From NCBI GenBank assembly GCA_947500435.1, contig CANMRV010000003.1, forward strand, positions 291,271-355,270: a stretch of 64,000 nt of DNA, in the 5' to 3' direction. Within the stretch, counting starts at the first letter, position 1, and each line of letters starts with the position of its first letter. This stretch comes from an uncultured Flavobacteriaceae bacterium (lineage in GTDB: Bacteria > Bacteroidota > Bacteroidia > Flavobacteriales > Flavobacteriaceae). Under the pieces are notes generated by a model. It did no database searches. It saw nothing but the letters and a program-made list of their open reading frames with translations, and was not told the DNA's origin. This document shows positions 1-64,000 of the stretch, piece by piece. The position numbers and the translations under genes are program-made.

Positions 1-542
1 GAATCCATGAAATAGGATAGGTTGGGAGCGCTATAGGTTGTACCTGTGACTAAGGGTAATTGCGTGGCAACTTTCCAATTAAGGTCTTCTCTCAGCTTAA
101 AATCAACCTGAGCCTTGCGCTCACTTAAACTAGGTGCATACATAAATGTAGCAGGAATATTCAAGTGCGCATGGGTTTCGTCAATCTGTGCATAGGTACC
201 ACCACCACGATTGGCAAATAGGGTGTAGCTTAAATGAACTGTGCCATCATGACCTGTAATATTCCACTCATACGGGCTAGGACGCGTAATCTTCAATCTT
301 TTTCCTTTACCATCTGTAGCCTTTACCTGATATACATTCTTGGCAAACTCATGGAGTGCATATCGTCCAGGAGATGTCCTACTCATACGAACCCTAAGTA
401 CATTGGTGTCAATTTCAGGAAAGGTTGCTTTTACTTTTGCCTCATGATGAACCGCGTTCTCAAAAGAGATTTCATAGGTATTGGTTTGAGAAAAACCGAC
501 TAGGGAAATATTAAAAAAAAGAAATAAAAAGAATGACTTCAT
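1..542 (-). CDS. Secreted protein, 5' part (gene runs off the left edge); possibly the N-terminal domain of an M61-type peptidase
   Basis: Reverse-complement of 540..542 is ATG, followed by a signal-peptide-like MKSFFLFLFFNISLVGFSQT and then an open frame to position 1. Missing from the ORF track because no stop lies in the window. The 234..503 (+) track ORF is antisense to it. Confidence 0.5.
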   Translation of the reverse strand, partial: MKSFFLFLFFNISLVGFSQTNTYEISFENAVHHEAKVKATFPEIDTNVLRVRMSRTSPGRYALHEFAKNVYQVKATDGKGKRLKITRPSPYEWNITGHDGTVHLSYTLFANRGGGTYAQIDETHAHLNIPATFMYAPSLSERKAQVDFKLREDLNWKVATQLPLVTGTTYSAPNLSYFMD

Positions 543-733
543 AGTAGAAATAGTTTGTCAACTAAGATACCAATTCTTCCATTTGTATTTTCAAAACACC
601 ATTGCCGGTTTTTTTGTTAAGGATAGAGGAGGGATACTTCATATGAACCATTAATGCATATGAAGATAAAGCCGAAAGCCCGACTTTGGCACTTTTTGCC
701 AAAGGAACACCCAAAAGATGAAACACATTAAGT

Positions 734-3700
734 TTATCGCACAATTATCTTTCGAAGTGAACTACCGTAGGGTGTTTCCAAAAGCACGGCATAAACCCCT
801 GAAGGCATGCCCGAAAGATCAAAAGGAATACTATACGACGTATCTCCCGTTCCTCTTTCAGAGGCCATCATGGCGTTATTAGCAAAATTGAAAATCTTAA
901 TACTGATGTTGCCTCGTTCAGAAAGGGAAACGTCAGCAGTAAATCTTCCCGTTGTTGGATTAGGATAAATAATAAAATCTTCTACTAGTTTTCTAGAATC
1001 ATCATCTTCGTTAACGCTACCATCTTTTGCAATAACTAATACTTTTTTAGTTTTTTGTGCAATGCAATCACCGCGTTGCGTAACTAGGGTGATTTCGTAT
1101 TCGCCTGCTTGGTCAAAGATTAATTCGACCTCATCGGAATCTTGTTTTACCACAGTGACTCCTTCCGGCACCTGCCATTCAACAACTTCAGGAAGTGGGA
1201 AACTAATATCTACAGCCACTAAAACTTCGCCAGTAAACACTTGACTAGACACGGCGAATTCTGCATCAATTTCATTAGTGCTCACCTCTAAAAATAGGGT
1301 TCCTATGGCAGTACAACCAGAAGCGGTTTGTACGGTAACGGTATAGTTTCCTGTGGTGGTTAGTGTGACATTAGGTTCAGAACTTGAGAATCCATTATCC
1401 GATGTCCATGTGTAAGTCGCTGTTTCATTTTCAACAGTTGCATCGAGCTCTAGTACCTGGTCGACACAAAGCACCCGATTTGGGCCTAAGTCAACTTCTA
1501 GAGCTAATGGGTCTTCAAGGGTATAGTTACGTGTCAAAGGTCCGTCACCAAAACCTGTAATGGTAACAGAGTAATTACCCGCACCTAAATTCGAAATGGT
1601 ATTTGTAATTTCCCCAGTACTCCAGAGATAGGTAAAAGAACCATTTCCTTGATTAACGAGAACTGAAATACTTCCATTGGTATCGCCTTGACAGCTTGGT
1701 TGTACAATAGTATCTTCAACGATATCAGGTTGCGTTACCTCATAGGTTTCGGTAGTATTACAACCATTGGCATCAGACACGACAACCGTATAATTATCAG
1801 CAGCAAGAGCTGTAAGTGTTCGGCTATTTCCTGCAGGAGTATTGTCTGAATCTTTGGTCCAGTTTATGGTGTAAGGGTTTGATCCACCAGTAATAATAAG
1901 GGCGATGCTCCCGTTATTTGCTAAATATTCTGAGACGTTTGTTACGGTTGCTTCTAATTGAAGCGCATCAGGCGCAGGATTTATGGTTATCTCTAATAAA
2001 TCAGAACAGCCATTAGCATCAAACACCTCGACAAAATAATCACCAGCTTCAATATTCGCTAAATTTTGAGACGTTGCACCATTACTCCATTGAAATGTAT
2101 AGGGAAGAGTTCCTCCTTGAACATTAATATTTATGCTACCACTGTCATCACCGCTACAAACAATATCAACTTTGTTTTGAAGCGTCACTTGTAAGGCATT
2201 TGGTTCAGTAAGAGGAAGTACGTTTGAATTTCGACTTATTCCATTTGCGTCGGTAACTCTTAAAAAATAGTTGCCGGCAGCAAGGTTACTAATCAGGTTT
2301 GTGGTTTCGCTTAGAGCAGTATTATTTCCTTCCTGAAACCATTGATAGGTATAATCAGGCACCCCTCCTTGAACGTCTGCGATTATTTCACCAAATTCAT
2401 CTCCGTTACAAAGAATTTCCTCGTTTATAGTAAGCATGATTATAATGGCTCCTGGTTCATCAATTGTAATAGAATCTGAAGTAAACGAACAACCATTTTC
2501 GTCTTGAACCGTTACCACATACTCGCCGGCAATCAAACCTGAAATATCTTCGTCGGTTGTTGGTATAAAACCAGGTGGGCCAACCCAACTAAAATTCAAA
2601 TCACCAGTACCCCCACTAGCTGCAATATCAATGGCACCATCTGCGAAACCTGCTGCACTAAGGGGGGTTGCTACTGTACTTAAAGTAATTGCTGGTGGTT
2701 CATTGATAGTGAATGCGGCATCAGCAATACAGTCATTGCTATCTCTTACTCTTATACTATAGGTTCCTAAACCTAAAGCATTAAATGAGGCTTGAGCTTG
2801 GTAATTTACACCAGCATCAATAGAGTATTCATAGGGCGGAATACCGCCACTTACAGTAATCGTCACGGAGCCATTTGCTTCACCAGCACATTGCGCATTA
2901 GTAGAAACTACTTGCGCATCTAAAATGGCAGCAGGGTCACTAAGTGTAACTGGGTTGCTGCTTACCACGTTAGGGGGGTTGACGGCATCATCGGTAACCG
3001 TAAGCGTATACGTTCCTTGAGGAACATTGTTCAGGTTCGGACCGGTTTCACCAATCAAATCACCTAAAACAGCTTCTGACCATTGATAGCTAAGGTTGCC
3101 AGTTCCTACGACCGTGGTTTGAATATTACCATTGTTTTCCCCAAAGCATGGATTTTTTGTAGAACTGACGGTTATGGTGAGGATACCAGGCTCGGCAATT
3201 GTAAAAATTCTTTCTAGGGTACAGCCATTTTCATTTGTAACAATGACCGTATATACTCCAGCAGCTTTCCCAATCAGGTTCTGAGTGGCTTCGTTAACTG
3301 TTCCTGGGCCATTCCATTGATAGGTATAATTTGTGGCATCACTAGTGAATGCCAATGTTATACTTCCATCACTTGCATTTTGTGCAGTTGCGTTTGTTAC
3401 TATGATGTTGGGTTCATCCCAGACAATTGGTGGTGATGGGTCTATGGTAACTCCCGAAGTAATTAGGTCACAACCGTTGCCGTCCCTTATCCAAACGGAA
3501 TAGGTGGCCGCAGCTAGATTTTCAAAAAGTGGTGGATCTTGAAAGTCTATTCCATCAATACTATAAGTATAGTCTTGAGGGTTTCCGGGTTCACCGCCTT
3601 GAACGTTTGAAATTACGATTGTGCCTGTATCATTGGCGGCACAACTTGCTGTTGTGACAATATCGGCGGTAATGGCTTGTGGTTCCACAAGAACAACCGC

Positions 3701-6700
3701 TGCACTATTACCAACAGCATTTGGAGTTGAACCTAGGTCTATTACATTCAAGGTATATGTGCCTTCGCCTACGTTATTTAGGGTAAGTCCTGTTTCACCA
3801 GGCAAATCACCCAAAATGGCCTCTGACCACTGAAGCGTGTATGGTCCCGTACCTGCGATTGAAGCGGTTATGCTACCATTGGTTTCTCCGAAACATGGGT
3901 TTTGCTGAGCTGCTATATTTATAGATAAGGCGCCGGGCTCACTTATCATGAAATCTTGAGGAAAAGTACAACCGGCATCATCAGTTACTATAACACTATA
4001 GGTTCCTGGACCCAAACCAGAAACGCTTGGATCTATTATGCCGCCTACATTAGGGCCTGACCATAAATACCGGAATCTTGGAGCAATACCATCATCAAAG
4101 CCACCTTCAAAAACAGGCGTAATTGCACCATCCATTAAGCCTTCTGCAGATACGTTCGTCACTATACTAGCAGCTTCATTCCATGTGATAGCTGGAGTAG
4201 CTGCAATGTTCACGGTTTGCGTAAGAATACATCCTCCATTTTCTCGAATTCTGACGATGTGGTCTCCTTCCGAAATACCAGTAAAGGTACCTGAAAACTC
4301 AAAATTATTTTCATCATCAACACTATAACTGTAAGTAGGGTTTGGATTTAAGGTTCCTCCAGCAACATTAGATATTGTGATTGTGCCTGTATCGCCATTG
4401 AAACAACTTGGTGTTAGGTCTATCATGGCAGAAATTGCAGCAGGTTCTTCTATGATTACCGTATTGGGACTTAGAAGCGGCCCTATATCTGCATCTTGAA
4501 CAGACAAACGATATTCACCTGGGGCAACTCCGATCAGTGTAGCTGTATTAAGACTGTTGGTTTCAGAGTCAACTACTGTTCCGTTTGGGCTACCATCTAC
4601 CAAAATCCAAGTATAGGTAACTGGCAGGGTGCCTTGAACTAAGGCGGTCAACGTTCCATCGTTTTCACCGTTACAGGAAACATTGGTTCTTGTAAAGGAC
4701 TGAATTGACAAGGGGCCTGGTTCGATAATCAGTATGGGCCCAAGCGTTCTTTCACAGTTTTTTTCATCTCGAACTAGCACCGAATAACTTCCGGCTAATA
4801 GATTTTGAATATCTTGTGTATTGTTTGCATAAGGTCCGCCACCATTCAGTAAAACACCTGTCCATTCAAAAGTATAGTTAGCTACATTGCCATTCCCCCC
4901 CGATACATCTATAAAAATAGCACCGTTATTTCCTCCATTTGTGGTTACGTTTTGATGCAGAAGTTCATCTTCAGTTACCGTTAAACCATTAGGTACAAAT
5001 ATGTTGTCTAACTCATTAGTTGATTCACACCCAACAAAATCAGATGTGTTTCTTCTTGTACGAAACTTAATGTCATCATATGTTCCCGTTTGAGTAATTG
5101 GAATTTGAAGGTTTGGGTCTAGGTCAATCCAAGTTCCTAGGTTTCTATAGGAATATTGGAGAAGAGGTCCCGTTTCTGATACTGAAATTTCGATATACCC
5201 GTTTGCCGTTCCATTACAACCAAGACCAACAACATCTACTAAACCAATGGTTAACTCAGGAGGGTTTACTAAGGTAAATGTTTCGGTTGCTACGGTAGCG
5301 GGCACGTTAAAATCTCCAGAATTATAGATGACCTCAATGCTATAGGAACCATTACTCAAGTTATTAGCAGTTATAGTCACTGGTGTCGATGGAGATGCAG
5401 CTCCATTGCCAGTGGAAACTTGAGATCCTACATTATCTAATATCCGATACGCATACGGACTTACAGGGTTTGTAATTACCATAGAAACACTACCATCGTT
5501 ACCGTTATTACAAAATGGATCTGTGGGAACCGGCTCCTGCAACATGGGTATGGGAGCTGATTGAAGTTCGTAGGTGTCGACACTAGTAATAGTACACGGA
5601 TTGACATCAATAGCCCTAAGATAATAGGTGCCGGCAGGCAAGCCAGTAAAAATATGATCTCGGTCGTTACCTGTCAAAAGAGTTGATTGAACTAAAGCCG
5701 GATTTGCTGCATCATTAAAAATCTGTAAGGTGATAGGCGATACGCCTCCATTTAACTCAACTTCGATAGAACCGTCATTGCCACCTGGTGTTGGATCTTG
5801 CCCTATTCTAGTATTCGTTGTGTCAAATTCGAAAGTAGGGACAGGGTCTATAGTAACTACTTGAGAAGCATTACCAATACAAGTAGCTGACGTTCTTGCA
5901 TAAAAGATATAACTTCCTACATCAAGATTCGAAAAAGTAGCTGTAGGGTTGTCCCAATTAATAGCGCCTCCATCTTTTTGAATGCCATATTCCAGAGTAG
6001 CATTCGGGTTTGGGTCAAAACCTCCACCTGCGCCAACCAAGGTAACTTCTCCAAGGTCTCCAGAACAAACAGGCTGAGTAATATTGTTGGTTGGTATGGA
6101 AATGCTTATTTCAGCGGGCTGCCTAATGGTAAACGTTTGTTCAATGAGCTCTCCGCTTTTTACAACTACAGGATCAGAATTGTAATCCACCTCTTGGTAA
6201 ATAATATAATAATTTTGTTGATTTTCTTCACCAGGTGGAGGATTTGGATTGGTATTCATTCCATCAAGTTCTGAATAAGTGCCTCTAAAGCTGCCATCAC
6301 CATTCGCTACAAGTGGACCTGAAGGACTTGTGGGACTAAACAATACTTCATCGAAAACTTGATTTGGGAAGGTAGTCCCGTCAACAGTTTCAACAACCCC
6401 TGTAAAATCAGTATAATTTCCTTGAAAAATAAAGTAACGCATTCCAAAATTGGTCTCAACATCATTTTTAAAATTCAAGGTAATTGATCCATCATTTGAA
6501 TTATCATTTGAATTGTCATTAGAACTATTGCATGATGCATCTACTATTTGAATCGGGTCAGTTTCTCTCAATTCAATGGAGCATGCTCTTGGAGTTAAAG
6601 CTAGGATAGCACTATGAGCAGGAGTGGAGGGATTCTCTACATACCGTACTATTACATCTATAATTCCCAAATCGCTTGGACTTTCGTTCGTAATATCTGT

Positions 6701-7351
6701 CAAATCAAAGGTGAAGCTAGAAGATTTAAGACCATAAGAAGATAGTTCTCCTTGGGCTATAATACTACCTAACGGATCTCTTAATCTATAATCTAAAGCA
6801 TAAGAAAATTGAGCGGCTTGACATGCTTCTGCAACCTCAATGGTGTAGGGTTCACAGTCTTGTAAAGTAGTATCATCATTTAGATCTGATAATAGTGAAG
6901 GAAGTTGTACTATTCGACCATAATTCTCGGTAATGTTTACGCAAGGACTCCAATTCCTTAACGCGGTATCAAGTAAATTTTCCCTACATCCGTCAAATAG
7001 GCCAAAAGTATTATTGAAAGGTTGAAAGTTATTTTCTGGACATTCAGTATCATAAAAATATCTCAACTGAGTTTCTGGGGCGGGAGTGGTAATTACATCG
7101 TCAAATTCTGTGATTAATCCATTCTCATCGTCGGGAAAGCGCAGATTTTCATTGTAGATATCTATACCAGAAGTAAAAAATCTTATTCTTAGATCACTAT
7201 AATCGTCATCATTTGTATCATTGTCAGGATAATCATACAGATTATGTTCAATGTTATACTCTACTTTGTATTTGGTTTCTTGCCCAAAAAGCGTATTGCA
7301 AAATGAAAAGAGAAAAATAAAAATAAGTTGACCGTATAAGAACCTCTTCAT
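734..7351 (-). CDS. Giant cell-surface adhesin with tandem SprB-type repeats and a T9SS type-A C-terminal sorting domain
   Basis: 2205 aa with an N-terminal signal peptide. Many ~35-aa repeats of the form C.G..(N/D)G.I.....GG..PYTYQW (SprB repeat signature). C-terminus IYPNPTTGRFT...GVYAVLLETPYGSSLRKIIVR resembles the Por_Secre_tail / T9SS CTD. Confidence 0.8.
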   Translation of the reverse strand: MKRFLYGQLIFIFLFSFCNTLFGQETKYKVEYNIEHNLYDYPDNDTNDDDYSDLRIRFFTSGIDIYNENLRFPDDENGLITEFDDVITTPAPETQLRYFYDTECPENNFQPFNNTFGLFDGCRENLLDTALRNWSPCVNITENYGRIVQLPSLLSDLNDDTTLQDCEPYTIEVAEACQAAQFSYALDYRLRDPLGSIIAQGELSSYGLKSSSFTFDLTDITNESPSDLGIIDVIVRYVENPSTPAHSAILALTPRACSIELRETDPIQIVDASCNSSNDNSNDNSNDGSITLNFKNDVETNFGMRYFIFQGNYTDFTGVVETVDGTTFPNQVFDEVLFSPTSPSGPLVANGDGSFRGTYSELDGMNTNPNPPPGEENQQNYYIIYQEVDYNSDPVVVKSGELIEQTFTIRQPAEISISIPTNNITQPVCSGDLGEVTLVGAGGGFDPNPNATLEYGIQKDGGAINWDNPTATFSNLDVGSYIFYARTSATCIGNASQVVTIDPVPTFEFDTTNTRIGQDPTPGGNDGSIEVELNGGVSPITLQIFNDAANPALVQSTLLTGNDRDHIFTGLPAGTYYLRAIDVNPCTITSVDTYELQSAPIPMLQEPVPTDPFCNNGNDGSVSMVITNPVSPYAYRILDNVGSQVSTGNGAASPSTPVTITANNLSNGSYSIEVIYNSGDFNVPATVATETFTLVNPPELTIGLVDVVGLGCNGTANGYIEISVSETGPLLQYSYRNLGTWIDLDPNLQIPITQTGTYDDIKFRTRRNTSDFVGCESTNELDNIFVPNGLTVTEDELLHQNVTTNGGNNGAIFIDVSGGNGNVANYTFEWTGVLLNGGGPYANNTQDIQNLLAGSYSVLVRDEKNCERTLGPILIIEPGPLSIQSFTRTNVSCNGENDGTLTALVQGTLPVTYTWILVDGSPNGTVVDSETNSLNTATLIGVAPGEYRLSVQDADIGPLLSPNTVIIEEPAAISAMIDLTPSCFNGDTGTITISNVAGGTLNPNPTYSYSVDDENNFEFSGTFTGISEGDHIVRIRENGGCILTQTVNIAATPAITWNEAASIVTNVSAEGLMDGAITPVFEGGFDDGIAPRFRYLWSGPNVGGIIDPSVSGLGPGTYSVIVTDDAGCTFPQDFMISEPGALSINIAAQQNPCFGETNGSITASIAGTGPYTLQWSEAILGDLPGETGLTLNNVGEGTYTLNVIDLGSTPNAVGNSAAVVLVEPQAITADIVTTASCAANDTGTIVISNVQGGEPGNPQDYTYSIDGIDFQDPPLFENLAAATYSVWIRDGNGCDLITSGVTIDPSPPIVWDEPNIIVTNATAQNASDGSITLAFTSDATNYTYQWNGPGTVNEATQNLIGKAAGVYTVIVTNENGCTLERIFTIAEPGILTITVSSTKNPCFGENNGNIQTTVVGTGNLSYQWSEAVLGDLIGETGPNLNNVPQGTYTLTVTDDAVNPPNVVSSNPVTLSDPAAILDAQVVSTNAQCAGEANGSVTITVSGGIPPYEYSIDAGVNYQAQASFNALGLGTYSIRVRDSNDCIADAAFTINEPPAITLSTVATPLSAAGFADGAIDIAASGGTGDLNFSWVGPPGFIPTTDEDISGLIAGEYVVTVQDENGCSFTSDSITIDEPGAIIIMLTINEEILCNGDEFGEIIADVQGGVPDYTYQWFQEGNNTALSETTNLISNLAAGNYFLRVTDANGISRNSNVLPLTEPNALQVTLQNKVDIVCSGDDSGSININVQGGTLPYTFQWSNGATSQNLANIEAGDYFVEVFDANGCSDLLEITINPAPDALQLEATVTNVSEYLANNGSIALIITGGSNPYTINWTKDSDNTPAGNSRTLTALAADNYTVVVSDANGCNTTETYEVTQPDIVEDTIVQPSCQGDTNGSISVLVNQGNGSFTYLWSTGEITNTISNLGAGNYSVTITGFGDGPLTRNYTLEDPLALEVDLGPNRVLCVDQVLELDATVENETATYTWTSDNGFSSSEPNVTLTTTGNYTVTVQTASGCTAIGTLFLEVSTNEIDAEFAVSSQVFTGEVLVAVDISFPLPEVVEWQVPEGVTVVKQDSDEVELIFDQAGEYEITLVTQRGDCIAQKTKKVLVIAKDGSVNEDDDSRKLVEDFIIYPNPTTGRFTADVSLSERGNISIKIFNFANNAMMASERGTGDTSYSIPFDLSGMPSGVYAVLLETPYGSSLRKIIVR

Positions 7352-7354
7352 ATT

Positions 7355-9415
7355 TTAATATTTTACATTAATCTTTTTAATTACCGATACACTACCTTTA
7401 CTTAAAACCAATTGAAGTCCGTATGAATAATTTGAGTTAATCTCTAGATCCACATCATTATATCCCTTGGTATCTTTATCTAAGCTTTTGTATAATTTCA
7501 AATTATTTTTTTCAGTACCACGATATAAGCGAAACTCTAATACTTCGTGGTCTTTAACCTTCCATGAAAGGGCAATAAATCGCAGTTCACGATTAACAGT
7601 TCCTGAAAATTTGATATCATCTTCGTTTAATGTTTGACCTTTCCAAACGATGCTGATGGAATTGGAAGGAAAACTTTCTAAGCCTACTGAGTCTTTCGCA
7701 ATAAGGGTATAGTAATAATTGTTTGGCTCTAATTCTTTTGAATCTAAAAAAGTCGTGTCAGTTTGAATAGTAGATTCAAAAACTTGTTCCCATTTTGTTT
7801 CTGATGTATCTCCACTTCTGCGATATACTCTATGTGATGCAATATCAGAACTGCTACTAGGAATCCAATTTAGGCGAATGCCTTCTTCAGTAACCTCAAA
7901 CTTGGTAAGCACCGGAGGAGAAGGTGGCACCAAATCAGGTTTGACTATAGTTAACATAGCTGAAAGTTCAGAGCGATTGTAACGCTGATCTTCCGCCTGA
8001 AGTTTATAATAGATTTTTTGGTTTAAGTTCACTGCGGGAACAGTATCAAAATAAGTCTCGCCCTCTAAAGTTTGGTTGGTAACTTCACTAAATTCTACTT
8101 TCGGATTGTTCGCTCTAAAAATGCGATAGCCAGCCAGATCTTCTTCCAAATTCTTATCCCAGCTGATAGTTATAATACCTGTTGTATCCATCTTACCGAT
8201 AAGGCCAACAGGAGGTTTTGGCGGAATGGAATCCACAGGTTGTACCATGGAAGTAAATGATTCACTATCAAGTCCATTTTTTCCTTTGGCTATGATTTTA
8301 AAATAATTGATTCGCTTCAAGTTTGTTACTCGCGTACTACGCTCTTCTGGAGGGATACCTTGCTTAACGATTTCAAAAGGCCCTTTATCGGTACTGCTCC
8401 GTTGCAATTCGAAGCCTGAAATACGTTCGTTTCCTTTTTCATCAAAATTCCAAAATAAGATAGCTTCTGTATCCGTAGGAATCTCTTTTCGATAAATTCG
8501 GGGCACGAATTCGAGTTCCTTTTTAGCACCACCAAATACCACCTCTGAAGGCTCGCTAGTTTCATTGAAAGCTGTTTTTCCTTTGATACGATAATAGTAA
8601 GGCTCTCCGTTAGGAATGGAATCTGTATAGTATAAAGACAGTGATTCGGTACCATCATTTTGCTCTGCATTAAAAATGGGTAATCCGTTGAGTTGCGAAA
8701 AATTACTATTATCAACAGAACGTTCAACTATATAGCTGGTATAAATGCTTTGTAGTAAACCAAAGTTCCAACTTAGTTGCGCATAGCCATCACCAAAGGT
8801 GGCTGCTAGGCCTATAGGGAGGGGTAATTTTTCATACAAATCCGTACTAGCATAAACAGCACCTTCTTTGATTTTTAAAGTAGATTCTTGGGGTAGGGCA
8901 ACGCTAATCGTATATACATACTTTTCTCCTGGTATTACGGACTTATCTTCAAAACCCCACCCTGCCATTTTAGCAGCTTCAAAATTTTGCTCTGCTGCCA
9001 GTAGCGCAATAGTAAAGCGTTGTTCTAATTCTTCGCTAATCGCATACAATTGACCCATTTCACTGCCTGGGGTCGTAACTTCAAAACTATCACCGAACAA
9101 GGCTTGTGCCAGTACCGCAACATTTTGATCTTGATTTGCCAAAGTCGCCCAATTTTCCAACGGCTGTGGTTTTAAGGGAGTATTCGTAAGCATTTGTCGT
9201 TCTATAGGAACCACGGGCATATCATTTCTGGCTATCGTGGCGCGTTCAACTAAAAACCCGTATGTATTGGCTTGTTGCCAACCTAGAGGTTCATTGACAG
9301 CCCAGCGTAACATTGTTTTATTCGGTAAAGGGCGTGCAATAACCTGAACCGATGTGGAATCTTGTGCCCAGCATAGTTTGCCGATAAAAATGAATATAAG
9401 AAGTAAATGTTTCAA
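7355..9415 (-). CDS. Secreted fibronectin-type-III-rich protein
   Basis: 686 aa with a signal peptide (MKHLLLIFIFIGKLCWAQ). Repeated fn3-like blocks (YYYRIKGKTAF, IYYKLQAEDQ, YYYTLIAKDS, YSYGLQLVL). Only 3 nt from the adhesin gene, so likely co-transcribed. Confidence 0.6.
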   Translation of the reverse strand: MKHLLLIFIFIGKLCWAQDSTSVQVIARPLPNKTMLRWAVNEPLGWQQANTYGFLVERATIARNDMPVVPIERQMLTNTPLKPQPLENWATLANQDQNVAVLAQALFGDSFEVTTPGSEMGQLYAISEELEQRFTIALLAAEQNFEAAKMAGWGFEDKSVIPGEKYVYTISVALPQESTLKIKEGAVYASTDLYEKLPLPIGLAATFGDGYAQLSWNFGLLQSIYTSYIVERSVDNSNFSQLNGLPIFNAEQNDGTESLSLYYTDSIPNGEPYYYRIKGKTAFNETSEPSEVVFGGAKKELEFVPRIYRKEIPTDTEAILFWNFDEKGNERISGFELQRSSTDKGPFEIVKQGIPPEERSTRVTNLKRINYFKIIAKGKNGLDSESFTSMVQPVDSIPPKPPVGLIGKMDTTGIITISWDKNLEEDLAGYRIFRANNPKVEFSEVTNQTLEGETYFDTVPAVNLNQKIYYKLQAEDQRYNRSELSAMLTIVKPDLVPPSPPVLTKFEVTEEGIRLNWIPSSSSDIASHRVYRRSGDTSETKWEQVFESTIQTDTTFLDSKELEPNNYYYTLIAKDSVGLESFPSNSISIVWKGQTLNEDDIKFSGTVNRELRFIALSWKVKDHEVLEFRLYRGTEKNNLKLYKSLDKDTKGYNDVDLEINSNYSYGLQLVLSKGSVSVIKKINVKY

Positions 9416-9431
9416 TTTATGTGTCAGTTTG

Positions 9432-12400
9432 TTAATCGTTTTTATATTTGATTTGATAACCCTTTTCGTAAATATTTCCTGGGGTGCGATAAATTAATTG
9501 TGATTTGTACGTACCAAGAGGTAAGGGTGGGAAAGGGCGCAATAAATAGTTGAAGCTGTCATATTGGGCTGTATTACCATTACTGGTGTTATAGCGATTT
9601 AAAATACGTTCTCTCAAGTAGACCATATCATCGTTATATTGATAAGGTAGGTTGTAAACAAAAGGTATTCTATTTTTGACCCATGAAGAATTTGGGTTAT
9701 TTTCAAGATTCGCTAGATATTCATTGCCGATATAGAAAGAACGTACGGGAGGAACACCTAGAACGTCCTCTTCCCTATCGACTCTAATTTCCCCATTCTC
9801 AGGGTCCAAAGGATAGACTTCTTCATCGTAAAGTAAGGGGCCTATCTTATTTTTATAATAGGAGTCATCTAAAATTGCCTGGGCGTATACCAAAGGTTGT
9901 GAGGCGGTATATCTATCTCCAAGAATTTCCATTTTATCTAAATATTCGTAATCAGAGACTTTTATCGATAAAGAATGAACATCGGTATATATTGGATTGG
10001 TCAAATTATTGGTGACATTTAAGTCATTTACTTTGTCTTTAAAAGAGGGATGTTTACTAGTTTTAAAACCATACTCCAGAATTGATTTTGGTGCGCCGTT
10101 AGCTATGGTAACATTAGCTGCTTTTTTATTAGACACCACAGCACTAGCCGATGTGTTCTTTGTTTCTTGAGCGCCCGAAGAAGGGTCAAACCAAGCAGTA
10201 TCACCACTTTCTTCCCCAGCTAAGACATCAGTCTGCTCTATTATGATTTCTGTTTGGATATCCGCTCCTGGAGGGAAAACAACAAGGTTTAAATCATGTT
10301 CTGTATTCAGGGCCAAACTGGGTACATCATAAAATACTGTAGCATTTGATCGGTCATAGGACACATTGGTACGTTCTCCCTGACCAGACGAGCCAACAAA
10401 TTCTGCTCGCATTTCAAAACCACTATCGAATAGATAGTTTTGAGCGGTTATCATTTTCACATACCCCTTGTCAAATTCCTCAGGGTAAAAACTTTGTTGA
10501 TCCAGAACAGGATACATATAGGCAATATTTTCAAATGGAATATGGTCAGGGGCCTTATCTGTGATAAATGTTGATTCCCCTTTTTCAATAACTGGATTTC
10601 CGTTATCCATCATGGTTTGAAACGAACCACCTATTTTTTCATCGAAACTTACTTCTACAACTACCTTGACTTCTTTTTCCGATGGAAGTGTTTCGGCAGG
10701 TTTAAAGGTTACCGCGTCATTAGTATCATTCCATTCCAATTCCCCCTGCAACTCTTGACCTTCTGAGATTACCGTAAAGTTCTTCAACTGTAATTTAAAC
10801 GTACGTACAGCTTCATCAAGTGCTACTGTAAACTCTTTATTAGCAGCGTAATTAAACACTGCTTGAGGGGCTGCAAAAACAGATACATCATCGCTTTTGT
10901 CTCTAGGTGTAATATCAGAAATTATAGGTACGCCAACAGCATCGCCGATATTTTCAAGTTCACATTCTTCTCCCATTTCTACCTTCATTCGCATTCGTCC
11001 TGAGACTAATCCCCCTAAAATATTATAGTACATACCCACATAGCCTTGTATATAAACTGGATTGGGAAACTGCCCTCTTAACATTGCTGCCACACCAGCT
11101 TCAGCAATTTTAAAATTCCCTTTTATAAAGGCCAGGTTTACTTTTACACCAAATTCTCCATAGAGATAGGCGTACACCTGACCCATAGAATACCAGCCAT
11201 TATTACCAACTGGTCCAGGACGCCCTTTACATTTTGCATTTGGGTAGTATGCATGCATTACGTCGAAACCTGCTCCTATTTCCACTGAGGCGTAAAACAG
11301 GGCCCAATCCCATGCATATCCATAGCCAAAATTCATACCGAAGGCAAAACCTTTACCAGCGGTGAGTTGATTTTCTTTTCGTTCGCCATTCAGCATATCA
11401 TCTCCTAAAATCTTTACGACAATAGGGTGTGGGTCTAATTGCGCTGGTAAATTAGTTCCTGTCATAAAATAACCACCCACCCGAATCTGAACGCCAACAT
11501 TGAAAAGTAAATCTATACGTTGTTGTGGTGTGCCAATATGCATATACCACTCGTCTGGCCCGGTATGAATTTTAGCATATCCGGCCAGGTTATTTTCTCC
11601 ACCCCCCCGTACTGCAGCTAAATCTAAATAGAGTTTGAACTCGCCATCAAAGGTGCCGTTAACAAAGTCTCTTTCTATTCCAACATAAACTCCAATCTTA
11701 CCTGATGCAGCTATATCAGTTACGGGAATAGATTCTTGAGCAACGCTCATATAATTTCCATTAGCCTGGTCCGCTTCAGCCGTACTGCTATTTTCAATGG
11801 TTTGTTCAACTTTGTTTGCTGTTTTTGCTATGTCAGTAGTACTTTGACCAGTGCCATCACCCATAACCGCTCCTTCTCCCATGAACCCAATACGGTTCAA
11901 ACCACCATGGATATTAAACTCCATTTCAAGGTAGGCCTTGCAAGAAAAAGATCCGGCATTTTTGGTTTGTATCTTGACTCCGGCTCTAATACCTAAACCT
12001 GTATTGGCATCCGGTTCATATACGGCAGTTCCTGGTTGAAAACCAGAGGTATTACCACTGACTTTCCGCATTCGATTTGAGATACCTCCCACAAAAGCTT
12101 TAAGGGGTAGTTTTGATTCTCCTGTCTCTGTAACATTATCCATCCAAACGTCAACGGACCAATATCTAAAATCAGTTTTTCCGAAAATGGCACGACCGCC
12201 TACTTGAAATTTTAACTTTTCAAAAGTAGCACTTAATTGACCATCAAATCCGTCGCCGTAAACTGGGTCGTCTTCCATGACCTTTAATTCTCCCTTGAGC
12301 TTGAAATTACTTTTAGTGTAATCAATTTTAATACCATCTACTTTAACCCGTTCGAACTTCCACTCTTGAATTTTAGCGCCATCTTCTAGTTTTCCAAGAA

Positions 12401-14423
12401 CATCTAAACTTGTGGTAGCGTGTGAACCTCCACTGTCCAAATTAATTTTTAAGTCGAATGAGAGTCCTGCAATATCATTACTGGGAGTTACAAAGGCTAA
12501 ATTTGCAATAGAAACTGGAAAGTTCATCAATTTCATTTCGCCTTCATAGCCGAAATATTTGGCTTGCAGGGCTTTCGTACCGGGCTCGGTTTGTATTTCA
12601 AGCTCTTGAAAAGCAATTCCAGAAAAGTCAAAACCGTTTTTGTTTTCAGGATCTGGTTGCTCGTCTTTCTTTTGATTGACTTTACCTGCGATAGCAAGCT
12701 TACCAGATAAGTTGGCATACGGATAGACATTGCCATCTTTTACGTTTATGGCTACGCTTGAATTACGCTCTAACTGCATTTCTCCAAGGAACATAGGAGT
12801 GGTATAATTGCTCTGCAAACCAACCTCTAAACCATAACCATCTTGTGAGATATAGCCCTCATAGCTCATAGGTTTCTCAAAAATAGGAACCGCAATATCA
12901 CCACCAATAGAACCTCCTGTAAGTGAATTTCGAGAAAGTTCGATGCTGACATCTTCTATAGTAAAGGCCCATTTGCCTGCTGAACCATCACCTGTTTGTA
13001 AAACATTTTCGGCAAAAAATCGCCCTGATACGCCCTGACTATCGAGTACTAGATTTTGAGCGCCAAAAGTGACACGTTTGTTTGAAGTTTTGGTGTTTTC
13101 AATACCCTTGGGCAACATCACACTGACTTCTTGCGCATAGAAACCGCGCCATAATTTGCGGTCGCTACCTGGGTAGATACTATTGTAGTCAGGTGGAAGT
13201 ACGAGATTGGGCGAACTGCGCGAATCACTTAGATCCATTACTACATTTTCTAGGTTGAAGCCCCAGCCTTTTAGGCCGACTACTTCAAAACGTGGGAGAT
13301 TGACTTCCATTAAAAGATCGTTCCAGCCGTTGGCTTGAATGCTAAATGAAGTGCCGACATAGCATTTGTTATCTACTGCGCCATCATCGGTAAGTTGTTG
13401 ATTGGGACTATCACCACAAACATAATTGCCATCAAGATCGATGGGGAGTAAGACTTTTCTTGAAATACGCACATCACCTTCTAAAGCAATTTCTTTAAGC
13501 CCTGAACAGTCAAATTCTACAAAAGAGGTATCGGCAAAAGCACCGGTTTTAAGGTCAACCCCTCCTTTTAAGGTTAAGAGCCATTGCTCTCCGTTTAAGG
13601 GAATGGACTGATTACCCAAAAGCACTAGTTTCATACCTCCGACCAAAGCGCCATCATGGGTAAGTTTAATACCTTCGGCACCAAAGAATATTTCACGGTC
13701 TGAACCCCCATTTTCCCCTTTTTCTGGGATGGTCATTTTCGCCCATGCCTTAAACTCTGCATATTGTGGCGTAAATTTTACTTGCGTAATGGCAAGTTGC
13801 ACTGAATTGCCAGAAGTAGAGTCTTTTTTACTTAAACCTACAGGGAGCTCTAAAAGTTCTTTACCCGTAATAATATCAACAAAATTGCCCAGTTTGGCCA
13901 ATGCATCAAAAGCCCGTTTTGCTTTGGCAACGAGAGTATCTGCTTTTGGGTTTCTACTAAAATTAGTTGCAATAAACTCAGGGTTAAATTCAGGTTTTCT
14001 ATTCGCAAAAGAAATATTGAATTGTTCGTTTTCTAAGAGTTTTTGGTCCAAGGTTGGGAAAGACCGAAAGGTTTTTTGAGTCTCGGTATTTTCAGTAGAG
14101 GTATTGTTCCCTTGAGGGGACTTTAGGGGTGTAGATGTAAAGGTGCTATGAAAACCACCACCTTTTCGCACCGCAGCCAATTGCTGTAATTGCGCCAAAT
14201 AAGCTGGGTCTGGTTTTGTTCGACTGAGCCTTTCGACTCCGCTCAAGACAGGCTCAGCCGAAGTCTTGGCGCTGTCTTTTTCTTTTGGGTTTAGGGTGTC
14301 TTTTGAAGTAGAAATCAATTCATTAGAAATCTCAATGCCAGTTTCTATGAAGGAACCATTTGGACTTGACCATAGCTGAATGGTCCAAAGGAATATTATG
14401 ATATATATGTAGTTTTTATTCAT
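9432..14423 (-). CDS. Large (1663 aa) secreted or membrane-anchored beta-rich protein of unknown function
   Basis: Long ORF with a hydrophobic N-terminus (IYIIIFLWTIQLW). No motif I can assign. Co-directional with the toxin/immunity pair and the adhesin genes. Confidence 0.55.
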   Translation of the reverse strand: MNKNYIYIIIFLWTIQLWSSPNGSFIETGIEISNELISTSKDTLNPKEKDSAKTSAEPVLSGVERLSRTKPDPAYLAQLQQLAAVRKGGGFHSTFTSTPLKSPQGNNTSTENTETQKTFRSFPTLDQKLLENEQFNISFANRKPEFNPEFIATNFSRNPKADTLVAKAKRAFDALAKLGNFVDIITGKELLELPVGLSKKDSTSGNSVQLAITQVKFTPQYAEFKAWAKMTIPEKGENGGSDREIFFGAEGIKLTHDGALVGGMKLVLLGNQSIPLNGEQWLLTLKGGVDLKTGAFADTSFVEFDCSGLKEIALEGDVRISRKVLLPIDLDGNYVCGDSPNQQLTDDGAVDNKCYVGTSFSIQANGWNDLLMEVNLPRFEVVGLKGWGFNLENVVMDLSDSRSSPNLVLPPDYNSIYPGSDRKLWRGFYAQEVSVMLPKGIENTKTSNKRVTFGAQNLVLDSQGVSGRFFAENVLQTGDGSAGKWAFTIEDVSIELSRNSLTGGSIGGDIAVPIFEKPMSYEGYISQDGYGLEVGLQSNYTTPMFLGEMQLERNSSVAINVKDGNVYPYANLSGKLAIAGKVNQKKDEQPDPENKNGFDFSGIAFQELEIQTEPGTKALQAKYFGYEGEMKLMNFPVSIANLAFVTPSNDIAGLSFDLKINLDSGGSHATTSLDVLGKLEDGAKIQEWKFERVKVDGIKIDYTKSNFKLKGELKVMEDDPVYGDGFDGQLSATFEKLKFQVGGRAIFGKTDFRYWSVDVWMDNVTETGESKLPLKAFVGGISNRMRKVSGNTSGFQPGTAVYEPDANTGLGIRAGVKIQTKNAGSFSCKAYLEMEFNIHGGLNRIGFMGEGAVMGDGTGQSTTDIAKTANKVEQTIENSSTAEADQANGNYMSVAQESIPVTDIAASGKIGVYVGIERDFVNGTFDGEFKLYLDLAAVRGGGENNLAGYAKIHTGPDEWYMHIGTPQQRIDLLFNVGVQIRVGGYFMTGTNLPAQLDPHPIVVKILGDDMLNGERKENQLTAGKGFAFGMNFGYGYAWDWALFYASVEIGAGFDVMHAYYPNAKCKGRPGPVGNNGWYSMGQVYAYLYGEFGVKVNLAFIKGNFKIAEAGVAAMLRGQFPNPVYIQGYVGMYYNILGGLVSGRMRMKVEMGEECELENIGDAVGVPIISDITPRDKSDDVSVFAAPQAVFNYAANKEFTVALDEAVRTFKLQLKNFTVISEGQELQGELEWNDTNDAVTFKPAETLPSEKEVKVVVEVSFDEKIGGSFQTMMDNGNPVIEKGESTFITDKAPDHIPFENIAYMYPVLDQQSFYPEEFDKGYVKMITAQNYLFDSGFEMRAEFVGSSGQGERTNVSYDRSNATVFYDVPSLALNTEHDLNLVVFPPGADIQTEIIIEQTDVLAGEESGDTAWFDPSSGAQETKNTSASAVVSNKKAANVTIANGAPKSILEYGFKTSKHPSFKDKVNDLNVTNNLTNPIYTDVHSLSIKVSDYEYLDKMEILGDRYTASQPLVYAQAILDDSYYKNKIGPLLYDEEVYPLDPENGEIRVDREEDVLGVPPVRSFYIGNEYLANLENNPNSSWVKNRIPFVYNLPYQYNDDMVYLRERILNRYNTSNGNTAQYDSFNYLLRPFPPLPLGTYKSQLIYRTPGNIYEKGYQIKYKND

Positions 14424-14494
14424 ACTACTTTTATTATTTTAAAATCTCTTATTGCCATTTAATGCTCTCATAAGTGACATTATACACTTGCCAA

Positions 14495-15226
14495 TTATAT
14501 ATCTTGTTCTAAACTATAGGTAACAAATTCACTCTCGCGATCATAGGGAATGCTATTGTGCGGAGATTTAATAATCAACTTATTCCAAAAACTCCATTCT
14601 TCTGTTAATTCTTGGTTAGTTATTTTATGGTGTTCCAAAATTGCGTTGATTAAATAATCAGGAAGAGACATCTTTAGCCTTCTCGAAATTCTATTTTTGA
14701 CTAATGTTATCTTGTGAAGAACTTTATTGTCAAGAATCTTAAATTCAAATTCTCCTTCGTCCCATGAAGACTCGTAAAAATCAAGCTCTCCATCATCATC
14801 ATAAACTGGTGTTAATAATTTTTTCTCTTTTTCAAAATCATAAATTCTATTCATCATAGTTTCGTTGAGCCATTGATAAAAAACTCGAGATTGATTTAAT
14901 TTTTCGGTCTCTACGTTTTGCAGATTATATTCATATTCTATTGAAAGTTGTAAGTTCTTATTAAGAGAAATTAGAATGGTATTAAACTTTTTTTCAGAAT
15001 CTTTTAATTTTCTCTGTCTATCAATTAAATGTTTGATATATGGTCGCAAAACCCTTAACGGGATTGATAAATTCTCTAACTTATTGTTCTTCTCGTTAAG
15101 AAAGGTTGCTTTCATACCGTATCCTCCACTCTCTGTAAAGCTCAATTTAAGCTTAATTTCATGCCAAAAGTTTTGGTCAGCTAATTCGCAAATTTTATTT
15201 ATTAAACCATTTTCTTTGTCCATCAT
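14495..15226 (-). CDS. Small cytoplasmic protein immediately downstream of the nuclease-toxin gene; candidate immunity protein
   Basis: 243 aa with no signal peptide. Starts 9 nt after the stop of the 2005-aa nuclease-tipped protein. Strongly AT-rich and rich in K/E/N. Its position fits the toxin-immunity gene order. Confidence 0.5.
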   Translation of the reverse strand: MMDKENGLINKICELADQNFWHEIKLKLSFTESGGYGMKATFLNEKNNKLENLSIPLRVLRPYIKHLIDRQRKLKDSEKKFNTILISLNKNLQLSIEYEYNLQNVETEKLNQSRVFYQWLNETMMNRIYDFEKEKKLLTPVYDDDGELDFYESSWDEGEFEFKILDNKVLHKITLVKNRISRRLKMSLPDYLINAILEHHKITNQELTEEWSFWNKLIIKSPHNSIPYDRESEFVTYSLEQDI

Positions 15227-15235
15227 ATCTAAATT

Positions 15236-18200
15236 TTAATTCTGCGGATTGGGAAAATATGTTTGATTACCATTGGGTAGCGTATTTATCAAGACTCCTT
15301 CCATTTTAACTTCAACATCAAAACCTGTTGGTCTTTTAGAAGAACCACTGAACTCTGGGTATATAGTAAATTCTATTGTTTTACCGGGATTATTTTCACG
15401 TAACTCAGTGACAAACTTTTCCATATTAAACCATTCTCCAGGAGGCTGGTTTTGCGATGGAGCCTGGGGGAAGTAGTTAATTTGCTCCGAAGGGCCAAAC
15501 CATTCTGCTTTAACCATATGACCACCATCATCGGTCGGATATCCATCTTTTATATTTTTAGTATTTGATTGATATTCTTGATTTCTCCCTCTCGGGTTTA
15601 TTTCAATGTTATTTACCTTTATCTCTTTAACTCTACCAAGTTCATCCGTATAGAAGTTGAAATTACCGTCAACTTCATATTTGAAGTTTTTCATTAATGG
15701 AGGGTTAGCATTTAATAATTTATTCCAGCCTATTCCTGTATTGCCGCCTTTGGCTCTAATTAAACCCTGAGAAAAATCAGCCCATACAGTTCCTTTATTA
15801 TCAACAAGCCTTAATTTGTCTCCAACTTTTTCAATTGACCAAGTGCTTGGTAAAGAACTTCGTGTTACTAGTTCTAAAAATTCATCGTACTGATTTCCAA
15901 AAACATTTTTTAAGTCATTGATGATATTAGTTGGTAAGTTATCGACAAACTTCTTTTTTAAAGTAACGAACTCCCCTGATGGTGACAATCCTGTATTAAG
16001 ATTTGCTAATTCATCAACCTCCCCATTTGCCTTAGAAGTATACCAATCACTTGCTTCTACATGACCATTCTGGTAAATTTTCATCTCACCATTAGAAGCG
16101 ATAATGTCTCGACCTACAGCCTTAGAAATATCTTTTGCTCCTTCAACAGTATTGCAGCTAAGTAATCGAATCGTTTTGGTATCGGGGATGTTTTTTAATG
16201 CCTGCCCAAGTTCTTCTGCGGTCATTAGTACTGTTTCTGTGACACCATCTAACTCTATTATTACTGGAAATCCGGTTCCTGCATCGTCAGCATGTACAAT
16301 AACGTCAACGTAGTTATCACTGTCGTTTAGGAAATTTTTAACTTTACTAACTTCTCCGGCTGTTAAATCAATGATACTAGTTGCTACCTGCGAATTTTTT
16401 AAACTTATAAAGTTTTCAATCAACAAAAGTTTTGCCCTAGCTTGTCTAGCTTTAAGAGCTAAATCGGTTGAGTTACTTACTTTACCTTCAGCTTCAATTT
16501 GTCTCAACCAGCCTTTGGCTTCTTCTATCTTATTTACTCCTATCTCGGCGATTTCATCAGGGGAAACTTTATCATCTAAAAGTTTATCTAAAAAATTATT
16601 TACTTGGTCTTTTGATGGGAGAGGTTTTGTATTTAGCTTGGCTTTGGAAAAAAGCGTTTTTAAATTTTTTACGCCACTCCCTAACTCACCTACCGCAACT
16701 ATAGCTGTTAAAACATTTAGACTTTCTAGGACAGCTTTAGCATTGGGGCTTAAATTTTCAGAAGATGATGATAGAACAAGATTAACGCCTGAACCCAACA
16801 TATCCGCTATTATGTAGGCCTTTCGCAAAGCCGAAGGGCCCTTGACTAAGGCTCCATAACCAGTAGCCAAACTCGCAACATCAATGGTAGTTTCAATACC
16901 ATCTATTATGTTTCTAGTATTACCCACATCATTTGCGTAATAAGCTAAAACAGAAGGTGCAAGAACTGGAGTTTTATTATAATCACTAAGCATACTTAGT
17001 GAAGATTTATTTACAAACCATATGGGGGCAAATGGGTCTACTTCTAAGGGATCTGTAGTTGGAATTTCAGTTAAATTACAAGAGAATCGATTTTGGATAA
17101 CTATGTTAATAGAATTGTCCGAAGCCCAATCAGTTGTCGTATCTGGATTACATTCAAAATATGCAAAAGATGATCCTAATGCCGCAGTTTCAAAAACACC
17201 ATCCCAAAAACTTCGATGGTAAAAGTTAATGTTATAATTTATAAATTCTTCATCCGAATATGCTAAAGCAGCATCTTTAAATTTTTTGGATTTTAAAGCC
17301 AATGTAGAAATTGTTTTTATTAGCTCTAGATAGTTATCTTCTGTTATCCAAGTATGGTCATTATCAATTTTATAGACTAATCTTTTAAGAATATACTCAT
17401 CCTCTTGAGTTTTTGATTTCTCTTTAAGTTTGTCAAACAAATCTTCTATATCAGTGTCTTTGGTAAACTTTAGAAGTCTAATGATTTCTATTTCGGTAGC
17501 ATCGTTTGTCACAACGCCCCAGTCTGTTAAGATACTTAATGCGATAATTTTGTTATCTACACTTATCTCTTTAATCTCATTATCAGACAGATTGTCAATA
17601 CAACTAACCACAGTATTTAAAGGCGTATCAATAGTGATATTGGTTAGGGTTTCTAAACAATTTTTGAATTCGTTTTTAGTCGAATTAACCAAATCAATGT
17701 AGATACCAATTATATCGTTGATTGAAACAGATTCTTTTCTAAATACGGTGTAGGCTTTTTCAGAAGTATAAATACTGTTCTTTAAGTCTGGTACGCTCGT
17801 AGTGGTCTTTAATTTTCTGTATTGCTCAGCTACTATATCCGGATATATATTATTGAGAGTTGCTAATTTGGAAACGATAAAATATTTGCTATTCCAGGAA
17901 ATATTTTCGCCAAAAAAATGTTGGACTAGACTCTGATTTAAATTGTATGAAGGGTCATAAGGAGTGGATTCACCGTATTTATAATTTCTTTCCTTTAACT
18001 TATTTTGGCTTATTGTTGCTTTTGTAAGTCTATTGTAAGTACTAGGTTTTAAAATATTTACTTTTTCATTCTCTATAAATGTTAAGTTTTCTATTTTGGT
18101 TTTCAATAACCTTCGTCCATCTCCATCTGGGGCAATCGTAATAATGGCATTATGATATTTATCTCTTCCATCCGCCGTATAATTCTCAAAACCTTTATAA

Positions 18201-21200
18201 GTAAAATTAAAGCTCTCTATTCCTATAACTCCTTCGAAATTAACTCCATCAACTGAAGCCGAATATTTAACATCTCCAATTTTAAATGATTGCAATGCCC
18301 CTGTTGGATATAGCCCGTAAGGATTTAATTTGTCGATTCCGGTTATAAAACTTAGTTTCTTAGCTTCTTTCGGCAGGGTTATATAACTGCCATTCATCGT
18401 TAAAAAGGTATATGTTCCGTCGGGATTGGCAAATTCATTTGGAATGCTTGAAACAACAGTATTTTGCCCATCCTCTTCTTTCTGAAAAACATAAAACTTC
18501 AACGCTGGGTTATGAATCTGCGCCCAATGTTTGTAAGGCAATGCCGTACCTCCATTATAGTCCATGAGCCAATTGGTAGCTCCCTGTTGCATATCATACT
18601 GACCAAATGGATGTTGTAAGGCAAAAACCCCATGACCCAATTCATGAGCCAGTACTTTACCCATATCACCACCTTTGTCCTCTTCATTGGCATTACCACT
18701 AAATACAAAGCCCATCTGCCGTTGTAGTGGCATAAAACCTGAAATAGAGCGTGAAGGTTTGATATTATTTCTGTCAAATACTAAAATGTAATAGGTGTCT
18801 TCTTTGTAGCCTTCAAGTTTTTGCACTGCGGAGACCAGCTGTTTTTGTTCATCGTTATAGGCAGTTAACCAAGCACTTTCACCTACATCGAGTCCGTTAT
18901 CGCCTAAACTGTTAGGGTCTACTTGTAGTTGTAAAGAAGATTGAAAATTGATTTTTGCAACGCCTTTTTGAAAGATATTTTGAACCGTATTTTCAATAGT
19001 GCCAAGAGAGGCGTTATTAACAGAAACTAGAGCCACTTTCACTTCACGCTCTGTTAAATGCCATAAGGTAAATGCACCTGCTGTGAGTTGTTTGCTGGTA
19101 TCCTCTTTTGAAGGTACTACAGCGTAGAGAGTCTCATTTTCAAAGGTGTAGGTTCCTTTGATGGTCAGTGTTGCCGAATTGCCACTTACTGTTTTAGGTA
19201 TGACTTCGCCCTGCTTGGTTTTGAAAATAACTTGGTCGGCGGTATAAGCATTATTCTCTATATTAATGGTAGCTTGAATTTGCGTTTCACCACCCTTTTT
19301 GACCGAATGGTGTGCTAACACATAATCATTGCCTTTAGCATCTTTGATACTAGTATATTCCTTTTTCAATTTTTCATTCGCCGAAGAATGCATTTGGTCA
19401 AAGCCATACGTACTAGGAGTATTAAAGTTTACCGTAATTTCCTCTGCGGTCAATGCTTCAATTTGACCGTTATTGCGAACTCCGTCGACATTTCCAGCAT
19501 TTACCTCTCCACCGGGGTCGATTTGCCCACCTTCGGTAATGTTGCCTCCTGCATCAACATGGTATACGTTTCCATCTTTATCAATAATGACTTTGTCATC
19601 CCCAAGTGGTTCAGATTCGGTAGCCCCATTTTCAGGGTTTGTGATAATCATTATACCATCTACAATCTCAATGTCATTCTCTGGGTCTAAAACCCAGTTG
19701 ACTCTGATTTCATCAAGATCATTCTGACCTTCAAATACTTCTCCTACCGCATCAGTAATATCATCAAGTGTATCAATAGCATCATCAATATCAAGGATAT
19801 TACTAAGACTAGGATCATACATCGTAATCACCGAACCTTCAACCAACTGGTTATCAGTATTAATTAATACATTGGTGAATTCTACCCCAACTCGAATACT
19901 GCTTAAGTAAGGTATAGTCACATACCCTTTCCCCGTAAAACGGCCATTACTACCGCTCGCTTCTATAACCTTAATAGGAAAATCACCAGCAGTAAACTTA
20001 TCACCTATCGTTTGTAAAGGGTCTTGATTCGTTAGGTTAAAGTCTGGAGCAATACCACATTCATAAACACTTTCTTCATCATCGGCAATAAATGTGGTGA
20101 ACTGTTTTGAAAGACTCCAATCACTTTCAGTTACCGTACATTTTTTATTTACTTGATATTCGTAGGTAGTTCCCGCTTTAAGATCCCAGAGGGTAAGGAG
20201 GTTGGTTGTGGTTTTACTTTCAAACCATTCGTTATCACCACTTGAAGAAGTTTTTCGATACCGCACTGTATACTCTGGGATATCCGTAGAGAAATCATCC
20301 CAAAAGATGTTTGCGTTGGTACTTCCTTTTACTTCATGATTAACTGCAGCCGGAAGCTCACAAGAGGTAGCATAACTAAAAGAATAGATTTCACTGTAGC
20401 CTTCATTTTTGAAGAGTCCGATTTCCTCAGTGCCTTGTTTGGCTTTTGCTTGAACGCGCCAAGCGTACTTTTTTCCAGAGAGTAAGAGCGGGTCCGATGG
20501 GCCATATACATAGGTCGTCGCTGAGGTCGTTGTTTGAAAAACAGGTGGAGAACTTAAAAAGGCTTGTTGTGGATCCACTTGGTTATCCCAAATTTCTACC
20601 AAACTCAATTCGTACTCTACATTGCTAACGTTGATACTACGAGGGGTCCATTGAAAAACAATATATTGTGGGTTGACCTCATCAACATTCTCTTTATTTC
20701 TTGGGAGTACCAAAAAGGGAGGTTCGTTCTGAAAGACCACACTAACTGCACAGCTTTTATTGGAAAGTCGGCTACCCGTCAATACATCATATACTTCAAC
20801 ACAGAATTGATAAGCCCCTTCGGGTATGGCATTCCCATATTGATTGGCATTGATGCCTGTTATATTGTTAAACTCAAAATAAGGTGCTAATTCAACATTG
20901 GTCAATACCAAAGGAATTCCACCCTCTAAAAATAAGGGACTAGCCCCAACTACAATATCATTGCTTTGGAAGGATAGTCCGCTTCCGGTGAAATAGGTTT
21001 TTAGGCGTATCTCACGATTGGCGATTTCAAAATCGTTTAAAATAATCTGCACACGCAACGGACTGCTAACTGTACTGGCATCTGCGTAATTTGAGACATA
21101 GATGGGTGCTGGCGGTAAAGCCTGCGGGACTACTTGTACTGGGAAGGATTGGGCTGTTGAAAGTACGGAGTACAAAGTACAAAGTACAAAGAGGCACATC

Positions 21201-27637: not shown

Positions 27638-28963
27638 ATGAATTCCTCATCTTTGCAAGATAAAGAAATCCGTTGTTCAATAAATTCTATTGCCTTGAAA
27701 AATCTTTCGGAAAGAGATAAAGAACATTTGTGGCACCCGTTGACGCAACACAAATTGAATCCTGAAATGTTGCCTATCGTAAAGGCAAAGGGTGCTGTTT
27801 TGTATGATGAGGAGGGCAATGAATATATAGATGGAATTGCCTCATGGTACACGACCATGTATGGCCATTGTAACCCGCACATTACTGAAGCTATGACACG
27901 GCAAATGCAAGAACTTGATTTTGTAATGTTCAGTGGCTTTACCCATAAACCTGCGATAGAACTTTCTGAACAGCTGATCGCCATTTTGCCAGATAACCAA
28001 GAAAAGATTTTTTTCAATGACAATGGTTCTACCGCTATTGAAGCTGGCATTAAAATGGCTTTACAGTACTATCATAACAGAGGTGACAAAAGAGATACAT
28101 TAATCGCTTTTGAAAATGGATTTCATGGAGATACTTTTGGAGCCATGAGTGCTTCAGGACTTTCATCCTACAATGGTCCATTTGAAGATTTTCTTTTGAA
28201 GGTAGAGCGTATTCCAGTCCCGAAAGACGATACCATTGATGCGGTGCTTCAGCAATTGGAATCTATTCTCAAAAACAATTCATGTGCAGCTTTTATTTTT
28301 GAACCGTTAGTACAAGGCGCGGCTGGTATGAAATTCCATTCCGCAGCTGGACTAGATAAGCTTATAGAAAAATGCAGGCAGCACAATGTCTTGACCATCG
28401 CCGATGAAATCATGACCGGCTTTGGTAAAACGGGAAAAGATTTTGCCAGCGATTATTTGGAGAACAAACCAGATATTATATGTTTGAGCAAAGCCTTAAC
28501 CGCGGGAATGTTCCCTTTGAGTATTACCAGTTGTTCTTTGGATGTTTATAACGCTTTCTTGAGTGATGAGGTTTCAAAGGGTTTTTTTCATGCGCATACT
28601 TTTAGTGCTCACCCATTAGGATGTGCCGCAGCTTTAGCAGGAATTGCACTTCTGAATTCCCCCGAAATTTTAGAACGACGCAAGTACATTGAAAAGGCAC
28701 ATCAAGATTTTGCTTTGGAAGTCAAAAATCACAATTCGGTTCAAGAAGTCCGTTGTAAGGGCGTGATTCTTGCTATTGATTTGAAAGTACAAACCGATAG
28801 ATATGGTTCTTTAAGAGATAAATTGTACAAGCACTTTATGAAGCAAGGTGTAAATCTTCGCCCACTAGGAAATACAATTTATGCCTTACCGCCCTATGTG
28901 ATAACGGATGAGCAGCTACAAGAGGTTTATGATGCTATAAGAGGTGTTCTAGAAGTCGTCTGA
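27638..28963 (+). CDS. bioA: Adenosylmethionine-8-amino-7-oxononanoate aminotransferase
   Basis: Class III aminotransferase motifs FHGDTFGAMS and ADEIMTGFGKTG. Start chosen at the internal ATG (27638, MNSSSLQ), because the track start 27590 overlaps the convergent GT39 gene. Confidence 0.75.
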   Translation: MNSSSLQDKEIRCSINSIALKNLSERDKEHLWHPLTQHKLNPEMLPIVKAKGAVLYDEEGNEYIDGIASWYTTMYGHCNPHITEAMTRQMQELDFVMFSGFTHKPAIELSEQLIAILPDNQEKIFFNDNGSTAIEAGIKMALQYYHNRGDKRDTLIAFENGFHGDTFGAMSASGLSSYNGPFEDFLLKVERIPVPKDDTIDAVLQQLESILKNNSCAAFIFEPLVQGAAGMKFHSAAGLDKLIEKCRQHNVLTIADEIMTGFGKTGKDFASDYLENKPDIICLSKALTAGMFPLSITSCSLDVYNAFLSDEVSKGFFHAHTFSAHPLGCAAALAGIALLNSPEILERRKYIEKAHQDFALEVKNHNSVQEVRCKGVILAIDLKVQTDRYGSLRDKLYKHFMKQGVNLRPLGNTIYALPPYVITDEQLQEVYDAIRGVLEVV

Positions 28964-29383
28964 TTCCTCCTCCAACAAATTGATACTTTCATCATCAGTA
29001 ATCTCTACACGAATGACGTTATATGTCCAATCGTCATCTTCGCCTGTGGCCTCTACGAACAAAGTACCTGAACCATTCGGACCTGAAACGGGAATTTTCA
29101 TGTCCGCCGATTTCTTACCATTGGTATAATTGTAACTGCCTTGAATCATGCCATCTTTTTCAATGGGTGAGCCTAAAACACGTTTGATTTCTTCATCTTG
29201 ATTTATTTTTTCAATCGCGTATTCGTAAGGCTGTGATTCTTCCAAAGCTGAGGTTACTCCCCAAACAATTGAACCCATAAGTATAATAAATATCACTATC
29301 AGGCTAAGGCAACCACCGACAGGTACAACCCATTTCCAGTTTCGTTTCCACCAACTTGGATATTCTACCAATTCATTGTTCAT
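28949..29383 (-). CDS. Small single-pass membrane-anchored protein with acidic C-terminus, unknown function
   Basis: 144 aa. One TM segment (VVPVGGCLSLIVIFIILMGSIVWGV). Overlaps the bioA 3' end by 15 nt, convergently. Confidence 0.45.
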   Translation of the reverse strand: MNNELVEYPSWWKRNWKWVVPVGGCLSLIVIFIILMGSIVWGVTSALEESQPYEYAIEKINQDEEIKRVLGSPIEKDGMIQGSYNYTNGKKSADMKIPVSGPNGSGTLFVEATGEDDDWTYNVIRVEITDDESINLLEEESDDF

Positions 29384-29448
29384 GGTTTATTGAATTTGTT
29401 GTGTAGATGAAGATAAGAACTTTTATTTTTGCCCGATAATTTAATTTC

Positions 29449-30633
29449 GTGATTCAACCAATTTCCATTACTGCTATTAGTTCTATTTCCGCCCTCGGGA
29501 TTTCATCTGAAGAGGTTTGGTCGAATTACAAAATAATGAAACATCTTTTTGAGCAAAGAAAATTTGATGAAAATCAAGAGTGGGTTGCACCTTTGAACAG
29601 AAGTGCTAAAAAGAAGATTGAACAGCTTCGAAATTCGGATTCCAAATACAAGAAGCTTGATGATTCGGTATTGTTTGCCATCTACGCTTCCAGAAATGCA
29701 ATCAAAAATGCTGGCTGGAAAGATGAAAACTTCGGAATAAACATTGGTTCTTCCCGCGGAGCAACAGCTCTTTTTGAGTCCTACCATTCCGAATACCTAA
29801 AAAATAAAAAGGCAGCTACTTTAACATCACCAACTACAACCCTAGGAAACATCTCGTCTTGGGTAGCGCATGATTTAAATTCCCAAGGACCTGAAATATC
29901 ACACTCTATAACTTGCTCTACAGCCTTGCATGCCATGTTAAACGGAATTGCCTGGCTCCAATCAGGAATGGCAGACACTTTTTTAGTAGGAGGAAGTGAG
30001 GCACCACTTACTCCCTTTACGATTGCTCAAATGAAGGCCTTGAAAATTTATTCAAAATCGAATGTCACCCTGAGCGCAGTTGAAGGGAAACCTGACGGAG
30101 TATTTCCCTGCCAAGCCCTAAACCTCAACAAAACCCAAAACACCTTGGTTTTGGGTGAAGGTGCTGCGGTGGCCTGTCTTGAAAAGGGAAAACCTAAGAA
30201 TGCATTGGCCCAAATTGATGGAATTGGTTATGCTACAGAAATCTTGAAACATAATATTTCTATATCGTCAGATGCGGTATGCTTTCAACGTTCCATGCAA
30301 ATGGCTTTGGGGACAACGAATCTATACGAAGTAGATGTAATAGTGATGCACGCCCCTGGAACCATAAAGGGTGATTTATCTGAGTACCAGGCTATCAAAA
30401 AAGTTTTTTGTAACAAAATACCTTTTCTGACAACGAATAAATGGAAAGTTGGTCACACATTTGGAACTTCGGGAATGTTGAGTATTGAAATGGCAGTTTT
30501 AATGTTGCAAAACCAAGAAGTTATAAAAGTGCCTTTTGGTGAAGAGTTTGAACCGCCTTCCAAGATTAGAAAAGTGATGGTCAATGCAGTCGGTTTTGGT
30601 GGAAATGCCGTTAGCATGTTACTATCCGTTTAG
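29449..30633 (+). CDS. Beta-ketoacyl-ACP synthase (KAS I/II-like condensing enzyme), divergent
   Basis: 394 aa. Cys-His-His triad context: ITCSTALHAM, MHAPGTIKGD, GHTFGTSGM. Lies inside the biotin gene neighbourhood. Confidence 0.65.
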   Translation: MIQPISITAISSISALGISSEEVWSNYKIMKHLFEQRKFDENQEWVAPLNRSAKKKIEQLRNSDSKYKKLDDSVLFAIYASRNAIKNAGWKDENFGINIGSSRGATALFESYHSEYLKNKKAATLTSPTTTLGNISSWVAHDLNSQGPEISHSITCSTALHAMLNGIAWLQSGMADTFLVGGSEAPLTPFTIAQMKALKIYSKSNVTLSAVEGKPDGVFPCQALNLNKTQNTLVLGEGAAVACLEKGKPKNALAQIDGIGYATEILKHNISISSDAVCFQRSMQMALGTTNLYEVDVIVMHAPGTIKGDLSEYQAIKKVFCNKIPFLTTNKWKVGHTFGTSGMLSIEMAVLMLQNQEVIKVPFGEEFEPPSKIRKVMVNAVGFGGNAVSMLLSV

Positions 30634-30697
30634 AAGACATCACTTATTTCAAAAAAGATATTATCTTACAAATTATAAATAGGAAACATAATTATTT

Positions 30698-31279
30698 ATG
30701 GAAGAATGGTTCTCAGCTTTGGCTTTATTTGAAAAGATTTATTGGAGTATTGCCCTAATTTCATCACTGATATTTGTCATTCTTCTTATAATGACATTGT
30801 TGGGCGGTGATGCCGAAGATTTTGATGGGGGAGATGTGGATGCTGATATTGAGGGCGATACAGGTATCGGGTTTCAATTCTTATCCTTTAAGAATCTGAT
30901 GGGCTTTTTGACTATTTTCGGATGGTCTGGTATCGCTTGTCTCGATGGGGGCTTATCAAAAACCCTAACGGTTGTGATTTCAGTAATATGCGGATTGCTA
31001 ATGATGTTTGTTATGGCCTCTCTCTTTTATTATCTAGGAAAATTGCAGAGTAGCGGAACTTTAAAATTGAAGAATGCTTTAAATCAAGTAGGTGAGGTAT
31101 ATCTAACAATAGGTGCTAATCGTTCGAAAATTGGTAAGGTGAGCGTAACCGTTCAGGGCACCTTGCGCGAACTTGACGCATTAACTGATGAAGAAAACGA
31201 CCTTGTTCTAGGAAACGTTGTTCGGGTAAAAAATGTGACCGATAACGGAATATTAATAGTTGAACTTTTAAACAAATAA
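30698..31279 (+). CDS. NfeD-like membrane protein (flotillin partner)
   Basis: 193 aa. N-terminal TM segments plus a C-terminal OB-like soluble domain. Immediately upstream of the SPFH/flotillin gene. Confidence 0.55.
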   Translation: MEEWFSALALFEKIYWSIALISSLIFVILLIMTLLGGDAEDFDGGDVDADIEGDTGIGFQFLSFKNLMGFLTIFGWSGIACLDGGLSKTLTVVISVICGLLMMFVMASLFYYLGKLQSSGTLKLKNALNQVGEVYLTIGANRSKIGKVSVTVQGTLRELDALTDEENDLVLGNVVRVKNVTDNGILIVELLNK

Positions 31280-31283
31280 CCAT

Positions 31284-32717
31284 ATGATCTTAATTCCCTT
31301 ACAGATGGGTGGAAGCGCCTCTTTGCTGGCCATTGGCTTTGCAATTCTATTCTTTTTTATCATTATAATTTCATTTATACGCAGATACAAACGTTGTCCC
31401 TCAGATCGTATTTTAGTTGTGTATGGTAAAGTTGGGGGTGGAAATTCTGCCAAATGTATTCATGGTGGTGCGGCATTTATCTGGCCCGTAATTCAAGATT
31501 ATCAATTTCTGGATTTGACACCTATTTCTATTGAGGTGAGTTTGGTCAATGCATTAAGTAAGCAGAACATTCGTGTTAATGTACCTTCTAGATTTACCAT
31601 AGGTGTTTCTACCGAACCAGGTATCATGCAAAATGCCGCTGAGCGTCTTTTAGGTCTGGGTCAAAATGAAATTCAAGAATTGGCACAAGAAATTATATTT
31701 GGACAATTACGTTTAGTTGTCGCTTCAATGGATATTGAGGAAATCAATTCGGATAGAGATAAGTTTTTGACCAATATCTCGCAAAGTGTTGAGTCAGAAT
31801 TAAAGAAAGTAGGTCTAAAGTTAATCAACGTAAACATTACCGATATCGTAGATGAATCAGGGTATATTGAAGCTTTGGGTAAAGAAGCTGCCGCGCACGC
31901 AATTAACGCTGCCCGTAAGTCGGTTGCTGAAAAGACCAGAGATGGTTCTATTGGAGAAGCGAATGCTGTACAAGATGAACGAACGCAAGTAGCTGCTGCA
32001 AATGCCCAGGCCGTCGAGGGTGAGAATATTGCGAAAATCGACGTGGCAAATTCTGATTCGTTAAGACGGCAAAGAGAAGCAGAAGCAGAACGTACAGCGA
32101 TAGCAGCGGAAAAAGTGCAGTCGGCAAAAGCCCTCGAGGAATCTTATGCTGCTGAAAAAGACGCAGAGATTGCAAGAGCAGAACGCGTGAGAAGTTCACA
32201 AGTAGCTGACATTGTAGTACCTGCTGAAATCGATAAAAGAAAAGTGGAGATTGATGCAGAAGCGGAAGCCGAAAAAATACGTAGAAGAGCTAAAGGTGAG
32301 GCCGATGCGATTCTGTTTAAAGCACAGGCTGAAGCACAAGGTCTTTATGAAATTCTAACGAAGCAAGCACAAGGTCTTGACAAAATTGTTCAAGCAGCAG
32401 GTGATGACCCAAAAGATGCCGTGTTATTATTAATTGCCGATAAGCTTCCGGAGTTAGTTAAGACTCAAGCGGAGGCTATTAAGAATATTAAAATAGATAA
32501 AGTAACGGTTTGGGATTCCGGCGCAAAAACTTCCGATGGAAAAGGCTCGACTGCCAACTTTATTTCAGGAATGTACAAGTCTGTTCCGCCGCTTCAAGAA
32601 ATGTTTAATATGGCAGGTATGCAACTACCAGAATATTTGAAAGGAAAAGATGTTGAAGATGGGGAAGTAGGGACTAAGAAAGATTCAAAACCTAAAAAGA
32701 CAAAAGAAGAGGAATAA
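31284..32717 (+). CDS. Flotillin-like SPFH/band-7 domain protein
   Basis: 477 aa. N-terminal TM anchor, SPFH core, long Ala/Glu-rich coiled coil (EAEAERTAIAAEKVQSAKALEESYAAEKDAEIARAER). Confidence 0.75.
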   Translation: MILIPLQMGGSASLLAIGFAILFFFIIIISFIRRYKRCPSDRILVVYGKVGGGNSAKCIHGGAAFIWPVIQDYQFLDLTPISIEVSLVNALSKQNIRVNVPSRFTIGVSTEPGIMQNAAERLLGLGQNEIQELAQEIIFGQLRLVVASMDIEEINSDRDKFLTNISQSVESELKKVGLKLINVNITDIVDESGYIEALGKEAAAHAINAARKSVAEKTRDGSIGEANAVQDERTQVAAANAQAVEGENIAKIDVANSDSLRRQREAEAERTAIAAEKVQSAKALEESYAAEKDAEIARAERVRSSQVADIVVPAEIDKRKVEIDAEAEAEKIRRRAKGEADAILFKAQAEAQGLYEILTKQAQGLDKIVQAAGDDPKDAVLLLIADKLPELVKTQAEAIKNIKIDKVTVWDSGAKTSDGKGSTANFISGMYKSVPPLQEMFNMAGMQLPEYLKGKDVEDGEVGTKKDSKPKKTKEEE

Positions 32718-32736
32718 GACTGTCTGAAGATTAAAC

Positions 32737-32776
32737 AAAGTTCCAAGATATTTCGATGTTTTGGAACTTTTGTATT
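32737..32776 (+). terminator. Rho-independent terminator after the flotillin gene
   Basis: AAAGTTCCAA / TTGGAACTTT 10-bp inverted repeat with a 14-nt loop, followed by TTTGTATTT. Confidence 0.55.
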
Positions 32777-32840
32777 TCAATTTCTTTCATTGACTTTTGA
32801 TTTCGAATAGCTTATTTTTGAGCCAGAATTCAAACAGAAT

Positions 32841-33932
32841 ATGAGCACAACAAGACACAACTGGTCAAAACAGGAAATCCTTGATATTTATAATAAACCC
32901 TTGATGGAATTGCTTTACGAAGCAGCAACTATCCATAGGGAAAATCACGACCCAAATACGGTTCAGGTTTCTACACTTTTGTCTATTAAAACTGGTGGCT
33001 GCCCCGAGGATTGCGGTTACTGTCCGCAAGCTGCTCGTTATCATACTGAAATAGAAGGTAATGACTTGATGACCGTTCCTCATGTGAAAGCTCAGGCATT
33101 GCGTGCCAAGGCTTCGGGAAGTTCAAGAGTTTGTATGGGTGCCGCTTGGCGAAATGTAAAAGACGGACCAGATTTCGACCAAGTTCTTGAAATGGTGCGA
33201 ACCATCAACAAGCTTGATATGGAGGTTTGCTGCACCTTGGGTATGATTACCGAAAACCAAGCAAATCGTTTGGCAGAAGCAGGTCTATATGCTTACAACC
33301 ACAATCTAGATACTTCTGAAGATTATTATAAAGATGTGATTTCTACACGTGCTTTCGAAGACCGCTTGGAAACTATTGACAATGTTCGAAAGAGCAATGT
33401 AACCGTTTGTAGTGGAGGAATTATTGGTATGGGTGAAGCTTTGGAAGATAGAGCAGGAATGTTAGTTGCATTGACTTCTTTGAATCCACAGCCGGAATCG
33501 GTTCCAATTAATGCATTAGTTGCCGTGGAAGGTACGCCAATGGAAGATATGGAACCTATTGCCATTTGGGATATGATTCGTATGGTGGCTACTACACGTA
33601 TTGTAATGCCCGAAACGCAAGTGCGTCTTTCTGCCGGTCGCACAGAAATGAGTAGAGAAGGGCAAGCGATGTGTTTCTTCGCTGGTGCGAATTCTATTTT
33701 TGCTGGGGATAAGTTGCTAACTACACCAAATCCTGATGTAAATGAAGATATGGAGATGTTTAAACTCTTAGGTTTAAATCCCCAAAAACCATTTACTAAG
33801 GTATCGCAACCAAAGACGGTAGAAGCTGAAGATTCGGAGTTACAGCCTTTAGGTGAAAAGCCCAAATGGAGCAGGCCAGGTCATAAAATCGAACGTAACG
33901 AGGAGGCGAAAGTGGCTGCTAAATCGGAATGA
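32841..33932 (+). CDS. bioB: Biotin synthase (radical SAM)
   Basis: 363 aa. CPEDCGYCPQ radical-SAM cysteine motif, typical BioB core, plus a ~40-aa C-terminal extension. Confidence 0.85.
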   Translation: MSTTRHNWSKQEILDIYNKPLMELLYEAATIHRENHDPNTVQVSTLLSIKTGGCPEDCGYCPQAARYHTEIEGNDLMTVPHVKAQALRAKASGSSRVCMGAAWRNVKDGPDFDQVLEMVRTINKLDMEVCCTLGMITENQANRLAEAGLYAYNHNLDTSEDYYKDVISTRAFEDRLETIDNVRKSNVTVCSGGIIGMGEALEDRAGMLVALTSLNPQPESVPINALVAVEGTPMEDMEPIAIWDMIRMVATTRIVMPETQVRLSAGRTEMSREGQAMCFFAGANSIFAGDKLLTTPNPDVNEDMEMFKLLGLNPQKPFTKVSQPKTVEAEDSELQPLGEKPKWSRPGHKIERNEEAKVAAKSE

Positions 33933-34037
33933 TTCAAATCGAAAAGTTATTACTCATCATCTAAATTCTTTAAAAGAACTTTAAGAAATTTTGCTCTTCC
34001 TTTTTCTTAAATTTACAGTTCATCAATTTGAAATTCT

Positions 34038-34895
34038 TTGCAGTTAACTAATATCCCCAGAGTAAAAACCATTTCAAAACAAGATTTTGTACGACTTTAT
34101 TTAAAGCCGCAAAAGCCTGTTATTATTGAGGAATTTGATGATGGCTGGGCCGCACATTCCAAATGGAGTTTGGACTATATCAAGCAAGTTGCTGGGGATA
34201 AAACTGTGCCACTTTATGACGATCGCCCCGTACATCATGATGATGGTTTTAATGAGCCACATGCTGAAATGAAGATGTCAGACTATATCGACTTATTGAA
34301 AAGGGAACCAACTAAATTTCGAATTTTTCTTTGGAATGTACTTAAGGAAGTGCCTGTTTTGCAAAAGGACTTTTCATATCCCGATTTTGGCATTCGCTTA
34401 TTGAAAGGTGTACCGATGTTGTTCTTTGGGGGAAAAGATTCGCATACTTTCATGCATCATGATATTGATTTTGCTAACATTTTTCATTTTCATTTTGAAG
34501 GGGAAAAGCTGTGTATTCTTTTTCCACAATCAGAGAATAAATATTTATATCGGGTACCGCATTCGATTATAACACACGAAAGTATAGATTTTTCAAATCC
34601 TGATTTTGAGAAATGGCCCGCTTTGCGGAAAGCAAATGGTTTTAAATCCGTTTTGAAACATGGTGAGGTTTTGTATATGCCTGAAGGTTATTGGCATTAT
34701 ATGAAATATTTGACACCTGGTTTTTCGATGAGCTTACGAGCATTGGCTAGAAATCCTTTAAACTTTTTAGAAGCGGCATATAATATTTTTTTGATGCGTC
34801 ACTTTGATATTGTAATGCGAAAATTACAAGGGCAAAAATGGATAGATAGAAAGAATAAAAGGGCTATTGAGCGAACGAATAGAGCGCTGATATAG
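34038..34895 (+). CDS. Cupin-like / JmjC-domain protein
   Basis: 285 aa. Apparent TTG start, the first start-like codon after an in-frame stop. Cupin_8/JmjC-type layout with FMHHD...HYM-type metal-ligand pattern. Confidence 0.5.
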   Translation: MQLTNIPRVKTISKQDFVRLYLKPQKPVIIEEFDDGWAAHSKWSLDYIKQVAGDKTVPLYDDRPVHHDDGFNEPHAEMKMSDYIDLLKREPTKFRIFLWNVLKEVPVLQKDFSYPDFGIRLLKGVPMLFFGGKDSHTFMHHDIDFANIFHFHFEGEKLCILFPQSENKYLYRVPHSIITHESIDFSNPDFEKWPALRKANGFKSVLKHGEVLYMPEGYWHYMKYLTPGFSMSLRALARNPLNFLEAAYNIFLMRHFDIVMRKLQGQKWIDRKNKRAIERTNRALI

Positions 34896-34900
34896 GTTTT

Positions 34901-35377
34901 TCAGGGAATTAGTTCCTTCACCTTCCCATAAACCAAATGACTTTCCCAACCGCGATATAGTAGGTAATCTGCTAATTTCTTTCTTCTTTTTTGCACGTTG
35001 GTTTCTTTTATGGCATCTAGGCGTTTTAAAGAAAGCGCATCCAGGGTACTTAGGTACGATTCATCTTCAATTTCTTTCAAAGCAGTTTTGATATTGTATT
35101 TTGAAATTCCCCGAAACTTCAATTCATTGATAATTCGATTTCGACCCCATTTTTTAATATTGAATTTGCCTCGGGCAAAACTTTGCGCAAACCGCTCTTC
35201 GTTCAGATAGTTCTCTTGAATTAGATGCGTGACAATTTCATCTATCGCTTGAGGAATCATGTTCATATCACGAAGCTTTTGAACTACTTCTTTATGGCAG
35301 CGCTCTTGGTAAGCGCAGTAACCTTCCAGTTTTCTGGTCGCCTCTTTAAGGGTGTAGGTCTCAGTTTTCTTATACAA
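34901..35377 (-). CDS. recX: Regulatory protein RecX
   Basis: 158 aa. LEGYCAYQERCHKEV...RGISK...LLYRGW match the RecX three-helical-repeat family. Confidence 0.7.
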   Translation of the reverse strand: MYKKTETYTLKEATRKLEGYCAYQERCHKEVVQKLRDMNMIPQAIDEIVTHLIQENYLNEERFAQSFARGKFNIKKWGRNRIINELKFRGISKYNIKTALKEIEDESYLSTLDALSLKRLDAIKETNVQKRRKKLADYLLYRGWESHLVYGKVKELIP

Positions 35378-35419
35378 GATTATTTCTTTGATTATAAATT
35401 AAATCGAAATTAAAACGGA

Positions 35420-36229
35420 TTAATGTGTAATGGCGGCAACGGCCAACCCAACTAAAAAACTCATCATCATCATAATGACACCTGAAATTGCTAGGATTCC
35501 AAAAAATTTAAAAAGCTTTAAGATTGATTCTACTACTTTTAGTCCATGAAGTTTTCCATAGGCATATGTGTAGTAGATGACTAATAAGACAATGGATATT
35601 AAATAAACCGATGGATCTGTAAATACACAAATGGTGAATATTATTGATGTGGTTAAAAAGCTAAACCCTTGAATATAGCTGTTAATGACTAAGTGTTCGC
35701 CATAATTATAAGGTTTTCTATAAGTCAAAAAAGCTAGAAAAGTATAGAATGGTAGAAAGACTATGACCAATAAATTGAAGTACTTGAGCATAAAAGAACT
35801 TAACTCAGTTATTAGTTCCATTGTTTCTTCTTTATATGAGATAGCATCAAAATTTTCTCCTAGTTGCTTTTCCATGATACCGGCCATCATTTCTACAGAT
35901 TGCCTATTTGATTCAATATTTAGAGCCAAATAGTCTTCTGCAAAAAAATTAAACACAAATAATGCCACTGCAGCGCCCAAAGCCAACATCGTGAACGGAT
36001 TCATGTATTTTTTTCTCGTTCCACCGATATATTCTTTAAATAGAACTTGAGGTTTTTGAATAAGCATTCTTATCGTAAAAAAAAATTTGTTATCCCAGCC
36101 AAAAACATTTGTGGCAAAATCTGAAAACAATTTTTTTACCGTTATTCTCTCTGTAACAACTTTTGCTCCACAGTTACCACAATAATTTTTGGCGTAACCC
36201 ATATATAAGGAACAATTCGTACAAGTCAT
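35420..36229 (-). CDS. Membrane protein with N-terminal zinc-ribbon (DUF3667-like)
   Basis: 269 aa. MTCTNCSLYMGYAKNYCGNCGAKV zinc ribbon, then several TM helices. Confidence 0.5.
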   Translation of the reverse strand: MTCTNCSLYMGYAKNYCGNCGAKVVTERITVKKLFSDFATNVFGWDNKFFFTIRMLIQKPQVLFKEYIGGTRKKYMNPFTMLALGAAVALFVFNFFAEDYLALNIESNRQSVEMMAGIMEKQLGENFDAISYKEETMELITELSSFMLKYFNLLVIVFLPFYTFLAFLTYRKPYNYGEHLVINSYIQGFSFLTTSIIFTICVFTDPSVYLISIVLLVIYYTYAYGKLHGLKVVESILKLFKFFGILAISGVIMMMMSFLVGLAVAAITH

Positions 36230-36343
36230 TTTGGTTGGCTTTATAGGTTTTGTGGAATATGGTGTTTACCAGATATCTTCTTTGTATAGTATCTTGGTAT
36301 GGAATCTCAATTAATAATAATCTGATTTTTCCTAATGGAAATC

Positions 36344-36544
36344 TTATATATTTCGTTCGAAATAAAGATAATGATACACCGCAGCACCAAAGGTAACGGC
36401 ATCAGTTGAGGTAAGAGACCAACCATCTTTGGCATATTGATCTAAGAGCTCCTGAATTTTCTTTGTGGCGTCTTTTATAATATGCTTGGTATCGAACGTT
36501 ACTTTGGTATAGAGAAGAAAAGATTCTACTTTGTATTCTTTCAT
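36344..36544 (-). CDS. DUF4177-like small protein
   Basis: 66 aa, MKEYKVESF...DGWSLTS pattern. Confidence 0.4.
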   Translation of the reverse strand: MKEYKVESFLLYTKVTFDTKHIIKDATKKIQELLDQYAKDGWSLTSTDAVTFGAAVYHYLYFERNI

Positions 36545-36623
36545 GGTAAGTGATTTAGTTCAAGGAAAATACAAAAATATAAGAGATCCTACCTTCACGA
36601 GAGTGAAAATAAAACCTTGGCCC

Positions 36624-36660
36624 ATAAAAAAAGCGACCCCTCGTTGCCGAAAGGTCGCTT
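36624..36660 (-). terminator. Rho-independent terminator downstream of the RNase G gene
   Basis: On the minus strand: AAGCGACC-tttcggcaacgagg-GGTCGCTT, followed by TTTTTTTAT. Confidence 0.6.
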
Positions 36661-36683
36661 AAATTTTCAATAGCCATTATGGC

Positions 36684-38231
36684 TTAATAAATGGTTTTAC
36701 CGTCTTTGTCTTTAAAACGGTATTCGAGATACGTATAGGCGTCTCTCGGTTGTATTTTTATCCTTTTCTTATGCTCCAAAAACCACTTGGAACGTATGGA
36801 TGGAAAGCCTTTCGTCAAATAGGCAGCTATAAATGGATGTATATTTAAAGTAATACCATTATTAGCTTTAGGTCCTTTTAAAAGGCGTTCTAGGTCGGCA
36901 TTTATCTTGTCAACCAAAACAATCGGAGCTTCAACTTCTTGGCCATTGCCATTAGGGTTTTCCTCGGTTGTTTTAATATTCATTTCGGGCCGAACCCGTT
37001 GTCTAGTAATCTGTATGAGTCCAAATTTACTTGGAGGTAGTATTTTGTGTTTGGCGCGATCATCTTTCATTTCATCACGAAGATGGTCAAAAAGTTTTCT
37101 TCGATGTGGTGCTTTTACCATATCGATAAAATCTACTACTATAATTCCTCCCATATCACGCAAGCGTAATTGTCTTGCGATTTCAGAAGCTGCCAATAAG
37201 TTTACTTCTAAGGCAGTATCTTCTTGATTTTTGGCCTTATTTGAACGGTTACCGCTGTTGACGTCTATAACGTGCAATGCTTCAGTATGCTCTATGATTA
37301 GGTACGCGCCCTTACTCATGGTAGCGGTGCGGCCAAAAGAGGTTTTAATTTGTCTTTCTATTCCGAATTTTTCGAAAATCGGAATAGACGAACTATACAG
37401 TTTTACTATTGATTCTTTGGCTGGTGCAATTTCCAGCACGTAATCTTTAATTTGATTATAAAGCGTTTCATCGTCTACATGTATTCCAGTATAGGAATCG
37501 TTAAAAACGTCTCTTAATATACTTGAAGCTCTATTGAGTTCTACAAGCACTTTAGAAGGGGTTGGCGCTTTATATAATTTCTTGCACATTGCTGACCATT
37601 TGTCAAGCAAGTTTTCTAGATCTTTGTCCAGTTCTGCTACTTTTTTGCCTTCTGCAACTGTTCGGATAATTACTCCGAAACCTTTTGGCTTAATACTTTT
37701 TACAAGCCTTTTTAATCTATCTTTTTCTTCTCTACTACCAATCTTTTGAGAGACTGATACACGATCAGAGAAAGGAACCATTACCAAATATCGCCCTGCT
37801 AGTGAAAGCTCGGAACTTATTCTTGGTCCTTTAGTAGATATGGGTTCTTTAACAATTTGCACTAATAAAGATTGATTGGCTTTAATAACATCAGTTATTA
37901 CACCATGCTTATCTATATCTTTTTCAGTTGGAAAGTTTTTCAGGGAATAATCTCTCAATTTTCCTGTACTCACTTGCTTAATGAATTTTAACATCGAAGA
38001 TAATTGCGGCCCTAGGTCATGATAATGCAAAAAGGCATCTTTTTCATAACCTACATTTACAAAAGCTGCATTCAGACCTGTAACGGGTTTTCTGACCTTG
38101 GCGAGAAATATATCACCAACTGAGAAGTCGTTATTGTCTTCTTCTTTATGTAATTCAGTAAGTTTTCCATCTTTTAGTAAGGCAAAATCTACGGCATCGG
38201 AACTAGATCTTACGATTAATTCTCTATTCAC
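36684..38231 (-). CDS. rng: Ribonuclease G/E family endoribonuclease
   Basis: 515 aa. N-terminal S1 domain (GDIFLAKV) and RNase E/G catalytic-core layout. Confidence 0.75.
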   Translation of the reverse strand: MNRELIVRSSSDAVDFALLKDGKLTELHKEEDNNDFSVGDIFLAKVRKPVTGLNAAFVNVGYEKDAFLHYHDLGPQLSSMLKFIKQVSTGKLRDYSLKNFPTEKDIDKHGVITDVIKANQSLLVQIVKEPISTKGPRISSELSLAGRYLVMVPFSDRVSVSQKIGSREEKDRLKRLVKSIKPKGFGVIIRTVAEGKKVAELDKDLENLLDKWSAMCKKLYKAPTPSKVLVELNRASSILRDVFNDSYTGIHVDDETLYNQIKDYVLEIAPAKESIVKLYSSSIPIFEKFGIERQIKTSFGRTATMSKGAYLIIEHTEALHVIDVNSGNRSNKAKNQEDTALEVNLLAASEIARQLRLRDMGGIIVVDFIDMVKAPHRRKLFDHLRDEMKDDRAKHKILPPSKFGLIQITRQRVRPEMNIKTTEENPNGNGQEVEAPIVLVDKINADLERLLKGPKANNGITLNIHPFIAAYLTKGFPSIRSKWFLEHKKRIKIQPRDAYTYLEYRFKDKDGKTIY

Positions 38232-38370
38232 CTGAATTTATTTATACTCATCCGCCAGCTGACGGATAAATGGATTAAACAATACATAAACAGGCATATT
38301 TACCTGCCGAAATCCACTTTTGGAATCTCTATTTCAATGAACGTATAAAGTGAAAAAGTAGTTAAAATAA

Positions 38371-38460
38371 CTACTTTTTCTTGTGACGGTTAGCTCTTCT
38401 GCGCTTCTTGCGCTTATGAGTAGCTACCTTATGTCTTTTTCTTTTTTTACCACTCGGCAT
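38371..38460 (-). CDS. 29-aa extremely basic peptide, bS22/THX-like small ribosomal-protein candidate
   Basis: ATG at 38458..38460 on the minus strand gives MPSGKKRKRHKVATHKRKKRRRANRHKKK, with stop at 38371..38373. Not in the ORF track because it is under 60 aa. Lies between the RNase G and HU genes. Confidence 0.45.
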   Translation of the reverse strand: MPSGKKRKRHKVATHKRKKRRRANRHKKK

Positions 38461-38490
38461 AAAGGTTTACTTTTTATGATTAGAATTTAT

Positions 38491-38781
38491 TTACTTTACT
38501 TGAACGTTGCTCTTAACACCTTCAACAAAAACCTTTGCAGGTTTGAATGCTGGAATATTGTGAGCAGGAATTTTAATTGTTGTGTTTTTTGAAATGTTTC
38601 TTCCTGTTTTCTCAGCTCTGGTCTTAATAATGAAACTACCAAATCCTCGTAGGTAAACATTATCGCCACTTTCTAAAGAAGTTTTTACTTCTTCCATGAA
38701 TGATTCTACTGTTGCTTGTACATCACCTTTTTCAATTCCCAGTTTATCTGAGATTTTCGATACAATTTCCGCTTTCGTCAT
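38491..38781 (-). CDS. hup: HU-family DNA-binding protein
   Basis: 96 aa. MTKAEIVSKISDKLGI...GFGSF...RNPKT-like HU signature. Confidence 0.8.
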   Translation of the reverse strand: MTKAEIVSKISDKLGIEKGDVQATVESFMEEVKTSLESGDNVYLRGFGSFIIKTRAEKTGRNISKNTTIKIPAHNIPAFKPAKVFVEGVKSNVQVK

Positions 38782-38978
38782 CTTTTAAATTAAGTTTTAG
38801 GTATAAAATTTTGGCGAGCAAATATATAAATTAAATTTATTCTTTTAGTCTTAAACGACTAATTTTAAGTGAATTCATTAGGCTTTTGCTGTTAAAGTTG
38901 ATTTTTTGAAATTATAGTAAAAGGCAGAAGTTTGAAAGGGCTAAATAAATAAACCCTTACTTTTGAAGCAATGATTTC

Positions 38979-40043
38979 GTGTTGATGACTTTTTCCCAAA
39001 ATATTCTTATCTGGTACGCACAAAACAAGCGCACCTTGCCATGGCGTCGTACCAAAGACCCATACAAGATTTGGCTTTCAGAAATTATGTTACAGCAAAC
39101 ACGAGTGGTGCAAGGAACTCCGTATTATTTAAAGTTTGTTGCAAATTTTCCCACAGTTTATGATTTGGCAGCTGCTTCAGAAGAACATGTATTAAAACTT
39201 TGGCAGGGTCTCGGGTATTATTCAAGAGCTCGCAACCTGCATGCAACTGCAAAAATGGTAGTTGAGGAGTATGAAGGAAATTTTCCAAATACATACGAAG
39301 GACTTTTGAAGCTTAAGGGCGTAGGAGACTATACTGCCAGTGCCATCGCTTCCATTTGTTTTGATGAAGCGCAGCCAGTGGTCGACGGAAATGTTTATCG
39401 TGTTCTTGCACGTTACTACGGTGTCGATACTGCCATTAATAGTACAGAGGGCATCAAGTATTTTAAAGAGCTGGCACGTGAAGTGATGGATGCCGAGAAT
39501 ATTCGGGACTACAATCAGGGTATCATGGAGTTCGGTGCAATTCAATGTGCTCCCAAAAAACCATACTGTTTGCATTGTCCTTTAAATGAAAGTTGTGTTG
39601 CTTTAAAGGAGAACAAAATTGACAAACTTCCTGTAAAGCTTAGCAAGATAAAAGTTCGAAATAGATACTTCAACTATTTAGTCCCAGTAATTGAAGCTGA
39701 AGATGGGCATAAGAGAACAGTACTGCAGCAACGCAAAGGCAAAGGTATTTGGCAGAACCTTTGGGAGTTTCCATTGCTGGAATCCGAAGACGAAATCAGT
39801 TTGGAAAAAGTGGAACAAAACTTGTCCGTAATATTGACTTTGGATGATTCTCCAAAAGTGGTTCCTCATAATGAGAAACTGATTGTTCATAAGCTTTCAC
39901 ACCAGCATTTACATACTCGTTTTTGGATGGTGAGCACCAAAACAGATTTAGAAGGCTCTTTTCCTGTAAGTGAACTCGAAGATTATCCCGTACCAGTTTT
40001 GATAGCGGATTTCATCAAAACGTTTAAAAATTCGTATTTTTGA
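38979..40043 (+). CDS. mutY: A/G-specific adenine DNA glycosylase
   Basis: 354 aa. HhH-GPD fold, 4Fe-4S Cys motif C..HC.....C (CLHCPLNESC), C-terminal NUDIX-like domain. Confidence 0.8.
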   Translation: MLMTFSQNILIWYAQNKRTLPWRRTKDPYKIWLSEIMLQQTRVVQGTPYYLKFVANFPTVYDLAAASEEHVLKLWQGLGYYSRARNLHATAKMVVEEYEGNFPNTYEGLLKLKGVGDYTASAIASICFDEAQPVVDGNVYRVLARYYGVDTAINSTEGIKYFKELAREVMDAENIRDYNQGIMEFGAIQCAPKKPYCLHCPLNESCVALKENKIDKLPVKLSKIKVRNRYFNYLVPVIEAEDGHKRTVLQQRKGKGIWQNLWEFPLLESEDEISLEKVEQNLSVILTLDDSPKVVPHNEKLIVHKLSHQHLHTRFWMVSTKTDLEGSFPVSELEDYPVPVLIADFIKTFKNSYF

Positions 40044-40143
40044 CTTAAATTAATTGTCCCATTGAGGGGGCTTTAGAAGTGTTATCTAATAGGTTAAAAG
40101 AACCTGAATTTCACTTCTATTGAAAAAATACTTAAATCAAATC

Positions 40144-40602
40144 ATGAGTGGAACACTAAATAAAGTGATGTTGATAGGGCATTTGGGTGATGAGGTTAAA
40201 ATGCACTATTTTGAAGGTGGCGGCAGTATTGGTCGTTTTCCTATTGCCACAAATGAAAGCTATACCAACAAACAAACTGGTGAACGCGTTACCAATACTG
40301 ATTGGCATAACATTGTAGTGCGTAATAAGGCTGCTGAAATATGTGAAAAATACTTAAGCAAAGGCGACAAAATATACGTTGAAGGACGTTTAAAAAACAG
40401 GCAATGGCAAGGGGAAGATGGCAATACACGTTATTCCACCGAAGTGCAGGTGCAAGAATTTACGTTTTTGTCGACTAAGAAAGAGAGCATGGCCAATGCA
40501 CAATCTAGTGCTCAGCCACAACAGCCCCAAGAACAAAAGCCTACCGTAAAAGATGAAACTGCTAAGATAACCCCACCTGAAGGTGATGATTTGCCATTCT
40601 AA
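40144..40602 (+). CDS. ssb: Single-stranded DNA-binding protein
   Basis: OB-fold (NKVMLIGHLGDEV...TDWHNIVV), Gln/Pro-rich linker, and the acidic DDLPF tail. Start moved to the internal ATG at 40144. Confidence 0.85.
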   Translation: MSGTLNKVMLIGHLGDEVKMHYFEGGGSIGRFPIATNESYTNKQTGERVTNTDWHNIVVRNKAAEICEKYLSKGDKIYVEGRLKNRQWQGEDGNTRYSTEVQVQEFTFLSTKKESMANAQSSAQPQQPQEQKPTVKDETAKITPPEGDDLPF

Positions 40603-40627
40603 TTAATCTAAATTTAAATAGTAACTA

Positions 40628-41956
40628 TTGGACCCTGACCCCCTTAGTTTTCTTCTCAATTCCATAATTTTTGATGGTGCTTTTGCACTTAAAATAGCTG
40701 TGCTAGTACTACTACTTTGTTGCTCCGCATTGATTTCTGGAGCTGAGGTTGCCCTATTCGGATTATCTCCAACCGATGTGAACGAAATAGACAATCTAAA
40801 AACGGCTAGAGGGTCGATTATAGTTAAACTTTTAGAACGTCCGAAAAAGTTATTAGCGACGATTTTGATAACTAATAACACAATTAACATTGGAATTGTT
40901 TTACTGTTTAATGCCATTGGCGACACCTTGTTTTCAGATATTACCTATAAGCTTTTTGATTTTGTTTCCGTTCGTTTTTTGCTTGAGGTCGTACTTATTA
41001 CCTTTATGATTTTGATGTTCGGAGAAATACTTCCTAAAGTATATGCGAATAGAAATCGCATGAGCTTTTCGCAATTCATGGCATATCCTCTCAAGGTGTT
41101 GGATTTTGTTTTTTCCCCATTAAGCCTCCCGATGCGTTCGGGAACAATTTTCATGTACAATAAACTTGGTAAAGAGAAATCAAACCTCAGTGTTGATCAT
41201 CTCTCACAAGCCTTAGAGCTAACATCTGAAGGAGATACAACCAAAGAAGAGCAAAAAATTTTAGAGGGTATTGTTTCTTTTGGTAATACAGATACGAAAC
41301 AGGTGATGCGCCCGCGTATTGACATTTTCGCTTTGAGTGAAGGAATGAAATTTCTTGAGGTGTTGGAGGAAATAAAAAATCATGGCTATTCTAGAATCCC
41401 TGTTTTCACTGAAAATATTGATAAGGTTCAGGGAGTTCTTTATGTAAAAGATATCTTGCCCTATATTGATCGAAAAACATTCAATTGGATGTCCTTGATT
41501 CGTGAACCTTATTTTGTTCCGGAGAATAAAAAACTGGATGATTTGCTATCGGAATTCCAAGAAAAGAAGAACCATCTGGCGGTAGTAGTTGATGAATATG
41601 GAGGTACTTCAGGAATTGTTACCTTAGAAGATATCATAGAGGAAATTGTAGGCGATATTAGTGACGAATTCGATGACGAAGATTTGGTATTTTCAAAATT
41701 GGATGATTTCAATTATGTTTTTGAAGGAAAAACGACTTTAAAGGATTTCTATCGCGTAGTCAAAATTGAAAATCAAGAGGATTTCGAAGAGCAAAAAGGG
41801 GAGTCAGAAACCATTGCCGGATTCGTTCTCGAAATCGCGGGAAGCTTTCCTAAAAAAGGGGAAAAAGTACAATTTAAGGATTACCAATTCTTGGTTGAAA
41901 GCTTAGATAAAAAGAGATTAAAACAAATAAAAGTAACCCTTCCACATGAAAATTAA
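40628..41956 (+). CDS. gldE: Gliding-motility protein GldE (CNNM/DUF21 TM domain + CBS pair + CorC_HlyC)
   Basis: 442 aa. Domain layout and conserved mutY-ssb-gldE-gldD synteny known from Flavobacterium. Confidence 0.75.
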   Translation: MDPDPLSFLLNSIIFDGAFALKIAVLVLLLCCSALISGAEVALFGLSPTDVNEIDNLKTARGSIIVKLLERPKKLLATILITNNTINIGIVLLFNAIGDTLFSDITYKLFDFVSVRFLLEVVLITFMILMFGEILPKVYANRNRMSFSQFMAYPLKVLDFVFSPLSLPMRSGTIFMYNKLGKEKSNLSVDHLSQALELTSEGDTTKEEQKILEGIVSFGNTDTKQVMRPRIDIFALSEGMKFLEVLEEIKNHGYSRIPVFTENIDKVQGVLYVKDILPYIDRKTFNWMSLIREPYFVPENKKLDDLLSEFQEKKNHLAVVVDEYGGTSGIVTLEDIIEEIVGDISDEFDDEDLVFSKLDDFNYVFEGKTTLKDFYRVVKIENQEDFEEQKGESETIAGFVLEIAGSFPKKGEKVQFKDYQFLVESLDKKRLKQIKVTLPHEN

Positions 41957-42512
41957 AGTGTTATTTACTTTCTTAGGATGTACGCTACTTTTCTTTGGAT
42001 GCGTAGAGGAAAATGTCTTGCCAAAACCGAAGGCCATGCTACGCTTGGAATATCAAAGACCGGTTGCCGACTCTATACAAACTGACTATTTTATATTTGA
42101 AGTCAATAAAGCGGCGAGGGTTGATAAAAAAAATAGTCGTTCCATTGTTGTTGAATACCCTGAGATGAAGGCCGCAATTTTTTTGAGCTATAGGGGAGTT
42201 AATAACGACTTGAATAAACTGATGCGCGACGCACACAAGTTGAGTGGAGAGCACGCGGCGAAGGCAGATGGCATTCAGCAAAGGGTTTTTGAAAATGCAG
42301 AAAATAAAGTTTACGGCGCCTTTTACGAAGTAAGTGGTGATGCCGCTTCACAGGCACAGTTTTTTGTAACTGATAGCCTCAATCATTTTGTAACTGGAGC
42401 CTTGTACTTCAAAACAAAGCCCAATTACGATTCTATCTATCCAGCAGCGAAATACTTACAAAATGATATGGGGCGAATAATGGAGTCGCTCAGATGGAAA
42501 GACAAAGATTAG
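41946..42512 (+). CDS. gldD: Gliding-motility lipoprotein GldD
   Basis: 188 aa. Lipoprotein signal (LLFFGCVEEN). Overlaps the gldE stop by 11 nt, as in known gldED loci. Confidence 0.7.
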   Translation: MKIKVLFTFLGCTLLFFGCVEENVLPKPKAMLRLEYQRPVADSIQTDYFIFEVNKAARVDKKNSRSIVVEYPEMKAAIFLSYRGVNNDLNKLMRDAHKLSGEHAAKADGIQQRVFENAENKVYGAFYEVSGDAASQAQFFVTDSLNHFVTGALYFKTKPNYDSIYPAAKYLQNDMGRIMESLRWKDKD

Positions 42513-42616
42513 ATTTAGAATACCTCAAAAAAGTAATTGGAATACTATTTTAGGAACAAGACAAACTACTACGCCTTCATCGCTGTGATTTTTCCTATTT
42601 TTATGGAAATCTTTGA

Positions 42617-43666
42617 TTGATTATGAACGTTTCTGATGAACTTCTTTTCTTTTTCAGTGCCTTAGGAGTTTTCAATGCTTTGTTAATCAGTATTTATTTT
42701 TTCTTTATTAAAAAGCCCAAGAACGTTTCCAATTTCTTTTTAGGGCTCTTGCTCTTAATGCTTGCTATTAGGGTTGGTAAATCGGTATTTTATTATTTTA
42801 ATGATGACCTGGCTATAGAATTTATTAAGGTTGGGCTTGCGGCTTGCATATTAATTGGGCCTGCACTCTATTTTCACATGAAATCTTGTGTACAGTCAGA
42901 TTCTAAAATGCGTTTTTGGCCACTTCACTTTTTGGTATTGTTAGCTTTATCTGTTTTGATTGGATTTTTATACCCAGAAACTCATGATCCATGGATTATA
43001 GGGCGAAGCCTTAGTTGGGTGGAAATAATCTATATGGTTTGGTTGGGCTATATTATTGCATCTGGTTGGGTTATAAGGAATATTATTAATAAAATCTTCA
43101 ATAGGAATGAGAAACTGTCTGATTTTGACTTCTGGGTGTTGAGCGTTTTTATAGGTAACGTAATCATTTGGGTCGCCTACAAAACGTGTTCTTACACTTC
43201 TTACATAGTTGGGGCATTATCATTTTCATTTATTTTTTATCTGCTTTTTCTACTGATTCATTTTCGTAGAACTAAAGGAGCTATTTTTGATAAGAATCTT
43301 AAGTATTCCAACAAAAAAATTGAAGCCGTCGAAGCTGAAAACCTTTCAATACAATTAAACCATCTGATGGAGAAGGAGAAAATTTTTACAGACGCGGACC
43401 TTAAACTATCAGATGTGGCAAGTAAAATGAATATTCTGCCTCACACGCTTTCCCAATTGATCAATGATAACTTGGGCAAGAGCTTCACTTCATTGATAAA
43501 CGAATATCGAGTTAAGGAAGCCAAGTATTTGATAAAATCCAATGCCCATATCAAATTAGAGGCCGTCGGTTATGATTGTGGCTTCAATTCAAAGTCGACC
43601 TTTTACTCTGTTTTCAAAAAGATAGCGAACACTACTCCAGCTAAATACAAGGAAAGCATTTCCTAA
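42617..43666 (+). CDS. AraC-family transcriptional regulator with N-terminal multi-TM sensor region
   Basis: 349 aa. About 6 predicted TM helices, then a C-terminal AraC HTH (SQLINDNLGKSFTSLINEYRV...GYDCGFNSKSTFYSVFKK). Confidence 0.7.
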   Translation: MIMNVSDELLFFFSALGVFNALLISIYFFFIKKPKNVSNFFLGLLLLMLAIRVGKSVFYYFNDDLAIEFIKVGLAACILIGPALYFHMKSCVQSDSKMRFWPLHFLVLLALSVLIGFLYPETHDPWIIGRSLSWVEIIYMVWLGYIIASGWVIRNIINKIFNRNEKLSDFDFWVLSVFIGNVIIWVAYKTCSYTSYIVGALSFSFIFYLLFLLIHFRRTKGAIFDKNLKYSNKKIEAVEAENLSIQLNHLMEKEKIFTDADLKLSDVASKMNILPHTLSQLINDNLGKSFTSLINEYRVKEAKYLIKSNAHIKLEAVGYDCGFNSKSTFYSVFKKIANTTPAKYKESIS

Positions 43667-43757
43667 AGATTCCTTAAATCCCTTCTAGATTTATAAATCC
43701 GTACTCCAGATTTATAAGTAAGACCTACTTTCATTTTGATTCAACATAGTATTGTGA

Positions 43758-44564
43758 TTGAATCAAAATAGCTTTGGAATGAAAAATACCATGTATTCTC
43801 TTTTTGCCATCTTTTTTCTATTGGTAGGATGCAAGCAAAACCCTGAAACAATTTATAGTAATACTGAAGTTGCCCAACAAGCAGAAGGAATTTTGTTCAT
43901 TGTTTCGAATGCGCATTTTTATGGAGATTCTGATATCGGCGCTTCAAATCATTTTTCGGAAATAGTTCAAGCATATGAAGTCTTTAAAAAGGGAGGTTAT
44001 GCAATTGATTTTGTCAGTCCTGAGGGAGGGGCAATACCTATCGGATACATCAGCACCTCAGACCCGCTTCAAAAGAAGTATATCTATGACAATGATTTTA
44101 TGGATGCTCTTGAGGCAACAAAAAAACCAAATGAAATAAAGGCATCCGATTATAAAGCGGTGTATTACGGCGGAGGTGGAGCTGCTATGTTTGGAGTGGC
44201 TGAAAATGAGGCCATTCAAAAAATCGTGATGGAACTCTATGAGCAACATAATGGAATCGTCTCCGCTATTTGCCACGGTACGGCTGGTATAGTCAATCTT
44301 AAGACTCAGGATGGTTCTTACCTATTTGCTGGAAAAAAGGTAAATGGTTTTCCTGATATTTTCGAAAATAAAGAGGCAGCATATTACAAGACCTTCCCTT
44401 TTTCAATTCAAGAAATAATAAAAGAAAGAGGTGGGGATTTTCAGTTTTCCGAAGAAGGTTGGGATGGCTTTATGGTATCTGATGGAAGATTGATAAGCGG
44501 ACAAGACCCTTCAGCTGCGGGCTTGGTGGCAGAAAAAGTCATTGAGACACTACAGCAATTATAA
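43758..44564 (+). CDS. DJ-1/PfpI (type-1 glutamine amidotransferase-like) lipoprotein
   Basis: 268 aa. Lipoprotein signal (LLVGC). Nucleophile-elbow AICHGTAG. Confidence 0.65.
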   Translation: MNQNSFGMKNTMYSLFAIFFLLVGCKQNPETIYSNTEVAQQAEGILFIVSNAHFYGDSDIGASNHFSEIVQAYEVFKKGGYAIDFVSPEGGAIPIGYISTSDPLQKKYIYDNDFMDALEATKKPNEIKASDYKAVYYGGGGAAMFGVAENEAIQKIVMELYEQHNGIVSAICHGTAGIVNLKTQDGSYLFAGKKVNGFPDIFENKEAAYYKTFPFSIQEIIKERGGDFQFSEEGWDGFMVSDGRLISGQDPSAAGLVAEKVIETLQQL

Positions 44565-44586
44565 ATCATCAAAAAACTAACAGGAC

Positions 44587-46293
44587 ATGAAAAATCTATT
44601 CACGGCATTTTTATTATTCGCACTAACCACGACATTTTCACAGGAGGAACAAAAAAGACAGATTTCACCAGCGCAAATAGATGCTGTTTTTTCCCAGTGG
44701 GATACTCCTGATAGACCAGGTATTGCAGTGGGGGTTCTTAACGATGGAGAAATCGTCTACACTAAAGGATATGGCCTGGCCAATTTGGAGCACAAGATTC
44801 CGATAAGTGCCGAAACTAGATTCCATATTGGTGACATAGCCAAGGAGTTCACCGTTTATGCACTTTTGTTATTGGAACAACGCGGCCAGCTTTCACTGAA
44901 AGATGATATACGGATGCATATGCCCAAATTAAAGTCCTTTCCCAACTCCATAAGTATTGAACAATTGACACATCACACCGGTGGATTAAACAACGAAGAG
45001 GTTTTCAAAGCCCTTGCAGGATGGAGAGCTGAAGATGTTTTTACCAAGGAACAGGCATATACCATGATTCAGAACCAGGCGAAATCAGTACCCAATAGCG
45101 GGAGTGTACAACGCTTTTCGGATGCCGGTTTTTTGATACTCGAAGACCTTATTGCTAAGATTTCTAAAATGTCATATACTGATTTTGTAACGAAGGAGAT
45201 TTTTGAACCCCTCGGAATGAAGAATTCAATATATGATACTCAAGGTGCCGTAATCGCAAATAAGGCCCAGGGGTATTTTGCACAAAACAATGGTTTTATC
45301 AGTTCAAACATGAGCTATAGTCACACGCTTTTATCCGATGTATATACCACCGTGGGAGATATGTGCCTTTGGGCCAAAGAGCTTGGTAACCCCAAAATTG
45401 GCACCAAGCAAATGGTTGAAAAATTTGATGGACTTTCAGTTGTTGACGGAAGAACTCTTGAGGAAATCAATACTTCGTTGTATACAGGAGGCCACCGGTA
45501 TTGGAATTTTAGAGGAGCTAAAAAACTATACCATGTAGAGGTTGCTGGGGGATATGCCAGTAAATTGATTCGCTATCCTGATTATGACCTTGCTGTTGTT
45601 ATTATGGGAAATGATGGTGCTTATAACGGATACGCGGGCACAGGAGCCAGTGCACTATATATTGAAGATTTTTTGGATTCCCCATCGGGTGAAGTATCCG
45701 CTAAAATCAACTCTAAAAAATTGTCAAAAAAGCAACTTGCTGTATTTGAGGGTGATTATTGGGACCTTACTAATCACTCAACTCGAAAAATTCATATCGT
45801 CAACGATACTTTGAGGTATTTCAGAGGGCAGGGTAACGAAAGTCCCCTTGTGCCCCAGACTAAAAACTCCTTTAAAATGATTACAGGGGGAGGGGTGACA
45901 GTTAATTTTGACACGAAAGCTGTTCCTAAAACTATGGATGTAACGGTCGGTGATGATACCTTTCACTTGATTGCATTTGATGCTAATCCAAGTTGGGCTA
46001 AAGAACTTGATATGTTTACGGGAAACTATTACGCCGCTGCTCTGGATACCTCATATTTCCTGACTACAGATCAAGGAAAGCTAGTACTTACCCATCCAAG
46101 ATTGGAGCCTGTGCAATTAGACCCGAGAATACAAGATCTGTTTACGGGAGACCAAAGACATTTTTCATCTCTAGCATTTGAAAGAGATCCAGACGGTGTT
46201 ATCACTGGGTTTCAACTCGCCACGCGTGGAGTAGCTAATATTTGGTTTCAAAAGGAAACAACCTCAAACCAGAAATTGGCCAAAACTAAATGA
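44587..46293 (+). CDS. Beta-lactamase-fold (class C / PBP4*-like) secreted protein with degenerate catalytic motifs
   Basis: 568 aa with a signal peptide. FHIGDIAKEFTV sits where F.IGS..K.FTA (the SxxK motif) is expected. RFSDAGF sits where YSN.GY is expected. Confidence 0.55.
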   Translation: MKNLFTAFLLFALTTTFSQEEQKRQISPAQIDAVFSQWDTPDRPGIAVGVLNDGEIVYTKGYGLANLEHKIPISAETRFHIGDIAKEFTVYALLLLEQRGQLSLKDDIRMHMPKLKSFPNSISIEQLTHHTGGLNNEEVFKALAGWRAEDVFTKEQAYTMIQNQAKSVPNSGSVQRFSDAGFLILEDLIAKISKMSYTDFVTKEIFEPLGMKNSIYDTQGAVIANKAQGYFAQNNGFISSNMSYSHTLLSDVYTTVGDMCLWAKELGNPKIGTKQMVEKFDGLSVVDGRTLEEINTSLYTGGHRYWNFRGAKKLYHVEVAGGYASKLIRYPDYDLAVVIMGNDGAYNGYAGTGASALYIEDFLDSPSGEVSAKINSKKLSKKQLAVFEGDYWDLTNHSTRKIHIVNDTLRYFRGQGNESPLVPQTKNSFKMITGGGVTVNFDTKAVPKTMDVTVGDDTFHLIAFDANPSWAKELDMFTGNYYAAALDTSYFLTTDQGKLVLTHPRLEPVQLDPRIQDLFTGDQRHFSSLAFERDPDGVITGFQLATRGVANIWFQKETTSNQKLAKTK

Positions 46294-46324
46294 AAAAACG
46301 AACAGAAATTAAACAATTGAAATC

Positions 46325-46750
46325 ATGAAAATGAAGAACATCATAATGCTAGCTTTTCTATGTATTGGAATACAAACTACTAATGCGCAAACTGATTTAG
46401 AATCGATTACCAGTACATTAAACGACTATCTTGAAGGGACCGCAAACGGTGAGCCGGAACGTGTAAAAAGGGCTTTTCACCCTGAACTTAACCTATATAG
46501 TGTGGCTAATGATAGCCTTAAAATTTGGTACGGACAAGACTATACTGGCGGCATAAAACAAGGGAAAAAGAGTAATCGTATAGGCAGAATTGTGTCCATT
46601 GATTATGAAAACGATGCTGCAGTAGGCAAGATTGAAATCATCATGCCAGGACCTAAAAGAATTTATACTGACTATTTAATGCTTTTAAAATATCAGGGAA
46701 GTTGGAAGATTATTCATAAGTCATACACTTATGTGGATTACCCTAAATAG
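46325..46750 (+). CDS. NTF2-like (SnoaL / lumazine-binding-like) secreted protein
   Basis: 141 aa with a signal peptide. Small alpha+beta cone pattern. Confidence 0.45.
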   Translation: MKMKNIIMLAFLCIGIQTTNAQTDLESITSTLNDYLEGTANGEPERVKRAFHPELNLYSVANDSLKIWYGQDYTGGIKQGKKSNRIGRIVSIDYENDAAVGKIEIIMPGPKRIYTDYLMLLKYQGSWKIIHKSYTYVDYPK

Positions 46751-46784
46751 AGATTTTCAATAGCTTTCTGTAACCATTTGCAAA

Positions 46785-47888
46785 ATGTCGAGTTTACCAT
46801 GGTATACATCAAAAAACGATATCATGAAAACTACAATCAATCTTTGTACTAGTCTTTTATTTACATTTTTATTCGTGTTTCAAGTCTCTTTTGGTCAAAA
46901 AGAAGAGAAAGAAGAACATGGAATGTCATTTTCGACATTTAACCATAAAGCTGAAATCGACAAGGGAATTTGGTTTGGCACTATCGAAAAGGAAACGGTC
47001 TGCATCCAATTAATGGATTCCAAGAATAGGAGCAATCCTTCCTTTATGATTAGTCTCTGTATTCCGGTTGAGGAATTTACCTTGAATACAGCTGGAGGAT
47101 TTGAATTGAATAAACCTTCAGGCTCCATTAAGTTTGAAGGGGCATTCCCAAATGATAAAGGAAATGGTGACTTCACTTTCGTAAAAAATCGCGAGTTTGA
47201 GGCTTTCCTTAATAAAGAGGGGATTATCTCCAACGGTGATGATCGTTATAACTATTTCAAGTTGTTCTTAGGAGATGTATCAAAAGAATATGTTCTTGGA
47301 TTAAAAAGACATGGGTATAAACCAACTTTGAAGCAACTTGGCAAACTTGGAATCCACGATGTGGATTTGGAGTATATCAATTCGATTGCCAACACTAATT
47401 ATAAAGGTTTGGAACTCGATATGCTTATAAAATTTGCGATTCACGATATTTCAATCGATTATATCAAGGACTTAGAAAAAGCTGGTTACGGCGATATAGA
47501 TGCCAATATGATCAAGAAATTTGCCATACATGATGTTAGTATTGATTATATAAATGGACTCTCAAAAGCGGGGTATGTTAATTTGGATCCTAATATGATT
47601 AAAAACTTCGCTGTTCACGATATTACGCTTGATTATATTCAAGGTTTATCTTCGGTGGGCTTTGCAAATTTAGAACCTGGAATGTTGAAGAACTTTGCGG
47701 TTCATGATATAAGTCCAAAATATATTAAATCACTAAAAGATACCGGCATTACTAATACAAGCCCAAATAGCTTCAAAAAAGCCAAAATTCACGGCTTAAC
47801 AGCGCGTTATATTAAGAGGGCACAGGCCGATGGTCATAATTCAAATGAATTGTCAGATTATATTCGGCTAAAGATTCATGGCAGGTAA
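46785..47888 (+). CDS. Secreted protein with tandem ~40-aa repeats
   Basis: 367 aa. About five consecutive units of the form (K/N)FA(I/V)HD(I/V)S(I/L)DYI..L...G(Y/F).....(N/G)M(I/L)K. Confidence 0.5.
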   Translation: MSSLPWYTSKNDIMKTTINLCTSLLFTFLFVFQVSFGQKEEKEEHGMSFSTFNHKAEIDKGIWFGTIEKETVCIQLMDSKNRSNPSFMISLCIPVEEFTLNTAGGFELNKPSGSIKFEGAFPNDKGNGDFTFVKNREFEAFLNKEGIISNGDDRYNYFKLFLGDVSKEYVLGLKRHGYKPTLKQLGKLGIHDVDLEYINSIANTNYKGLELDMLIKFAIHDISIDYIKDLEKAGYGDIDANMIKKFAIHDVSIDYINGLSKAGYVNLDPNMIKNFAVHDITLDYIQGLSSVGFANLEPGMLKNFAVHDISPKYIKSLKDTGITNTSPNSFKKAKIHGLTARYIKRAQADGHNSNELSDYIRLKIHGR

Positions 47889-47939
47889 ACTTTAGCTCTT
47901 TAAAAAGGAGTTTACACCAAGCTTTTAAAAAAAATAATC

Positions 47940-48896
47940 TTGTATTTTGTAGGCCGAATGATACAAAAACAAGAACTTTTAGACTGCCACCAAAGAATAC
48001 GGCCCTTTATTCACAGAACATCTGTTTTATCTTCCAGATTAATTAATGCTAAAGCTGGTGCCGAGGTATTCTTTAAATGTGAAAATTTTCAACGTGGTGG
48101 AGCTTACAAAATGAGAGGCGCTACGAATGCCATTTTGCAGCTGACAGATGAAGAGCGGAGTAAAGGAGTAGTCACCCATTCCTCTGGTAATTTCGCTCAA
48201 GCTGTTTCTTTAGGTGCAAAAAGTTTAGGTGTTACAGCCCATATTGTGATGCCTACTTCTGCTCCTGAAGTAAAAAAAATAGGGGTAAAAGAATATGAGG
48301 GAATTATCTACGAATGCGAACCTACCTTGGAAGCTAGAGAGCAAACTGCAAGTCAAATTGCACAAGAAACTGGGGCTACACTTTTACATCCTTCAAATGA
48401 CATAGATGTTATTATCGGACAGGGTACTGCCGCGATGGAGCTTTTGGAAGAACTGCCAGATTTGAATGCTATTTTTTGTCCCGTAGGAGGCGGCGGATTG
48501 ATAGCAGGATCAGCTTTAGCAGCGAAGTATTTCGGAAAAAATTGCAAAGTCTATGGCGGTGAACCTTTCGAAGCAGATGATGCCTATCGCTCTTTACAAA
48601 GCGGAAAAATCGAGGGCAACGAAACCACAAACACAATAGCCGACGGACTCAAAACTACATTAGGTAGCAATAACTTTCCAATAATCAAAGAACATGTCTC
48701 AGGAATCATTCGAGTAACCGAAGAAGAAATTGTTTCCGCAATGCGACTCATTTGGGAACGAATGAAAATCGTCGTGGAGCCCTCTAGCGCTGTGACCTTA
48801 GCAGCACTTTTACGCGACAAAGAAAATTTCAAAAACCAAAAAGTAGGAATTATTATTTCTGGAGGAAATGTGGATCTAAGCGGACTTCCTTTTTAA
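47940..48896 (+). CDS. PLP-dependent serine/threonine dehydratase family (serine racemase-like)
   Basis: 318 aa. FQRGGAYKMRGA Lys motif, GNFAQAVSLGA, Gly-rich loop GGGGLIAG. Confidence 0.7.
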   Translation: MYFVGRMIQKQELLDCHQRIRPFIHRTSVLSSRLINAKAGAEVFFKCENFQRGGAYKMRGATNAILQLTDEERSKGVVTHSSGNFAQAVSLGAKSLGVTAHIVMPTSAPEVKKIGVKEYEGIIYECEPTLEAREQTASQIAQETGATLLHPSNDIDVIIGQGTAAMELLEELPDLNAIFCPVGGGGLIAGSALAAKYFGKNCKVYGGEPFEADDAYRSLQSGKIEGNETTNTIADGLKTTLGSNNFPIIKEHVSGIIRVTEEEIVSAMRLIWERMKIVVEPSSAVTLAALLRDKENFKNQKVGIIISGGNVDLSGLPF

Positions 48897-48941
48897 GACA
48901 AATCAAAATAGCTATTCGATTTTACCTTGAATACCGTATAA

Positions 48942-50102
48942 TTGCCCTTTGAGATTTCTCAATACATGCGAAAATTTAAAAAAATACTCAAGAAAATGGG
49001 ATTACTCCTTGGTGGATTGCTATTGATTCTGGTCATTTTTGCCGCCCTTTTTGTAAATATAAGTCCAGAATTTGGTGGTACTCCTACCAAAGAACAAAAG
49101 TTGCGATATGCCCAATCCAAGAATTACAAAGAAGGTGTTTTTGTAAATAAAGGAGATATCAAAATGAGTATGGGCTTCGGCAAAATGATGAAGGCTATTG
49201 GTCAATCCATAAGCGCTCAACCTAATTCAAAGCCTGAAAAAAGAATAACTGTTAAGAAAATTGATTCAATAACCGTAGCAGATTACAAAGGGCCAACTCG
49301 TTTGATATGGTTTGGACATTCTTCTTTTCTCCTTCAAATGGAAGGGAAAAATATATTAATAGACCCTATGTTCGGTGCGGTTCCCGCTCCGCATCCCATA
49401 CTTGGGGTGAAACGATTTAGCAAAAGTTTGCCTATTGAGATTCAGAAATTACCGAAAATAGATGCGGTCCTATTTTCACATGACCACTATGATCATCTTG
49501 ATTATGGTTCTATTCAATTGTTGAAAGGGAAAGTAGATATGTTCTATACACCCCTAGGTGTTGGCGCACATCTTTCAGAATGGGGAGTTGCCGAGGCGCA
49601 AATAGTAGAAATGGATTGGTGGGATGAAACAGATTTTCAAGGCTTGCGTTTTACGTGCGCCCCAGCTCAACACTTTTCAGGTAGGGGACTTACAGACCGG
49701 GGAAAAACCTTGTGGAGCGCTTGGGCAATTCATTCTTCGACCGAAAATATTTTCTTTAGTGGTGATAGTGGCTATGGTACACATTTTAAAGAAATCGGTG
49801 AAAAACTGGGGCCTTTCGATTTTGCAATGCTGGAATGCGGACAATACAATGAACTTTGGAGTGAAATTCACATGATGCCAGAGGAAACAGCGCAAGCAGG
49901 ATTAGATGTAAAGGCAAACAAGATAATGCCGATTCACTGGGGAGCTTTCAAACTAGCAATGCATCCTTGGACTGAACCTGTAGAAAGAGTTTCCGAAAAA
50001 GCTTCGGAATTGGGAGTTGCAACTACAATCCCAAAAATTGGGGAGTATATTTATTTGGAAGCAGACCAAATTTCAGATGAACGCTGGTGGGAAGAGTTTT
50101 AG
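48942..50102 (+). CDS. MBL-fold metallo-hydrolase (NAPE-PLD-like), membrane anchored
   Basis: 386 aa. N-terminal TM segment, HDHYDH metal-binding motif. Confidence 0.65.
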   Translation: MPFEISQYMRKFKKILKKMGLLLGGLLLILVIFAALFVNISPEFGGTPTKEQKLRYAQSKNYKEGVFVNKGDIKMSMGFGKMMKAIGQSISAQPNSKPEKRITVKKIDSITVADYKGPTRLIWFGHSSFLLQMEGKNILIDPMFGAVPAPHPILGVKRFSKSLPIEIQKLPKIDAVLFSHDHYDHLDYGSIQLLKGKVDMFYTPLGVGAHLSEWGVAEAQIVEMDWWDETDFQGLRFTCAPAQHFSGRGLTDRGKTLWSAWAIHSSTENIFFSGDSGYGTHFKEIGEKLGPFDFAMLECGQYNELWSEIHMMPEETAQAGLDVKANKIMPIHWGAFKLAMHPWTEPVERVSEKASELGVATTIPKIGEYIYLEADQISDERWWEEF

Positions 50103-50175
50103 TTTCATCGTGAGTAAATTGAATTTCAGTAACTTACCCTACTAAAGGCATTATTTATCAATCAAAAATAAATCC

Positions 50176-51639
50176 ATGAAAAAATCACAATTTTTCAAAT
50201 CTGGCTTTGCATTCCTGTTCATCATAGCTCTCCTGTCTTGTGAACCTTCTGACAAAAAAGACCCCCAAAGTCTTGACGGCGTATGGAAATCCCTAGGCTA
50301 TGGAAGAGTTGTAAATATAGAAGAAGGAGAGTATACCTTGGCCGATGTCACTGCAATTTCATGTATGCCCCTAATGGAGGGAAACATTTCAGATTTTGGC
50401 GACAAACTGAAGGTGCGAAATGATACGATAACCCTAGAAGATGGAATAAACGTCTACTATTTTGTTAAGGTTGAAGATGCTCCAGCCGTTTGTCAGAATG
50501 ATTCCCCAGAGTATGCAGAAGCCCAGGCAAGGGCAAATGATCCGGAATATAACTTTGAGGTCCTTTGGGAAACTTTCAAAGACCATTATGCATACTTTGA
50601 ATTGCGGAATGTAGACCCTGAAGAGATGTACGCTGAATACCGCCCTAAGATAACGGCAGAAACTACAGATGCCGAGTTGTTCTTAGTATTAAACGAAATG
50701 TTGGAATCCTTTGATGACGGCCATATTGGCCTTGGCGCATCAGATGAAGTGGAAGAAGCTGCTATGAAGCTTTATGAAGCAAAACAGGCTGCTCAAAGTG
50801 AAGAAGATGTTTCTGATGAAAAGCCAAAAAAACGACTTCGCAATTATGAGGTTGCAGCTGAGGTAGCAAAGAAGTACATCCCAGAAGGCACATATATTAA
50901 AAATGGAAACCTACGTTGGGGAAAGCTAAAGAACAATATTGGGTATCTTCAAATGAATCAGATGATGGGAATGGCCAATTATGGAATAAGCGACACCCTT
51001 TCTTATCGAGATCATTGGATGGCTTACTTTGAAAAGTCAGAGAATGCAGAAAATGATAATGAGGATGAACTTAACGGAGTTAATTCTTCATTAGATTTTA
51101 TCATGAAAGATATCGCTGACACCGATGCTCTTATTATTGATGTGCGCTTCAATGGAGGTGGACAAGATGAAGTTGGTATGGCGGTTCTCGAACGCCTAAA
51201 CATTGAAGATAAAGTGGTGTTTACAAAAAAAGGAAAATTGGAAGAAGGTTTTACCCCTTTGAACCATGTTGTTCAAAAAGGTTCTGAAAACGCTTATTCA
51301 AAACCAGTCTATTTGCTAATTGGTCCAGAATCGGCAAGCGCCACTGAAATAATGGCCTTAAGCTCTCTATCATTGCCTAATGTGACGAGAATAGGGTCGA
51401 AAACCGAAGGAGTATTTTCCGATATATTAGATAGAGTGCTTCCCAATGGTTGGGAGTTTGGATTATCAAGTGAAGTCTACTTAGACCTTAAAGGCAATAA
51501 TTACGAAGGGGTAGGTATTTCTCCAGATGTGGAAATTGGCTATGAGAGAGATACCCAAATGTTTTTAAATCAGGTGGTCAACGGGCTTAATTCGGAAGGT
51601 GATAAGGCGATTGAAAAAGCCCTTGAGCTTATTAATTAG
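50176..51639 (+). CDS. S41-family serine peptidase (tail-specific protease-like) lipoprotein
   Basis: 487 aa. Lipobox LLSCEPS. LIGPESASATEIMA active-site Ser region. Confidence 0.65.
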   Translation: MKKSQFFKSGFAFLFIIALLSCEPSDKKDPQSLDGVWKSLGYGRVVNIEEGEYTLADVTAISCMPLMEGNISDFGDKLKVRNDTITLEDGINVYYFVKVEDAPAVCQNDSPEYAEAQARANDPEYNFEVLWETFKDHYAYFELRNVDPEEMYAEYRPKITAETTDAELFLVLNEMLESFDDGHIGLGASDEVEEAAMKLYEAKQAAQSEEDVSDEKPKKRLRNYEVAAEVAKKYIPEGTYIKNGNLRWGKLKNNIGYLQMNQMMGMANYGISDTLSYRDHWMAYFEKSENAENDNEDELNGVNSSLDFIMKDIADTDALIIDVRFNGGGQDEVGMAVLERLNIEDKVVFTKKGKLEEGFTPLNHVVQKGSENAYSKPVYLLIGPESASATEIMALSSLSLPNVTRIGSKTEGVFSDILDRVLPNGWEFGLSSEVYLDLKGNNYEGVGISPDVEIGYERDTQMFLNQVVNGLNSEGDKAIEKALELIN

Positions 51640-51673
51640 GCTCAAGAATGCATTTTAAAAGAAGAGGCATCGC

Positions 51674-52099
51674 TTAGTTTTTACTGAGTAAAGCCTCAGC
51701 TGCTGCAATACTTGAATTCATCTTTTCAGCCACTATCTTTACTTTTTCTTCTTCCTCATCTAACCATTGCTTTTTCTCTTCGGTCAATGCTTTGCCGTTT
51801 GAAATTTCTTCATAATCAAAACGTTTATTGAAGCCTTGCATCCAATCCATCATACTTTTGTTGGCATCTTGTAAATCTTCCATGACTTTTTTTTCAGCAA
51901 TGCCACCTTGATCAGTATCTATTTTCTTTCTCAATTGCGAGACCAAGCTTCCGATTTTGCCCATTTTAGGCATTACCTCATCGTGAATGGCCATAACCTG
52001 ATCCATTTGATTTGAATCAGGAGATTCTTTCTTTTCTTCTTTGCAGGATATAGATAGTGTAAAAACTACGGATATTAGAATTAGGGTATACTTTTTCAT
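51674..52099 (-). CDS. Small lipoprotein, unknown function
   Basis: Start placed at the internal ATG (52097..52099), which gives MKKYTLILISVVFTLSISC. Track ORF extends to 52168. Confidence 0.45.
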   Translation of the reverse strand: MKKYTLILISVVFTLSISCKEEKKESPDSNQMDQVMAIHDEVMPKMGKIGSLVSQLRKKIDTDQGGIAEKKVMEDLQDANKSMMDWMQGFNKRFDYEEISNGKALTEEKKQWLDEEEEKVKIVAEKMNSSIAAAEALLSKN

Positions 52100-52185
52100 T
52101 TTTAATGAGCTCATATGATTTGAAACAAATTTACGACCTGATACATAAATTGATATGATGATACTCATAAAAAAACACCACTTTT

Positions 52186-53088
52186 GTGAAAATTTTTTAT
52201 CCGTTGAGTGACTATCAAAAAAAGTGGTTTTATCTGGTATTGCTTTCCTTTATTTGGGGCTCTTCTTTTATACTTATTAAAAAAGCGCTTATAGGTTTTA
52301 CTCCATTACAACTTGGAGGATTAAGAATCGTGTTTGCTTCGTTAACCTTATTTCTATTTGGATTCCGGAGTATGTCTAAGATTAAACTGGTAGATTGGAA
52401 GTGGTTGATAATCGCGGGACTCACAAGCTCATTTTTCCCTCCCTTCTTATTTGCATTGGCCCAAACACAATTAGATAGTGGTATTACCTCTATTTTCAAT
52501 TCCATAGTACCCTTAATGACTACTCTTGTTGGAATTGCTCTCTTCGGGGCAATTATTACCAAACGGCAAGTTTTAGGGGTTTTCATCGGACTCTTTGGCA
52601 CGGTTGCTTTGATTTTAGCGGGAATGGAATTTACCCCAGACCAAAATTATTGGTATGCTATCTTCATTTTTCTATCCGCTCTTGGCTATGCTTTTAACAT
52701 CAATATTATTAAAAGACATTTGTCGCATATGAGCTCGTTAACCTTGACCACAGCTAGTTTTGCAGTTGCATTTGTGCCTGCCATATTTTTAGTCATATAC
52801 TCAGGTTTTTTTCAAGAAATAACAGAGAATGTGCAAATGCATAACGCGGTTTGGTATTTGTTGGCACTTGCGGTTTTAGGTACGGCCTGGGCAAACATCC
52901 TTTTTAATAAGTTGATCTATATTTCGAGTCCTGTGTTTGCGGCTTCGGTGACGTATACCATTCCTTTAGTAGCTGTTTTATGGGGCGTTTGGGATGGGGA
53001 AAATATCAACATATACCAACTTTTGGGTGGCGGCATTATTCTATTTGGAGTTTGGTTGGTGAATAAAAAGAAAAAAGTTATTGATTAA
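52186..53088 (+). CDS. EamA/DMT-family transporter
   Basis: 300 aa (GTG start in the track), 10 TM helices, two EamA-type repeats. Confidence 0.65.
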   Translation: MKIFYPLSDYQKKWFYLVLLSFIWGSSFILIKKALIGFTPLQLGGLRIVFASLTLFLFGFRSMSKIKLVDWKWLIIAGLTSSFFPPFLFALAQTQLDSGITSIFNSIVPLMTTLVGIALFGAIITKRQVLGVFIGLFGTVALILAGMEFTPDQNYWYAIFIFLSALGYAFNINIIKRHLSHMSSLTLTTASFAVAFVPAIFLVIYSGFFQEITENVQMHNAVWYLLALAVLGTAWANILFNKLIYISSPVFAASVTYTIPLVAVLWGVWDGENINIYQLLGGGIILFGVWLVNKKKKVID

Positions 53089-53142
53089 CTGTAACATTTC
53101 TATTTTTATATACTCATTCAAGTAACTAAAAAACGAACAATC

Positions 53143-53892
53143 ATGAAAAAATCAGTTTTATTCACACTAGTATTGGGTGCATTCTTGCTGCTTCCCAATA
53201 TTAGCAATGCACAAAAGGTAACTAACGTAAAGTCTTTTGATAAAGTAATTGTAAGTCCTCACATTGAAGTTATCTTGGTGGAGGGCAACGAGGAATCTGT
53301 AAAGATTGAAAATGCTAAGGTTTCCGAAGATAAAATCAACATAAAGGTTGAAGGGAATACACTTCGTTTGTATTTAGACGGAGCTAAAACGGTCACCAAA
53401 TCCGAACGTGTTGATAGCGATAACTGGAAAGGGAAACGTTCTATCTACAATGGCACCATGGCCACAGCTACGATTACCTATAAAGATTTGAGAGCCTTAT
53501 CTGTTCGCGGGGAAGAAATTATTAAATGCGAAAGTCCGATAGAGCAAAAGAAACTAAAGCTAACGGTCTACGGAGAATCGAAAGTCTATTTTAACTCTAT
53601 TACAACGGAAGAATTAACTGTTTCCATATATGGAGAAAGCTATTTAGAGATTCAAGGTGGCGATGTAGGGCGACAAGTATATCGCGCCTATGGAGAGAGT
53701 GAGGTCAATACTTTGGATATGGAAAATACATCAACTAAAATTACTGCTTACGGAGAAAGTAATTTTAGGGTTAATGTTTCTAATCGTTTAAAGGTGACTT
53801 GCTACGGAGAAACCAAAATCAATTATAAAGGTGATGCCGATGTAGACAAAGGAATTGTAATTGGTGAAGCCAGGATACGAAAAATCGGATAG
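53143..53892 (+). CDS. DUF2807 / head-GIN-domain secreted beta-helix protein
   Basis: 249 aa with a signal peptide. Repeated (V/I)YGES...(V/I) strand motifs. Confidence 0.55.
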   Translation: MKKSVLFTLVLGAFLLLPNISNAQKVTNVKSFDKVIVSPHIEVILVEGNEESVKIENAKVSEDKINIKVEGNTLRLYLDGAKTVTKSERVDSDNWKGKRSIYNGTMATATITYKDLRALSVRGEEIIKCESPIEQKKLKLTVYGESKVYFNSITTEELTVSIYGESYLEIQGGDVGRQVYRAYGESEVNTLDMENTSTKITAYGESNFRVNVSNRLKVTCYGETKINYKGDADVDKGIVIGEARIRKIG

Positions 53893-53915
53893 ACCGACTA
53901 AACAAACAACAATCC

Positions 53916-53947
53916 AAATCCTGATGCGAAACCGTCAGGATTTTTTT
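53916..53947 (+). terminator. Rho-independent terminator after the DUF2807 gene
   Basis: AAATCCTGA / TCAGGATTT 9-bp stem, 10-nt loop, then TTTTTTT. Confidence 0.65.
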
Positions 53948-54021
53948 GTGTTAAAGTAGCTGTTTTCATTCAGTTCGATTTGAATATTTTGTAATTTAAA
54001 GGGAATCTGAAATCAATTGCT

Positions 54022-54477
54022 ATGGGACTTTATGCTTTACCTATTCGTTTTGGTGTAGCCACAAGTGGTTGCCTAATTATTTATTTTTTGATGCTTTCAC
54101 TTTTCGGACTTCATACTAATGTATTTTTTAGTCTATTTAATGCTGTTATTACAGGGGTCGGAGTATATATGGCAATAAAAATGTTTCGCGAGCGGAGTAA
54201 GCATGACTTTAACTACGGAGAAGGTTTTATCGCTGGTATGGTAACCGGAGGTACGGCCACTTTGATTTTCACTATGTTTTTTACGTTGTATTCGACCGAG
54301 TTGAACACCGAATTTTTGGCCAATTTATCAACGACCTGGTTTCAACAATATCAGTCTTTTGAGGCTATCGTTTTCTTTACAGTAGCTATTATGGGTTTTG
54401 CAACAACATTGGTGCTTACGCTGTCATTTATGCAGCTTTTTAAGACTTCGAACAACCTAGCTAAAAAAACAGCTTAA
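54022..54477 (+). CDS. DUF4199-like small membrane protein
   Basis: 151 aa, 4 TM helices. Confidence 0.4.
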   Translation: MGLYALPIRFGVATSGCLIIYFLMLSLFGLHTNVFFSLFNAVITGVGVYMAIKMFRERSKHDFNYGEGFIAGMVTGGTATLIFTMFFTLYSTELNTEFLANLSTTWFQQYQSFEAIVFFTVAIMGFATTLVLTLSFMQLFKTSNNLAKKTA

Positions 54478-54493
54478 ATTCTTGTGAAATCCC

Positions 54494-54523
54494 TTGTGGA
54501 TTACCTATTTACACTTATATTTG
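54494..54523 (+). promoter_or_regulatory. Bacteroidetes sigma-A-type promoter (-33 TTG / -7 TATATTTG) for rplU-rpmA
   Basis: TTG at 54494..54496 and TATATTTG at 54516..54523, about 68 nt upstream of the rplU ATG. Matches the TTG-N(17-23)-TAnnTTTG consensus. Confidence 0.5.
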
Positions 54524-54590
54524 CATCCGCTTAAAGAAAATTTGAGCAATTAATCTCGATTATCGAGTAAATTTAAATCATATACACGCT

Positions 54591-55292
54591 ATGTACGCAA
54601 TTGTAGAGATGGCAGGGCAGCAATTTAAAGTTGCGAAAGACCAAAAAGTATATGTTCACCGTTTGCAAACAGAAGAAGGTAAAAAGGTAACTTTTGACAA
54701 TGTACTTCTTTTAGACGACGGAAAGAACGTAACTATTGGCGCCCCAGCTATAGACGGAGCCGCTGTTGAGGCTAAAGTCATTAAGCACCTTAGAGGTGAC
54801 AAAGTAATCGTCTTTCACAAGAAAAGACGTAAAGGGTACCGTAAGAAAAACGGACACCGTCAGTCATTGACTGAAATCGTAATCGAAAGCATCGTTGCAA
54901 AAGGCGCTAAAAAAGCTAAAGCAGCTGAGCCAAAGAAAGCCGCTCCTAAAAAAGAAGCAGCACCTAAGGTTGAAGCTCCAAAAGCAAAAGCAGCTCCGAA
55001 AGCCGCAGCACCAAAGAAAGCTGCCGCTCCAAAAGCAAAACCAGCCAAAGCTGACGATTTGAAAAAGATTGAGGGTATAGGTCCAAAAATCGCTACTACT
55101 TTAATTGAAGCAGGTATTGCAACTTTTGCAGATTTAGCAAAAGCAAAGCCGGCAAAAATTTCTGAAATCATTGCAGACGTGCGTGGAAACCACGTAACTG
55201 ACACATGGCCAGCACAAGCAAAATTAGCTGCAGCAGGTAAGTGGGATGAGTTGAAGAAATGGCAAGACGAATTAGACGGCGGAAAAGCGTAA
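54591..55292 (+). CDS. rplU: 50S ribosomal protein bL21 with a ~130-aa C-terminal extension (Lys/Ala/Pro-rich repeats + HhH-like domain)
   Basis: First ~103 aa are canonical bL21 (MYAIVEMAGQQFKV...). Then (A/P)K(K/A)A repeats and an IEGIGPKIATTLIEAGIATFADLA helix-hairpin-helix-like segment. Confidence 0.8.
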   Translation: MYAIVEMAGQQFKVAKDQKVYVHRLQTEEGKKVTFDNVLLLDDGKNVTIGAPAIDGAAVEAKVIKHLRGDKVIVFHKKRRKGYRKKNGHRQSLTEIVIESIVAKGAKKAKAAEPKKAAPKKEAAPKVEAPKAKAAPKAAAPKKAAAPKAKPAKADDLKKIEGIGPKIATTLIEAGIATFADLAKAKPAKISEIIADVRGNHVTDTWPAQAKLAAAGKWDELKKWQDELDGGKA

Positions 55293-55346
55293 TTTTAGAA
55301 TTAGTAACCAGACCCTGAAACAGGTTCAGGGTGTAAACAATATATC

Positions 55347-55607
55347 ATGGCACACAAAAAAGGTGTAGGTAGTTCGAAAAACGGTAGAGAGTCAGAATCG
55401 AAACGCTTAGGGGTTAAGATTTTTGGTGGTCAAGCTGCTATTGCAGGTAACATCATCGTAAGACAACGTGGTACCAAGCATAACCCAGGTGAGAATGTAT
55501 ACTTAGGTAAAGACCATACATTGCATGCCCGTGTTGACGGACTCGTAAAATTCACAAAGAAAGCAGGCGGAAAGTCTTATGTTTCTATTGAGCCGTTTGA
55601 AGCTTAA
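55347..55607 (+). CDS. rpmA: 50S ribosomal protein bL27
   Basis: 86 aa, [24 protein letters not shown] signature. Confidence 0.9.
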
Positions 55608-55631
55608 GGAAAACTTTCTTTAATCATATTG

Positions 55632-55667
55632 AAAACCCTCTCCAGTTATGGAGAGGGTTTTTTGTTT
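55632..55667 (+). terminator. Rho-independent terminator after rpmA
   Basis: AAAACCCTCTCC-agttat-GGAGAGGGTTTT followed by a T-run. Confidence 0.75.
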
Positions 55668-55740
55668 GGTGATGGTTTTTTGAGCTTTATGTTAGGATTA
55701 GATTTTTAGTATCTTCATTAAAAGTTCAAATAAAGAATCA

Positions 55741-56346
55741 ATGAAAACCCCTTTGGTAATACTACTTCTTTTGTTTTTCTTAATTGGATGTAACAATCAG
55801 AAATCTAATCGTAAAGAGACCGTAATTAGATACTATAATGCTTTTGATTCGGGTAAGTACAATGAAATCAAAACTCTAATCAATGATAGTATCGCCCAAA
55901 TTAATGGAGATTTTATAACCAGTTATAACCATGACAGCTTTTATGGTTTTTTTAAATGGGATTCCATATTTAAATCATCGTATGAAGTGGTTGAATTAGT
56001 CGAAAAGGAGGATGATATTATAGTGACTGTTTCGCAAGAGAATCTACGCAATGCTTTTTTAAAGAACAATCCTTTGGTGTACAAAGTCAAGGTGTCCTTT
56101 GATTTTGGAAAAATCTCAAAGCTCGAGGATTTAGAATACATTGACACAAATTGGGAAGTATGGAATAGAGAGAAAAATGATTTAGTTGCCTGGATAAAGA
56201 AAAATCATCCTGATTTAGATGGTTTTGTAAATGATATGACAATGAAGGGTGCTAAAAGGTATTTAAAGGCCATAGATTTTAATATAGCGAAGGAAGACTT
56301 TGATATACAAGAGAAAAGAACTACTAAAAGCTCTAATAGTCTGTAG
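55741..56346 (+). CDS. Lipoprotein, unknown function
   Basis: 201 aa, lipobox LIGCNNQ. Confidence 0.45.
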   Translation: MKTPLVILLLLFFLIGCNNQKSNRKETVIRYYNAFDSGKYNEIKTLINDSIAQINGDFITSYNHDSFYGFFKWDSIFKSSYEVVELVEKEDDIIVTVSQENLRNAFLKNNPLVYKVKVSFDFGKISKLEDLEYIDTNWEVWNREKNDLVAWIKKNHPDLDGFVNDMTMKGAKRYLKAIDFNIAKEDFDIQEKRTTKSSNSL

Positions 56347-56386
56347 ATTTATCTTTAAATCTATAATAAGCAAATAAAACTATATC

Positions 56387-56575
56387 ATGATATTCAGAAT
56401 ACTAATAACCCTATTAATTCTAGGCTTGGGGTATTACATCATTCGAATGGTAACTGGCAACTCAGAGTACAAAAAATGCCAAAAATGTGCTGGTAAAGGC
56501 TATTGGAAAGCTACGCGCGGTGAAAAAGATAAATGTGATGTTTGTCAGGGTGCAGGTAAAGTTTCAAGAAGGTAA
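56387..56575 (+). CDS. Small membrane-anchored protein with CxxC...CxxC
   Basis: 62 aa. One TM segment, then CQKCAGKG...CDVCQGAGK. Confidence 0.35.
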   Translation: MIFRILITLLILGLGYYIIRMVTGNSEYKKCQKCAGKGYWKATRGEKDKCDVCQGAGKVSRR

Positions 56576-56606
56576 ACGATTTAGTCGGTAAAACCGTTCT
56601 TATTGT

Positions 56607-64000: not shown

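Follow-up and report, generated by a model that had tools for sequence, protein, structure and literature searches.

EsaG and YezG have been established experimentally as the immunity proteins of the NS_2 nucleases EsaD and YeeF (PMC9616950). According to Zhang et al. (2012), Imm36, which equals DUF600 and has a BH3703-like fold, is the main partner of Tox-NucA toxins, including those of Bacteroidetes, and Imm-SUKH and Imm-NTF2 are other immunity families for the same toxins (PMC3482391). A second set of related systems is formed by the TANFOR toxins described by Jana, Salomon and Bosis (2020), the neighbors of which are enriched in SprB and CTD domains (PMC7073777). In that work, the toxin BaCT and its immunity protein BaCTic were characterized, and the gene downstream of the NUC/YeeF tip was left without a domain or family (PMC7073777). 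One toxin in this group, WP_130284852.1 from A. brevivitae, comprises TANFOR, Fn3 and NUC domains, with TIGR02542 placed at residues 25–157 in the supplement; the 238-aa protein WP_130284853.1 is encoded 12 bp downstream and carries no annotation, signal peptide or TM segment (PMC7073777).

Here, we analyzed a 64,000-nucleotide stretch of DNA from an uncultured marine Flavobacteriaceae bacterium (the window), in which a 2005-aa toxin ending in an NS_2 nuclease tip is followed by a 243-aa ORF. Over its N-terminal 900 aa, the window toxin is 39–40% identical to its A. brevivitae orthologue, and WP_130284853.1 is a member of the family to which the 243-aa ORF belongs. With a probability of roughly 0.85, judging from sequence comparisons and a predicted structure, we take the 243-aa ORF to encode the cognate cytoplasmic immunity protein of the nuclease tip upstream. 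The protein very probably represents a divergent form of the EsaG-like immunity proteins, probably arisen by tandem duplication, that serves a TANFOR-class polymorphic toxin. An earlier note on this DNA had put the ORF forward as a candidate cognate immunity gene, and this proposal is now backed by linkage to the tip, by replacement along with it, by the behavior of the pair as a cassette and by a predicted EsaG-like fold.

The toxin, the 243-aa ORF and their gene cluster

The features of the locus are listed in Table 1. The toxin starts with a signal-peptide-like segment of the Sec type, followed by an Fn3 domain at aa 309–381 (Pfam) and a HELGH motif at aa 870. Its nuclease domain matched the Endonuclea_NS_2 model with an E-value of 1.8e-16 (61 bits, for a cut-off of 27) and retains the catalytic DDGGH motif as well as an EQINYFPQ motif. 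More than 500 homologues of the scaffold were found, in which the N-terminal ≈900 aa are ≈36–93% (mostly 53–82%) identical to the window toxin, and these carry a range of tips, including AHH, EndoU, ART, deaminase, WHH/colicin-DNase, Tox-REase-3, Tox-SHH and NS_2. Together with its A. brevivitae orthologue, these features place the toxin, probably, among the TANFOR-class polymorphic toxins known from Bacteroidetes. An hmmscan against NCBIfam with the full toxin and with aa 1–400 gave no match to TIGR02542, a model whose presence in the library was unconfirmed.

Table 1. Features of the toxin locus, with positions in the window.
Feature	Position	Strand	Remarks
819-aa gene upstream of toxin, no Pfam family	21295..23754	minus	position conserved in related loci
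Polymorphic toxin, 2005 aa	15236..21253	minus	ORF listing, Pfam
C-terminal ≈1075 codons of toxin	15239..18466	minus	replaced, with the immunity gene, relative to syntenic L016
Polymorphic tip, ≈aa 1774–2005	15239..15934	minus	L015 and L017 alignable to base 15935, then diverge
Endonuclea_NS_2 (PF13930) nuclease domain, aa 1856–1985	15299..15688	minus	Pfam
Spacer, toxin stop to start of 243-aa ORF	15227..15235	minus	9 nt
Candidate immunity gene, 243 aa	14495..15226	minus	stop codon 14495–14497; ORF listing
N-terminal half of 243-aa ORF, aa 1–103	14918..15226	minus	helix, 3 strands, helix, 2 strands (predicted)
C-terminal half of 243-aa ORF, aa 104–243	14498..14917	minus	long helix with VFYQWLNETMMNRI motif plus β-sheet domain
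1663-aa gene, no Pfam family	9432..14423	minus	starts 71 nt after immunity gene
686-aa conserved cluster gene	7355..9415	minus	81% identity in L016
2205-aa protein, C-terminal T9SS type A sorting domain	734..7351	minus	TIGR04183, E 7.8e-11

The toxin and the 243-aa ORF are part of a conserved cluster of six genes, which runs from the 819-aa gene through the toxin, the 243-aa ORF and the 1663-aa and 686-aa genes to the T9SS substrate. A gene of ≈800–870 aa occupies the position of the 819-aa gene in loci L004, L005 and L015–L019, and a cut version does so in L020; the L016 counterpart is 82% identical. The 1663-aa gene is likewise conserved 3' of the immunity slot in related loci, with 74% identity in L016. 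Counterparts of the 2205-aa protein in related loci contain Pfam SprB repeats.

The 243-aa ORF opens with two consecutive ATG codons, and the public gene call (P0001) starts at the second, giving a product of 242 aa. The ORF listing agrees with the earlier note, which had placed the ORF at 14495–15226, on the same strand as the toxin and 9 nt 3' of it. Due to the length of this spacer, the 243-aa ORF and the 2005-aa toxin ORF are in one reading frame. No Shine–Dalgarno-like sequence is visible in the spacer, as is usual for Bacteroidota. The ORF would be co-transcribed with the toxin and is very probably translationally coupled to it. The ORF has a GC content of 29.8%, whereas the window averages 38.0% and the N-terminal 900 codons of the toxin 40.1%, in line with the earlier description of the ORF as AT-rich. 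The product was also described as rich in K, E and N, which holds for the three residues together (29.6%; E 10.7%, K 10.3%, N 8.6%), although the most common single residue is L (12.8%). The protein is acidic (pI 5.8), with a GRAVY of −0.69. Since the highest Kyte–Doolittle mean over 19 residues is only 0.44, the protein lacks a signal peptide or membrane helix by the hydropathy criterion; its sequence is that of a soluble cytoplasmic protein, as the earlier note had proposed. No paralogue or orphan copy of the ORF was found elsewhere within the window.

Searches with the ORF itself against Pfam and NCBIfam gave no family at E ≤ 1. The best matches to the ORF or its halves, Ago_N_1 (E 0.04) and Ino80_Iec3 (E 0.095), were taken as chance. 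The lack of a family match, together with the low GC content, is what would be expected if the ORF were a chance open frame in AT-rich DNA. Against this, homologues with 41–53% identity were found in 13 protein clusters by a word-indexed search of 5.8 billion proteins, and the family alignment has 44 invariant columns, mostly in the C-terminal half. A profile search of 1.84 billion representative proteins extended the family to 58 representatives at E ≤ 1e-3, and the predicted structure of the ORF has a pLDDT of 90. This conservation and the confidence of the predicted fold exclude a chance ORF, the likelihood of which is vanishingly small. The ORF is thus a real conserved gene, but a rare one: a scan with the immunity alignment over one genome from each of 185,579 species yielded 6 loci. 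All named sources of the family are Flavobacteriaceae, and the organism-named clusters among the 13 are all from Maribacter, Aquimarina or Tenacibaculum. Several members from the profile search, 103–117 aa long, consist of the N-terminal module alone; relatives of this kind span ≈103–121 aa, and one of them lies behind a divergent NS_2 tip.

Linkage to the nuclease tip and exchange of the cassette

A tblastn search with the last 305 residues of the toxin showed that a homologous tip ends just 5' of nearly every member of the family. Apart from the window, there were 11 independent cases in which a family member follows a homologous nuclease tip by 0–27 nt (L004, L005, L006 twice, L007, L003, L013, L014, L018, L019 and L020); the toxin and immunity ORFs abut in L013 and overlap as open frames in L014. 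Conversely, each of the homologous tips examined has a family member within 0–27 nt on its 3' side. Three of the loci, L018, L019 and L020 (toxins P0107, P0126 and P0091), had been selected by toxin homology only, with the downstream gene disregarded, and the genes that lie 4–13 nt after these toxins matched the family HMM with E-values of 5e-103, 1e-52 and 6e-113. Full-length toxins are paired with a family member in T. skagerrakense (L004), A. brevivitae (L005), Tenacibaculum sp. 1B UA (L006), Tenacibaculum sp. MAR_2009_124 (L013) and an uncultured Tenacibaculum (L014). In L005, L013 and L014, the tip–immunity pair is retained even though the middle regions of the toxins are unrelated. The toxin in L007 is reduced to 388 aa, comprising the last 76 residues of the scaffold and the tip, and is again followed by a family member. 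The L007 element also carries relaxase and coupling-protein genes. Such a survey of homologous loci had been suggested in the earlier note; its outcome favors the immunity reading, in that the ORF co-varies with the tip.

A tip-specific chaperone or adaptor would be closely linked to the tip as well; it would keep the C-terminus of the toxin competent for export or route its secretion, rather than confer protection. One account of the S. aureus system (PMC10653861) places the EsaD–EsaG complex within a pre-secretion complex. Three sets of observations run counter to this idea. Tip remnants of 97 aa in L003 and 87 aa in L006, both of which begin past the DDGGH catalytic motif, are each followed by an intact family member, and Maribacter spongiicola (L001) has a lone copy. 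Immunity, moreover, is the function that has been demonstrated in the fold family. Finally, a toxin with a Sec-type signal peptide would cross the inner membrane unfolded. The copies beside dead remnants and the orphan copy fit immunity against the toxins of neighbors and disfavor a chaperone, which we consider very unlikely. The Maribacter copy adjoins a PemK-type toxin gene that is preceded by a small ORF, and no remnant of the nuclease tip was found in the 700-bp gap on its 5' side. The small ORFs around the L003 and L007 cassettes gave nothing informative in Pfam scans.

The immunity gene is replaced in L015, L016 and L017. The toxins of L015 and L017 share the scaffold of the window toxin up to ≈aa 1773 and then continue into a different tip, and their immunity slot is occupied by a 236-aa gene unrelated to the 243-aa ORF. 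Locus L016 is syntenic with the window, with the same biotin-gene flank and cluster genes that are 74–82% identical. Its toxin is 51–94% identical to the window toxin up to ≈aa 930, beyond which only the NS_2 nuclease core is detectable, at about 37–42% identity. The immunity slot in L016 holds a gene of 121 aa with a weak match (E 2.6e-7) to the N-terminal module of the family. An alternative is that the 243-aa ORF belongs to the fixed parts of the six-gene cluster, with a structural or regulatory role that has nothing to do with the toxin tip, as its constant position across genera might suggest. With every change of tip, however, the slot is taken by a gene that is unrelated or much shorter, even where the other cluster genes are as similar as in L016, and members of the family also occur outside the cluster (L003, L007 and L001). 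The slot replacement in L015–L017 excludes a fixed cluster component, and the odds that we would give it are minimal. As in other polymorphic toxin–immunity loci, the putative immunity gene shares the strand of the toxin, lies directly 3' of it and changes with the tip, and both an orphan immunity gene (L001) and displaced tip fragments (L003 and L006) were found.

The relationships of the scaffold do not follow those of the tip. The N-terminal 900 aa of the window toxin share 82%, 71% and 67% identity with three toxins without the tip module of the window, namely P0021 and P0016, which have other tips, and the L016 toxin, which has only the divergent NS_2 core. The same region is only 37–43% identical to the toxins that share both the tip and the immunity gene. 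Thus, by these sequence comparisons, the divergence of tip and immunity protein is at odds with the relationships of the scaffold. The GC content also drops from 40% in the N-terminal part of the toxin to 34–36% in its C-terminal half. Taken together, the tip swaps, the scaffold discordance and the drop in GC indicate that the locus acquired the C-terminal half of the toxin and the immunity gene in a single cassette. Transfer of the C-terminal region of the toxin and the immunity gene between genomes as a single unit is shown by the sequence comparisons. The identities of tips and immunity proteins were correlated across 10 cassettes (Pearson r 0.69, Mantel p 0.0002); for a set of 7 pairs, r was 0.43 and the Mantel p 0.09, short of significance. 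The correlation shows joint inheritance at the sequence level, which may reflect inheritance as a linked cassette rather than co-adaptation.

Predicted fold and relationship to EsaG

An AlphaFold2 model of the 243-aa ORF, calculated from a 13-sequence alignment, had a pLDDT of 90.2 and a pTM of 0.72. The model consists of two modules that are connected by a long helix (aa 102–134). The N-terminal half is variable, with a mean pairwise identity of 22% within the family, and the C-terminal half is conserved (52%). The predicted C-terminal half superposes on EsaG and BH3703, and these were the only structures to match the predicted fold of the ORF, with ≈13% sequence identity to EsaG; this match rests on predicted structures derived from 12–13 sequences. 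Thus, in the model, aa 104–243 are shown to have the EsaG/BH3703 (DUF600, Imm36, YezG-like) fold, an α+β fold of the BH3703 type. That the fold matched only EsaG and BH3703 independently strengthens the immunity reading. The earlier note had recognized no known immunity family in the ORF, which stands for the sequence, since neither Pfam nor NCBIfam has a family for it, and does not stand for the predicted fold.

The relationship to EsaG and DUF600 is not demonstrable from the sequence. PF04634 (gathering threshold, 21.7 bits) did not match the ORF or either half, even at E ≤ 10. Only one distant relative, P0190, matched PF04634, at residues 122–220 with 19.0 bits (E 0.0016), which is below the cut-off. 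An hhalign comparison with EsaG alone gave a collinear alignment of aa 15–98 with EsaG residues 20–114, but the probability of 17% was not significant. A 108-sequence DUF600 profile gave a probability of ≤19% for either half; this profile was shallow (Neff ≈2) and mostly staphylococcal, and it is no fair test, because the search behind it, which started from EsaG and BH3703, yielded little other than paralogues from S. aureus. An hmmsearch of PDB sequences with a 46-sequence profile of the family did not retrieve EsaG; its one hit, a phage tail protein (E 1.1), was taken as chance. Nor did the ORF give a Pfam or structural match to Imm-SUKH or Imm-NTF2; its fold thus differs from theirs, although the class of toxin partner is the same.

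The signature of DUF600/Imm36 was described as two conserved tryptophans (“W, W”) by Zhang et al. (2012; PMC3482391). The C-terminal half of the ORF has an invariant W214, with W or Y at position 155, and in the N-terminal half, W21 is invariant and the second position is occupied by F81. The equivalence of these residues to W26 and W97 of EsaG rests on weak alignments. The two halves have the same predicted order of secondary structure elements, and hhalign aligned them to each other with a probability of 58% (E 1e-4), pairing W21 with W155 and F81–N82 with W214–N215. In addition, the C-terminal half of P0190 matches both PF04634 and the HMM of the N-terminal module. The element order, the alignment of the two halves and the double match in P0190 point to a probable tandem duplication of an EsaG-like module. 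The N-terminal half would then be a degenerate duplicate, for which the model and the alignments provide moderate support, so that the protein probably contains two copies. Judging from the identities within the family, the first copy evolves fast and the second has stayed conserved.

Proposed inhibition of the nuclease and comparison with known systems

In the proposed mode of action, the immunity protein would bind the nuclease domain 1:1 in the cytoplasm of the producer and block cleavage of its DNA, and would do likewise in sibling cells that receive the toxin. Given its Sec-type signal peptide, the toxin may be exported before it meets the immunity protein; protection against incoming toxin would suffice. 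By analogy with EsaG, inhibition may occur by insertion into the ββα-metal nuclease domain and its deformation, rather than by capping of the active site. This analogy is speculative, and we entertain it only tentatively. A conventional immunity protein would instead leave the nuclease intact and cover its active site or the face that binds DNA, in the manner of the colicin DNase immunity proteins, with no splitting of the toxin. Such a mechanism is quite possible, if somewhat short of an even chance: the identity to EsaG is very low, the protein is built differently (two modules and 243 aa, compared to ≈160 aa), and the toxin tips are only distantly related to EsaD, with nothing closer shown than a common Pfam family. 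It is countered by the observation that the sole structural relatives of the ORF are EsaG and BH3703, and that deformation has been demonstrated in two distant pairs, EsaG–EsaD and YezG–YeeF. Furthermore, the helix equivalent to αA' of EsaG, which contacts the N-terminal fragment of the toxin, is the most conserved segment in the present family.

Deformation of the toxin could also involve both halves of the protein. Two EsaG-like modules in one polypeptide might neutralize the NS_2 nuclease as a tandem clamp or pseudo-dimer, in which the conserved module holds the toxin and the fast-evolving module sets specificity. We regard this arrangement as rather unlikely. If it were true, it would represent a Gram-negative, Sec/T9SS-associated use of a mechanism that has been shown only for Gram-positive T7SS pairs.

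Whichever mode of inhibition applies, the assignment as a cognate immunity protein gives a probable function to a small, unannotated family, and a predicted fold to its full-length members. The family would be the missing immunity partner for TANFOR toxins with NUC/YeeF tips. It introduces no new principle, as the pairing of NucA-type toxins with immunity proteins of the BH3703 fold was predicted in 2012 and demonstrated in 2022. The assignment should help with annotation and with carrying the EsaG mechanism over to Bacteroidota, and is not likely to surprise specialists. The locus also provides a clean natural example of the exchange of the C-terminal half of a toxin and its presumed immunity gene at one chromosomal position.

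Among known systems, the window locus resembles those of the TANFOR toxins in its Fn3 domain, its polymorphic C-termini and its neighbor with a T9SS sorting domain, with SprB repeats in the related loci. The exchange of the toxin C-terminus and the immunity gene as a unit, the displaced C-terminal fragments kept with intact immunity genes, and a cassette GC content below that of the scaffold are all shared with CdiA-CT/CdiI and Rhs-CT/RhsI. Unlike CdiA and Rhs, the window toxin has a different delivery scaffold, in which neither a VENN nor a PxxxxDPxGL demarcation motif was evident, and the replaced region is unusually long (≈1075 codons). The likeness to EsaG, YezG and BH3703 extends to the toxin partner, as the 243-aa ORF adjoins a Tox-NucA/Endonuclea_NS_2 domain both in the window and in the 11 other cases. 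EsaG, YezG and BH3703, however, are single-domain proteins of ≈160 aa, whereas the 243-aa ORF has an extra N-terminal module. The long tandem arrays of paralogues associated with the EsaG family were not seen in the loci of the 243-aa ORF. The EsaG family is found in Firmicutes with LXG/EsaD toxins of the T7SS, whereas the present family is found in Bacteroidota with a Sec/TANFOR-class toxin. Its members would thereby extend the EsaG/YezG (DUF600) fold past the current Pfam model, to Bacteroidota and to a two-module architecture.

Conservation of the toxin cluster and its chromosomal setting

The toxin and its candidate immunity gene lie within a six-gene cluster that is kept across Flavobacteriaceae genera, in the order 819-aa protein, TANFOR-class toxin, immunity gene, 1663-aa protein, 686-aa protein and 2205-aa type IX secretion system (T9SS) substrate. 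Counterparts of the T9SS substrate in related loci carry SprB repeats. The 819-, 1663- and 686-aa proteins matched no Pfam family, and could be parts of the delivery machinery of TANFOR-class toxins.

The five flanking ORFs were paired by length and order alone with genes of the syntenic locus L016, where the counterparts are annotated, respectively, as Aminotran_1_2, no family, AAA_26, PMT_2 and Aminotran_3. The annotated genes look like biotin-synthesis genes. The toxin cluster appears to sit at a constant place in the chromosome, with a cassette of toxin C-terminus and immunity gene that varies.

Features of the window and of related loci
Feature	Locus	Positions	Remarks
Six-gene cluster	Window	734-23754	Minus strand; also in L004, L005, L015-L020
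Pre-tip segment, ~85 aa (IRLLSCN...GEMKIY...)	Window	15935-16189	Toxin aa ~1690-1773
Region of zincin-like motif HELGHGVFALQHPF	Window	~18466-18650	Motif at toxin aa 870; region aa ~870-930
Five ORFs (393, 123, 205, 495, 457 aa)	Window	23969-28963	Flanking the toxin cluster
Maribacter spongiicola homologue	L001	10001-11535	Homologue (52% identity) with adjoining PemK/MazF-family toxin gene
Two-cassette array	L006	8856-10723	Tenacibaculum sp. 1B UA
388-aa tip-only toxin, immunity gene and neighbouring genes	L007	1336-8207	
236-aa protein genes	L015; L017	14058-14768; 14005-14715	After same-scaffold toxins
121-aa protein gene	L016	13642-14007	In the immunity slot; matches N-terminal module of family only

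Boundaries within the toxin and an alternative tip

Similarity between the window's toxin and that of L016 stops at residue ~930, about 60 residues past HELGHGVFALQHPF, a motif that may be part of a processing peptidase domain marking the boundary between constant and variable regions. The end of the pre-tip segment, directly before the tip, marks a second recombination boundary. Toxins of L015 and L017, which have the window's scaffold and an unrelated, unannotated tip, match this segment at 40-46% identity. This other tip contains the motif FESHHIFP and may be an HNH/AHH-like nuclease. The 236-aa protein encoded downstream of it is conserved in both loci and has no Pfam family; the two make a further candidate toxin-immunity pair.

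Reduced, possibly mobile and displaced candidate immunity genes

In L016, the 121-aa gene follows a divergent NS_2 tip (37% identity). Because this protein and comparable single-module proteins of 103-117 aa (P0173, P0176, P0183 and P0189) exist, the N-terminal module alone may be a functional immunity unit.

The L007 cassette is located next to relaxase, T4SS coupling-protein (TraG/TrwB-like), NikA-like and ParE genes, and may therefore be carried on a conjugative or mobilisable element.

The solitary Maribacter spongiicola homologue, which has no nuclease remnant beside it, is probably an orphan immunity gene. It adjoins a PemK/MazF-family toxin gene that is preceded by a small ORF, possibly forming a type II toxin-antitoxin pair. 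In the Tenacibaculum array, the complete toxin comes first, with a divergent family member (37% identical to the immunity protein of the window) after it; next come a tip remnant of 87 aa and then another family member, P0012. This is a displaced orphan module like those in CDI and Rhs loci.
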